Shown here one piece after another: positions 1-64,000 of a stretch of 64,000 bases of DNA (position 1 is its first letter; each line of letters opens with the position of its first letter). Under the pieces are notes generated by a model. The model searched no databases. It was not told where the DNA came from and saw only the letters and a list, made by a program, of their open reading frames with translations. The stretch is from Setoptus koraiensis (taxonomy: Eukaryota > Animalia > Arthropoda). Made by a program: the position numbers and the translations under genes. Location: NCBI GenBank assembly GCA_048013815.1, contig CM106586.1:15004001-15068000 (forward strand), given 5' to 3'.

Positions 1-612
1 CAACAATCAGTATCAAAAGAACACTAAATATACTCATGTATGTAAATATATCCAGACAGATATACAGATATGTAGCTGACAAGTTTCCGTCGTTGGAACT
101 TCCAGAAGATATAGCTCGAGAGAAAGAATCTAACAAATAGAATTGTGTTTGTGTACATTTCACATAAAGTGCTCACAAGCACACTATCGAACAAAAGCAC
201 ACGAGATGCTCACGAGCGGCAGTTGTGCGCATTGCGCAATCCGATGGCCAGATGATGTATAAATTCAGGCTCCACCACAACGTTTTATTGTACTGTAACA
301 GTGCACAGTGTTGTGTAGCGCATTGAGTAGCAGTTACCGCTGTGAGACATTGTGCCAACATTGGCAACAACATCACTGTTACATTCGCCACCATTGAGAC
401 TTGTGAATTGTGGGCACATTACCAACATTACTGGCGAGTGTTTGTGTGTCTGTGCTGATATTGTGTGCACGTTTTTGTGTACACATTTGAAATGGCTGCC
501 ATTCAAAACTGGTAACTTGAGTCTGAAAATCAATACAACCAACCAACAATTGAGTTTACGTAATAATATTATTATGTTGTCGTCTAGTATTATCTGGTTT
601 ATACCATCATAG

Positions 613-624
613 TATATACATATA

Positions 625-659
<35 letters not shown>
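613..659. repeat. (TA)n microsatellite
   Basis: Nearly pure TA run seen directly. Confidence 0.95.
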
Positions 660-662
<3 letters not shown>

Positions 663-1782
663 CACTCAATATTACATCGCCAGCATTAATGAGAAGAAGA
701 AATTACTAATTGATTAATAATAAATCACATTGTACCAATGCCAACTGCACATCGCTTGTTGGCCGAAAACAGACACATATTATTGAACATTTATTATTGA
801 ATTTCGCTATCATTGTTTGGATTATTCAGATTAACAATACAAAACAGAGTCACACAATTGAAGGAGATCACACATTCATTTCACCTCATGTATCACCACA
901 ATGTGTGAGATACTCAGATCAGTCTTTACAACATTATTGATAGCTTGAATAAATATATAATTTTAGTATAGGTATCATAATCATTATTAATATTATTATC
1001 GTATATTATCATTTAAATAACATCACTCGAGCAACACAGACGCAGCGAAGAATCTAGATCGAGAAAGTATTGACGCCAATGCAAACACAAAACAAACATA
1101 AGACATCAACGCCATCATGGAAATTAGCATGTTAGGCCAGCATTCAGCCAAAGCAAACTATCTTGATCTTATATGGATTGAAGATTTACATAGACACCAC
1201 AACATAGACAACACCGACAACTACTACAACAACAACCACAACAGCAGCAGCAACAATAACAACAGAGATAACAATTGAAACACAATTTAGTCACATTAGA
1301 CCAAGCGACTCACACATAGATGAAGATAGCAGAGAGTCCAAAAGGTTAAGGGACTTTCATTAGAGGATATTACATATTCAGTTTATATTTCAACCTATTG
1401 CAATCTGAACAAACGATCAGAGATTAGTCAACACTACTATCAACTTTATTAGAATTCTTCATAACCCTTTAAACCACGCCCAAATCTAATATCTTCTTTA
1501 CATTATTATATTCACATATTGATCATTGTTAGAAAAATATGACCATCAGATAACATATTCAGTTATATATGATTAATTCACCATAAAACTCGTACAAGTT
1601 CATCATTGACTCTACTATTATCATAAATGATTTGTCTTCCAGCAGAGCATCTTGAATTAACAATCAGTCGATAAAACCAGCATTGTCACAGAACCCCCGA
1701 GTGAACAATTATTATTTAGAAGAAAACCTCAAGGATAGTAATAACGCTAGAAACTTGCGTTGGAGCCGCACAACAAGACAAT

Positions 1783-2151
1783 ATGACCGTCTCCACCAGG
1801 GTCTGTAATGATTTTGAAGAAATGGAAAATTGCAACTACTCAAATGGAGAGAATGATCATGAACCCTCCTGTGACAATGGTAACCACACCAGTACCACCA
1901 CCACCACCACCAACGGTAATAGCCATACATCCTCAACAAATCGTGCCAATGATCATCCAGCCCTACTGCAGCTATTAGCTAAATTACAAGAAATGGTCCC
2001 TAACATGCCTAGGGAGAGGAACTTGTCTCAATTAGAGATCATCAACAATGTGATCGAATACATTCAAGCATTGAGCGATTTAGTTGTAGATAGAAGTCAG
2101 CACACTAGCCAGAAGCACCACGTAACAGATTCAGCTCATTATAAAAAATAA
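1783..2151 (+). CDS. emc: Id/extramacrochaetae-type HLH protein (no basic region)
   Basis: LAKLQEMVPNMPRERNLSQLEIINNVIEYIQALSDLV matches the Id/emc HLH pattern (SKLKxLVPxxPxxxKxSKxEIxQHVIDYIxDL); no basic DNA-binding stretch precedes it; single exon. Confidence 0.8.
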   Translation: MTVSTRVCNDFEEMENCNYSNGENDHEPSCDNGNHTSTTTTTTNGNSHTSSTNRANDHPALLQLLAKLQEMVPNMPRERNLSQLEIINNVIEYIQALSDLVVDRSQHTSQKHHVTDSAHYKK

Positions 2152-3184
2152 TCTTAATTTTCACCAAATTCGATATATAGATATCGGATATATATTATGT
2201 GAAGAATGCCAGAGTCTATAAGATTTTTTTGGTACTTGTCGAAGACTAATATGGAATTTGATTCACAAGATGTGCACAAAGTACTGCAATAAATATATCT
2301 GCACATCAAAGTGGCCGATTGCCTAATTATTTTTTTCCAGTCATAACAGTCATCCACAAGAAAATTTCGTCTTCGATCTTTGTTAGTGAGACTCGTATGA
2401 TGAAATTAGGAGACATCTATAAGAAAATGGTTGTGCTCATAGTTTCAACTATAACCATCTACTCATGTATGATTTCTCAGTTATCTAGTCATATATCACA
2501 CATCTACAATTGGAAGTCTCTTTATAGACATCTTTTTATTACTCCACAACTTTGATTGATAAGATTGGTGGCTACATGAAAGACCAGATAGTAAGCAATT
2601 GAAAAAACTATCCTTGTCTCTAACGATTCAATCAAAGTCTTGTTCTTTCCTCTATGAATATTAGCAAAGCATAGTACTCTCAATTTATGTACTGAGTCTT
2701 GTTGAATTCATTATTGCTTAAGTTATGGTAACCTCACGATGCTGAGTAAAAGCTGAAATGATGATCATGCTGTTATGATTATCTTGGCAAACTAAGAGAA
2801 GAAGAAAAGAAACATCCTACAACTTTCTATCATTGACACTATTGAATTAATTAGACGTCTTTTGAACTAGTCAACATGAAGTTCCTACTAGTTAGTGATA
2901 TTTGGCGCATAATCTTAAGATCTCTATAAGTAGATAGTCATCACCAGAGTTTAACGTACAATAAATGAGAACGTAGTAAATCTAATGTGAAAATCTAGAT
3001 CTACGAAGAAATAAGAAAGCTAGATTTAGCTTGTAGCGTTCAATTGAGTTCTGTTTCTCGAACTGTTTAGACACAAAATAATCGACTATATTCATTACCT
3101 CGTTTCACCTTTTACCTAACAGGTCAAAAAGTGAAAAAATAGAAATCACTCATTAGCTCCTTTACGCTACAGCAGCAAAACAAG

Positions 3185-3900
3185 ATGCTTAAATACAACA
3201 AATTCACGAAGTACATTGGCATATTAGCTGTTGTCTTGGTGATTGGATTCAGCCAAGACGTATCCGGTCTAAACTATACAACCTGTGGTAAGTATAGTAT
3301 AAAGTCCCGATGTCGAAATATTTGATTCACAAATATCCTAATAATCTATCACAACATTTAATTCTTATACACCACCCATTAAGAAAAAGAAAAGCCATCA
3401 GGGGAAGTGATTGACATAAAAATAAACAGTTGCGAATCAACAACTGATAGGTGTGTGTTCATACGTGATAGTAATAAGACCATAGATCTCGATTTCAAGC
3501 CAAGTAAGTTCGGTTTTTTAGAAGAAAAATAGATGATGCACAGTCATCTGATATCGCATAAAATTGATATATAGGAAATTATCACTAAATAAGTTTCTAC
3601 ACTCTCAAATTCTACACTACAATAGAAAAGGATATCAATGAAGTCAAAGTCAAGGTATTCGGTAAATTGAAAACTTTACCTGTTCCGTTCAATATAAACC
3701 CAGATAAAGCATGTGGCAACTATGGTTTTGACTGTCCACTCAAGGAAGGAGAAAGTTACAAATTCCACATGACAATGCCGATATTGCGTACATACCCAAA
3801 GATAAACGTAGACGTTGTCATGAAGTTGGTTGACGAAAACAATTCACCGATTGTATGCGTTGAGATTCCAGCCATGATTCGTGAACCTCAAAAAGAGTAG
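3185..3900 (+). CDS. NPC2: NPC2/ML-domain lipid-binding secreted protein, 3 exons (3185-3287, 3384-3503, 3626-3900)
   Basis: Signal-like N-terminus MLKYNKFTKYIGILAVVLVIGFSQDVSG; GT-AG introns keep the frame; ML cysteine pattern incl. DKACGNYGFDCPLKEGESYKF and IVCVEIPA. Confidence 0.88.
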
Positions 3901-3996
3901 AGTTATAAGAACGTATACTTACTGAGTCAATAAATCAATAAAAGTGATGAGATTGAAACTGAAAAGTGTTTATTAGATATCATTCGACTGTAAGTG

Positions 3997-4097
3997 TTGG
4001 CAAGCATCTTTCTCTTTGTTCATTCATATTGGCAAGCATCTTTCTCTTTGTTCATTCATATTGGCAGACATCTTTCTCTTTGTTCATTCATATTGGC
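3997..4097. repeat. 32-bp tandem repeat, about 3.2 copies (ttggcaagcatctttctctttgttcattcata)
   Basis: Three head-to-tail copies, the third with a small change; lies between convergent stop codons. Confidence 0.95.
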
Positions 4098-4141
4098 TAG
4101 CAACCACATGATTGGTGTTGAAGCATTGTTCAATATCTGGT

Positions 4142-4975
4142 TCAATTTTTGCATTCGACCATATTGTTAGCCAGAGAGACTTTAAATGGGTCATTGTTGA
4201 TTTGTGTTAGATCGAGTAGCCAGTTGGGCAAGACTGCCTTCCAAAATGGTGAGTTATAAGCTACCATTGGGATATCGACTTGCCAGATATCCCCGACTTT
4301 GTCCTTCGGCTTGATTATCAAATATCTGTTGGTTAGAAATTCGAAGACTTTGTTCACTTGCTCCTCATTGGCTTCTTTGAGACAGTTACAAGAGCAAAAT
4401 ACACCAAATGGGTCACGATTCATTTCTTCAATGATTCCAACATCCTCGACAATATCATCGAAAGTGAGCTGGCAAGCATTACCCCAATCGATGAAACTAA
4501 CTATGGCCTCTTTATTGGTGTTACTTTTGTCCACGACAATGGCTCTGTACCACTTGCCATCGCTGAAACGAGCGCCCACCAAGTGGCCTTTGTTTGTCTT
4601 TTTAGCAGGTCCGTTTGATTTGTACAATTGACCGAGTTTTGCATCTATGACCTCACCAAACTGACGCAATTCCTCGTTAGTATACTTGGCCAATTGTCCG
4701 AAAAATGTTTTATCCACTATATTTATCTCAGTGACATAAACAATTTCTGATTTTTTTAGTTCAACTTTTTCCATCAATTTGATACGTTTCTTTTTGTCTG
4801 AATGGCTTCTCTTTTTATCCGAATGGCTGCTCTTTTTATCTTTAGACGATGATTTTTTTGCAGATGATTCAGGGGAACTAACCGAAGGTTGAGGCGACTG
4901 CTCACATATCTGCATGGCCCCATCGTCACTTTGAAATGATGAGTTGGTGACGGATAAATAGGTTGTGTCGTCCAT
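4142..4975 (-). CDS. Extended Tudor-domain protein with Lys/Ser-rich N-terminus
   Basis: VGARFSDGKWYRAIVV...VSFIDWGN Tudor core with aromatic cage residues; flanking IVYVTEI...FFGQL and PFGVFCSC resemble the SN-like flanks; 277-aa single-exon ORF. Confidence 0.82.
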   Translation of the reverse strand: MDDTTYLSVTNSSFQSDDGAMQICEQSPQPSVSSPESSAKKSSSKDKKSSHSDKKRSHSDKKKRIKLMEKVELKKSEIVYVTEINIVDKTFFGQLAKYTNEELRQFGEVIDAKLGQLYKSNGPAKKTNKGHLVGARFSDGKWYRAIVVDKSNTNKEAIVSFIDWGNACQLTFDDIVEDVGIIEEMNRDPFGVFCSCNCLKEANEEQVNKVFEFLTNRYLIIKPKDKVGDIWQVDIPMVAYNSPFWKAVLPNWLLDLTQINNDPFKVSLANNMVECKN

Positions 4976-5648
4976 TTTGTCGTTGCTAGTGTATCTTTTT
5001 GTTGATTTGGTGATAGTCAGAAATTAGAATTTAGGATTGTGGATTTAATTCGAAAGCAGGATTCAGTCATATGATTGTCGGTCGGAAGTAGATGAAACTG
5101 GTGATATTGTGAGAAAATGAATCACTTGCGCCGTTGATCGTTCACTTCAGGCCATGCTCACTTGTGGGATACACAAAGAATGATGTCACAGAAGCCAGCT
5201 AATGCATGGCGTCGAGGGCGTGTATCATCCATGTTGCTTATGACTAAATCAACACGTGTTACGTGATCCTTCCTCAAGTGGCCAACTAGACATGGCAAAA
5301 AGCGCCAATTCTGAAGCACTCGAACTTTGCCAGGGGGCGCCACCACCACGAGAGTGCCCTCTATGGCATAGAGTCTACGCTGTTCTTGTGTTTTGTTATT
5401 GATCATCATACACATCATTCGCAAGAGATATTGTCAGATATTTTCCATGGTATATCTCACCAAATATACCTCAACTGCACCGCTCTAAGATTTACTCTTT
5501 CAAGCATTCTGTCTAGATTGTGTCTGCTACAACAAAATGGAGATATTGTTTCAGGAAATGGACACGAATCAATAGACACGATCAAAATAGTTTCGGTACA
5601 ACAGCTGACAGGTGCACAATTGGGCATTACAGATACAGTGGACAGAGA

Positions 5649-6122
5649 ATGGCGAATCCCAAATCAAAGGACATCACCTATGACAATATAAAATGCAAAA
5701 TTGAGAAATTAATGTCCAATCCAGACAAGATTATTGATTTTCCCGACACTAGTATGAGCGTGAAGAAGAAACATGAGCCACCTGACTTTGTACGAAACGT
5801 TATGGGATCATCGGCCGGGGCAGGCTCCGGTGAATTTCATGTATATAGACATTTGAGACGAAAAGAGATGGCCAGACTGAAGGATTTGGAAGAGGAGGCA
5901 AAAGTGGATGAGTTGGACGCGAAATTTCAGGAGAAACTGGAGGCAAACAAGCGATTCGCCGAAGAGAGAACAGCCAAAAGACGAAAGAAACGAGAAAAAG
6001 CAAAGCAACGTTTAAAGATGCAAAAGTTGTCCCGGACCCAAGCTAAGCAAGACTCATCTAATGTCGATTCAAAATCTAATTCCGACAGTGAACAAGACGC
6101 GCAGATCGTACCATCCAGTTGA
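5649..6122 (+). CDS. PRKRIP1: PRKR-interacting protein 1 homolog
   Basis: [30 protein letters not shown] signature followed by a basic coiled coil; true ATG placed at 5649. Confidence 0.93.
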
Positions 6123-6330
6123 AAGAAACTTTTGTTAGAAAATACCTGAATACTTCTGCAGCTAATTTATCTGTAACAACCCAAAAGATAGTTTTTTCCA
6201 CATTGGGTTTTTAGCAAACTTATGTATTTATATTGTTCAATATACGTGTAAAAAAGATAAATGTTTCCGATCGATGATTGAAATATTAGCCGATGTCATA
6301 TTGGCTAAACGAAGCTTAGGTAATGTTGGC

Positions 6331-6343
6331 AAAAAGTCAAAAA
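6331..6343 (-). terminator. Pol III terminator (two T5 tracts) after tRNA-Arg
   Basis: TTTTT-GAC-TTTTT on the minus strand directly 3' of the tRNA. Confidence 0.75.
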
Positions 6344-6344
6344 G

Positions 6345-6417
6345 TACTCTCGGCGGGACTCGAACCCGCAATCTCCGGTTTAGGAGACCGGCGTCTTCTC
6401 CATTAGACTACGAGAGC
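6345..6417 (-). tRNA. tRNA-Arg (anticodon CCT)
   Basis: Reverse complement GCTCTCGTAGTCTAATGGAGAAGACGCCGGTCTCCTAAACCGGAGATTGCGGGTTCGAGTCCCGCCGAGAGTA folds as a cloverleaf: anticodon stem CCGGT/ACCGG, loop CT-CCT-AA, GGTTCGA T-loop; 73 nt. Confidence 0.95.
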
Positions 6418-6585
6418 TAACATGTCTTTGTGCCGCTGTGGCTTGTATCAATTTCTGTGCGCCTTCTATGGTTAAGCACGTACTCACGACGGATATTAGG
6501 TATGCTCGGAATTCTTTTGGAAGACAAATGATTGAAATTTGTTCGGCACGTGTTACAGGTTAGGTGCTTATCTATGTCCGTTTAT

Positions 6586-7437
6586 TCAGATAATATTCAA
6601 ATGTTTTTCAAAAGCAGTTGCCACTTTGACACAAATGTGCGTCGGAGTGAGCGGATACTGACTAATACAACAGACTTTGATATCCTTGTCCGATTTAGAT
6701 TTAGTTTCTTTGATCAAGACTACCTTGTCAGATTTGGAGGAATCAATTGAATTAATATTCAAATTTATGGGAGTTGAATCGATAAAAATGACAACAGGAA
6801 GATGTCTTTCCACAGGGATGTTGTCTGGGTCAATTGTGGTAGCCAGGTCATCGTTATCTGACGATTTGAGCTTACTTGAACCTTTAACAATTTCGGACAA
6901 CTCGCCCATGGGTGTTTCTTCGTCATAATTGATTACCCTAAACTTGACACTATCAGGGTGGAGTTGCTTGTCAATCGGACCTTCTAGTATCCTCATCAAA
7001 TTTATGGGACCGTCTTTTGTTGTCACTTGCGGTAGTGTGCCGGCAACAAGAAAGCTCGCCATCAAATGAGAGAACCGCTTATATGTTCTGGGCATTCTAG
7101 TTTCTCTGTGTATTTGAATCACTTGGCCGTCATGAGTTCTTACGTAGACTTGCAAGAGTTCGGCGTGATTTAATGGGGAATCAAACAACATCAATAGGCA
7201 CTGATGCACCAGGTCAGGTCTGAAATTGTGTTTAATAGTTAGATACTCATCGTATTTTCCTTTGAATTTCGATCTTTGCACTGAACTGTTCGGTGCAATA
7301 TGTTCTTCAGTTAGCAGCTCGTATTTGTCCTCTGTTTTCTCGATCCTATGAGCGACAAGATGTGCATCGTCTATGACAGCAATCAGGCGTTTTGAAGTAT
7401 CCCTGGCGTTCTTGCTGAGCTTCTTGGCTTTGATCAT
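6586..7437 (-). CDS. EMG1: EMG1/NEP1 18S rRNA pseudouridine methyltransferase homolog with divergent C-terminal half
   Basis: RPDLVHQCLLMLFDSPLN, QVYVRT, RMPRTYKRFSHLM and ISQYPLTPTHICVKVATAFE match the Nep1 family; the GAFAHG loop is not recognisable. Confidence 0.9.
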   Translation of the reverse strand: MIKAKKLSKNARDTSKRLIAVIDDAHLVAHRIEKTEDKYELLTEEHIAPNSSVQRSKFKGKYDEYLTIKHNFRPDLVHQCLLMLFDSPLNHAELLQVYVRTHDGQVIQIHRETRMPRTYKRFSHLMASFLVAGTLPQVTTKDGPINLMRILEGPIDKQLHPDSVKFRVINYDEETPMGELSEIVKGSSKLKSSDNDDLATTIDPDNIPVERHLPVVIFIDSTPINLNINSIDSSKSDKVVLIKETKSKSDKDIKVCCISQYPLTPTHICVKVATAFEKHLNII

Positions 7438-7881
7438 TCTATTGACTGGTTTGGGTTCCTAGCTTAGAAGACTCCACAACACATGAGTAGAATTTCTATG
7501 GAGATGAACAGATGATAATAACTTTGAAGATAATAACAAATGAACAAATATTTCGACTTTCGTAAGTAAGCCTTACCAAAGATGATAACCACGTGTCATG
7601 CAATTTTCATTACAGAGAATGCATAATGAACGCATGAGTTAGTGCGCCACTCGCATGTCGAGCGCACATGTGATTCTACGTAAAACTAAAATAAATGCAA
7701 AAAAAAAAAAACGAAAACATTAAATGCAAAATATATATTTATTGGCCATATCTCATCTTTATCTGGTCCGTATTTACAAAATACAATCTGATGGAATGGT
7801 CCTCTTTAAAATAGTATTAGTTGTTGGTATTTAAGAATAATATATACAATTGTGGATCAATTATAATAAGAATAAGAGAGG
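7438..7881. promoter_or_regulatory. Bidirectional promoter between EMG1 and MRPL14
   Basis: 444 bp between head-to-head ATGs; contains a 34-bp interrupted palindrome (7642-7675) conserved exactly at 41178-41211. Confidence 0.7.
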
Positions 7882-8265
7882 ATGTTTATTACACAAACGA
7901 GGTCACAAATATTTAAATTGACTAGATTGAGAGTTGTCGACAACAGTGCCATTGGGAAGGAGGCCGCATTAGCATCTAAACCGGTCAAGTGCATTCAGAT
8001 TTATAACAAAAATGAATCGAGACATGGTGGTGTAGGAGACAAAGTGCTAGTCACCATTTTAGGACAGATGAAAAAGGGCTATGTTGTTGGATGTGTGGCA
8101 AAACAGCGCACCTTTGTTCCGAGATATGATACGAACAATGTTGTCTTGGTGGACAACAACGATGTGCCTCTAGGCACAAGGATCACCTATCCGATTCCGA
8201 ATTGTCTTAGGAAAAGAGGGCCCGAAGTGGCCAGGCTCATGGCCGTTTGTACTAAGTTTGTATAA
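7882..8265 (+). CDS. MRPL14: Mitochondrial ribosomal protein uL14m
   Basis: TRLRVVDNSAIG, GVGDKVLVTILGQMKKGYVVG and DTNNVVLVDNNDVPLGTRI are uL14 motifs; single exon, 127 aa. Confidence 0.95.
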   Translation: MFITQTRSQIFKLTRLRVVDNSAIGKEAALASKPVKCIQIYNKNESRHGGVGDKVLVTILGQMKKGYVVGCVAKQRTFVPRYDTNNVVLVDNNDVPLGTRITYPIPNCLRKRGPEVARLMAVCTKFV

Positions 8266-8457
8266 TAGATACTATATTTGTAGTTGGAATCTGACCGAAC
8301 AATCAACTTAGTAGATTCTAGATTGTTCAACAATCTCTGTACCCCCATGGAAATGTACTATCTCTTTAAGATTGTTTATTGTCAATCTTGGGACGTTCAA
8401 ATTGTATCTTTTCTTTATTGATTGAAATGCATTTCAGTAACAGTTGCTTTCTCGTCA

Positions 8458-11400
8458 TTAGTTTGGGCTTGTGCTTCCGATAGGCCTTGGGTTACTAGGA
8501 GCAGAGTCAAAATCCTCGTCCTCCTCATCATCTCCTGAGCCACCATCTAACCTTCTGCTAGTTGGTTGTCTGTTGCCCCTAAACGAGAATGGGTCAAATG
8601 GTTCTTCCGTGCCTTCTCTCCAGTATCTTAAATCTACCCAGGGTATTTGTTCGCAAGAGATCTTGGCATTCCTGCAAGACAGAAATTTCAGCATTTTAAT
8701 TAATATCTTCCAGCGGACTTGTGTTAAATTTCGTGATATGAGGAAATATTTGGTGAGAATACTTACCAATTCGATGGTTTTAAAAAAGCTAAGGGTTGTA
8801 TTCGTTCGATAGCATCGCTATTATCACAAATTATTCTTGCCATGGAGGCTCTCTTGATCTCTGTCAGTTGACCAGGCGTGAAAGCTCCTGCTTGATTGCC
8901 GTTCTCGTACCAATAACGATCGCCAACTTTCAATCTTCTAAACTGTTCGCCTATGATACATGCAAACACAGGACCAACTAGTGCATCTGCATGATAGATG
9001 AAAAAAACATTTCGTCACTAAACCTTCATAATCAGCGGTCGATACATTAAGTAATTAATAGTGATAAAAGTTACTAACCCTTGAGTTTCTTCTCATAGTT
9101 TCCAGCTATGAACAGATCTATATCATCAACATGTGCATACAATTGTGAGAAAGTTTGCGAAGCTCCAGGCAACATGACATTGTCTAGTTGCTGAAATGTC
9201 CTTATCTTTGGAAGACCGCAAGCCTCTCTAAAGAAGTTGTAACCTGGCAAGCCATGATCTCTGCCACGTTGAATGTTTATGGAGACCAAATCCATGCCGA
9301 AGCTTGAATTTGTATCTTGAAATAAATGATTAGTTAACTCTTCAGTGAAATGATTATCTATTGATTGGGATGGCTCATTGATCATAGAGTGTATGCATCC
9401 ATCATAGTTTCCTTCTCTATATAATGAAGCAGGATTGTTGAAAATGTTTCTCAGCTTGAATTGCTGTATTAGCTGGCCATCTTCTGTCTGAAAATTGAAT
9501 GAACTCTGTACTAGAGAATGTAACCTGTAGGCTGCTCCGGCGAACTCATTTATTATCGAGGGATTAGTTTCTGGATCATATGCCAAAGAGTAGCCTTGGT
9601 TCGTTTGACTCAATTCTAATCTAAAATCACGCATCACTGTTGGGCCCAATATTAACGGAAGCCATTCACTATAAGTGATATGTTGTATGGTTGCTATAAC
9701 CTGAGTATGGATGGTAAACATAAAAAATTGGTCAGTTATATGGGGGCCTGAAATGATGGCTGAATGCATCAGTCTAAATGATACTTACAACTCGTCTAGT
9801 CTCTTGGTATATCTTTTCGTCGGGCCACTCTGGATTCAGTGACCACAGTATTCTCGCCACCCTATTATGTTCACGCAATAGCATGGCATGAGTAGTGACC
9901 AATCCAGTCAATTCATTGACCCTGTTGTCTCCGGCCACAAAGCATCTCATACCACGTCGAATACCTGATGTAGGCAATATACAGCCTTCGCCTATGCGAG
10001 CATCGAATGGTAGAAATTCGGCCCCATTTATACGTGAGCTCTTCATCAGGCCTCCTTGGAATTGCCTTAAACCTACTGCTTGTTGTTCATCGTTACCATA
10101 AATCATTGAGGCATCAATAAAATGCGTCAATTGATTCAATTGTTCCCTAGCTCGCAATCTACAGCCAATGGGTGGCGACGGTGCGTTTCTGACGAGATTC
10201 ATACAACCAATGTTGTGACGCGAATAGAATGGATCATTGTCTGGTAATAGAATACTTATACAAGCTGGATGCTTGAATCTTGGATCAGTTAAGAAGCGTC
10301 TATTGCAGCAATCTATGCTGGTGCCCTGAGGTGTTTGCATGGGCGTAGTGGCCGCCAATGTAAGATCATGATCAATGAATTGGCCCCATTGCATTAACAT
10401 TACAGAGGCCTTTAGATCCGTTCTATCCGACCATTTTATAGTGGACAAGCTAACCGTTCTAGGATTTGGCAATGGCACATTTGTTATACCTGTTCGTCTC
10501 ATCTCGTTTACGCCATCCTCGTAATCTGGTGGTAATATTCTTGTGTAAGGTGAATTGGCCCTACCCCAACCAGTATGTCTGAGATTGTTGCAACTACCAT
10601 CGAAGGAGCGATATTTGAATTGTGCAGCACCCCTTGGGCAAACAGGGTCACCCGGACAACGGGACGCAAGATTTGTTTGTGAAAAGTCAATATCCGGCAA
10701 CTGCGACCTCCTTCTAGATGCTACCTGACTAGTAGCATTGTCGTTGTCCTGTTCAGATGATGTAATCACTGTTGTGTCGCCGTCGTTATTAATGTTTGTA
10801 TTTCCACTACCGCTCAACTTGTCCTGTTGTTGTTGTTGTCGTTGTCTTAACGCTATCCTAGTTGCTACAGCCAGGAAATCCTGACCGTCTTTAGCTAGTT
10901 TTGTAACTTGTGGATTGTTTCGTAATCCAATAAAACGTTGATGCAAATCGCTGGGCGAGTTCTTTTCAAGTGTCGCGCCTTCATCGACAAAGTTTTTCTC
11001 TATTTCGCTTGATCTATCTGACTCACTTTGGCCTTGAAACACTTGCGTAATAATGTCTCTCAAAGCGTCCAAAGTTAATTTAGACGACGGACTACTTTGT
11101 TGTAATTCTTGTTTCTGTAAGAATGACTGTATTGGATTGAATTGTTGCTGATTTTGTTGATTTTGAAATTGTTGTTGGTTTTGTCTGTTACGCTTGGGAC
11201 AGCATACCAATGAAAAACCACCCGGACATTGACCACCGCCCATCTCGTATTTAATTGAAGGGCCATGCCTGTGATAACAAGCAGCCAAAGGTCGACAAAC
11301 ACCTTGGACACCCTCGGCTGTTTGACAGTAAATTTTCTCGCGTTTGTTAGGAGATTGCCAAGGTGGCCGATTGCCACCTTGTCCATTGTGATTGTGATGG

Positions 11401-11770
11401 CGTCGATGATTACTGAAATCGGCGTCTCCCTGTGGTGGCGGTGGGGGACCATTGCTAATTTGATCTTGATAATCGTTGGACAAAACTAATGGCTCGTCTG
11501 CAACAATCAACGAATGAATAATCGAGTCAATGAGTTATTTAATGACAATCCAACAAAAATGGCAACATATTGACTAGAACGAACACACAAAGCCTAATAA
11601 AGAAAACTTACCATCTGGTACGCCCCAATGTTTTGGTCTGTTTATAACTGCCTTGGCAAATTTTGCGGCTCCTCCTATAACCGCCTGGCCGGCTTTACAT
11701 AAGAATGAACTGAGGGGATTTGTGGCACATAGTTGCTGTTGAGGAGACTGCTGTTGTAGTTGGTAAGATT
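8458..11770 (-). CDS. Animal heme peroxidase (chorion peroxidase/peroxinectin-like); exons 11770-11612, 11497-9789, 9700-9079, 8986-8767, 8671-8458; first exon not resolved
   Basis: [47 protein letters not shown] motifs; GT-AG junctions with matching phases; Cys-rich clip-like N-terminal motif. Confidence 0.9.
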
Positions 11771-13584
11771 CTGTTAGTGGACAAGTAAAAAACAAATTAA
11801 TTTTTTAGGCTTCATACAAAGTGGTTCAAGAATGGTCGATTTAAATCTGTTCTAACCTAGGCTGAAGATACTGATGATCAATATGAATAAACTTGCTGAA
11901 ACTACAATCAAAGATGCGAGTTTCCGCGCCATAGTGACTTAACATTGATGTTTTCTCTATTGTTGAATTTTTTTATGTATAATTGCTTGGGTTGATAGTT
12001 AGATGGGGCCATAGAATTTTCATTATTCAGGTCACTTATACACTTTTATCATCATGTGCTGTTGTGGCCTCAAAATTTTTTTGGACAATGATAGGCAATA
12101 ATAAAAGGTAAATGAAAGAGTACGGCTTGCAGCAGTTGTTTTTAGATGATCAAAGAGTATGGCTCATTCCTTTAGTGATGAAACTTCTGCAAAAAAATAA
12201 TGTGGCACCTTGACTAATACTATTTCGTTTTTGTAATACTGCGAACAATAAGCTGTGTATAAATTAGATAATTCATTGCAGCAATACCCGATGCTCTGGC
12301 AAAAGTTAACGAGTTTCGAGTTACTCGAACGCGATGAAAACCACTGATAGTCACTGTAACTACCGTCTAATAAACTTCTTTGTCAACCATACAACTTGCA
12401 CGGAGCAAATGGTGTTGCTATCAACGGTGATGATGTTGTTGATGATCAAAGGTCTCTCTGTTGTTGTCTTCAAATCTTGAGGCAATGAATGACGATGACG
12501 AAGGCGGAACTTTCGTACGCTACACGTGAGATTATAAGGATAATCAAGCAAGCTACAACTGCGAAAGCATAATTGTAAGATGAAGTTGATAAGTTTGTTG
12601 AGAGTCTAGAATTATCAATGATGAATAATGTTAGCTGACTTTGGATTGCGACCAAAAACAACAGGTCCATAATAATACTATATCCCTACATGTATTGTGG
12701 TATGTGTATAGTTTAAGTCATCATCAAAAGTTGTTTATAAATTAATTACCTGACGAGATGGTGCACAGTCACAGCATTTAGTTAAATCACTTTCGATCTC
12801 TACATAAACTACTTGTGTGTTTGTGTGATATATGTGTGGTTTGAGCCACTCCTGAGTTGTTGTAAGGTGAAATTGAGATGCATCACGAGCCAGTTGTACT
12901 CACTCGAATCATAAAATTACTAGTCGACAAACCGACGAGCTGACGAGCCGACAACTAGAATGAACCAAATTGAATAAGAGGAGTGACTTAATAGATGAAA
13001 CTACTACTTAGGAAGAAAGAATGCAAATAAGAATATACGGTAAAGTGGAAAAGAAGTATCATTTGAGTCACACACACACACTCACTAAACGAATAATTTG
13101 TCTATTATTATTACTAATAAAGGTATGCTTATATGAAATTTGTTATTTTAAATCAACAAATCATTGAACTAGACATATATAAACTCTCCCACGCCTTGGA
13201 TATTAACTCCTTGCTTATCTCAGTAAGCAGGTTAATTCATGAAAGGCCAGTGACAGGCATGGTAAGCTATTAATCAAGTCAAAGTTTCGTCATTTCTAAA
13301 TCCAGCTCGAATGCAGTCAGACTATGGGCTGGGAGCTGATTCTGTAGCAGTTGAATAGTATGCGGAACAAAGCCTCTAAAAGTAGTAACAACAAGTTGTT
13401 AATAGAATCAAATTATACTGGAAATGACAATCTAATTATTTGATGAACCCAGACATGTACAGTACAGTGAAATTCTAGAGGCAAACAATCTTGTGTCAAT
13501 AAGTGCAGGTATTACGCTTGACCAAAATCTATATATATATATTCTGTCTGTATACATGAACTTTCAGCTTAAGCACCTTAAGCA

Positions 13585-14020
13585 ACAGTCGGATATAACA
13601 GGCTAGAGTAGATCTGCCCAATAGTTGTAACTCTTTCGGCGTCAAGTCTGTCTCATTTGACGATGCATCCACAACTGGACACAAGTGGCAACAGTTGCTA
13701 AACTGTTGAAGTGTCAAATAGGGAAGCTCAACAACAAACACTTGTTGAACACAAGTGCTCAGGGCAACAATCAAAGGGTATGCCAAGATTGGCTGGCAGG
13801 GAGAAATTGAAATTGATTTATAGTGTCTGATAGCAGGTAATGCGAGATTTTTGCAGCCATTTGCTACTAGACGACGTCTAGTAGACATGGGCCAGGGCAG
13901 AATGGCGGCATGGTCTAGTCGCAAATCAGCAAACAACGCCAGGCAACGGCAAACAAAATAACATCTCAACTTGAGCCCTATCGATACATTTCTGTCCTTG
14001 AATTTTGGCATTTGTGTAGT
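13585..14020 (-). pseudogene. Degenerate EMG1/NEP1-derived fragment (relic 1)
   Basis: PKFKDRN...VCRCLALFADLRLDHAAIL aligns to NEP1 SKFKGKY...VHQCLLMLFDSPLNHAELL; shares aaggacagaaa..tatcgatagggc with the 15 kb and 40 kb relics; clearly homologous to 34455-34800. Confidence 0.55.
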
Positions 14021-14026
14021 GATGGG

Positions 14027-14290
14027 TAGTGTGCCGGTAGAAATGGTTTATACTCGTGGTTCAAGCCACACGGACTTTCTGCCACCTTCTACCAATATTG
14101 TCAGAAACGGTTTATGCTCTGGCAAAAAGTGGCACAAAGTGTTGAAATCCCCGATTTTCTTCTATTCCGACCATGGAGGATAGTGGCAGAAAGTCGAGTT
14201 TCCACCACTTTCTGCCAGAATATAAACCATTTCTGCCAAATGGAAGAAACGGTAGAAATGGCAGAAACGGCAGTTTCTACCGGAACACTA
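14027..14290. mobile_element. MITE-like element with 17-bp terminal inverted repeats
   Basis: tagtgtgccggtagaaa (14027-14043) vs tttctaccggaacacta (14274-14290), one mismatch; internal repeats of a tggcagaaa/tttctgcca motif; no coding capacity. Confidence 0.7.
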
Positions 14291-14394
14291 GAGGGTGTTT
14301 CAAGCAGAACCTAGATTTCAACTGATTATGCCACGCTGCCTTCCACAGTGTTTTATTTTTCGATATTTGTCGATGCACTCTGCAAGTTACAGCG

Positions 14395-14428
<34 letters not shown>

Positions 14429-14601
14429 ATGTGCAGCGCGAAATAATTAGTTTTGCCAAGCGAATGGAACTTTTTTTGACCTCAACACAGTCTATCTGAT
14501 TTGTTGTGCTGAATTTCATTTGATCACCACTTCGGAAAGAATATGTGCTAGCGAGCAGCACAGTGTGTTTTATTGGTACAGGTTCTGCTTGAAACACCCT
14601 T
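14291..14601. mobile_element. Tc1/mariner-type MITE, 21-bp perfect TIR, TA flanks
   Basis: agggtgtttcaagcagaacct (14292-14312) is the exact reverse complement of 14580-14600; TA at 14289-90 and 14602-03; internal (GA)n. Confidence 0.8.
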
Positions 14602-15004
14602 TAGATGGTAACCACGCGCGCTGCGTTTTGAACACGTTACAATTCTCAAGTCAACATTTGAGCGTTTCATTGTTACAGTTGGTTTTTTAATCATAGCCTG
14701 ATTTCACTTGTCACGTGAATAAACGTGCTCATAAACACTAACCCAATAGCTACTTGATTAAAATTAAGCGCTAAAAATGAAGAAAATGATGAGTCGCCGT
14801 AGAGGACAATTCAATGGACGCCCATTCATTCCAACAGAAGTTAGCGAGAGAGTCACCCCCCGAATGGACAGGGGATACAGGCTAACCGAGGTGTACCGAT
14901 TCCAACAGCCAACCGACCAACCAACCAAACCCGAAAACCAGACGACCAGCTTGTCAGCCAACCAAGAAAATGCTAAGCGCTAGAGACGGTCACCACACGT
15001 GTCC

Positions 15005-15874
15005 AAAGTGGATATCTACATCTTTATCTATTGCGATAACTATATACATCTGGTCGGATATCTGGCCCAAAAGCTTGTTATCTAGTCCGGTTTGAAGAAT
15101 AAATAAAGAGCAAATAAAAAGCGTTCACACGCCAATCATTCTGGCGATAGTCCTATTTTTTTTTTTTGCATGAGACCCCTCCAGAATGGTCCCTCGCCAG
15201 TCAATGGAAACACAATAAATAGTAGTGTCACTCCTAACATTTTCACTGTCAACCTGAAATATCTAGACACAATAATCGCGTCCCTGTTGACATGAACATA
15301 TTCACTCTTTGTTACTGACCGCGTACACCAGTGGTGAGTGGGTCACTAACTAAGAAAAATGTACCTACAGAGAAGGTGATATTCAATAGTGCCTGATTGG
15401 CAAACGAAAAACTAAATAGATGAGCTGCTCATGATTGAAATGATGTGGAGGCCATCTTTTTCATGGCTAGCTCTAATATTATCTCTTTGCTCCCCATATG
15501 CCATCAGAATCGATGCATGGTCTGGCAGCGAATCAACCAACATCGGCAGGCACCGACAAACCAAGTCAGATCTTAATTTATGCCCTATCGATAGTTTTCT
15601 GTCCTTAATTCTTGTGTTGTGTGTGAATGCACCCAGTTGATGAAGTATAATCTACGTCTATGAGCTCATACTTGTCGAATGTCTTCTCGACGCTGTGAGT
15701 AAATTATTTGTTTCTATCGGCCGTTTCGATGTATCTTCGGTCAGTCAATTCCACCTTTCCCACAGCAACTCCGTAGCTCTGATCATTTTGCTGCCTGGTT
15801 TGAATTTTTAGTATAGAAAACACCACTACAGACGAGTGGAATTTCAACGGATACGAGCAAATCCTGATAAACAT
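15005..15874 (+). repeat. Segmental duplicate of 40200-41057
   Basis: High colinear identity with small indels, from aaagtg(g/a)atatctacatc to aataaacat/gataaacat. Confidence 0.95.
15045..15786 (-). pseudogene. EMG1/NEP1 pseudogene (relic 2, copy of the 40 kb relic)
   Basis: Same decayed NEP1 sequence as 40240-40969, with frameshifts and stops. Confidence 0.75.
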
Positions 15875-16068
15875 TTGTTCGTATGTAAATCTATAAACAA
15901 CTTGTTTTTTTTTGGTTTGGTTTGTTGCTTGGTTGTTTTTTTTAATCTTTATTTAAACAGATTGTGGGAAACACCCTCAGAATATAAATTCTATACAATC
16001 TTCCGGGCAATTAATTATATTGAGTCCATGCCCGGATCATGGGCTCCCCATGCCTGAAACATGGGCTC

Positions 16069-16565
16069 GGTTGGTTGGTTTGGTTTGTTGCTCGGTTGTT
16101 TGGTTTCTTGGTTGGTTGGTTTGATTTGTTGCTTGGTTGCTTGATTTCTTGGTTGGATGGTTTGGTTGGTTTGGTTTGTTGCTTGGTTGTTTGGTTGGTT
16201 GGTTTGGTTTGTTGCTTGGTTGTTTGGTTGGTTTGTTTGGTTTGTTGCTTGGTTGGTTGGTTGGTTGGTTTGGTTGGTTTGGTTTGTTGCTTGGTTGGTT
16301 GGTTTGGTTTGTTGCTTGGTTGTTTGGTTGGTTGGTTTGGTTTGTTGCTTGGTTGTTTGGTTGGTTTGTTGCTTGGTTGGTTGGTTGGTTGGTTTGGTTG
16401 GTTTGGTTTGTTGCTTGGTTGGTTGGTTTGATTTGTTGCTTGGTTGTTTGGTTGGTTTGTTTGGTTTGTTGCTTGGTTGGTTGGTTGGTTGGTTTGGTTT
16501 GTTGCTTGGTTGGTTGGTTTGGTTTGTTCCTTGGTTTGTTCCGTTGGTTGGTCGTTGGTTTGTTG
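16069..16565. repeat. GGTT-rich complex minisatellite (core ggttggtttggtttgttgctt)
   Basis: About 500 bp of variable-length units; short echoes at 15915-15940 and 17195-17218. Confidence 0.95.
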
Positions 16566-17065
16566 CTGGCCGGCAACCACAACAACAGCAGCAGCAGCAG
16601 CAGCAGCAGAACCCTTTGAGGGCCCGCCAGCGTGACAACCGGCGGCAACAACAGCAGCAACAGCAATAGCCAAAACAGCACCAGCCACCACAACAGCACC
16701 AACAACACCAACAACCTCGGCCAGAACCTGTGGTGTTCAGACCAGAGCCCCTGATCCGTCCCGTCCTAAAGGTTCTGGCCGATGAATACGCCGGCCGCCG
16801 ACGTCCTGGCGAGTCTCTCGACTCGAGACTCGCCAGGATGGAGGCCGAACGGACAGCAGCAGCTTCAACAACATCAGCAGCAGCAGCTCCAACAACAACC
16901 ACAACAGCACCAGAACCAACAACAACAGCAACACCAATAACAACAGCAGCAGCAGGAACAACAACAACTCCAACATCAGCATCAACAGCAGCAGGAGGAA
17001 CTCCTATGGAGGTGGATCCGCCACAGCAGTCACAACAGCTGCAGGAGCAACAACAGCAACAATAA
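16561..17065 (+). other. Gln- and Ala/Thr-rich reading frame with one in-frame TAG, followed by a (TTA/TCA)n tract; origin unknown
   Basis: One frame reads QQQ..NPLRARQRDNRRQQQQQQQ*PKQHQ..RPEPVVFRPEPLIRPVLKVLADEY..TPMEVDPPQQ; TAG at 16667-16669 sits in a CAG/CAA tract. Confidence 0.35.
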
Positions 17066-17070
17066 AAAAA

Positions 17071-17101
<31 letters not shown>

Positions 17102-17218
17102 TATCACTGTCACTATTATTATTACAATAAAAATTGGAGCGAGATCGCCCGGCCTCTCTTCGTTAGCCAGAACGAAAGGTTATTTTCATGTTGTTTGATC
17201 GGTTTGTTGGTTGGTTGG

Positions 17219-17787
17219 GCGTCATTACTGTTGAATAAGAGAGGTTGTGCACCCACGAAAAGGATACATATGCATGGTTTTTCACTTTACACAAACGGCA
17301 TGAAGATGTCGAAATCTAAAGGAAATGTGATCGATCCAATCAAATTATTCGAGGCCTATGGAGTTGATCCAGTGAGATTATGGACCGCTCGTAACGCAGG
17401 TGATCATACCGATGTGCTTATAGATGAGAAGACTCTGAAGAATACGTCTGAATTAGTTATAACCAAGATTCGTAATACACTTAGATATATAATTGGATCA
17501 CTGAAAGATTTTCAACCTGAAGTTAATACGATCGACTTTAAGGATTTGGCAACTTTTGACCTTTATTTCTTAAATAGGATCTGCCGATATGCAACTTCTG
17601 TCAACAATGATTACAAATATCATAGATTTGGCAGCGCGGCAGACAGCAATGTACAATTTATAAAGAACGAAGTATCTCGAGTCTACATTGAAGCGATCAA
17701 GGACATTCTATACTGTGATAACTTGAACTCTCATCGACGTCGCTCATGCCAGACGGTTTTATATATTCTATACAATGCCATTATTCG
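17219..17787 (+). pseudogene. IARS2 internal fragment (KMSKS region), copy of 43282-43856
   Basis: Near-identical nucleotides to the IARS2 gene; lacks HIGH motif and both termini; ends at a tattcgggcca x2 microduplication. Confidence 0.9.
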
Positions 17788-17845
17788 GGCCATATTCGGG
17801 CCAGCTTAATGTTTACACGAAAACCATTCATGCTATATCTTGTCA

Positions 17846-20800
17846 TCAAGATAAGTTGTCCGTAGTTACACCACTGTAGGCAATTGCGAAGACACTTTTC
17901 TTTTCCATCAATTCTGCATTTTTTATGTTGAAATCCTCGGCTTGACTAGAATCGGTGCTCTCCGAATGAATTATCATGTGACCCCTATTTGAGTCACTTA
18001 GAGAATTGCCTGCTCGCCCATTTTGTATGATGTCTGAATGAGTTTTATCGACATTTGTTTTAACTTGCGTTGGTGCGTCAGTATGTTGAGATCCTTTTGT
18101 GAGCTTTGAGGGGTCCAGTGTAACAGTGGGCCCGGAACTGGGCTTTGAACCGGTTTGTTTAGAGAGAAGATACTCAGTTTTGCTCCTTCTCAATGACTGA
18201 TGGCCTGGTAAAAGCTCATCTCTAGGCTGTTGATCTTTTTTTACAGATGGGGGCTCCAAATTGTTACTGGTACTGTTGATGGTCTTTTTGTCAGATACTG
18301 GAGGTAGATTTTCATTAACATTGTCATGCTTTTTTGATGTCTCATTCACTGGTGATCTTATGTACATGATCTCAGCTTTCTTTGGTTGCACCAATTTTTG
18401 TGAGGTTTTATCGAATAGCATAGATGAAGTTCCTGCAATTATTGGGGTGCCAGACCGATCAAAGCCTAACAGTTCGTGCTGAGATATACGAGAATTGTTG
18501 GAAGATGAAGAATTGCTTCTAGAATCATCAAATATTATGCGACCATCGTCCCCTACGCTTGCCAGATAGTATTCGGCTTGGGTCTTGAGAGGCGAACTAG
18601 AATCAGCTTGTTCCACATCAAGATAGGCCATATTGTCTATGCCGGTTAAGTCTTTTTTTGACATATCATGAGCTAAAACAAGAGGGACAACACGTTTCTT
18701 TCTGTGTCGTCGAAAAACATGTCCATGAGCTGTCGATTTGTGGTTCATGAGGGCATAACGATTTGAGCCAAGTGAAGTGAGATTTTGTACAAATCCCATC
18801 GTGTTTGGGAAGAACTCGCCAGTAGCCTTTCTCGAAGCGAACAGATTCTGTTCAATAGAGCCACCCGAGGGTGCCGATGAAGCGCGTCTACTATGGGGCC
18901 TACTTGCCATACCAAGCTCGTTGTCGCGACTTTCAAACCAAACTTGTCCATTATACATAGACAAGTGATCGGGCCGCAGCGAGTTGGACAATGGATTTAA
19001 TTCGGCAGGCCTTGACCTACTCAACGTCTGGCTAGCTTTGGAACCTTCTGCTAAAGTGGTGCTCTTAGAAATATCGTTTTTCTGTCCACCATTGTCAACA
19101 TATTTGGGATTAGTTTGGCTTTGCTTACTGGTGGTGCCGTATTTCAAAGCCATAATATCACTGTCGAATGAGTGCTTTTTGTTGCTATTTTTTTCCTTAG
19201 TTATCGACCTTAGATATAGTTGAAAAGCAGACAGATAGGTGGAGGAAATCGTCATATTAATTTATCATATTGAATCATGCTGATCGGCATCAATAACAAT
19301 GATCATCATCGAGGCGAAATTGACTACTCACTTTTCTTGATACACTTTAGATGATGTACAATTGCAACAGAGCCACCATAGGAGCAACAGTAGAATACTT
19401 ATGACCACAATGATGATCAGCAACATCAATATCCATATCATTACATGATATGGCTGATCTCCAGGACCCAAATCACCATGATTGAAAAAGCTCGTCGGAA
19501 TGGAACTGATCTGTGTTTGCAATTGAGACGATGATGAACCTGACGAAGCTGAATGGCCTTGCAGAATGACCTTGTGTTCCTCGGTGCTATGTTGGCCGTG
19601 ATCCAGTGCAAACATCAAGGGGCTCAGATCGGTGAGATCCACTAGACTGTGAATGGGAATCATGAGACGAGCACGAGCTACACTTAAACTACTCGATTCA
19701 CTTAGGGCATCAATTGATTCTATGCTGGTTTTGGCACCCGTTAGTGCAGCAAACCCGCGTTCGATCAGATCACGTTTAGCGTTCAATTGATCAATTGTAC
19801 CATTTAAAATGATACTTATGCTTCTATTCAAAAGAGCTTGATTATGTATATTAACTTTGACCGTGGATGATCTAATCGGAATACCGAAATCGCGAGCTCT
19901 CACTATCAAAGTGGTCAAAGGCGGAAATCTGTAAGCATTAGCGTTAGTCTGACGGGCATAAGCCATAGGCTGGTCGCTACTATTTTGCAAGTCAATATTA
20001 TTTGACGACGACGAAGCTGCTGAATAGCTTCGTTCCACATTATTTGACGACTTGATGATTGACGATTCATTGGCAGATCTGGGCCAATTGAGTTTCGGTC
20101 TCGTATGATTCACCGGTGGCAAATGATGACGATCTGAAACAGATGAATCATCTTCCATTTCGTGTGTCATAGCTGAATTGGCATCATTGGCATGATGATG
20201 CGGATTAACTTGTTCTATTAGTACTGGCGGCAATTGAGGCAATTTCGGGCCCATGTCTTGATTGTTTTCGTTAGACGACATGTAGATAAGGCCAGAGTTT
20301 GAGTCTATTGCAAATTGCTCATAGTAGTTGCCTCCAATAATTTCATAGGCTATCTGGCTATTGATTGTGCCCTCCTGGTCAGCATCAGATGCTTTCACAT
20401 AGAAGGCCTTTGTTAAACTACCGTCTGGAAGCATAACTGCATCATATTGTGGTTGTAGGAATACTGGTGCATTATCGTTGATATCTTTTCAAATTAGCGT
20501 GAAACAAGACAAAAACAAAAACGATCATAGAACCGAGCATACATTAATTATTGGGCTTACATCGCACGAAATTATATTTTTTTCTTATTTGTTGGTTGAA
20601 GTAATAGAACCACTCACCATTTATGTTCACTCTGAGCTCAGAATAATTCTTATGGCCAAAACCATTTTCATCTCTTACTTCAATCATAAATGTATAGTCA
20701 CTCTTTATTTCGCGATCAATGCCTGTGGAATCAATCAAGACAACTGCTCCCGTGTCTTGATCTAGACTGAACCTGCAGCGACAAAGTAAAAAGGTGAATC

Positions 20801-23372
20801 GAATAAATTAATCGAACAAATTAATTGTAAACTGATCAAAGCATCAACCTCAATTCAATCATGCTTACATTTCTCTGCCAAGGCCCGACATGGAAGTGTA
20901 ACGGATCTTTCCGAAATTTCCCGAGTCAATATCGTGTGCTTTGATGATGGCCACAACCGTTCCAACAGGTGCATCCTCGTAGATGAACGAGGAATAAATG
21001 TTTTGGGTAAATCTTCTCGTGGTAAACGAATCCGACGAATGATGTTATTAATTATTATGAACAAACAAACAATTTTTGTGTTGATTTGAGTGAGGTTGTC
21101 ATATTGTCGTAGTGGATAGGGTGTGGTAGTGATTTGTATTGGTTCACACATGATGTATGATACTAACCTGGGATAGTTGTCGTTGACATCTATCAAATCT
21201 ATAATGCACTTAATGCGCGAAGACAGCCTGGGCTTACCAAAATCCGTAGCTACAACGTCCAGCTCGAATACTCTCCTGCCACTCTCGTAATCCATGGCCG
21301 AATTGTTTGAGTCGACAACTACAATCGAAAATGTTGTTTGTTTAATTATCACGTAGAGAGGAATCAAGCCAAAATATGCGCTATCTGGACCCTCGAGACT
21401 TATCTCAAAGGTTCCGTTCGAGCCATTGCCAAAATCAACAATCATAGGCTGCTTCTGACTAGAATTAGAATACCATCTGATAGCAGTTCCTTGTCTACTA
21501 TTCTCTTCAATGGAACCCTTCAAAACAAGGCCACTCTCTAGTGTCGTTGAAGCGCCTAGAAATTTTGGAGCCTCATTGTAATCGTCTACTATTGATAGTG
21601 CAACGTCAACCTTTGTGTACATAGGTGGCCAAAGTCTATCGTAACTAGTGGCATCAGGAACTTCGCTAGCATAAATAGTGAGGCTATTCCAGGATGGTGA
21701 AACATCTTGCATTTCTCTAATAAGATCAAGAGATCTTTTTAATTTGATTATGCCAGATTCTCTGCCTATATCGAAAAATCCGCTCATGGCAGAGGCTATA
21801 ATCGAAGATAACAAAATTGAGCAATTAGATTTGAATTAATCATGCAGCCGCGGTAATATTTCAATTGAACGTGCGACGATTCACTTGCTAAAAATTTTGA
21901 CCGCTTACCCGAATCCAAAGCATAATTGATTGGTCTCTGATCAGCATAGTCACCATCTTCGGCAAATACCTTTAAAATTATATCGTCTATTTGATGAGAT
22001 CTATTGAGTCGCAAAACAGTGGGCAAATCGCGAAATATCGGCGGTGTGTCTTGAACATCTTGTACAGCCACTATAAGATCCAATGTGGCAATATTACGAG
22101 TATCATATCTTGTATTCGACCAGGCATTCAAGGCTATGATAACCAATTGATACATGTTACGTTTTTCATAATCTAGCGGCTGATTGACGGTGATCTCCGC
22201 CTTGGATTGTCCTTGGGGCCCAAATACGTACCTAATAGAGAATTTGTCGCTGCCTCTCAATTCGAATCTAACAGGCAGATCGCTTTTGATGCTCTCCAAA
22301 ACACTAACATGACCAATGACTTCTTGAGGCAGCGTGTTCTAAATGGCGAATATTTGTGGCAAACGTTTAGATATTATTGGACAATTGTTGCTATTATCCG
22401 CTTGACTAGTCAACTGTGAATCAATTTTCATTTCAACAATCTGGCTGTGATATGATTACTTACCTCAGGCACGGTGAGTATTAGTTTGGGTGCTATGAAA
22501 GGGGACAGGGATGTTGTGAGAAATTCATCATTTATGACGTATATTGTCGATTCGACTTGTGTGGTCTTGTTTCCATCTGTGACAAATATTGTCAAGTTGT
22601 AGACGTTTTCCTAAAAAAAAAAGAACAATGCAAACAAGAGCGAGTTGACAAAAATGAATATTTTGATAATTAATGTGCACAATAGTAATATGCGAACCAA
22701 TACAATATTGATTTGATTGGCAGCGAAAAGGTACATCCGGTGCCTCATAACTTTTATAACAAAACTCGCTAATTCAAGAATACAATTTCAAGTTTGATTG
22801 ATTGAGGTGACCGGAAGGGCGGATTATAGGTGCTAATTATTGGTGAAACTTACGCGCAAAGGTGCTTTCAGATATACGTCGGCCTCATTCCACGAATCGA
22901 CTGCCTGGCGTATATCAATGAGACTTCTGCCTTCGATTCCCACAACGCCAAACAGTAGATGCGAATGTGGATCAGCGTCAGAACCTTTGAGTCTGTATAT
23001 GATACTACCAACAGGAGTGGATTTTGGCAAATTCAATATTCTCATATTGTGCGAATAATCTATTGTTGGCGCTATAGCCCAACAGGGTTGCAATATTGTT
23101 GGCGTTGTGCCGGGGCGTTGTTGTTGGTTGTAAATAATTTTTTGCAAATTTGAATATTGTTCATGTAGCTCTTGATAAGTTATTATAATACACATCACAG
23201 ATAGGAAATTGTTCATCAATTTTAGCTTAAAAAAAGCTGCTCTACAATTATTGCTCATATTTCTGATATTGTTGTGTTGCTCATTATGTGTCCAATAATT
23301 AGTGTGTGTTGATTTGCTTAAATGCTGAATGTGGTATAGTGCGAGTGATTGTTCGCCAGCGGAGGCAATCAA
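17846..23372 (-). CDS. Multi-exon cadherin, Cad86C-like; 5' end uncertain
   Basis: Cadherin motifs LDYE, DVQDTPP, DVNDNYP, DINDNAP, ASDAD; ALNAWSNTRYDTRNIA resembles Cad86C as I recall it; TM helix IWILMLLIIIVVISILLLLLWWLCC; long cytoplasmic exon 19255-17846; exons 22610-22464 and 22338-21909 have GT-AG borders. Confidence 0.85.
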
Positions 23373-26073
23373 TTAATTAGCGACATGTCATAGTTATCAC
23401 AGCTCACTATGTAGTGTGTGGTGCATGTGCAATGGAAACGTTGGTTTCTTTTCTGTTTGTTGCTGACCACCAACAGGAGACAATTCAGATTTGCCAAATT
23501 CACCAAATCCGCCAAATCTGGTTCGCATAAATCTCATTCGTTGGTCGCGAATTCGTCTGGCACAAAATCATCTCTCAATGTGTTGGTTGTTGCTTCAAGT
23601 GTTGTGTTGGTCGCACAATTCATCATCGTTTAAAAATCATTATTTATTCAATGGTAATTCAAGTTGAACTCTCTATATTTGCTTTGACTGATATGCAATA
23701 ATATTGATTTTATTGTACTGGTTGTATTGTGTTGGTTTGTGGTGCGATGCAGCAAACAAATGTCCTCTAGCGCGCTCACTGCTTCACTGCTGGCACTTTG
23801 GAGGCTACACGAAGTAGGCCGTGATCTTGCATTTATTAAATAATGTTTATTATCATGAATTCTCATTCAACTTCCTATTAGCCTGTGTGTGTCTATGCGT
23901 GTTTCCATTATTGTGTGCTTGATTTGACTTGTAAACTTTGTGGTTGCGAGGGCAACCACCACTGGCTGCAAACTTGCAACACAATCTCAACTAACCACGG
24001 AGCGGTGTTGCACTATTCGCTCTAATGTCGCTTGCTGCTTATTATTGCCGCGGATTATTGCTGTGGATTATTATTACTGGCTCACGGCGCTTTGAGCTGG
24101 CAACTGTGTCGGCGGTCATTCACAATTTGGGTGACCATTGCAAACAAACAGAGTGGACAAAGAGCGAGGTTCAAGTGCTTGTGAGAATGCGCGTGTTTCT
24201 CTTCAGTGGTGGCTCGCTTTTAGCGTTACGGCGACCACTAAAAATTGTTGCCAACATTCGTACATGTGGAGAGCGAGAGAGAGAGAGAGAGAGCGAGAGA
24301 AAAGTTGTGGTCACCACCGGCAGAGCGAAAGCCAGTTACGCAACAATGACCTCATTGTTTGCCCGGCCATGGTGGAACGTGTTGGCCGCATAAACGACAA
24401 ACTGTGTGCTACATGCTATGACAAAATTAGCGCTACCACTAACGTCCTCGAATGGCCGCTGCAAGCCCCCATTGTGTTGCCGTCGACGTCGTGAACTCTG
24501 CCACGATATTAATTTTAGTTGGCATACTCACCTGTGTATGTAGTGTCGGCACACGTGCTGCAGCTCGTGGCCAATATTGCCGTTGTTGTTGTTGTGTGGT
24601 TGCACGAGGCAACGGTGAAAACATTGCATTACTAATCATCGAGTATGGCAACGCCACCAGAGTCTAGCAAGTGTGAGGTTGATGATCTCAGAGAGAAGCG
24701 GAGGCCCAAATTCGCAGGCTAAAAGCCCAACACACAAACACACTTAAATGAGGCACCAAATCGCACGTGTCTCATTTGGGCAGATATTCAAATAATTATT
24801 TTATTTATTGTTGCTCATTTATTAGACATTTTACGTTGTAGTTGCGCCGCACACACACACACACACACGACCAACTAACGGCAACGCGATGATCAATCAA
24901 TTGAAATCTGTCATCTAGATGCAAACATTTCGCTCGGGACTTGATTGTTTTCGCCGCTAGCAGGCTGATTGTTTTTGTTGCTGGCTGACTGTGTCAAAAG
25001 TAACCTATTTACTATGATGAATCACATTGAAACTGAACTGGGGTCCGAGCGCAACGATGGGGTCATTTGTGGCCGTTGTTATTGGTGGAAACACTCACTG
25101 AGCAAGATTGTTATCTGCAGCGCAGTATTGCATGCAATTCTCAATAATAATATACGTAATAATAATAAAATAATATATGTAGTAATAGTAATATGGTGAT
25201 AATATGTGTAATAATAATACTATATAGTAATAACTAACTATATACTGATGTACGGCGACATTAGCAGACGCTCGAGTTTACTGCTCTCTGTCGAGTTCAA
25301 CCGCTCACTAGGTCCGAACCGAAAGTGTCACGTACCATTCTGTGTCGTGTCGTGTCCTATCATCAATTAGCACTATAGTGGCGCAGGAATGCGATGGTGT
25401 TGATGACCTATGAATGAGTACGAATCTTTAATATTAAAATGAGCCATTTGATGATATGGCGCTTAAAGGCTTGACAGTAGAGGTGAACGACACTATAGCA
25501 TCTCTTACCTATCTTTTTCTGCTGGACAACACTGGCACACTGGCAGCAATTAGCATAAAAAAAAACTTTAATTTCCATAACCATCAGTGGCGTTAATCAA
25601 CGTGGTGCGTTGATGAGGTGATTATTACCATATCACCCCATATCGTAAAATCGTTGATTATGTCTCACTTGTTCGTATTGTCGAGTTCATACTTTCATTG
25701 TTATAGTGGCGCTTACATGTTATTTGGTGTTCACAGTTATTTGGAGGCTTATGAGTTATTTGGAGGTTCAGTTGAAGATCACTGGCGAGGCTTGCAGAAT
25801 TTTGGCGCATCGCGACGCTTGGCGTTGATTGGTGTGGCGATTACAGGTTGGCGTGGGTGATGTGGCCGCACAAAGGAAGAGATATTACCTGTGATACTGA
25901 GATTATCGGGAACAACTGTTGTCGCCAACGGCCGGCTGTGTTTTTCTTTCTTGGAGAAAAGACGAGTCGGCACGCAACACAATTGTGTACATCAGTAACA
26001 CGAAGCAATACTCATTATTTGATTGGGCCCCGATTGTGTGCCAATGCTAAACTAATGACTAATACTAAACTGA

Positions 26074-26121
26074 TAACTAGACTAATAACTAGACTAATAA
26101 CTAGACTAATAACTAGACTAA
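26074..26121. repeat. 12-bp tandem repeat x4 (taactagactaa)
   Basis: Four exact copies. Confidence 0.95.
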
Positions 26122-27268
26122 GCTTGCAATTTGCAGTCGCTGCTCAACTGGTGCTGGTGGTCGCTGGCCAGATTGGCAATTGCCAATTTGGCGATTGGTC
26201 CGATGCAATTCGATGCGCCGACTGAGCGAATTCGAGCAAATTCGAGCGACTGCGTGTGAATTCGAGCGAGTTCGATTCGGATTCATTGAGTTCGGATTGG
26301 GCGCTGTATGGTGGCGTTAATTAGCAGCGCTGTTGTTGGTGGCATTGGGCCAATGGCCAATCCAGAGAGAGAGCGAGATGCAATCTCAACTGTTGACCAA
26401 CGACAAATGGCAACTCCCATTTGAGCGATCCAATGCTGACGATGCGTTTGGCCGGCACGGTAACGAGCCAGACATGCTGCTTGTGGTTGCTGGATGTTTA
26501 GTGATATAATACATGATGAATACATGTGTGCATTTGTGCTGGTGAACTTAATTCTGATGATGATAATTATGATTGCAACTTTGCGTCTTCTTTCTGGGCT
26601 GTCGTTGTCTCTGTTGTTTCTATCAAACGGCCAACAAATCATCATCGTCATCAACGTAAATTCGACAAACACACACACACACTCAAACTAGGAGGTTCAT
26701 ACAAACAAAAAATAAATAAATAAATAAATGAGAATGCGAACTCACACAATCGTCAGTGGTTGTGTGTCTATCTGCGGCTGGAGCTGGCAACTTTTGCAAT
26801 GCAACTACAGCCGCAACTACAGCCACAACTACAACCGTGCTATACGCACACACATAATATAAATATATGTTTATAAATATATTTATTTATATATAAATAT
26901 ATATATCTGTGTATTTGGTCTGACGGTGCTTGTGCCGGGTGAGTACGGTTGAGTCTAGCCAAAGAAACGATTGACGAACACAACAAATTGTGTGCGCTTG
27001 TGCCGGTTCGACTCGCCGGTTAGTTTTATTTTATCATTTGCTGATCACAGATATACACACACACACACACAATGGGCATTATTATTATTATTAATGATGA
27101 TGATACAATCGCTCACTTTGTTTAGACTCTACATGTGCTCTATCTATCCTTGTCCCCGGCACCGCAACAACTGCAACCACCATTGCAACTACTGCTACTG
27201 CTGCTGGTGGTAGTGCCACTTGCACCACTACCGCGGCTATGTGGTATTAGTGGCAGTACAACATGTAC

Positions 27269-29712
27269 GAAAAGTTTTGAGAGATGAGCCATGTTTGCAG
27301 AGGAGACAAGAACAATTGCACACAATGAGAGCTAAATAAGCTAGTTAGTTTAATAACAACAGCAGGACAAAACAACGACAACACACAGTGGCAGCAAAAC
27401 TGCACTTTTGTCATGAGTGTTATGTAATGTACACACACAATGATTGTTGAGTTGCCTCTGAAACTCTCAATTGTACATGCGGTTCGAATGAAATGCGTGC
27501 CAATTCGAAGCGCAATGAGCCAATCGGATCGGATGTTGGCCGACGCACTTTTTGCCTGCTCACTTTGTCGCATAACACTGGGTTGCTTGTTGAATGCGCC
27601 ATAAGGCACACACAATTTGTGAGTCACAAATATATATATATAAATAATCATTGTCCGTTGCTACCATTTTGTGGCCACAGTCTTGCCACTCATCGGGCAT
27701 GTTGGCCACGCTAAACATGTCATAATAAATGGCCACCAGCAGCCAGCAACTGCCAGCCGGCCCGGCTGTAATGCTGTTGAAAAATGCACACAAACACACA
27801 GATGAAACGAGACAAAAAAGTATCATCTGCCAACTGACACTTGAACCTCCAGCCAGAGATTATACGTAGGTGTCTGTAGTTATGCAACACCCGGTACGTG
27901 ATCACAATTACGGCATGAGCCGGTAGTGAACATGAGTGTGGCCATACCACCACACAACAATCCGACAAATAATTGCAAAAGTTTTCATTGCATAGGCGTC
28001 ACACTTGCATGCAGTGAGGCCTGCGAGAGTGTTGGCGCCAAAACAAAATAATAATGATAATTGATGATTGGCAATGATCGCCCATCTTGTGCAAACCATT
28101 GTGCTCGTCGGCAACAAGTGCCACTATTAATATATGTAAGAGACTGCAGTGAACTATTGTAAATTGTTGTCCATCTCTGGTGCCATGTCGAGCACTCGAT
28201 TGCTGCCCAAATGGCTGCAAACCATGGCTGCAAACAATCCNNNNNNNNNNNNNNNNNNNNNNNNNNNNNNNNNNNNNNNNNNNNNNNNNNNNNNNNNNNN
28301 NNNNNNNNNNNNNNNNNNNNNNNNNNNNNNNNNNNNNNNNNNNNNNNNNNNNNNNNNNNNNNNNNNNNNNNNNNNNNNNNNNNNNNNNNNNNNNNNNNNN
28401 NNNNNNNNNNNNNNNNNNNNNNNNNNNNNNNNNNNNNNNNNNNNNNNNNNNNNNNNNNNNNNNNNNNNNNNNNNNNNNNNNNNNNNNNNNNNNNNNNNNN
28501 NNNNNNNNNNNNNNNNNNNNNNNNNNNNNNNNNNNNNNNNNNNNNNNNNNNNNNNNNNNNNNNNNNNNNNNNNNNNNNNNNNNNNNNNNNNNNNNNNNNN
28601 NNNNNNNNNNNNNNNNNNNNNNNNNNNNNNNNNNNNNNNNNNNNNNNNNNNNNNNNNNNNNNNNNNNNNNNNNNNNNNNNNNNNNNNNNNNNNNNNNNNN
28701 NNNNNNNNNNNNNNNNNNNNNNNNNNNNNNNNNNNNNNNNGAAAAGTTTTGAGAGATGAGCCATGTTTGCAGAGGAGACAAGAACAATTGCACACAATGA
28801 GAGCTAAATAAGCTAGTTAGTTTAATAACAACAGCAGGACAAAACAACGACAACACACAGTGGCAGCAAAACTGCACTTTTGTCATGAGTGTTATGTAAT
28901 GTACACACACAATGATTGTTGAGTTGCCTCTGAAACTCTCAATTGTACATGCGGTTCGAATGAAATGCGTGCCAATTCGAAGCGCAATGAGCCAATCGGA
29001 TCGGATCGGATCGGATGTTGGCCGACGCACTTTTTGCCTGCTCACTTTGTCGCATAACACTGGATTGCTTGTTGAATGCGCCATAAGGCACACACAATTT
29101 GTGAGTCACAAATATATATATATAAATAATCATTGTCCGTTGCTACCATTTTGTGGCCACAGTCTTGCCACTCATCGGGCATGTTGGCCACGCTAAACAT
29201 GTCATAATAAATGGCCACCAGCAGCCAGCAACTGCCAGCCAGCAACTGCCAGCCGGCCCGGCTGTAATGCTGTTGAAAAATGCACACAAACACACAGATG
29301 AAACGAGACAAAAAAGTATCATCTGCCAACTGACACTTGAACCTCCAGCCAGAGATTATACGTAGGTGTCTGTAGTTACGCAACACCCGGTACGTGATCA
29401 CGATTACGGCATGAGCCGGTAGTGAACATGAGTGTGGCCATACCACCACACAACAATCCGACAAATAATTGCAAAAGTTTTCATTGCATAGGCGTCGCAC
29501 TTGCATGCAGTGAGGCCAGCGAGAGTGTTGGCGCCAAAACAAAATAATGATAATTGATGATTGGCAATGATCGCCCATCTTGTGCAAACCATTGTGCTCG
29601 TCGGCAACAAGTGCCACTATTAATATATGTAAGAGACTGCAGTGAACTATTGTAAATTGTTGTCCATCTCTGGTGCCATGTCGATTGCTGCCCAAATGGC
29701 TGCAAACAATCC
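27269..29712 (+). repeat. About 970-bp direct duplication (27269-28240 vs 28741-29712) flanking a 500-N gap (28241-28740)
   Basis: Copies differ by a few SNPs and short repeat-unit indels; the right contig starts exactly at the duplicated sequence; likely uncollapsed haplotype overlap. Confidence 0.9.
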
Positions 29713-30370
29713 CTTGTTGTCGCATGTCTTTGTGGTGTTGCTACTGATTTACACACAACCGACGCATCGAGTGGGCGATGTGACGATCATCAATAATAGA
29801 CAGGAGCTCATTTGTTGTTAATTGATATGCATTTGTTGTCACAATGGCCATCGCCTTACATTCCGGTATTAGATAACACATGACATGCGAACAAATCTAT
29901 TGAGATACGCATTTGTTGTCATGTATGTTGGCTTGTCGAAATGTTGTCTTGTCCAATCAGTTCAATTGATTGAATACACACACACACGCACACTACAACC
30001 GCAAACAAGCTGACACGGCATTCACAAATTATTTCAAACAACACTTATGCTGTTAACGAATCAACAAATCTAATCAACAAATGTTATCAACTATTCCCGA
30101 TAGCAATAATAATAGTAATTAAACTGCCCTTAGAATGCCTGTGTTGGACTTAAAAAAAACAAACCAAAACAAAATAGGTCCAATATAATCTCAACTCAAC
30201 AGCAAACAATCGTTATTTGCTTGTTAACCGCAACGTTTAACGAGCTAATATCATCATCATCATTTTTTATTTTAAGTGTATCTGGTGGCGAAGCCAAAAG
30301 CATCTTTTTAACATCATGCTCTCCAAAACAAACTAGCTCATGTCACTTTTACTGTATGAGTTATACGTTA

Positions 30371-30914
30371 TCAACGTGGACGAATTGAATTTCCACCATG
30401 GTCATGTTAGATAAATCCTTGCCAACTTCATTCAAAACACTTGTAGGCAACTTGTTGTTGCTGTTCATGTCGTTGTTGTTTTACAATTGCTTCCGCTGAC
30501 AAGCAAGTCCGAATCACGAACAAACCAACCACGAAACACAATCCTCTGTTAGTTTGTGTTGGCTCGAATGCAAAAGTTTGTAAATTTCAAAGAGCTTTCA
30601 TTGCAACGCACCAATAGCTTTTTCTTAAATGCCCACTGGAAGTATCCACCAACATCAAATAAACAATTGGCGCTCCATTGTCGTCAGAGTTCCGCTCGCC
30701 ATCTCCGACACTCGACTAGCCACGTGGCAATGGGCAGCCAGTAAATTAGGAGATAATTAGCAAGTACTCAACATTTGGCTTGCAACGCAATATATTAATG
30801 GTTGCCCATGTGATCTTAGGTTGAGAGATAAAGTCCATATAATCATCTCATATTAGGCACTATCGCGAATTATAGCAAGGACAATGGGTGAGGCGAATGG
30901 GGATCATCGAACAA
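30371..30914 (-). pseudogene. Segment A (copy of 33683-34218), probable EMC1-derived relic, upstream part
   Basis: About 11 substitutions and one 8-bp indel vs 33683-34218; for EMC1 similarity see that copy. Confidence 0.5.
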
Positions 30915-30975
30915 CTGTGAAGTAACTGATGAAGTGGCCCAATTCCAATCCCTACGACTTTTACCCTCACAGTTT

Positions 30976-32710
30976 CTATCCTTTGATGGCAACGGCAATC
31001 CCAGAAACATCGTGTGGTATGCCGGTTCTCATCCGGGCCCATCTACATTTGGATTTGATTTTTTTTTAGCATAGCGAATGGTGATAGTATAGTCTGTTTG
31101 ATCTTGTGCCTTGAGAGAAGAATTACATGCACCCATATTCAAGTTACTTACCTGTTCTCCACTGGATTGTATGCTTCCAAACAATGCCTTCTTTCTTCAC
31201 TAATGGCGAAAATTTTGTCGCCTAGCACAACTAGACTCAAATTACTCTTTCCGGTGAGCATGGGTGCTATCGGTTCCCATTTATCCTCTCGCGGGTCATA
31301 CTTTTCTCCAGAAGCGAGCACGTTAAGTCCTTGTTTTCCTCCAACAACGTATATATGCCCTTTAAATGTTGTGCACCCGAAAAAACTTCTTGCTTCTAGC
31401 ATCGGCGAGACTTCTTCCCAGTATGACCATCCATTCCCTCTTTCAAATCGTTCAACCGAAGAGAGGTTTCTGCCTCGAGAAAATCCCCCAATAACATAAA
31501 CCTTGTCATCTAAACTTACAATACCATAGTTACCTCTGTTTATATGTGGGGCGGGCAGCGCAATCCACTGTTTGGTTTGTGGGCAGAACAACTGAGATGG
31601 AATTTCATCTCCTGTGATGAAGGGGCAACCTTTTATAGTGGTGAGGCCTACAGATTGCCGCCCGGAAAGTACCGGAGATGGCATCGGTGTAAACAAATTG
31701 GAATGGTAATTATAACAGGCGACATGACACATTTCAAAGTCATGATAGATGAAATAGATGACGTTATTCCATGCTACCAGGTTGAACTTTGCGTGCGGAA
31801 TTATAGCCATGTTCGTTTTCGTCCAATTTTCTCCAGACGGATTGTATCTCATAGTGAGTTTACCTGGCGTGAAATAATAGATACATGTCGGCGAGCAATC
31901 TCTCGCATGGAGTAGACGACCGTTCTGGACAGCCTCAATATTAGAGATATCATATGGAGGGAAGCAAAAACCTCTCATCATAGCTATGTATTTTGTGCAT
32001 TCTTCTCGCGATTGGATGATTGGATCCAAGGCCACTTTTATGAAACTCTGAACACTCAATTGAGGAAATCTAATTTGTTTAAGGAGCTTCAACAAATGTT
32101 CTTCTCTGTCATTGTGGCAAGCCCATAGTTTCGAAGCCTTGAAAAGCTCATATTCTGAATTCACCACTAAGTTTTCGCTCTGAAAAAGATCGATAATTCG
32201 TTCCAGGGATAGTTTCACAATCTGTGTTTTGTTCAATTTGGCGAAATTTTCCAAAATGTAATCCGTAGACTGCTGAGCCAACCATTCAAGACTGAGTTCG
32301 TCAGCAATGTGCAAAAAGTCGACGCAATTGGAAATGTCTATATTCCCTGCAAGATATTTGCTACATTTTTCCTCTAAAGAGTGCACCTGCATAAATGAGG
32401 CAGCGTCCAATAAAGATTGAACATTTTCGTCGTTTATATCTATTTTCTTCGTATACAGGTAATCGATCACTGATTTGACAATCGCAAACTCCAGATGCTC
32501 AATATCGACACGAGATTCTCTCGATTCTTTGCAGTCCAGTGTTATCATAGCCTTGAAGTAAGGGGACGAGACAGCAAGTACGAGTTTGTGGGCCGCGATT
32601 TCTTCGCCACGGACATTCACTGAAAAATCACCTGGGATACTTTCGTTTCTCAAGTCGTTCATTGCGAACATTGCATCTCTGAAATATTCTAGATCCTCAT
32701 CGTCTGCCAT
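30976..32710 (-). CDS. BTB-BACK-Kelch protein paralog 1 (exons 32710-31152, 31042-30976)
   Basis: AHKLVLAVSSPYFKAM BTB motif; BACK domain; kelch repeats VYVIGG..VERFE and IYVVGG..GEKYDPREDKW; GT-AG intron to a short last exon. Confidence 0.92.
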
Positions 32711-33054
32711 GTTTAATCTCAAGCGATAGAAAATTGCCAATTAACCGAGACTGCCAGGTCGGAGAGCTGTAAATATGCAAAATTTGCAGTTGAATTGTGA
32801 TTTCTGATTTCACGCTCTCCATTAATATGGCGTTATATAAGAAATCTGCACTATGGTCTATGGTATTTTGGATTGTGTCACACAATTTGTGTGTCAAATG
32901 TCAATGCACAAGCTACGTGTTCCTCTCTCTCTCTCTCTCCCAGAGAGCAGTACACAGATTCAAAATAGTTGGCGCGATCTAACAAATATCAAACAAATGG
33001 GACATCCGTGATACAACTATTCGGGCATCGATTTGATATCGTGAAGTGGGAGAA

Positions 33055-34218
33055 ACAATGCATCTCGCAACCAAATTAACGATGATTTGCGTCAGTTCAA
33101 TTATTGATTTCTCTGGTCTTGTATCGTGTTATAACTTCAGCATGGAAAATACCAACAGGAAATGTCGAAACTGCGACAATCGCCCCGAAAGCTCGGATAC
33201 TGGATCAGTACTCAAGCATTTACACTCGGGCTTTTCCAGCCTCCTCATCATGAACGATTTCTTTGTTGCAAATCTCATTCCTTTGAGCACCAACTTCAAT
33301 TTGAATAGAGATATAAACAACAGTGCGACAACAACTTGTTGTCGCAATGTAAGCAGAACAAATGTAACCAACTCATGATATAATGGGTGTTAGTAACACT
33401 GAATCGGGACTATTCACTTGCTGGCAGCTTCAGAAACGAGGATTGAATTTAACTTACTTTGATTAACCTAATAGATGCAATCTTGAGTTTATCTAATCAT
33501 TTCCCTTCTTCAAATAGTGCCTCAATGAAATCCATCTATATGATGTCACTCATCAGTGATGAGTCATCACGCTTACAAATGATCTTTCATTTATCTGTAG
33601 CGATAAAAAAAGCAATGACATGTATTTATTTTCATCGAACTTGATATTAATGTCAACGGTCAATGTCAACCATCCACCAGTGTCAACGTGGACGAATTGA
33701 ATTTCCACCATGGTCATGTTAGATAAATCCTTGCCAACTTCATTCAAAACACTTGTAGGCAACTTGTTGTTGCTGTTCATGTCGTTGTTGTTTTACAATT
33801 GCTTCCGCTGACAAGCAAGTCCGAATCACGAACAAACCAACCACGAAACACAATCCTCTGTTAGTTTGTGTTGGCTCAAATGTAAAAGTTTGTAAATTTC
33901 AAAGAGCTTTCATTGCAACGCACCAATAGCTTTTTCTCAAATGCCCACTGGAAGTATCCACCAACATCAAATAAACAATTGGCGCTCCATTGTCGTCAGA
34001 GTTTCGCTCGCCATCTCCGACACTCGACTTGCAATAAGCAGCCAGTAAATTAGGAGATAATTAGCAAGTACTCAACATTTGGCTTGCAACGCAATATATT
34101 AATGGTTGCCCATGTGATCTTAGGTTGAGAGATAAAGTCCACATAATCATCTCATACTAGGCACTATCGCGAATCATAGCGAGGGCAATGGGTGAGGCGA
34201 ATGGGGATCATCGAACAA
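33055..34218 (-). pseudogene. Contiguous segments B+A: probable decayed C-terminal fragment of EMC1
   Basis: Minus-strand pieces *LSPNLLAAY, YLMLVDTSSG, QRNEICNKEI and STFPVGI..TREINN occur in the order of EMC1 motifs YxNPNLLA, LYLVDxVSG, RRxEIxxxEL, YIFP..TERGIT (recalled from memory); multiple stops and frameshifts. Confidence 0.5.
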
Positions 34219-34454
34219 CAATTGTGAACTCCTTTCGTCGTCATGAACAACTCAAACTCCAACTTAAGACATACGTAACTGACATATCGTTTTACATTGA
34301 CGATACAACTGAACAAGTATAGTGACTAGCGACCAGTTGAAGTATTCATATTTTGATTCCTTTAATCGCCACGTTTCTTTGTCGTTTGGAGTTGTCACAC
34401 AGTTTCATATCGGTTTCGTATCGTGCAAGAATCTTCAGTCAGGAAGAAAAACAA

Positions 34455-34950
34455 CAACAGTCGAATTCAACAGGCCAGAGTAGATCTCCCCAATAGTTAT
34501 ATCTCCTTCGACATCAAGTCTGTCTCGTTTTATGCATTCACAGCTGGACAAGTGGCAACAGTTACTAAACTGTTGAAATAGGGAAGCTCAACAACAAACA
34601 CTTGTTGAACACAGGTGCTCAGGGCAACAATCAAAGGGTATGCCAGGATTCGCTTGCAGGGAGAAATTGAAATTGATTTATACTTTCTTATTCCAGGTAA
34701 TGTTCAGTTTTTCCAGGCATTTGTTATGAGAGCCGCGCCAGGGCATAATTACGGCCTGGTCTAGTAGCGAATCAGCAATCACCGGAAAGCAAGGGCAGAC
34801 CAATTTGAATCTTATCTTATGTCCTAACTATAGATATAATTGAATAGATTGAATTTTGTCATTTGAGTGAGCCGTTGAATAATATTTAAATGTAAAATTT
34901 CTCCAGTTTGTATTCTTTTGCTCTACTTTTGTCTAAGTCCAGCACCACAG
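34455..34950 (-). pseudogene. Degenerate EMG1/NEP1-derived fragment (relic 3)
   Basis: 34455-34800 is homologous to 13585-13950; aacggctcactcaaatgacaaaattcaa matches NEP1 aacagttcagtgcaaagatcgaaattcaa; VCPCFPVIADSLLDQAVI resembles VHQCLLMLFDSPLNHAEL. Confidence 0.55.
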
Positions 34951-35151
34951 GGAAACGCCAGTTAGTCATGACGAGGCATCATGAGCGAAGCTCAACAATG
35001 CGAATCATAGCAAACGGTCGAATATGAATTTCTTGTTTATTTTAATTTATCATCTCTCTACAATTAGTCTACGTTCGAGAGGCATGATTAATTAGTTACT
35101 GCATTGCTCGAATGACAGCTGCTGGTATTTCAATCTCCGCCACTTTTACCC

Positions 35152-36979
35152 TCACAGTTTCAACCCTTTGATGGCAACGACACTCCCATAATAACCGAGT
35201 AGCCCCTTAGGCCGCGGCGAGTCCCATCTGCATTTAGATGTGTATTTTTTGAGTATAGCGAATGATGAAAGTAGAGTATCTTTGATCGCGCGTACAGAGA
35301 GGGTAACTATGCACTCACATTCGAGTTACTTACCTGTCTTCCACTGGATCGTATGATTCCACCATATCCGACCAATATTCCTCAGGATCGTCAGGATCCC
35401 ACTCTTGAGACCTCCCACCAACGGCACAAATTTTGTCGCCCACCACAACTAGGCTGATATATCTTCTTGACCGGCTCAAGGGTGCTATAGGTTCCCATTT
35501 ATCCTCTTGCGGGTCGTACCTCTCGCCAGAGCTTAGTCGATCAGTTCCATCGTCTCCTCCGACAACGTATATGTGCCCTTTGAAGGTTGTGCATCCGAAT
35601 GAGTTTCTTTTAGTTCTCATCGGAGAGACTTTTTCCCATCCGACGCCTTCTTTAAAACGTTCAACCGAAGATAAAATTAGGCGTCCGGACTTTCCTCCAA
35701 TAACATAAACATTGTCGGCTAAGCTTGCAACACCGCAACTATGCCTAGGTATGAGTGGGCCGGGACACTCAATCCACTCATCGGTTTGAGGACAGAACAA
35801 CTCAGACGGAACGGCTGGAACTTTTCCGCTCGACGTTGGTGCAGACGAACCTCCTACGATAAAAGGGCAGCCTCTCACAGTTGTTAGGCCTAGACCGCGC
35901 CTGACAAATTTCGGGGATGGTATCGATGTAAACATATTGCAATGGTAATTATAACAAACGACTCGATTGGTAGTTTCATATCCTCCGGTAGCTTGTGAGA
36001 TTCCTGGAGTACGGCCGACAAAATAGATGGCATTGTTCCACGCTGTTAGGGCGAACTTCTCGTACGGGATGGTTGGCATATCTGTGCTTATCCATTTAAC
36101 TTCAATAGGATCATATCTCCGGGTGGGTCGACCTTCCCCGAAATAATAGATGTATGTCGGCAGGCAATCTCGTGCGTGGAATAGACGACCATTCTTGGTA
36201 GTGTCAATATCAGAGGTATCGTAGGGGAAAAAGCACAATCTTTTTATCTTAGTCATGTAGTTCTTGCATTCTTCTCGCGATTGAATCATTGGATCGTCGT
36301 TGGCTTTCATGAAGTTATTTAAACTCATCTGAGGCCATCTAATTCGTTCAAGAAGCTCCAAAAAATTCTCCTCCCTGTTATTGTGACAAGCCCACAGCTT
36401 TGAGGCCTCGAAGAGCTCGTATTCTGAATTAAGGAACAGGTTTTCGCTTTGCGCAACGTCCAGAATTTGCTCCAGTGATAGTTTCACAATTTGTTCGTTT
36501 CCCAATTTGGCGAAGTTCTTGAAAATAAAATCTTTGGACACCCGGACAAACTCTTCGAGGCTGAACTTGGCGGCAATGTTGAGAAAATCTATGCAATTGA
36601 AAATGTTTATATTCTCTGCCAGATGGCTACCACATTTTTGCTCTAAGGAGCATATCTGCATAAATGAGGCAGTGTCTAATAGAGACAAAACATTTTCGTT
36701 GTTTATGTCTATTTTCCTCGTGTACAGGTAATCTATCACTGATTTGACATTCGAAAACTCTAGGTGCTCAATCTCGACACGAGATTCTCTCGATTCTTTG
36801 CAGTCCATTGTTATCATAGCCTTGAAGTAAGGGGACGAGGCAGCAAGTACGGGCTTGTGAGCTGTGATTTCTTGGCCACGGACATTCACTGAAAAATCAC
36901 CTGGGATATTTTCGGTTCTCAATGTGTTCATTGCCAACATGGTATCTCTGAAATATTCTAGATCTCCATTATCTGCCAT
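35152..36979 (-). CDS. BTB-BACK-Kelch protein paralog 2 (exons 36979-35334, 35227-35152)
   Basis: Same domain order and last-intron position as paralog 1; intact frame. Confidence 0.92.
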
Positions 36980-37284
36980 TTTTAATTTCCAGCAAAGAAT
37001 AATTGCGAATTGAGCGAGACTATCAGGAATTGCGAGTATGCAAAAGTTGCAGTTAAAATGTGATTTTTTAATTTAAGCCTTCTGTTTATATGGCATAAAA
37101 TACATGTAAAGGGTGTTCGCTAAAAGATTTTTTCTTGAACTGAAAGGGTTGCGCTCAACTTTGCAGTGTTTTGTCCATGTGGCTTTCTTACCTAAAAACG
37201 CACCCTTCAAGAAATCGCTTCTGTGCCAACGGTTTTCTGGATTGTGTACAGATGAACGAGCCACAAGTGCCTCCCTCAAGAGTG

Positions 37285-37850
37285 GGGTCCCAGTCATTTC
37301 ATCGAAACGAACATTTCATCGAACTAACACTTCTCCTAAAACAGCACTACACCTAAACGCACACTTCATCTACGCTCACTACATCAAACGCACAGTACAT
37401 CTAACTACACTACCTCTAGGATCTGTTTGATTTCATCGATTCACACATGAATATATATTGCGAGGGGGGAATCATGGTCGGTCATGCAGCTTGGGCCCAG
37501 GCCGGAGGAGGGGTTCGGCCTCCAGTCGTCCACGCCTACGGCCTGCGGCCTCCGGCGGGACGACTGACGGCCATCAAACTAAAAAAAGATTCTTCCCGAG
37601 GACTGGGAGTCGAGTGGGCGGGGCCCGCGATCGAGCCGGGTGTACAACAGAATGGGGAAATATTCACGCGCGAATCGATGAAATTAAACATTTCGATAAT
37701 TGCTCGCTGCATCGAGTGTTGTTAAATGAAGTGTCCGTAGTTGGAGTGTATGGTAGTGGGAGTGTGGTTTCGGTGAAATGAGTTTCGATGAAAAATTTAG
37801 GTGAAATGTGCGTTTCGATGTAGTGCTAGAAATCAAAATGACTCCCTACG
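37285..37850. mobile_element. Foldback/Mutator-like non-autonomous element with 9-bp target site duplication
   Basis: tcaagagtg at 37276-37284 and 37851-37859; long imperfect inverted arms of tttcatcgaa subrepeats; inner IR tttcatcgattc..tgaatat; GC-rich core. Confidence 0.72.
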
Positions 37851-38074
37851 TCAAGAGTGCAATACACAAACAGATGTCTGTTCATTCGTTCCATTATGAT
37901 TCATGCTCCTCTTCGTCTAACCGGCGTGAGTGGTGTAGTGAGCACTACTACATGTATTAGATGATGAGGGGGGGGGGAGTTCGGAAAATCGCTGTGCCCG
38001 CTGTCAATTCAAATTTATGAAAATTGGTGGAAAAATTGATTTGGTAGACAATTTTACAGTAGTTTTTGTAGTCT

Positions 38075-38664
38075 ACAATGCATTTCGCAACCAAATTAAC
38101 GATGATTTGCGTTATTTCAATTGTTGATTTCTCTGGTCTTGTATCGTGTTATAACTTCAGCATGGAAAATACCAACCGGAAATGTCGAAACTGCGACAAT
38201 CGCCCCGAAAGCTCGTCTTATACTCGAATACTGGATCAGTTCTCAATCATTTACACTCGGGCCTTTCCAGCTTCCTCATCATGAACGATTTCTTCGTTGC
38301 AAATCTCATTCCTTTGAGCACCAACTTCAATATGAATAGAGATATAAATAGTTTGTTGTGTATTCAACTTGTTGTCGCAATGTAAGCAGAACAAATGTAA
38401 CGAACTCATGATATAATGGGTGTTAGTACCACTGAATCGTGACTATTCACTTGCTGGCAGCTTCAGAAACGAGGATTGAATTTAACTTACTCTGACTAAC
38501 CAAATAGATGCAATCTTGAGTTTAGCTAATCATTTCCCCTCTTCAAATAGTGCCTCAATGAAGTTCGTTGATGATGTCACTCATCACGCTTACAAATGAT
38601 CTTTCATTTATCTGTAGCGATAAAAAAAGCAATGACATGTATCTATTTTCATCGAACCTGATAT
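38075..38664 (-). pseudogene. Segment B (copy of 33055-33647), probable EMC1-derived relic, downstream part
   Basis: Roughly 90% identical to 33055-33647; reads VEYTTNYLYLYSY* then (frameshift) AQRNEICNEEI, like EMC1 HSENWLAYSYF..RRTEITTIEL. Confidence 0.5.
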
Positions 38665-38847
38665 CACATGATTACGTGACAGTACATTTAAACTTTCGAT
38701 CACAAATTCTAGAGACTCACTCATTGCTAAAATAATCCGATGGTGTGCGGCGAAAATGACCCAATCAACTGATATCCAAATGCAAGTGATCAAAGTGATG
38801 AATGTCATAAATGTTTGCTCGAATGAGTACGCAATAGAAACCCTAAA

Positions 38848-39543
38848 ATGACTATTCGCGGATCGTCCTCTATTCCGTCAATTCTCGAGCGCGCAATCAT
38901 ACATAGAGGATTGTTCCACTCTGCAAAATTAATTATTGCCATCTTTTTGGCCAACAACCTAATTATTTTGGCTGAATCAGGAAAATTCAAAGAACAGCAG
39001 CTATTCGACATTGATAGCAGTAAAAATAGTATCGAGAGATGGTACAAAGAAAGAGAGAGCTACTACTTATATTCTATCAATCGAAGGCCTAATCAGTTGA
39101 ATGTGAAGTACGATATAAGATCAGAACTCCATCTGAATAGGCTTATGGATGGCCTACAGATCATCAACTCGGAATATCGTTCGAGGTTACAAAGGTTTTT
39201 GACGGAAACTCAGGATTATCTTAAATTATGCTGCAATAAAAGATATTCATTCAAAGAATTGAGCAAACAGCGCGAAATAATTATCGAGAGGGCGCGAGTT
39301 AAATCTTTGGAACAACAGATGAAATCACACAAGAAACAAATAGATGATGGAGTTGACCAGTGTGTTGTTTCAGTTTATCTGACCATAAAAGAGGCAAAAG
39401 ATTTCGCATTACGATCTAAACCCGAGAAACAGTTCAGAAACATTTCGCAATTGATAGCCAAGATTCAAGCACTAAAATCAATTATTTTAATCGAGATTAT
39501 CAAGATGAGCGGAGAGAAGGATGTCCATAATTTAGAAGTGTGA
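38848..39543 (+). CDS. Uncharacterised helical protein with N-terminal hydrophobic segment
   Basis: 231-codon complex ORF in AT-rich DNA; AKLIIAIFLANNLIILAES hydrophobic stretch; possible extra small exon near 39619-39642; no family recognised. Confidence 0.55.
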   Translation: MTIRGSSSIPSILERAIIHRGLFHSAKLIIAIFLANNLIILAESGKFKEQQLFDIDSSKNSIERWYKERESYYLYSINRRPNQLNVKYDIRSELHLNRLMDGLQIINSEYRSRLQRFLTETQDYLKLCCNKRYSFKELSKQREIIIERARVKSLEQQMKSHKKQIDDGVDQCVVSVYLTIKEAKDFALRSKPEKQFRNISQLIAKIQALKSIILIEIIKMSGEKDVHNLEV

Positions 39544-40239
39544 CTATTTGTCATGTCATGCGATTCTGGAACGGTCTCTGACAAAAGGAATCGGACAATT
39601 GGCAGTTTTTACTTGCAGGCATTCTTCAAATCGGATCAGATAGTAAGTTTTTGGACCAGATTTCAAAATTGAAGCCTCCGTTTTGTTACTGATTTTCGCC
39701 AGTATTCGAAATTACAGGCGTCTCCGTCGCATTGTTAATATAAAATTTTGATACGAAAATTGTCGATTCGCATAAAATTGTTGCATGGTATATAGATAGA
39801 TATTTCATTCGTCTCGTTATAGGAAACGAGTCGAATGTGGGGTACTAATGTGGAAACGAACGAGCCTCATGCGAATCATTGACGTTCTTGTCATCTCTCA
39901 ACGATAATTATCAGCTTCTCTCAATAGATATAATTCAACTAGTTATATACAACTTGGCGAGATGAGTGCAGCAAAATCATAAATTACTATTGATCGACTT
40001 TTTCCAATTTCAAATACGTCATATACATGTGTAGTGCATTGAAACCTCGTGATCTTCTGGAAGACCTACGCCTACAGTCCTCTGAATGCAAATTGAGCAC
40101 TGATATATCTTCTGATTACTGTACTGTCTAATAGCGCAGTACAAACCCTAACTGGGTCATCTCTTCGGAATTTGTATTCATCTGCTGTTATCGCGCAATA
40201 AAGTGAATATCTACATCTTTATCTATTGCGATAACTATA

Positions 40240-40969
40240 TACATCTGGTCGGATATCTGGCCCAAAAGCTTGTTATCTAATCTATTTTGAAGAATAAATA
40301 AAGAGCAAATAAAAAGCGTTCACACGCCAATCATTCTGGCAATTGTCCGATTTTTTTTGTATAAGACCCCCCCCCCCCCGGAATGGTCCCTCTCCAGTCA
40401 ATGGAAACACAATAAATAGTAGTGTCACTCCTAACATTTTCAGTGTCAACCTAGACACAATAATCGCGTCCCTGTTGACATGAACATATTCACTCTTTGT
40501 TACTGACCGCGTACACAATTGGTGAGTGGGTCACTAACTAAGAAAAATGTACCTACCGAGAAGGCGATATTCAATAGTGCCTGAATGGCAAACGAAAAAC
40601 TAAATAGATGAGCTGCTCATGATTGAAATGATGTGGAGGCCATCTCTTTCATGGCTAGCTCTAATATTATCTCTTTGCTCCCCATATGCCATCAGAATCG
40701 ATGCATGGTCTGACAGCGAATCAACCAACATCGGCAGGCACCGACAAACCAAGTCAGATCTTAATGCATGCCCTATCGATAGTTTTCTGTCCTTGATTCT
40801 TGTGCTCTGAGTGAATGCACCCAGTTGATGAAGTATAATCTACGTCTATGAGCTCATACTTGTCGAATGTCTTCTCGACGCTGTGAGTATTTGTTTCTAT
40901 CGGCCGTTTCGATGTATCTTCGGTCAGTCAATTCCACCTTTCTCACAGCAACTCTCTAGCTCTGATCAT
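40240..40969 (-). pseudogene. Full-length EMG1/NEP1 pseudogene (relic 4) head-to-head with IARS2
   Basis: Starts atgatcagagct (NEP1: atgatcaaagcc); DTSKRPI..VEKTFDKYELI and RSDLVCRCLPMLVDSLSDHA align with NEP1; aaatcggacaa and gctttt near the 3' end are shared; frameshifts and stops. Confidence 0.8.
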
Positions 40970-41406
40970 TCTCCTGGCTGGTTTGGATGCCTTGCATAGA
41001 AAACACCACTACAGACGAGTAGAATTTCAACGGATATAAACAAATGCTAATAAACATGAAAATGATAATAATTAAGTGAACAAATATTTTGACTTTCGTA
41101 AATAGGCCTCACCAAATATGATGACCACGTGCCAGGGAATTCCCAACACAAAGAATGAATAACGAAGGCATGAGTTTGTGCGCCACTCGCATGTCGAGCG
41201 CACATGTGATTGGACGCGAAACTAAAATAAATGCAACAAAAGCGAAAACAATCTATGCAAACGATATCTTCAATCGTCTTATCTCATCTATAATTGGTCT
41301 ATATTTACATAATTTAATCTGATGAAATGGTCTTCTATAAAACAGGATTAGTTGTTGGTATGTAAGAATAATATATACAATTTTGGACCAATTATAATAA
41401 GCGAGA
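40970..41406. promoter_or_regulatory. Duplicated EMG1-MRPL14 bidirectional promoter, now upstream of IARS2
   Basis: Colinear homology with 7438-7881 along its length, with an identical 34-bp core. Confidence 0.8.
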
Positions 41407-44400
41407 ATGTTCAATACACAAACGAGGTCACAGATATTTAAATTGACCAGATTGAGAGTTGTCGACAACAACAGTGCCATTAGGAAGGAGGCTTTATTAA
41501 CATTGAGGCCAATCAGATGTTCCAGTAAAAGTAACGCGTCTGGAACTGTTTTTATACCTAAGTCTAGTTTTCCCGTTCGCCATGACCCTCGGCTCGAGGC
41601 CGCTACACAAGACGACCCGAACTTTGCTGGCACATACCTTAACCAAGATCCAACGCGGAAGCTTTACATGATCCACGACGGTCCGCCTTATGCTAATGGA
41701 CAAATACATTTTGGTCACGCAATTAATAAGATCCTCAAAGATATAGCGGCTCGGTATGCTATGATATCTGGGCACAAAGTTGAATTTATTGCCGGCTGGG
41801 ACTGTCACGGCCTCCCGATAGAGACGCAAGTTCTAGCATCTGAAGAAAATTTATTTAATCAGCCGGCTGATGCAAGAAACAACCCCGAACAATTTCGTAT
41901 AGCTGCCAGAACTTATGCCAGATCACAGATAGACAAACAAATGAGCTCTTTCAAGCGTATAGGTTTACTTACCGACTGGAACAAACGCTATACAACAGAT
42001 GACCCGTCCTATGTTGCCAATCAAATGAGGGCATTTTTGCAATTATATAAATCTGGTCTGATCTACAAAAAATTACAACCGGTTCAATGGTCTTTAACTA
42101 ATCAAACGACGGTAGCTGACGCTGACATAGAATATAGAGAAAATCACGTCTCTATGAGTGCCTATGTTCAATTTGATATCATTGAAGCACCTTTTTTAGC
42201 ATCTCAAACAAAACCCGTCAGAGCTCTTATATGGACAACTACTCCTTGGACATTAATAGAAAATCAGGCTATCGCTTACAATAAGGATGCGAGCTACAGC
42301 ATTGTTAGTTTAAACAAACCGAATAAACAAGAAGGAGATATTTTTCTGGTATCAGAACAATCATTACAACACTTGAAGGAAGTGTTGGAACCCCTCGGCT
42401 ATGCAATACAGCATCAAGTTCAGATACCTGGAAAATCATTAAAAGGCGCTAAATATAGATCGTTGGATGGAAATAATGTGCTTCAATTCATTCGGACAGA
42501 TTTTGTTGACTGTGCCAAAGGAACAGGTCTGGTCCATCTGGCAGCGAACTACGGATACGATGATTATAACGCAATAATTAAAAATGGATTCGCTACACAA
42601 AAACCTTTAGTAAATAACACAGGACACTACACCGAAGAAGCTTGGGAGGGTTTACAAGGCAAGCACATATTAACTGATGGTACTGAGGAGATACTCAAAA
42701 TCCTGGAAGCATCTATAGTTCACAAGCTTCCTATAGAGCATAGTTATCCTTATGAGATTCGATCTGGTAAACCCATCATAACTAAAACAAGTCAACAAAT
42801 GTTCCTAGCTACTGAAACGCTTGTCCCTAAGTGCTTAAAAGTTCTTGATGATATATCATTCTACCCAGAGAATAGGAAAAAACATCTGATAAATTGTCTT
42901 ATGACACGCCCAAACTGGTGTATATCTCGACAAAGGCTCTGGGGAACACCAATACCTGTCCTTTACCACAAAGATGATGAAGATCATTCTAATATTATTA
43001 TCAGTAAAGAGCTCATTGAACATTATTGTAAATTAGTTTACAAGCTGAGATTCATTGACTATTGGTGGACGTTGCCGCAGGAACAGCTTGTGCCTCAGGA
43101 AATTCTAGACAAAAGTAAGCTGAAATATCAATCAAATGAGCTTGTTAGAGGCACAGATATATTTGACGTATGGGTTGATAGTGGCCTAAGTTGGCTAACA
43201 ACTACCTTAGATCTCAACAAGGACCAGCGCAAAGCTGACTTGTATCTTGAGGGCTATGACCAGACTAGAGGATGGTTCCAAGCATCATTATTGTTGAGTA
43301 TGGCTATGAGAGGTTGTGCACCTACGAAAAGGATACATATGCATGGTTTTTCACTGGACAAAAACGGCATGAAGATGTCGAAATCTAAAGGAAATGTGAT
43401 AGATCCAATCAAATTATTCGAGGCCTATGGAGTTGATCCAGTGAGATTATGGACCGCTCGTAATGCAGGTGATCATACCGATGTGCTTATAGATGAGAAG
43501 ACTCTGAAGAATACGTCTGAATTAGTTATAACCAAGATTCGTAATACACTTAGATATATAATTGGATCACTGAAAGATTTTCAACCTGAAGTTAATACGA
43601 TCGACTTTAAGGATTTGGCAACTTTTGACCTTTATTTCTTAAATAGGATCTGCCGATATGCAACTTCTGTCAACAATGATTACAAATATCATAGATTTGG
43701 CAGCGCGGCAGACAGCAATGTACAATTTATAAAGAACGAAGTATCTCGAGTCTACATTGAAGCGATCAAGGACATTCTATACTGTGATAACTTGAACTCT
43801 CATCGACGTCGCTCATGCCAGACGGTTTTATATATTCTATACAATGCCATTATCCGTTGTCTGTACCCCGTAACACCTCATATTGTTCATGAGGCTTGTC
43901 AACATCTGCAGCCAAATCAACCTGTAACTGAATGGCAGGATCTAGGATACAGAGCTGAATGGGATAATGATGCTTTGGACAATCAGATCGGCATGATAAT
44001 GAAATGTCGGAAGGCCGTCATGCACAACCTTGGAACTAGCTTTATTAAGTTGAAAAATCGAGATGCCATTCTGGTTCTCAAAGACAGAAAGATGTTCAAA
44101 CAATTGGAGAAAGTGTGTGAACAAGAAAACAATATATTCTCTGAACTGTTTGGGTCGTCCTCATTCATATTAGGATGTAAGGAGGATCTTAAGCCCCCGG
44201 ATGGTTATATAGCTCTGCATGAAAATATAGAGGAAAATGCCAAGGTGGATAGTGCAGAAAAGAGTGAGAATACTAAAGAACAAGTGACATCAAGCCAAAC
44301 TTCACTCTGGAGGAGAGACAGTGGCAGTAGTGTAATTATTGGAGGGAATGTTGCAAGTGATGATGATTCAGATCCTATTATATTCGAATTAGAATATGCA

Positions 44401-44532
44401 CTAACTCAAAATACAAAATGCACTAGGTGTAGGCGTCATGTGGTAACGGTGACTAATATAGAAGGCGAACACATATGCTTCAGGTGCGACGATATTATGC
44501 GAAATTATCAAGTTGGGGTGGTTACGCAATAA
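41407..44532 (+). CDS. IARS2: Mitochondrial isoleucyl-tRNA synthetase with MRPL14-derived N-terminus (chimeric, intronless)
   Basis: HDGPPYANGQIHFGH (HIGH), GWDCHGLPIE, WTTTPWT, WCISRQRLWGTPIP, KMSKS, C-terminal CxxC..CxxC; residues 1-38 align to MRPL14 1-37. Confidence 0.95.
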   Translation: MFNTQTRSQIFKLTRLRVVDNNSAIRKEALLTLRPIRCSSKSNASGTVFIPKSSFPVRHDPRLEAATQDDPNFAGTYLNQDPTRKLYMIHDGPPYANGQIHFGHAINKILKDIAARYAMISGHKVEFIAGWDCHGLPIETQVLASEENLFNQPADARNNPEQFRIAARTYARSQIDKQMSSFKRIGLLTDWNKRYTTDDPSYVANQMRAFLQLYKSGLIYKKLQPVQWSLTNQTTVADADIEYRENHVSMSAYVQFDIIEAPFLASQTKPVRALIWTTTPWTLIENQAIAYNKDASYSIVSLNKPNKQEGDIFLVSEQSLQHLKEVLEPLGYAIQHQVQIPGKSLKGAKYRSLDGNNVLQFIRTDFVDCAKGTGLVHLAANYGYDDYNAIIKNGFATQKPLVNNTGHYTEEAWEGLQGKHILTDGTEEILKILEASIVHKLPIEHSYPYEIRSGKPIITKTSQQMFLATETLVPKCLKVLDDISFYPENRKKHLINCLMTRPNWCISRQRLWGTPIPVLYHKDDEDHSNIIISKELIEHYCKLVYKLRFIDYWWTLPQEQLVPQEILDKSKLKYQSNELVRGTDIFDVWVDSGLSWLTTTLDLNKDQRKADLYLEGYDQTRGWFQASLLLSMAMRGCAPTKRIHMHGFSLDKNGMKMSKSKGNVIDPIKLFEAYGVDPVRLWTARNAGDHTDVLIDEKTLKNTSELVITKIRNTLRYIIGSLKDFQPEVNTIDFKDLATFDLYFLNRICRYATSVNNDYKYHRFGSAADSNVQFIKNEVSRVYIEAIKDILYCDNLNSHRRRSCQTVLYILYNAIIRCLYPVTPHIVHEACQHLQPNQPVTEWQDLGYRAEWDNDALDNQIGMIMKCRKAVMHNLGTSFIKLKNRDAILVLKDRKMFKQLEKVCEQENNIFSELFGSSSFILGCKEDLKPPDGYIALHENIEENAKVDSAEKSENTKEQVTSSQTSLWRRDSGSSVIIGGNVASDDDSDPIIFELEYALTQNTKCTRCRRHVVTVTNIEGEHICFRCDDIMRNYQVGVVTQ

Positions 44533-45758
44533 TGTTTTTGCAACAAAGAAGAATAGTTGCGGTGTTTGTTGATTTTTGCTACCTTACGATAATAGATTTC
44601 TATTGTTTACATTTCTATACAGTAGTAAACGAGCATGATCTTTGTTAAAATCTTCGAAATTAATTTAATAAGTTTGGAAAAGTTGGTTCCTTCATAAGCT
44701 CAAATCCAATCTGATTTCTGGTGTTTCATGTTTTCTTAGCCTCACCGAAGATTGCAATACATAACTCCTATAATTACTTAGTCCCATCTGCAGCTAGAAT
44801 TACCGTTGCTAACTAGAATTTTCATTCGTACTCACCTCAAGAGTGTTCTAGAACTAAATTATTGCAGATGTCTATAACTAGCCTATAAATCTCTCGGTGT
44901 TACATCATCTAATTCGTTATACCATGACGCAAAAATCATTAGTTCTGATTCATTACAACAGAGAGATAAGCAGTAAACAATAATTTCGCCGAGCTATCAT
45001 AAAGTTGAGTCACGCATATTAAACAACCTGGAAAGTTCCAGCCTGAATGAGCACTGTTCACTATGATTGGATTTGCTTTTGAATAGTAAACAAATGGTTT
45101 ATTAAACAAAAACGACACTAAATAATCAATGAATTATTTAGCTTAAATCCAAATTCAAGGTGGATATGATTACACTCTCGCTGAGTCAGTGATGGCTTGA
45201 ACGGGATTTTCATCTGATATGCTCCTAAACTGTAACACTTTGTGCTCCATAATCTATAAGGAATTTCGGGCATTGAAAGTTCACGAAAGTAACAAGATTA
45301 TTCCCCAACTCGCTTCCTGGCTATCATTCCTACTTTGTCTCTGTTTGCTGAGAGGGAAAACTCAACCAACACAATAGACGCGTTACGTAATTCCTTTTAT
45401 AAATATATTTGACTGACTGTTGTAATGATCAGTTGTGAACTCGTCACCAAAAAGGTAAGCTGAACATCGGTTGCCCTAAAAACTAATCGACTGTCGGTAA
45501 CTATTTTTAGTACTTTAGAGACATGTGTGTCTTGTTTTCATGAGACACTCGTTAATATAAAGCAACTGTTTCCTATCTACCTGATCTTCTTACCCAAAGC
45601 ATAATATTTGGATTCAATGTCGATAAAGAAGAAGCACTCAACTACTAGAGCTAATTCATTCACACAGGCGAAATACAAACATTGATTATACAAGAAGTCA
45701 AAGCCAAGCAATTAATTTACCATCATTCCTGGCGATTATTTAGACGAAACGCCACAGA

Positions 45759-47523
45759 ATGGCCAACTATACTCAACTTGGTATTATAATCCTTCTGGCC
45801 ACAGGTAAATCTCACAGATAGCGCTCTCTTCGTGTCTAGGCTACAAGTGAGATGAGAAGCATTCAATCTTCAATAATGAACGATTGTCGGGAATAGCAAT
45901 CATAATTAATCAAATCTTTCTTTCAGGTTTCGTTATCAATGCTCAACCCAGCTTTTTTGATGTTAATGTGGCTGAAATGAATGGCATTCGCATGGTATCA
46001 ACAAGTGACAACAATTACGCTATCACTGACCCTAACTTCTCCCTAAACTGGCGCACGTAAGTTACTTGAGGTTACATGATCTGTTATATTTTGTTATAAT
46101 GTCTATGACTCGCGACTTATCTCACCCCATTCTTTGCCCACGATAGTGTGTCAGTTAATGGCGATGACGTTATAATCGCAACCAGAGACAATAATATCCT
46201 AACGAAGAAACTTTCAACGATGAGCGAAATAGAGCGAAATGAGCTGTCCAAGAGCAAAAATCAAGTAGCACAAGTAATACAGTACAATGGCATGTTCAAT
46301 GATGGTAGCGGCAGTTACAGTAGCTCAATAAACATAAACAACGGAAACATTGGTAATCAACATGCTAAATACACAACTTATACTAGTTCCGGTAGCCATA
46401 TGTCTTCATCGTCATCATCATCATCATCGCTCGGCGGAAATAATCAAATGAGTTACACGCTGAACGATATTTCATTTTCCATGAGTGGCGACAATGATTT
46501 TGCCATCCTCAAGAAAGACAAGATGCCGTTCAATTGGTCAAGGTAGGTGATCCCACCAAGTAGAAAATTCAATCGTTCATCCTGATATCTTGTCAAATCA
46601 CCTAAACTTGGTTATCGTTTCCTTCTACTGTTATTGCATCCAGAGTTTTTGTTAATGGCGACTTGCTGACAATAGTTTTGAGTAACGGTCAAGTCTATAT
46701 GAAACCCATGGCTGTAGCAAGTCAGGAGGAGATAAAGCAGTTGGATATCCTGCGAAACGAACTCAAGGCGGTTGCTCAAGTGCAACAGCAACAATTTAGC
46801 CAAACAATGCAAAACTCGATGAACATGATGCAAAACATTATGGGTAATACATTTCAACCAAACTATCAGGCATATACGAATGCAGCCCATTTACCATACC
46901 AAACGAATCCCTTTGTCCCAATGAATTCTATGAATTCTTTCAACTCGATGAATCCCCTGAACACCCTCAATCCAATGAATTCTATTAACCAACAACAGTT
47001 GCAGGAACAATATAATCAACAGTTGTTGTATCGACAGCTCTTACAGCAGCAAATTCTTCAGCAACTAAATCAACAATATCTACCGACAATATATCAGCAC
47101 CCGGTCAACAATCAATTAGCCCCCAATGTCCCAACCAATCAATCACCGAATAACATGATAAATAATAATAATATGAGCAATAACCCTTTACCATCAGCCC
47201 AGTATCTTCCATACTCTAGTCCCGCTCCCCGCCCGAACTATCCCGACTATAGACAATCCCAGATACAACCAGATAGAAATTTTCAGCCATCACAACAATA
47301 TTATAACGGGAATGTACCAACTAATTCTTTGCATCAATCGCCCAATCAAAATCACTCAGGTAACTTGTTGGGTCAATTCAATCCTGCGATACCAGCATCA
47401 ACAGGCGGAGGCTTCTCAGGTGGAATGTTCGGCAACACGTTTCCATTCGGACCGGTAAATAGTCCATTCGGTAATGGCTTTCCCTTCAATGGCGCCTCTG
47501 CAGTCGCGATGGCTGGTCGTTGA
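45759..47523 (+). CDS. Secreted protein with an internally duplicated domain and Q/N/P- and FG-rich tail (exons 45759-45804, 45927-46056, 46147-46542, 46644-47523)
   Basis: Signal peptide MANYTQLGIIILLATGFVINA; GT-AG introns in phases 1,2,2 give one open frame; repeats NWRTVSVNGDDVIIATRDNNILTKKL and NWSRVFVNGDLLTIVLSNGQVYMKPM. Confidence 0.8.
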
Positions 47524-47889
47524 ATTATGACTGAACTCTTTGTGAATTAAATCGCATCAAGTAGGAATTATTCCTAATTTGCAAGACTAACTATACCAAA
47601 TGTAATAGTATAAATAGCAAAGTGTCGTTGAACTCAATTGACAAATCATCTCAAATAAAACGCAAATAAGTCTGACAAATCAGTAAATAGCATCAATCGC
47701 AATATCATCAATAGCATTCTAACGTAGTCTCTCGCTTAGCAATGACAAGAGCAATATTCTAACTGGTTCAGCCAGAAATATGCTCAGAGTATTTGACAAA
47801 AGTCTCTTGCCCTATCGAAGCCGTGAGACTGGATTAGATTTACCCCTGTTGCCGCTTCAATCAACTCTTCGGATCTTTAACAGACGCTA

Positions 47890-48300
47890 ATCTCAATTAA
47901 AAGTCAAAGTTGATTCAGAAATGGTATTGTTAAAAGTACAAAAACGATTTAAGTTTTTTCAAAACCTCAAATCTTACACATTTTATGATTTTGGGTCTCA
48001 GGCAGCTGCAGCTCGGCATGAAAAATATGAAGTTCCGAAAAAACAAGTGACAGTAAGCTAACCTTCATTTGGATAAGAGACAAGGGCAGTAGTGTAACCG
48101 TGGAGGCACTGTTGCAAATGAAGATAGTTCAGATCCTATTGTATTCGAATTGCGCATCAAACAAAGAAGACTAAAAGTGATGTCTGTTGATTTTTGCGTA
48201 TGTACGATAGCAGAAATTCTATTGTTTACATTTCTACACAGTAATAAACGAGCGTGGCATATGTGAAAATCTTTGGAATTTATTTGATCAGTTGCTAAAA
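47890..48300 (+). pseudogene. Decayed copy of the IARS2 3' end and 3' flank
   Basis: aacaagtgaca, ggcagtagtgtaa, ttcagatcctatt.tattcgaatt, ttctattgtttacatttcta match 44040-44680, with internal deletions. Confidence 0.75.
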
Positions 48301-48310
48301 GTTATATCCG

Positions 48311-49286
48311 TCATCTATCATTCTGGCCAGTTCTATTGAAATTGAATACAGTGTCTTTTACAACCTGAGCCATCAGGCCTGTTATGGGTTCAATGGTCGC
48401 GCGAGCACAATCTTCCGTCACCTTGGTGAGATTTTCATCTTGTAGTCTTTTCTCGTGTTGGTCTATGCTCATCCATCGTGGTATATAACCGCGTCCGAGT
48501 CTGCCCTCAGCGACTTCAAGGCGTTCAGCGAGATCAGACAGTTGTCTGGTGGTATATTCTGGATTCGTGGATAAACTCGAGCTGCTGAGTGTATTGAACC
48601 AATATTTGTTTCCCAGACACTCAAGAAGGTAATTGTCTAATGACGATTTAAAATAAGAGATCTCCAGAGAGTAATATTTTTTACAGTGCACGCCAAAATC
48701 TTCAATTTTGTTCATGGGTATAGTCTGATATTCTGGCGTTAAATCGTCGGCCGGTTTGAAATTTTTCGGGTAGCATCGGAAAGCACCTATATCAACCTTT
48801 CCAAATGAAATTGTTCTAATAGGATCTATCACGATTGCAACAAAAGGATCTTGGAATTGCTGATTGAGACTTTGTGTGCCGACATCTATACCAGAAAGCC
48901 AGCATCCGTAGCCTGGATGTGAATGATACCAACCTATGACATTTTCTTTTCTATCGACATGCTTGGCCTGTTCAACATAAGCCGCCATATACTCGTAGGC
49001 GGCGGCGTGAGCATTTACCCGTGTTTCTGTACCTTCGACAGGCAAGGCAAATGAGTCCATAACTATCATGGTATTAGTATCGACTTTACCTAATAACATT
49101 CCCATAATCTCTAGAGATCCGCCAGATTTTGCGTGTCTAAGCATCTTCAATAGAGCGTGTGCCGAAATTTTAATAAATTTGAAATAACTGGGGTCCCTTT
49201 CCCATGGCTTTGCTATCCTAATCTCTGATTGTTGTTTTTCGTCATAAATATATATGTCATCAATGGCTGCGGCCTCGCTCAGTATA
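48311..49286 (-). CDS. COPS5: COP9 signalosome subunit 5, missing its first ~18 codons in this copy
   Basis: [32 protein letters not shown] and JAMM motif [17 protein letters not shown]; homology stops abruptly at 49286. Confidence 0.95.
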
Positions 49287-52200
49287 GCACAAAGCAGACA
49301 ACATAACATCCCACAAACCCAAACCTCCCATCTCTGATCTTTAAGTAAGAAAAACAGACAAATCAGCAAACATCAGCGACAGCACATCGCTTTCATGGAA
49401 CGAAGAATTCTACATAAAATTAGAGCCATGCAAACTCAAACTACTATCCAAGATAGTTATAAACTACACAAACCTCCATACATCCAGACAACCAAACAAA
49501 ACATCTACTAACAACCAACCACACAATGCCGCACTACAATCCACACTGGCTCAAACCAACGTTAAAAGCATCAAGGACACAACCACATGACTAATAAACA
49601 TATATAAAAAATACACCATGTTGCTAGAGGCAAAACACGATAACATTATAAATTCCACACTCCTAGACTATACACAAACTACACGACTAGTTCCAGAATA
49701 ATTCAAAAAAATAAAAGCAAGACATAAAAACCCGAAACAAACCCTACCAAACAACAAAACATAGCAAATCAAAATAAAACATAAACGACATCCAACTAAC
49801 ATGCTTACAAAAAAATTATCACAACAAAAAATAACTAAAAAAACGTAAAACAACCCACACCAGCCAAAAAAAATCATCACAAAAACCCCACGACACTCAG
49901 AACCAGAACAACGACAATTACTCACAAAGCCAAAACAATCCGATTTATCCAACGGTGCAAGCCAAGAACAAACCAAAACTAACTACCTATACACTACAGC
50001 AACACTCAAAGGTACCAAAACAAGACCCACGACACAAAAAGCAGATACCAAATCCGTAGCTTAATACTCCACAATATAGTTCAACCGTAACATACACAAC
50101 ACCAACATACCAACTTGCTACCTCGTCACAGTCCCAGAACAACAGCCGGTAACAGCCACACAAACACAGCAAACACAAGACTATCGAACACCACACTAAC
50201 TCGGACATGATTCAAACAAAAAAACCCGAAATACAGCCAACCCATAACAACTACACACAAAAAAGCGAGCATCAAGCGCGACGACGACCCAACAAATATC
50301 ACAATACCGAAGTTACCCAAACACCAGACAACAATCCCATAAACATACGATCTAAACAATGAACAAAACCGTTGCTAACAATAACCCAATTCCCAACAAC
50401 AGACCATAGATGCAAATACAGACAGCATACCAAAAAGCAAAAAAAAAATAAAACACGGGAAAAACCAGGCACAACACCACTAAAAAGAGTCCGTGCAATA
50501 AGCACTGCACAAATACCAGTCACACTCGAAACAACAACACACGAAATAACCTCACCAAATTTACAGCGAAAACAAAGAAGTCCACTCCATCAACCCCATC
50601 GAATAAGGTTAACGTAAGATAACCTACTACAGAATTCCCAATAACCTCTCAAACACAACCACAAAGTCCGACGACGCAAGAACGCAAATACAGAAACCAC
50701 ATGAACTAGCGAGCCCGCGTACACAACCTCTATCAGCGACAACCACACCAACAATATCGGCTCACTGAGAACATCACGTAAGCTTAACCCAAACTACAGG
50801 ACACAATATAGACGTATATTTCAGACAAAAAAGAACTTTACTCCAAAAACCAGAAAACACCCCCCCAACGATAAATACAATCAAAAGAACAAAAGAGCCG
50901 ATGTCCCTGGACAACACGGTCCCACATGCCCTCTATAACAAAAACAAACGAAAAAGACGCAACATCAACAATCGACATCGTAGCCTCTAGAAGGAGAAAG
51001 CCGCATCCCGCCGAATGAAGTCACGTAACGTAGTGTAAAAATAACAACAAGGCAACAAAAAGAACACTACCACCAAAATCTACGTACCTAGACGCGGAAC
51101 ATAACAACATACCACATTCAGCACATTAAGACGCACAAATTACTAACTAGTCCAAATCAGACATCCAAAAACCACTCACCAGAATAAAAAAAGAACATCA
51201 ATAAACGGCACCCAAAACAACAGGACCAAACCACCAACTGTCTACCAAATAAAATAACTTACCACCTGCTTAAATTTACAGCTCTTAGGGAGCATTCGAA
51301 GCAGAAAAGACAACAACATTACCCAAAAAAATTATTAATCTAACAGGCGCACTCAACAAACACCATAACGATAGTCCCAACAAACAGCAATACTACGAAA
51401 AGAGATATTCAACTACGATCAACAGAAGTCACCACATCCACGCCATATACCACATACGCACCCACAAACCTAAGTCAACTACTTCAAACAAAAATAACAA
51501 ACCACACTAAAAACAACACCGACGAATAAACACAGCTGAGCCGAGCACAAAAAAAGGTACAAAATACAGTACCCCAGACACTTATCATATAAACCCTAGC
51601 CCAGCAACACAACTAAAACAACAAACTATAATCACAACAGTAGACCCCACTACGAGCCAAACAAATCGACGCGTCACCCACCATCTGAGCACAACACAAC
51701 ACATTCCATCATCCCTGCGGCGGTTACGACACAAATTAATGCACCCATCCACTTACATCCATCCCGCACGCCACACAATTCAACCATCAAGTCAACGAAC
51801 ATACTATACAAAACAACAAACACGCACAATCAATCAAAACTTACACAATACAAAATAAAGTCCAAAAATCAAGAAGACAAAAGACCCAAAACCGCGCATC
51901 GCACAAACACTATCACATACAAACGCAATAACACCAAACCATTAAACAACCCAACAACCAACAACAAACACTAGGGAAACAACACCCTACGTTCCACCAA
52001 CAACCACACATACACCAAATTGCCCCACAACTTGAATCCAAGAAACAGACAATCAAAGGGTGCAAACGTAGAAATGGCAAACCCCTGGTATAGAATCACC
52101 GAGAAAAATCACATACACCATGCAAGCGAAATAACACAAAATAAAAACACAAACATCAACGTACATCCACAAGACGAACAAAGTACACAACGCCAACAGC

Positions 52201-55200
52201 AGGGCTACGCCTCACCAGATATCAAACAACATACACCCCAACCGCAAAACTTACCCAATCCAAAAACACACAACCAAAATTATACAACAAAGCGAAACCC
52301 GACCCCTGAGCCACACAAAATCTGATTATCCCAGACAAAGGAACAAAACACTAGTGCAACTACAATAACCACAAATCAGATAATACTAGCTCAACTTCAA
52401 CTAACCATACAAACAATACAGCCAACAACATTACATTGCATAGCGAAGCAAAAACCAATGTACAGCCAACACTGATAAACTTAAGCATTCCTCGAACCAC
52501 TATTGCGAAAGAAGCACAATACCAGAGGACCACGCTACGACACATCAGCGAGAGAATTCAGCCAGAAGAACGGCGAAATCATCCTCCAAAAAAACTAAGA
52601 CTAAGGAAACTTATTAAAACAAACACGCCAACAAAGAATGAAAACAGCTATATAAAACTACCAACTCCTACCAAATACAACACCAAAGCAACACACACAG
52701 CCAATAACACACATACACTACGCACGGAGCTAAAAACCACAGCGTCGAACAAATCACAACAAGAAAATCCCTAAAAAAAACCACCACAACCAACCAGTTC
52801 ATAATAGCACAACCTCCTCATATCCATCAGAATAATTAACCCTCACACAATCAACATCTAAAACCTACAAACCCTGTAGCAACGCTACGGGACATAATTG
52901 CATGCACGCAAGGCAGCACCTAAACTACACGAAATGTGACATACAAAACATAACAACTAAAAGCTCCAAACGGCCACACAATACGATGAACAAAAACAAT
53001 AACACCATACACGCAACAAAGAACAACTAAACTGATAAAAGACACCGCTACTACAAACAAAAAATAAACTACCAACCAAAACCTACGAACTAAAAGAACA
53101 TGGCAGACACACACTAATCCAAACACTAGACTACTCACGACCAAAATACACAAAATCGAAGAAAAAAAATAGTCGAAACCAGGGATCTCCTACATAATAC
53201 ATGCTAAATGACCAGACACACCCACACAAGTACATACTAAAATCAAAAAACATCTACATACCACCCCAAATAACACACCACTCGTAAACACAACAAGGAT
53301 ACTACTCTACCAACAAGTACTTCTCAGCACACAGATCATTAACCAAGACTTACATATCTACACTATAACCCCGAGCAAAACGAGAAGATAACTAAAAGGA
53401 AGGTTCTTGGCACACTGCAACAACACCAATGGAATAAACATAGAAACAGAACACCAATCTGAGAAAATAGAAGACCTAAAAAACTCAGACAACCAGAACT
53501 AAAGCAAACAAACTACACTTAAACCATAAGAACAAACGACACAAAAAAAACACAGTACGCCAAAATCCATACTAGCAAACACAAAAAATCTGGACAGATT
53601 ACCGAACACACTACACAAGAACGAACGAAATACAGAACCACTATAATGCACATCACCCAGACGACAAAACACCCAAAACCAAACGGCATCCACATACCCA
53701 AACTACAACATACCACAAAATCAAATACAACACAAGAAATAAGTGCAAAACTACTCCGACACTACACTAGCACGGGGGGGGCTAAAACGCACTGATACAA
53801 CCCTACAAAATAGAACAACGAATCCAAACAGTAAGTCCACCACTAACACAAAAACAAATAACTAATAACAAAATCCACACAATAACATAAGGCCGAAGCA
53901 CGACCGAAACAATTAGATCACAGAACCATAAAACCAAACTAAACAATCAATACCAGACATACCATCATGATCAATAAAGTGAAAAATGATACCAACGACA
54001 CCGCAACAATGACGATCAACGACTAAAGCTCAACACCAAAACCAAGAAAAGAACAAATGCACTAAAATAGCCCCCCGACCACGAAACAAAGACCCGAACG
54101 GACACAACAAAAACATAGAACAAAACCTAAAATAATGAAACCACACCAAAACCATCGAACAAACCACATGTCATACAACCAGGCATTCACTAACGAGCCC
54201 ATAACTAAGCCAAAGAAAAATGCCCATTATCCAACAGGTTCTCGCCTGAAAAATCACCCAGAAGAACAGCCAATAGCTCCCATAATCAACGGCGAAAAAC
54301 CTAACAGGAAACCGCCAATCAAACACAGCAATAAACTGCAACTCATCGCTACAGCTTCACCTAGAATACACCAACAATAGGAAGGATCACAGCCCAAGTA
54401 CATACAAACACGTACAAAACAACGATGTCACTAGCGAAAAAACGATCACAACACTACACCCCTGAAAGCAATCAAACGAACTACAACGAAATCAACACCA
54501 TCAACTAATCACCCAGCTACAACTCAAACATCACATCATAGGGTCTCCCACAAACGACAAAAACACATCTCACCCTCACTCAAACAAATCGGCTACTTCA
54601 CGGTAAACGAAGTAAGAACACATGATCACAATGCTCGAATCTACGATCCAAAATAAGAGATCCCACTTGGTCGCAATCAGCTACTAACAATCAAAGAACA
54701 AAAAGCAAAAAACAACCAACAAGAACATCGCCCACATAACCCAAATAACAACAACGCGCTACTACCACCAATACCCCTAAAATACAACTATATAGCTATA
54801 ACTATACACACCAACACCCACACCTAACCCGCGCACCACACCAACTCCACATCATGACAGACTAGAAACATAAGGACCAAGACCTAAACAAACATCCTCA
54901 CTAATCCAACGAGACAGAGGCAGTAACAACAGAACACTAACTTACTTCATACACCAAAGCGCCAGACCAAACATCAAACAAAACTTAACAACCAACGAAT
55001 ATACCGCGAACCTTACATCGCAACAACACGAAAATATAAAGGCCGTACACACAAAAAACCACGCCCCCAAAAACACGAAACACCCTTACTAACGAAACAC
55101 TCAGATAACAACAAAGCAACAAGCGTACAACCACAACAACATTTTAACATCGTCGCTACAGTGCCATGTTCGACCAACAACAAAAGCCCAAAAACCCCCA

Positions 55201-58200
55201 TATCCCATCTACATACCAGTCAAGTCAAAGACCGTCCACACCGACGTATACACCTAACACACGCCGCTACGATACGCGTCACCCATAGACCACATAAAAA
55301 AAGCTAACACACAAGCAGTGGAAATGAGCATAAATTACAAAACAGACAAGGTCCCGAACGACCACCATTATTCGTCGCCACATACATCTATACGTTTTAA
55401 TAATGGGTCTAACAGACGCACTCGATAGATCAAACAAATTACAACCACCCCGTAGTAAGAATCAAGACATGACGTACTTACCACGACCTCAATCATCATT
55501 AACAACACATAACTCATCGCATTACAGAAAACAACTACCCACAACATTACACACGCAAATAAACCAACAGAAACAACGGACCAACTAAAAAAAACAAAAC
55601 AACACGACCAGTTACCAAAGACAACAACGTTCAGTACCAACAAACAGGCAAAGCACACTTCACTAAACCAAATCGTTACAAATAACAACCCAAAAACTCA
55701 CCAAAGACAGCAACAACAATATCATCGATAAAGACAACAACAATTTAAATACGTACAAACCAAAAACAAAGCCTTAGAACACCATATAACCAAAACCAAG
55801 CACCATACCCCACACTGGAATACATAACTACTAAAATCAAATCCAAACTAACAACCTACTAAAACATTCTAACCAGAGATTCAATACCCATCACAAAACC
55901 CCGGAAATACAACATAAAACTCACAAACATAAAGTGCTGAGTTTCGAAAATTCAACGAAAACTTACACCCTAGCGAAAATGTAAAACACAACCTCATAAA
56001 ACCTACGAACAAACTCAACCAGACGAGCACTACAATCGTAACCTAAATAACATAAAAAGTTACGTCAAAACAAAACTACCCCAACAGCCAGTGTAATAAT
56101 GACTAAACAGAAACCAATTAACCCACTAACATAGATAGCTACATAGAAATTGACACACAACAAGAACAATACAGCTTAAGAGACCCATTATACTAGTAAA
56201 CTACAAAACATAATAACCAACACATCAAACCAACAACCAAAGACATGCTAAAGACACAACCTATACAAAACTACAATATACAATGGCTACCACACCTACC
56301 GCAACAACACAAGAAACAAAAGCGACCAAAAACAAAGCACTAGTCTACTACAAAAACAGACTCACGTACAAGCGCAAACACAAAGCACGAACAACCTACA
56401 CCTACAACAAAAAACCGCACAACACTAAACTTTAAAAAAAAACCAGGAGCAGCCGAAATCTCGCATCACCACAAAACAATACCCTCCCAAAAAGAACGAA
56501 ACACAAAAACAACCTAGCTACAGACAGATCGCAATAACGTCACGAATTCGAACCACAAAGACACACGACAACGAGCCACGAAACAAACAAACGTATAAAC
56601 AAGAATCACAAACACCTTACCAGACCCGCATCCAGCACCCCGCTCAGAAGAACAACGAAATCCACTAAGATAATATGCATAAGTTGAGGACTGGGCTATA
56701 ACAAATAATCTAAAAAAATAAAACAACGCACCACCACCCGTTGAAACAACCAAGCCTAAACTAAACTTCCTAACACATTACTACACCACATTTACACACA
56801 CTAATCACCACATACACATTCACCACATAGACAACACACATAATAAACACACATACCACCAACAGAGCTTCATCACAGCCAGAAAGGGAACGTGATCCAA
56901 ACCAGCACCAACAAAACATAGGAACAAAGATACTATATACGACAACCTATAGAACCAATAATATAACGAAATAAAACAATATAAGGACCACAATACTGGC
57001 GATATACAAGATCGCACAAGTCCAAACACGAAGGAACAATCTAGATAGTCATGAAGGGACGAGAAAGAAAAACAGCAGCCTAAGCTAGCACAACACTAAG
57101 CGAGAGACTCACACGTGACACGGCCATAACCTCCTCAAAAATCTAAGTTCGAAATAACTAACATTTGGTAGCACGATGAAAACAAGCACAAAAGCCATCA
57201 GTGACTTGACCTGAAACACAGAACTGCGGCCACACAAGTAAACCCAGAATCAACAAACGGTTCAAACCCTAAACCAAAAAAATCATAAACAAACGTTGCT
57301 CCAAATTCTGAAAATTAGTCAGACTAAACCAAAAAAACACAAGGAACAAACATACCTTACAAGCAGATAAACTACTAGGAAAAAACATACCGTAAATCTA
57401 CACCCAGACACAATTAAACAAGATAACCAGCAACAACTGCTATAAGAACAAACTAACAAAATAATAGCATAAATCCACAAGGCATCCACATAGAATAGTA
57501 CTAGAACACACACCCCCATAAACGCACCAAACATCACATACCACAAACACAGCAACCATACACACAGATTACATCAAGAGATCATAGCATCCCAAAAGCA
57601 ATGCCTACTGACAGTAGACCCAACACCAACTTAAAACTGGCGAGCACCCAAACTCACAATTCAAATACCATAAAAAGCCCATCCGGGAAACAAACTAACA
57701 GACCGTACATCAAACCAATCTGCAATCCACCAACAGAAGTTATTAAATTCGACGTACGAAGTCAAATAAAACTATCCCACCGCAAAAAGCAATTACACCC
57801 ACAAACAAACCACAAACAACGTACCAAAAAACACACTCACAAACCGCAAGACCAATGAACAAAACACTACAAAATACTTCAACTCAACCGAAAACTCCAA
57901 ACACACAAATTAACACGCACCAGACTTAACCCGCCAAAACGACAAAAATCATTCCGATATCACATAACACAACAACACCCAAAAGTAACAATAAGCCGGT
58001 AGTCAAACTGACCCCCAAAAACAAACAAGACTACAAGAACAGAACTAACATATTTCATAACATCCAATAAACCCGACTCCACGACTACAACAATAACGCT
58101 CTACCTTACCCAACAAAGCCCAATCAAATACACAAAACCAACATTAATACACCAGCCAGGAGGTTACACACCACCTAAAGCAATCCAACATATAATCTAT

Positions 58201-61200
58201 CCAAAATCATCGTGGAGTAAATCAATCTACAGATTAGATCTGACACTATAAGACTATGTCCCAATACATACCCAATCACCCACTCACAGACAACAATCAG
58301 CAATACACTACAGACCAAAACACTTCAGACACAAAACAAAGGCACCAAACGGTGAAACTAAAACAACTAACATAATCAATCAACACACAAAACCAAATAT
58401 GCAAACAATAAATAGCAACAAACCAACAAATACATCCAATAACCCCCCCCAGCAAACTTATACACTAAGGACAGACACAGATACAACCACTTAATCGTAA
58501 CCAAAACTAACAAGAATACCACCAATCAAGAATTCGATACAAAAAAAAAAGACAAGCCATAATCACATACCGACATCATCCTTAACAAGCCAGAATAAAA
58601 AACCATCACACATCCACCCAAGTAACAACAAAAGAGAACGAGAAAAGAAACACAGAAGTACCCAATACGAAATGGAAACAAAGCACACAGCGAATCAGCA
58701 CAATTACAACAACCGAACTCACGAAACAACAAAAACAAAAGAGCAAATACAAACTCAGAGGACCAACACATCTACATAATTAACACCAAAAAAACCAAAA
58801 CAAAGAAATACACTAATTGCATAATAACAACAAGCAATACAACATACATACCCTACAACACGACTCACCAAAATCCGAAAAAACAATCCTAAACAAAAAA
58901 TAACACAGAGATTCCCGCAACTAATATCACACGACCAATCAAGTCCCAATCAGCAACAGAAGCGAATCTAGTCATCAATGAGCAGACGCACAACCCCAAA
59001 AACGCCCAAAGCCAAATCACGAAAACAATATTAATGCAACACAAGAAACAACAAGGTAAACCTATACAATCAAAGACATAAACCACGTCCTTTAATTATA
59101 CAAACCGAAACACCAATCCACACACGTTTACTAAATACAATACGAATAAAACGTTCACTACGAACAAAAAAATAGTAACAACAGAACACAACCACAAAAT
59201 CGCAATCTAAAATCCCACCACACCTACAAGATACATACCATACTAAAATTTAATATAGAAACAAATCAACACACCAAGCAAGACACCACCCCAGCCCAAA
59301 AATTATCGATACGAACACCAGTTAAAATCACACTAATACTTCATACAGCACAAGCAACCCACAAACCCGATCTCAAAGCGAAAAACACCAACTATGATCA
59401 AACTAACACGCACAAGAAAACGAACATCAGCACACACACAAGCTAGCACGACAAAGCGTAAGTATCTACTATGCCTAAGATCCACTCAGGAACCCCATAT
59501 AAACTTAAATACAACCACACTTAATCAATCAAACAACAACCACAATTCAAAGTACCACAACAAACAACGAAAAACACCTAACCCACACCAAAACAAAAAA
59601 ATCATAATACCAACTATATCACATCTCTATCAAGTAATAAAACCCACACACAACACTAACCACACCGTGACATTAGTAACGGTCACGCACAGTAGAACAA
59701 ACACCCAAGATCAACCACATACCCCGCCACAGGCTACACAGTTATTGACATCGTACCCAAACCAACAGCAAAACCAGCAACAAATATCGTATCCTCACCA
59801 CTACAAGCCAGATCATCTACCCTAGCACTATTAAATAGGGAACTCACCATCAACCAGCCTCAACACAATCCATTTATCCATAACTACACGACAACAATAC
59901 ACCAAAGACTGAAACACCCCCCCGACACTGACATGAAACACAGACGAATCCCAACGCCCCAGAAAAACGTAATACTACCAAACAAATCAAACAAGAATCC
60001 TCCCTCAAACTTCCACAAGAAACAATACTTATTAAATATACTCCGGGCCACAATACCAGCTAAAACAAAACCACAACACTTAACTTAACCTAACCAACAC
60101 CGAAATATATAAAACAACACAACGTGATAAACAAAATCAAAACAGCAAGATCACCGAAGAACTACAATCATTATACCTCGACACATACCAAAACACGTAG
60201 CGCAAATCTGAACTAATGCAATGCAAAGTACAACATTACATAACAAAAACCAGAAGATCTCGAACGCGTTCACAATAACAAAACATCATACCATTTTCTA
60301 CCTACACATGGTAATCGCTCGAAGCCCCGCCAAAGCCACTACTCGAAATATAGTGACCTAAACGCGAAACTTAGTAAACCGTAGAAAAAACATATCAGAA
60401 AAGACATATTCTGAACTAGCCAGAGGAACAGAAGCGGGACATCACAGCAAACTCAAGAAATTATAAACAACAGACTATGGCTACGGACAACTGAACTAAT
60501 ACGTTATGTAATCACCACTACACCGAAAAAAAGAATATTAACGTGGAAAACATATACAAATATAGAAATCCTATACACACAATTTGCAAAAAAACAGCCT
60601 ACAAAATAACCGCACATAACACAGGCAACATTAAAAAAAGATAAACAAAGATCACATCCAACGAAAACCAAGTCCGCAACAAGAACCACTTATTGTCACC
60701 CCCACGATACATCGACTTACCACCGAACATCACCAAATAATACAACCAAAAAAGGACTATAACTATAAAACCCCTAACGCAAAAAAAACGACCGATAACG
60801 TCACAATAATTAAAAGCCCGATATAACCAAACTCAAAATGATTCAACGTCACACCTTCAGTCCTTTCACACAGAAATGGACTCATAGTCTGTAGAAAGGT
60901 AGACGAAGGATCACCGCTAGTAAAGAACCAACTCTAAGGCAACAGCGAACGGGCAGCCACAAAGACTTTGTTGTTTACCACGAACATCAACAAAGAGGGA
61001 ACAAAATAAGTTATAACATAATCATATACCAAATAACAATACAACCAGCAACAAACACAGATAAGTACTCATCGAAAAGGCCTAAGACGAAATGAGCAGA
61101 AAATTCGAAGACCAGGGTTGAATCGGCCAAACGATCTGCGCACTAAAAAACTATAGCGTAAGAAATCTTAAATCGGAAAAAAAACACAAGCAACCTACAA

Positions 61201-61668
61201 GTATTCAAACAAACGATCAAAAGCGACGACTCAACAAGCAGAGATACAACACCCAACTAACCATCCTCCAATAGCAAAATCAGAAGCACAGCCATACACA
61301 TAGCTGAAGGAATAAATGCACAATACGAAAAACTCTACCGATCGACCGACGAAATCTTATGCACGTGAGACGCATTAATCCAGTAAACGTACCGAACCCT
61401 ATAAATAGAACAATAAACCAAAACGAAAATAAACTAAGACATAAAAAGAGGGAAAAACTAGACCAGAATAATAACACCACATACGCCATCCTTCACCGAA
61501 CCGAACGATAAATTACACGAACCCTCAGACACAAGCATCTTTGGAGCAGAAAAAATCACCTACAGTAGAGGTCGGGCAAAGACGGATAAAATAGAGATAT
61601 CAGTAGCTCTAAAAGAAAAAACCAAATCTAAACATGAACACACCTAGATCTAAGAAGACTACAACAAG
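49287..61668. other. 12.4-kb aperiodic A/C-rich block, probably low-quality long-read sequence
   Basis: Sample line 51781-51840 has 32 A, 18 C, 7 T, 3 G; no tandem period, no recognisable gene; abrupt start inside COPS5; ends at an N gap. Confidence 0.7.
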
Positions 61669-62168
61669 NNNNNNNNNNNNNNNNNNNNNNNNNNNNNNNN
61701 NNNNNNNNNNNNNNNNNNNNNNNNNNNNNNNNNNNNNNNNNNNNNNNNNNNNNNNNNNNNNNNNNNNNNNNNNNNNNNNNNNNNNNNNNNNNNNNNNNNN
61801 NNNNNNNNNNNNNNNNNNNNNNNNNNNNNNNNNNNNNNNNNNNNNNNNNNNNNNNNNNNNNNNNNNNNNNNNNNNNNNNNNNNNNNNNNNNNNNNNNNNN
61901 NNNNNNNNNNNNNNNNNNNNNNNNNNNNNNNNNNNNNNNNNNNNNNNNNNNNNNNNNNNNNNNNNNNNNNNNNNNNNNNNNNNNNNNNNNNNNNNNNNNN
62001 NNNNNNNNNNNNNNNNNNNNNNNNNNNNNNNNNNNNNNNNNNNNNNNNNNNNNNNNNNNNNNNNNNNNNNNNNNNNNNNNNNNNNNNNNNNNNNNNNNNN
62101 NNNNNNNNNNNNNNNNNNNNNNNNNNNNNNNNNNNNNNNNNNNNNNNNNNNNNNNNNNNNNNNNNNNN
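61669..62168. other. Assembly gap (500 N)
   Basis: Run of N. Confidence 1.
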
Positions 62169-62608
62169 CAGCATCCGTAGCCTGGATGTGAATGATACCA
62201 ACCTATGACATTTTCTTTTCTATCGACATGCTTGGCCTGTTCAACATAAGCCGCCATATACTCGTAGGCGGCGGCGTGAGCATTTACCCGTGTTTCTGTA
62301 CCTTCGACAGGCAAGGCAAATGAGTCCATAACTATCATGGTATTAGTATCGACTTTACCTAATAACATTCCCATAATCTCTAGAGATCCGCCAGATTTTG
62401 CGTGTCTAAGCATCTTCAATAGAGCGTGTGCCGAAATTTTAATAAATTTGAAATAACTGGGGTCCCTTTCCCATGGCTTTGCTATCCTAATCTCTGATTG
62501 TTGTTTTTCGTCATAAATATATATGTCATCAATGGCTGCGGCCTCGCTCAGTATACTGCTGCAACCCTCTTTGGGGTCTATATCCATCAAGTCTTGCTTT
62601 GATGTCAT
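62169..62608 (-). CDS. COPS5: COPS5 5' portion with the true start ([18 protein letters not shown]), cut by the gap
   Basis: 62169-62555 matches 48900-49286 at a constant 13269-bp offset; joining the copies gives a 342-aa CSN5. Confidence 0.93.
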
Positions 62609-63269
62609 GATTGTGTGTGTTGTTAATATAAGCCAGCGATAGTAAATAACTATAAATAGTAGATAACTAAAAATAGTGTAAAGTAGTGAATTAAAGAATT
62701 CAGGGGATACCGCTAATGGTATGTGATGGATTAGAGTGTGATATAAGACAAGATAAGGAGGACATTACGATAATAATTGCATTTTTTATTTTCTTGCCAT
62801 GTGATCGACTTGAGCACATCGGCATTCTGTGCGCCGTGCGCAGATCCGGCACACGCAGGCATAAATGTAATTGTGTGGATTCAACTTTGTTGTGCGCACG
62901 CGCAAGTGTTGAATAACCATGGCTTTTCGCGTTCAAGTTTGTCGAGTTCGACAACGACGACGACGACGGCGGCGGCGGCGGCGACGAGTGATCAAGAAGC
63001 GAGTGAGAGTGAGTCAAGATTTGTCCGTCGCTCGACGAGTTTGTTTATATGTGTGTTCGAAAATTTCGAACTTATTCCATCACTACGCTTTCAAGCATGA
63101 ACATCTCCGGATAGTTGGTTAGTCGGTTGCTCGGTTAAGTTGACTCTCTCGAACTAATTTATTCGTCGACTATCATCATCGTTCATTCATTATTCTGTAC
63201 CAGCAGTAATTATTATTACGTCGTAGTTTTGATTGGAGTTTTCTCATCAACATTAGTGGCAGAAGAAGC

Positions 63270-63360
63270 AGCAACAACAACAACAACGACAGCGGCAACA
63301 ACAACGACAACAACAACGACAACAACAACGACAACAACAACATCATCATCATCATCACCA
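63270..63360. repeat. (ACA/ACG)n-(TCA)n trinucleotide microsatellite
   Basis: Seen directly. Confidence 0.9.
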
Positions 63361-64000
63361 GCGGCATCACAACTAACAAGACAGCAACTATCAATACACA
63401 TGAATGGCAATAATAAAGATCACTAATGAATGAATTCTCACTAACTAATAATAGCTAGTAGCGAGAGAAAAGAAGTAAACTAAAAGTAAGCACTGAGCAC
63501 AAGAAGAAGATAAACTTGTACAGCTCGCTAGTTGCCGTCTGGTTAAGTTTTAAAGAAGTCGCATATGGCGATAGTCGTGATAGCTGTTAGTTTCTTTTTC
63601 TCTCTCTGTAAAAACAAGATTTTACTTCTACTTTCGCTATAACGACGACAAGACAAACATAACAACTACCGCCAGCACTCCCTAAACTACTGTAAGATAT
63701 CGTCGCACTGGTGACTCAAAATCACCACCATATTACTAAAGCTGCTACATTTATTATGTTCCAACTCTCTCTCTCTCTCTTTCAGAGTTTATTGTAATAT
63801 ACACCATGTGTGTGTGTGCTCGAGAACATATATAACTTTATATAACTAAAACTAATGTGCCATTTTCTGCAAAGTACACTGTATAGTGGCGTACATGTTG
63901 ATACAGAGATGAATGAACAGAGACAGAATATTGTTATTATTAGTTTATTATTATTACTATCATTGTGCGAGAAGCGCCGAAAAAACCCCAACAATCTTGT

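What the first reader, a model, noticed from the sequence alone, without database searches (positions are those of the whole stretch)
40240..41520. Chimeric gene: mitochondrial IleRS took its promoter and N-terminal peptide from a duplicated MRPL14
Seen: 40240-41520 is a colinear copy of 6586-7990 (NEP1, bidirectional promoter, MRPL14 5' end). IARS2 begins MFNTQTRSQIFKLTRLRVVDNNSAIRKEALLTLRPIRC-SS versus MRPL14 MFITQTRSQIFKLTRLRVVDN-SAIGKEAALASKPVKC (29 of 37 aligned residues identical), fused in frame to a complete IleRS. Known: RVVDNS is a core uL14 motif, so the donor is MRPL14, and IARS2 needs an N-terminal presequence. NEP1 in the copy is wrecked while the promoter core and the peptide are conserved, which indicates selection. 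Changes after the fusion (G to R; acid-free LLTLRPIR; R-C-S-S at the junction) look like tuning toward a cleavable presequence. Inference: a ribosomal protein's structural N-terminus was exapted as a targeting signal for an essential synthetase. Presequence recruitment is known for organelle-to-nucleus transfers in plants, but I do not know a case replacing the leader of an animal nuclear gene.
Basis: partly seen in the sequence, partly recalled or inferred. Interest (0 to 1): 0.9.

Follow-up and report, generated by a model that had tools for sequence, protein, structure and literature searches.

The report
Mitochondrial IleRS with borrowed MRPL14 leader
In a tiny plant-feeding (eriophyoid-type) mite, the essential mitochondrial isoleucyl-tRNA synthetase gene has swapped its own upstream region, start codon and N-terminal leader for a copy of the front end of the nearby mitochondrial ribosomal protein L14 gene, and a related species keeps the same fusion.

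Summary
The fusion is real at the DNA level. A ~0.85-kb copy (40669-41520) of the donor segment (7128-7992) holds a decayed EMG1/NEP1 5' end, the intergenic promoter region and MRPL14 codons 1-38. It runs in frame into a complete 1041-aa mitochondrial-type IleRS.

A related species (IleRS 86% identical) has the same fusion, junction, extra codon and EMG1 relic. Six other eriophyoid species instead keep IARS2 head-to-head with Prefoldin and carry unrelated leaders.

The leader looks translated and constrained: dN/dS is 0.23, and its 3' half differs at 10% of bases against 33% in flanking non-coding DNA.

- The promoter and first ~19 codons group by species, not by gene (32:0 sites). Gene conversion with MRPL14 therefore explains much of the paralog similarity.
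- Eriophyoid uL14m has almost no separate presequence, so the donor piece probably already carried import information.

Another eriophyoid clade carries the first 22 residues of cytosolic RPS15A on IARS2.

No RNA data were reachable, so expression, cleavage and import are inferred. Unchecked notes from this scan report similar 5'-end captures elsewhere in this genome.

The parts
40669..40969 (-). Decayed relic of the first ~100 codons of EMG1/NEP1 (left part of the copied segment)
   Evidence: tblastn of the window's EMG1: residues 1-54 and 63-103 at 34-46% identity, E 2e-7 to 2e-8. An equivalent relic lies in the relative at L001 ~9295-9587, E 4e-5.
40970..41406 (.). Copy of the EMG1-MRPL14 intergenic (bidirectional promoter / 5'UTR) region. 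Conserved blocks include CACGTG at 41127-41132 and the near-identical block 41166-41211.
   Evidence: 79-89% identical to 7438-7881. Short motif blocks are invariant in all four copies from the two species. Promoter activity itself is inferred.
41407..41520 (+). Leader codons 1-38, copied from MRPL14 codons 1-37 plus one inserted codon
   Evidence: tblastn E 2e-13. Between-species dN/dS 0.23. AlphaFold2 pLDDT below 50 for residues 1-40.
41521..41544 (+). Linker codons 39-46 between the MRPL14-derived part and the conserved IleRS core. Possibly the tail of the ancestral leader (inference).
   Evidence: MRPL14 homology ends at about 41520. The conserved TVF-x-P-K/R-S anchor of all eriophyoid IleRS begins at codon 47.
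41545..44532 (+). Mitochondrial-type isoleucyl-tRNA synthetase body (stop codon included)
   Evidence: Pfam tRNA-synt_1 E 4e-102 and Anticodon_1. HFGH at 101, KMSKS at 656, CxxC at 1005 and 1024. Nearest named hits are mitochondrial IleRS of mites and other arthropods. dN/dS 0.09 against the relative. Model mean pLDDT 87.
6586..7437 (-). Intact EMG1/NEP1 gene (donor locus)
   Evidence: 283-aa ORF, Pfam EMG1 E 1e-35.
7438..7881 (.). Donor intergenic region between EMG1 and MRPL14
   Evidence: Aligned to 40970-41406.
7882..8265 (+). Intact MRPL14 (uL14m) gene, donor of the leader
   Evidence: 127-aa ORF, Pfam Ribosomal_L14. 98% identical to the relative's and 63% to Aceria tosichella uL14m.
15005..15874 (+). 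Younger partial pseudo-copy of 40200-41057 (upstream flank and EMG1 relic). It lacks the promoter core and the leader.
   Evidence: 92% over 876 columns. Repeat families D7, D14 and D16 at 89-98%.
17219..17787 (+). Younger pseudo-copy of an internal IleRS fragment (43282-43856)
   Evidence: 97% over 575. It explains the doubled depth and the loose ends at 43308 and 43853.
48314..49288 (-). CSN5/JAB gene, the conserved downstream neighbour of IARS2 in all eriophyoid loci seen
   Evidence: tblastn 99% to the relative's CSN5. Neighbour lists.

Best explanation
In the common ancestor of this mite and its sequenced relative, a segment of about 0.9 kb came to lie directly in front of IARS2. The segment held the 5' third of EMG1, the EMG1-MRPL14 intergenic promoter region, and MRPL14's start codon with its first 37 codons. 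It joined in frame a few codons before the conserved IleRS core. It replaced the ancestral arrangement, in which IARS2 shares a ~400-bp head-to-head intergenic region with Prefoldin and has its own leader.

Shown: the DNA architecture, its presence in two species, the intact and constrained reading frame, and the species-wise mosaic of the promoter.

Inferred: the copied intergenic region now drives IARS2, translation starts at 41407, and the 38-46 N-terminal residues act as the mitochondrial import leader.

The donor peptide was probably import-competent already. It then became more presequence-like (arginines 3 to 6; an R-x-(F)-S site at the junction). The promoter and the first ~19 codons have continued to exchange sequence with the MRPL14 locus by gene conversion.
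For: - Fusion and frame.
- Independent DNA support: Logan contigs of four runs cover 41182-41452 and 41427-43853. An 18.7-kb contig of a related species carries the same fusion.
- Same event in both species: an extra codon after DN; the shared changes G->R, S->L and two K->R; the same junction; an EMG1 relic of the same extent.
- Ancestral state: AA-permease, Prefoldin(-), IARS2(+), CSN5(-) in six other eriophyoid species from four branches of the IleRS tree, all with unrelated leaders. No Prefoldin is found in the window or in L001.
- Constraint on the leader: dN/dS 0.23, Fisher p 0.006-0.03. The 3' half has 6/60 differences against 55/169 in adjacent non-coding DNA, p 6e-4.
- Constraint on the body: dN/dS 0.09. 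Seven of eight population variants in the unique part are synonymous.
- No other start: TAA three codons upstream; the next ATG is codon 88, inside the core.
- Leader properties: net charge +6/+7 with 6 Arg. This lies within the range of 85 annotated mitochondrial IleRS N-termini (mean +6.8), and only 2.4% of internal 38-mers reach it.
- Structure: residues 1-40 are predicted disordered and the fold starts near residue 41-47.
- Donor N-terminus is short. Uncleaved N-terminal signals in mitoribosomal proteins are documented in PMC8724765.
- Gene conversion: promoter sites group by species 32:0; leader codons 20-38 group by gene 7:0.
Against: - There is no transcript, start-site or protein evidence. 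The only runs found are genomic DNA.
- The leader has two acidic residues (D20, E28) and only a moderate hydrophobic moment, 0.50-0.52.
- Conservation of codons 1-19 may owe more to conversion from the highly conserved MRPL14 than to selection on IARS2.
- A second IARS2 elsewhere in this genome could not be excluded.
- The window's own protein is not in the protein collections searched.
Confidence: 0.7

Rival explanations
1. The copied module matters as a promoter and start codon only. The MRPL14 peptide is translated and tolerated, but import depends on signals elsewhere in IleRS, or the peptide stays on the mature enzyme as an uncleaved N-terminal tail.
For: Eriophyoid IARS2 leaders are very short and varied: 12-57 residues with net charge +1 to +5, including a 22-residue piece of cytosolic RPS15A. 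This suggests weak demands on the leader. Unconventional and uncleaved signals exist in matrix proteins (PMC8724765). Codons 1-19 are being homogenised by conversion rather than shaped independently.
Against: The 3' half of the leader is not converted, yet it is conserved between species (10% against 33% divergence). Its shared derived changes all add Arg or Leu. In the relative an Arg lies 3 residues before the F-S junction, as in known MPP sites (the motif rule is from my own knowledge). Leader charge matches bona fide IARS2 N-termini.
Confidence: 0.2
2. The leader is not part of the real mRNA or protein. Transcription or translation starts elsewhere, through an unseen upstream exon or a downstream start, and the in-frame MRPL14 piece is incidental.
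For: No RNA evidence was obtainable. The Aculops lycopersici genome paper reports that 5' introns are retained more often in that related mite (PMC7738191).
Against: The frame is open and colinear in two species despite dS of about 0.3-0.7, with dN/dS 0.23. An in-frame stop lies three codons upstream. The next ATG would remove about 40 conserved core residues. About 84% of genes in the related A. lycopersici are intronless. Outgroup IARS2 genes are single ORFs with a contiguous leader.
Confidence: 0.05
3. This is a redundant or decaying IARS2 duplicate, and the working gene with an ancestral leader lies elsewhere in the genome.
For: The locus is duplication-prone. A partial pseudo-copy sits at 15005-17787, and a further MRPL14-leader-like copy lies somewhere outside the window.
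Against: The 1041-aa ORF has all catalytic motifs, dN/dS 0.09 against the relative, mostly synonymous polymorphism, and retains the ancestral CSN5 neighbour. The relative has the same chimera, and P0001 was the only hit close to the window's protein among the 120 listed.
Confidence: 0.04
4. Assembly artefact: a mis-join between MRPL14-like sequence and IARS2 across a shared repeat.
For: Unitigs break at 41427-41467, where a third copy shares 41 identical bases.
Against: The same fusion sits inside one 18.7-kb contig of a different species. In one run a single 2427-base contig runs from leader codon 8 (41427) through 43853. The leader differs from MRPL14 at 8 residues plus one codon, so it is not a collapsed copy.
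Confidence: 0.01

Closest known systems
[quoted passage not shown] 1996) and exon shuffling in plant cytochrome c1 (Long et al. 1996), both as cited in PMC2031878
   Same: A nuclear gene for a mitochondrial protein obtains its N-terminal targeting part as a copy of the 5' end of another nuclear gene for a mitochondrial protein.
   Different: The plant cases concern genes newly transferred from the organelle that had no leader. Here a long-resident, essential animal nuclear gene replaced an existing leader together with its promoter. No intron is involved. The donor peptide includes part of the donor's folded core.
Chimeric genes formed by partial gene duplication in animals (Drosophila examples such as jingwei; from my own knowledge, not checked here)
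   Same: A copied 5' fragment (promoter, start codon, first codons) of one gene is fused in frame to the body of another. The donor is retained intact.
   Different: Those are usually new, dispensable genes built from duplicates. Here the recipient appears to be the essential housekeeping synthetase itself. The fusion is conserved in two species and is still exchanging sequence with its donor.
Unconventional or uncleaved N-terminal targeting signals of mitoribosomal proteins (PMC8724765)
   Same: Eriophyoid uL14m has only a short N-terminal extension, so targeting information presumably overlaps the structural N-terminus. That overlapping piece is what was copied.
   Different: That work describes signals within their own proteins. 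It does not describe their transfer to another gene.
Other 5'-end captures noted by this scan in the same genome (POLG/OPA3, PNPase/eIF3g, SCO1/mRpL22, URM1, DAD1/akirin, PPCS/LMBRD1). These are unchecked AI notes.
   Same: The same pattern is reported: promoter, start codon and first codons borrowed from another gene, several of them for mitochondrial proteins.
   Different: I did not verify any of them. Several are described as inverted duplications of the immediate neighbour. This case is a direct-orientation copy from a donor ~6.8 kb away in the relative and ~33.5 kb away here.

Membership tests
Mitochondrial (bacterial-type) isoleucyl-tRNA synthetase, IARS2 | Class I catalytic domain with HIGH and KMSKS motifs | tested here: met
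   Pfam tRNA-synt_1 E 4e-102. HFGH at residue 101 and KMSKS at 656.
Mitochondrial (bacterial-type) isoleucyl-tRNA synthetase, IARS2 | Anticodon-binding domain and C-terminal zinc-binding CxxC pairs | tested here: met
   Pfam Anticodon_1. CTRC at 1005 and CFRC at 1024, invariant in the 60-sequence alignment.
Mitochondrial (bacterial-type) isoleucyl-tRNA synthetase, IARS2 | Orthology to annotated mitochondrial IleRS of animals | tested here: met
   The best named hits are 'isoleucine--tRNA ligase, mitochondrial' of mites, ticks and insects at 33-41% identity. The protein falls within a clade of eriophyoid IleRS.
Mitochondrial (bacterial-type) isoleucyl-tRNA synthetase, IARS2 | Localisation in mitochondria and aminoacylation of mitochondrial tRNA-Ile | not testable with these tools
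   Needs cell biology or biochemistry.
uL14m (MRPL14) as donor of the leader | Donor gene is a Ribosomal_L14 family member of the mitochondrial type | tested here: met
   Pfam Ribosomal_L14. Hits are named uL14m / 39S L14 mitochondrial, including Aceria tosichella.
uL14m (MRPL14) as donor of the leader | Leader is homologous to donor residues 1-37 at protein and DNA level, together with the upstream DNA | tested here: met
   tblastn E 2e-13. blastn 81% over 556 columns including the intergenic region.
Chimeric gene by partial duplication | Intact donor retained; copy fused in frame to the recipient | tested here: met
Chimeric gene by partial duplication | Fusion fixed and maintained by selection (present and constrained in a second species) | tested here: met
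   P0001/L001 carries the same fusion. Leader dN/dS 0.23, body 0.09.
Chimeric gene by partial duplication | Chimeric transcript and protein are made | not testable with these tools
   All runs found hold genomic DNA and no RNA run was found.
Cleavable mitochondrial presequence | N-terminal, positively charged, Arg-rich, few acidic residues | tested here: met
   Net +6/+7, 6 Arg, 2 acidic residues. This lies inside the range of 85 annotated IARS2 N-termini, and only 2.4% of internal 38-mers reach this charge.
Cleavable mitochondrial presequence | Amphipathic helix | tested here: inconclusive
   Maximum 11-residue hydrophobic moment is 0.50-0.52, against 0.60+/-0.13 for real IARS2 N-termini and 0.53+/-0.11 for internal segments. 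AlphaFold2 gives no helix and pLDDT below 50.
Cleavable mitochondrial presequence | Processing-peptidase site (Arg at -2 or -3) and actual cleavage | not testable with these tools
   R-C-S-S here and R-C-F-S in the relative sit at the junction. The motif rule is from my own knowledge. TargetP and MitoFates are not available.

The most novel reading that the evidence does not exclude
Eriophyoid mites routinely rebuild the 5' ends of essential genes (promoter, start codon, N-terminal leader) by pasting in small 5' modules of other housekeeping genes. IARS2 did this at least twice independently: once with mitochondrial uL14m (this lineage), and once with the first 22 residues of cytosolic RPS15A/uS8 (another clade of about 9 species). 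That would imply that mitochondrial import in these streamlined animals accepts short, unconventional N-terminal peptides, even one from a cytosolic ribosomal protein, and that donor and copy can stay linked by gene conversion.
Probability: 0.4. Interest if true: 0.8.

Novelty: new variant of a known kind. Interest (0 to 1): 0.62.

Why it matters
Replacement of the promoter and targeting leader of a resident, essential mitochondrial gene by a copy from another gene is well described for organelle-to-nucleus transfers in plants. It is rarely documented in animals.

This case offers several things:
- The donor, the copy, the dead by-product (the EMG1 relic) and the ancestral arrangement are all visible.
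- A second species dates the event to before the split of the two species.
- It gives a natural experiment on what a minimal import signal needs. The copied piece includes the first strand of the uL14 fold.
- It shows concerted evolution between a gene's promoter and its donor.
- Together with the RPS15A-type leader in another clade, it suggests a general way in which very compact, intron-poor genomes repair or rewire gene 5' ends.

Tried and rejected
- RNA evidence. Both run searches and the single read-laying run yielded only genomic DNA contigs, with even depth over intergenic DNA. Expression could not be tested.
- Leader search against 1.84 billion representative proteins. The only hit was a GC-rich repeat protein, P0241, which is a chance match.
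- ESM Atlas feature search on residues 1-46. Scores of 0.63 are below any useful level.
- Aligning the Prefoldin-IARS2 intergenic regions of uS8-type and ancestral-type species to locate the RPS15A insertion. They are too diverged to read.
- Searching for the third MRPL14-leader-like copy in the window and in fetched loci. It was not found.
- Prefoldin in the window and in L001. It is absent.
- Scan notes on a second IleRS or on MRPL14 in this genome. There are none.
- Independent duplications in the two species. Rejected because the codon insertion, four substitutions, the junction and the extent of the EMG1 relic are all shared.
- A simple tandem duplication with breakpoints in MRPL14 and IARS2. 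Rejected because the gene order does not fit. An insertional copy, or a duplication followed by a deletion, remains open.
Full report
**1. What is in the sequence**

The window carries three intact genes at the donor site:
- EMG1/NEP1 at 6586-7437, minus strand.
- A 444-bp intergenic region.
- A 127-aa Ribosomal_L14 gene at 7882-8265.

About 33.5 kb downstream, 40959-41503 aligns to 7427-7975 at 81% identity, or 78-87% per block. The aligned part ends inside a 1041-aa ORF, 41407-44532. The first 38 codons of that ORF match uL14m residues 1-37 (29 identical, one inserted codon; E 2e-13).

The rest of the ORF is a complete class I IleRS:
- Pfam tRNA-synt_1 E 4e-102 and Anticodon_1.
- HFGH at residue 101, KMSKS at 656, and two C-terminal CxxC pairs.
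- Nearest named relatives are the mitochondrial IleRS of mites, ticks and insects.

A TAA lies three codons upstream of the ATG. The next in-frame ATG is codon 88, inside the core.

Left of the copied intergenic region, only about the first 100 codons of EMG1 are still recognisable, at 40669-40969 (E about 2e-8). 40240-40669 has no detectable homology to EMG1.

**2. Organism and context**

One uL14m hit is named Aceria tosichella. About 45 unnamed 127-aa orthologues come from sequencing-run assemblies. The IleRS has 33 unnamed relatives at 47-86% identity, and acariform mites are the nearest named relatives. The genes here are single ORFs with short spacers.

This fits an eriophyoid mite. In that group about 84% of genes are intronless and the median intergenic length is 538 bp (PMC7738191). 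An earlier follow-up note of this scan also calls the genome an eriophyoid-type mite.

**3. The fusion is real and older than one species**

Logan contigs from four DNA runs cover 41182-41452 and 41427-43853.

An 18.7-kb contig of a related species (L001; IleRS P0001, 86% identical) has the same gene order: DUF1168, EMG1(-), MRPL14(+), peroxidase(-), about 2.3 kb of spacer, then the chimeric IARS2(+) and CSN5(-). L001 is colinear with the window except for a block of about 27 kb (13775 to about 40669) present only in the window.

The relative's IARS2 begins with the same uL14m-like leader. Upstream of it lies an EMG1 relic of the same extent (E 4e-5).

Both leaders share features absent from both MRPL14 genes and from 45 other eriophyoid uL14m:
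- An extra codon after D-N.
- G->R at the otherwise invariant I-G.
- S->L.
- Two K->R changes.
- The same junction.

One event in the common ancestor is the parsimonious reading.

**4. What it replaced**

An IleRS tree built without the leader columns places window+P0001 as sister to 32 other eriophyoid sequences. I fetched six of those, from four branches. In all six, IARS2 lies head-to-head with Prefoldin, about 350-420 bp away. An amino-acid permease lies further upstream in at least five of them. CSN5 lies downstream in the three whose contigs extend far enough to show it. Their leaders are unrelated to uL14m.

Neither the window nor L001 contains Prefoldin. CSN5 is retained downstream, at 48314-49288 in the window. 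So the break is exactly at the 5' end of IARS2. Its old promoter partner and most of its old leader are gone.

Codons 39-46 may be the tail of the old leader (inference).

**5. Is the leader translated and constrained?**

Nei-Gojobori comparison of the two species:

| Region | dN | dS | dN/dS |
|---|---|---|---|
| Leader, codons 1-38 | 0.076 | 0.33 | 0.23 |
| IleRS body | – | 0.72 | 0.09 |
| MRPL14 | – | – | 0.024 |

The excess of synonymous change in the leader is significant (Fisher p 0.006-0.03).

The 3' half of the leader is not affected by conversion (section 6). It differs at 6 of 60 aligned bases between species, against 55 of 169 in the adjacent non-coding region (p 6e-4).

In the unique part of the gene, seven of eight population variants seen in the DNA runs are synonymous.

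These results support a translated, selected N-terminus and a working gene. They do not replace RNA or protein evidence, which I could not obtain.

**6.

I aligned the two paralogous 5' regions from both species and counted parsimony-informative sites:
- In the non-coding part, sites group the paralogs by species 32 times, by gene 0 times, and crosswise 3 times.
- In leader codons 20-38 they group by gene 7:0.

Identities agree with this. The window's MRPL14 and IARS2 upstream regions are 79-89% identical, while either orthologous pair is only 46-74% identical.

So the promoter and roughly the first 19 codons were homogenised with the MRPL14 locus after the species split. The tract ends near the inserted codon.

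What does point to function in the promoter is the set of short blocks invariant in all four copies. These include CACGTG at 41127-41132 and the block ending in CACATGTGATT around 41166-41211. Their activity is inferred.

**7. Does the peptide look like an import leader?**

- The first 38 residues have net charge +6 (window) and +7 (relative), six arginines and two acidic residues.
- For comparison, 85 annotated mitochondrial IleRS N-termini average +6.8 +/- 1.6 with 1.1 acidic residues.
- Internal 38-mers of the same proteins average +0.5, and only 2.4% reach +6.
- The donor's N-terminus already has +5 but only three arginines.
- The hydrophobic moment is unremarkable.
- AlphaFold2 on a 60-sequence alignment (mean pLDDT 87) gives pLDDT below 50 and no secondary structure for residues 1-40. 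The fold starts near residue 41-47. The leader is thus a free extension, not part of the enzyme.
- At the junction the relative reads R-C-F-S and the window R-C-S-S. An Arg at -3 or -2 is the usual context for the processing peptidase (my own knowledge). Cleavage is untested.

**8. Nuance on 'exaptation'**

Eriophyoid uL14m has only 17 residues before the V-D-N-S motif, against 31-58 in other arthropods. Its separate presequence has almost disappeared, so targeting information must overlap the structural N-terminus. That situation is documented for mitoribosomal proteins in yeast (PMC8724765).

The copied piece was therefore probably a working, if unconventional, import signal from the start. 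The event is better described as one matrix protein borrowing another's N-terminal signal, followed by changes toward a more canonical one.

A caveat from the same paper concerns yeast Mrpl38, which I believe is uL14m. [quoted passage not shown]

**9. A parallel case in the same gene family**

About nine IleRS sequences form one clade (SH-aLRT 99). They begin with a 22-residue peptide whose best matches in the PDB sequence set are the first 22 residues of cytosolic ribosomal protein S15a/uS8 (E 4.7e-5; 36 of the 38 hits listed are uS8 N-termini).

The ATG is preceded by in-frame stops, and Prefoldin is still the upstream neighbour. One member of the clade (P0010) keeps an ancestral-type leader.

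IARS2 in eriophyoids has therefore taken an N-terminus from a ribosomal protein gene at least twice. I could not obtain the RPS15A loci of those species.

Unchecked notes from this scan list further 5'-end captures in this genome, several on mitochondrial proteins. They are leads, not evidence.

**10. Mechanism of origin**

The locus is prone to small segmental copies:
- A younger pseudo-copy joins 15005-15874 (matching 40200-41057) and 17219-17787 (matching 43282-43856) around a low-complexity array.
- CSN5 has a partial second copy at 62171-62608.
- All DNA runs show one more leader-like copy outside the window. It is identical to the IARS2 copy over 41427-41467 and then diverges.

The present gene order does not fit a single tandem duplication with breakpoints in MRPL14 and IARS2. 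An insertional copy of about 0.9 kb, or a larger duplication followed by a deletion, both remain possible.

**11. Verdict**

The chimeric-gene interpretation is well supported at the DNA and evolutionary level, but not yet at the RNA or protein level. The 'selection' and 'exaptation' arguments need the corrections above.

The case is a new variant of a known kind: presequence and promoter acquisition by duplication, and chimeric gene formation. It is unusual in affecting a resident essential animal gene, in its continuing conversion with the donor, and in having a parallel in a sister clade.

Noticed in passing
L002:10001-10066; L005:5366-5428 (and proteins P0002, P0005, P0009, P0011, P0017, P0027, P0028, P0031): In another eriophyoid clade the mitochondrial IleRS begins with about 22 residues that match the N-terminus of cytosolic ribosomal protein S15a/uS8 (PDB phmmer E 4.7e-5). 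Prefoldin is still head-to-head upstream. This looks like a second, independent capture of a ribosomal-protein N-terminus by IARS2.
   Followed up: partly
window 41427-41467 (loose end after 41467 in runs X1-X4): All four DNA runs contain a further copy identical to the IARS2 leader over these 41 bases. It then continues differently, reading R-V-V-D-I-S-A-F-G-K-G. It is not in the window or in the fetched loci. It may be a third gene with this leader or a dead copy.
   Followed up: partly
window 15005-17809: A younger partial pseudo-copy of the IARS2 locus: the upstream flank plus EMG1 relic, and an internal IleRS fragment with a 204-aa ORF. The two pieces are joined by a tandem array of 8-9-base units at 16036-16528 and by Q/T/N/P-rich low-complexity sequence.
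   Followed up: partly
window 13775-40669: A block of about 27 kb is absent from the related species' contig between the peroxidase-side spacer and the EMG1 relic. It holds two paralogous 530-550-aa genes (31148-32740 and 35330-36979, minus strand), several recent internal duplications (27.2-29.7 kb, 30.4-34.2 kb, 33.0-38.6 kb) and an assembly gap of Ns near 28.2-28.75 kb.
   Followed up: partly
window 50000-60000: About 10 kb that is strongly A+C-rich on the + strand (GC skew about -0.46, AT skew about +0.54). No tandem repeat was found and there is no ORF of 200 aa or more. Unexplained.
   Followed up: no
window 48900-49199 and 62169-62468; 62171-62608: A partial second copy of CSN5/JAB (first 146 residues, 99% identical to the relative's protein), with a 300-base stretch 100% identical to the main copy.
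   Followed up: no
window 44275-44695 and 48038-48314: The 3' end of IARS2 and the sequence just downstream are repeated at 77-81% identity right next to CSN5. This suggests that the 3.8 kb now separating IARS2 from CSN5 (with Q-rich ORFs at 46148-47523) was inserted by a duplication. In the relative the two genes are 150 bp apart.
   Followed up: no
L008:6979-10384; L009:4919-8324: In another eriophyoid species MRPL14 is head-to-head with an XRN-type exonuclease gene rather than EMG1. The donor's own neighbourhood therefore also varies within the group.
   Followed up: no
proteins P0121-P0163: Eriophyoid uL14m is uniformly 127 aa with only about 17 residues before the V-D-N-S motif. Other arthropods have 31-58. 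The mitochondrial presequence of this protein has been almost eliminated in the group.
   Followed up: partly
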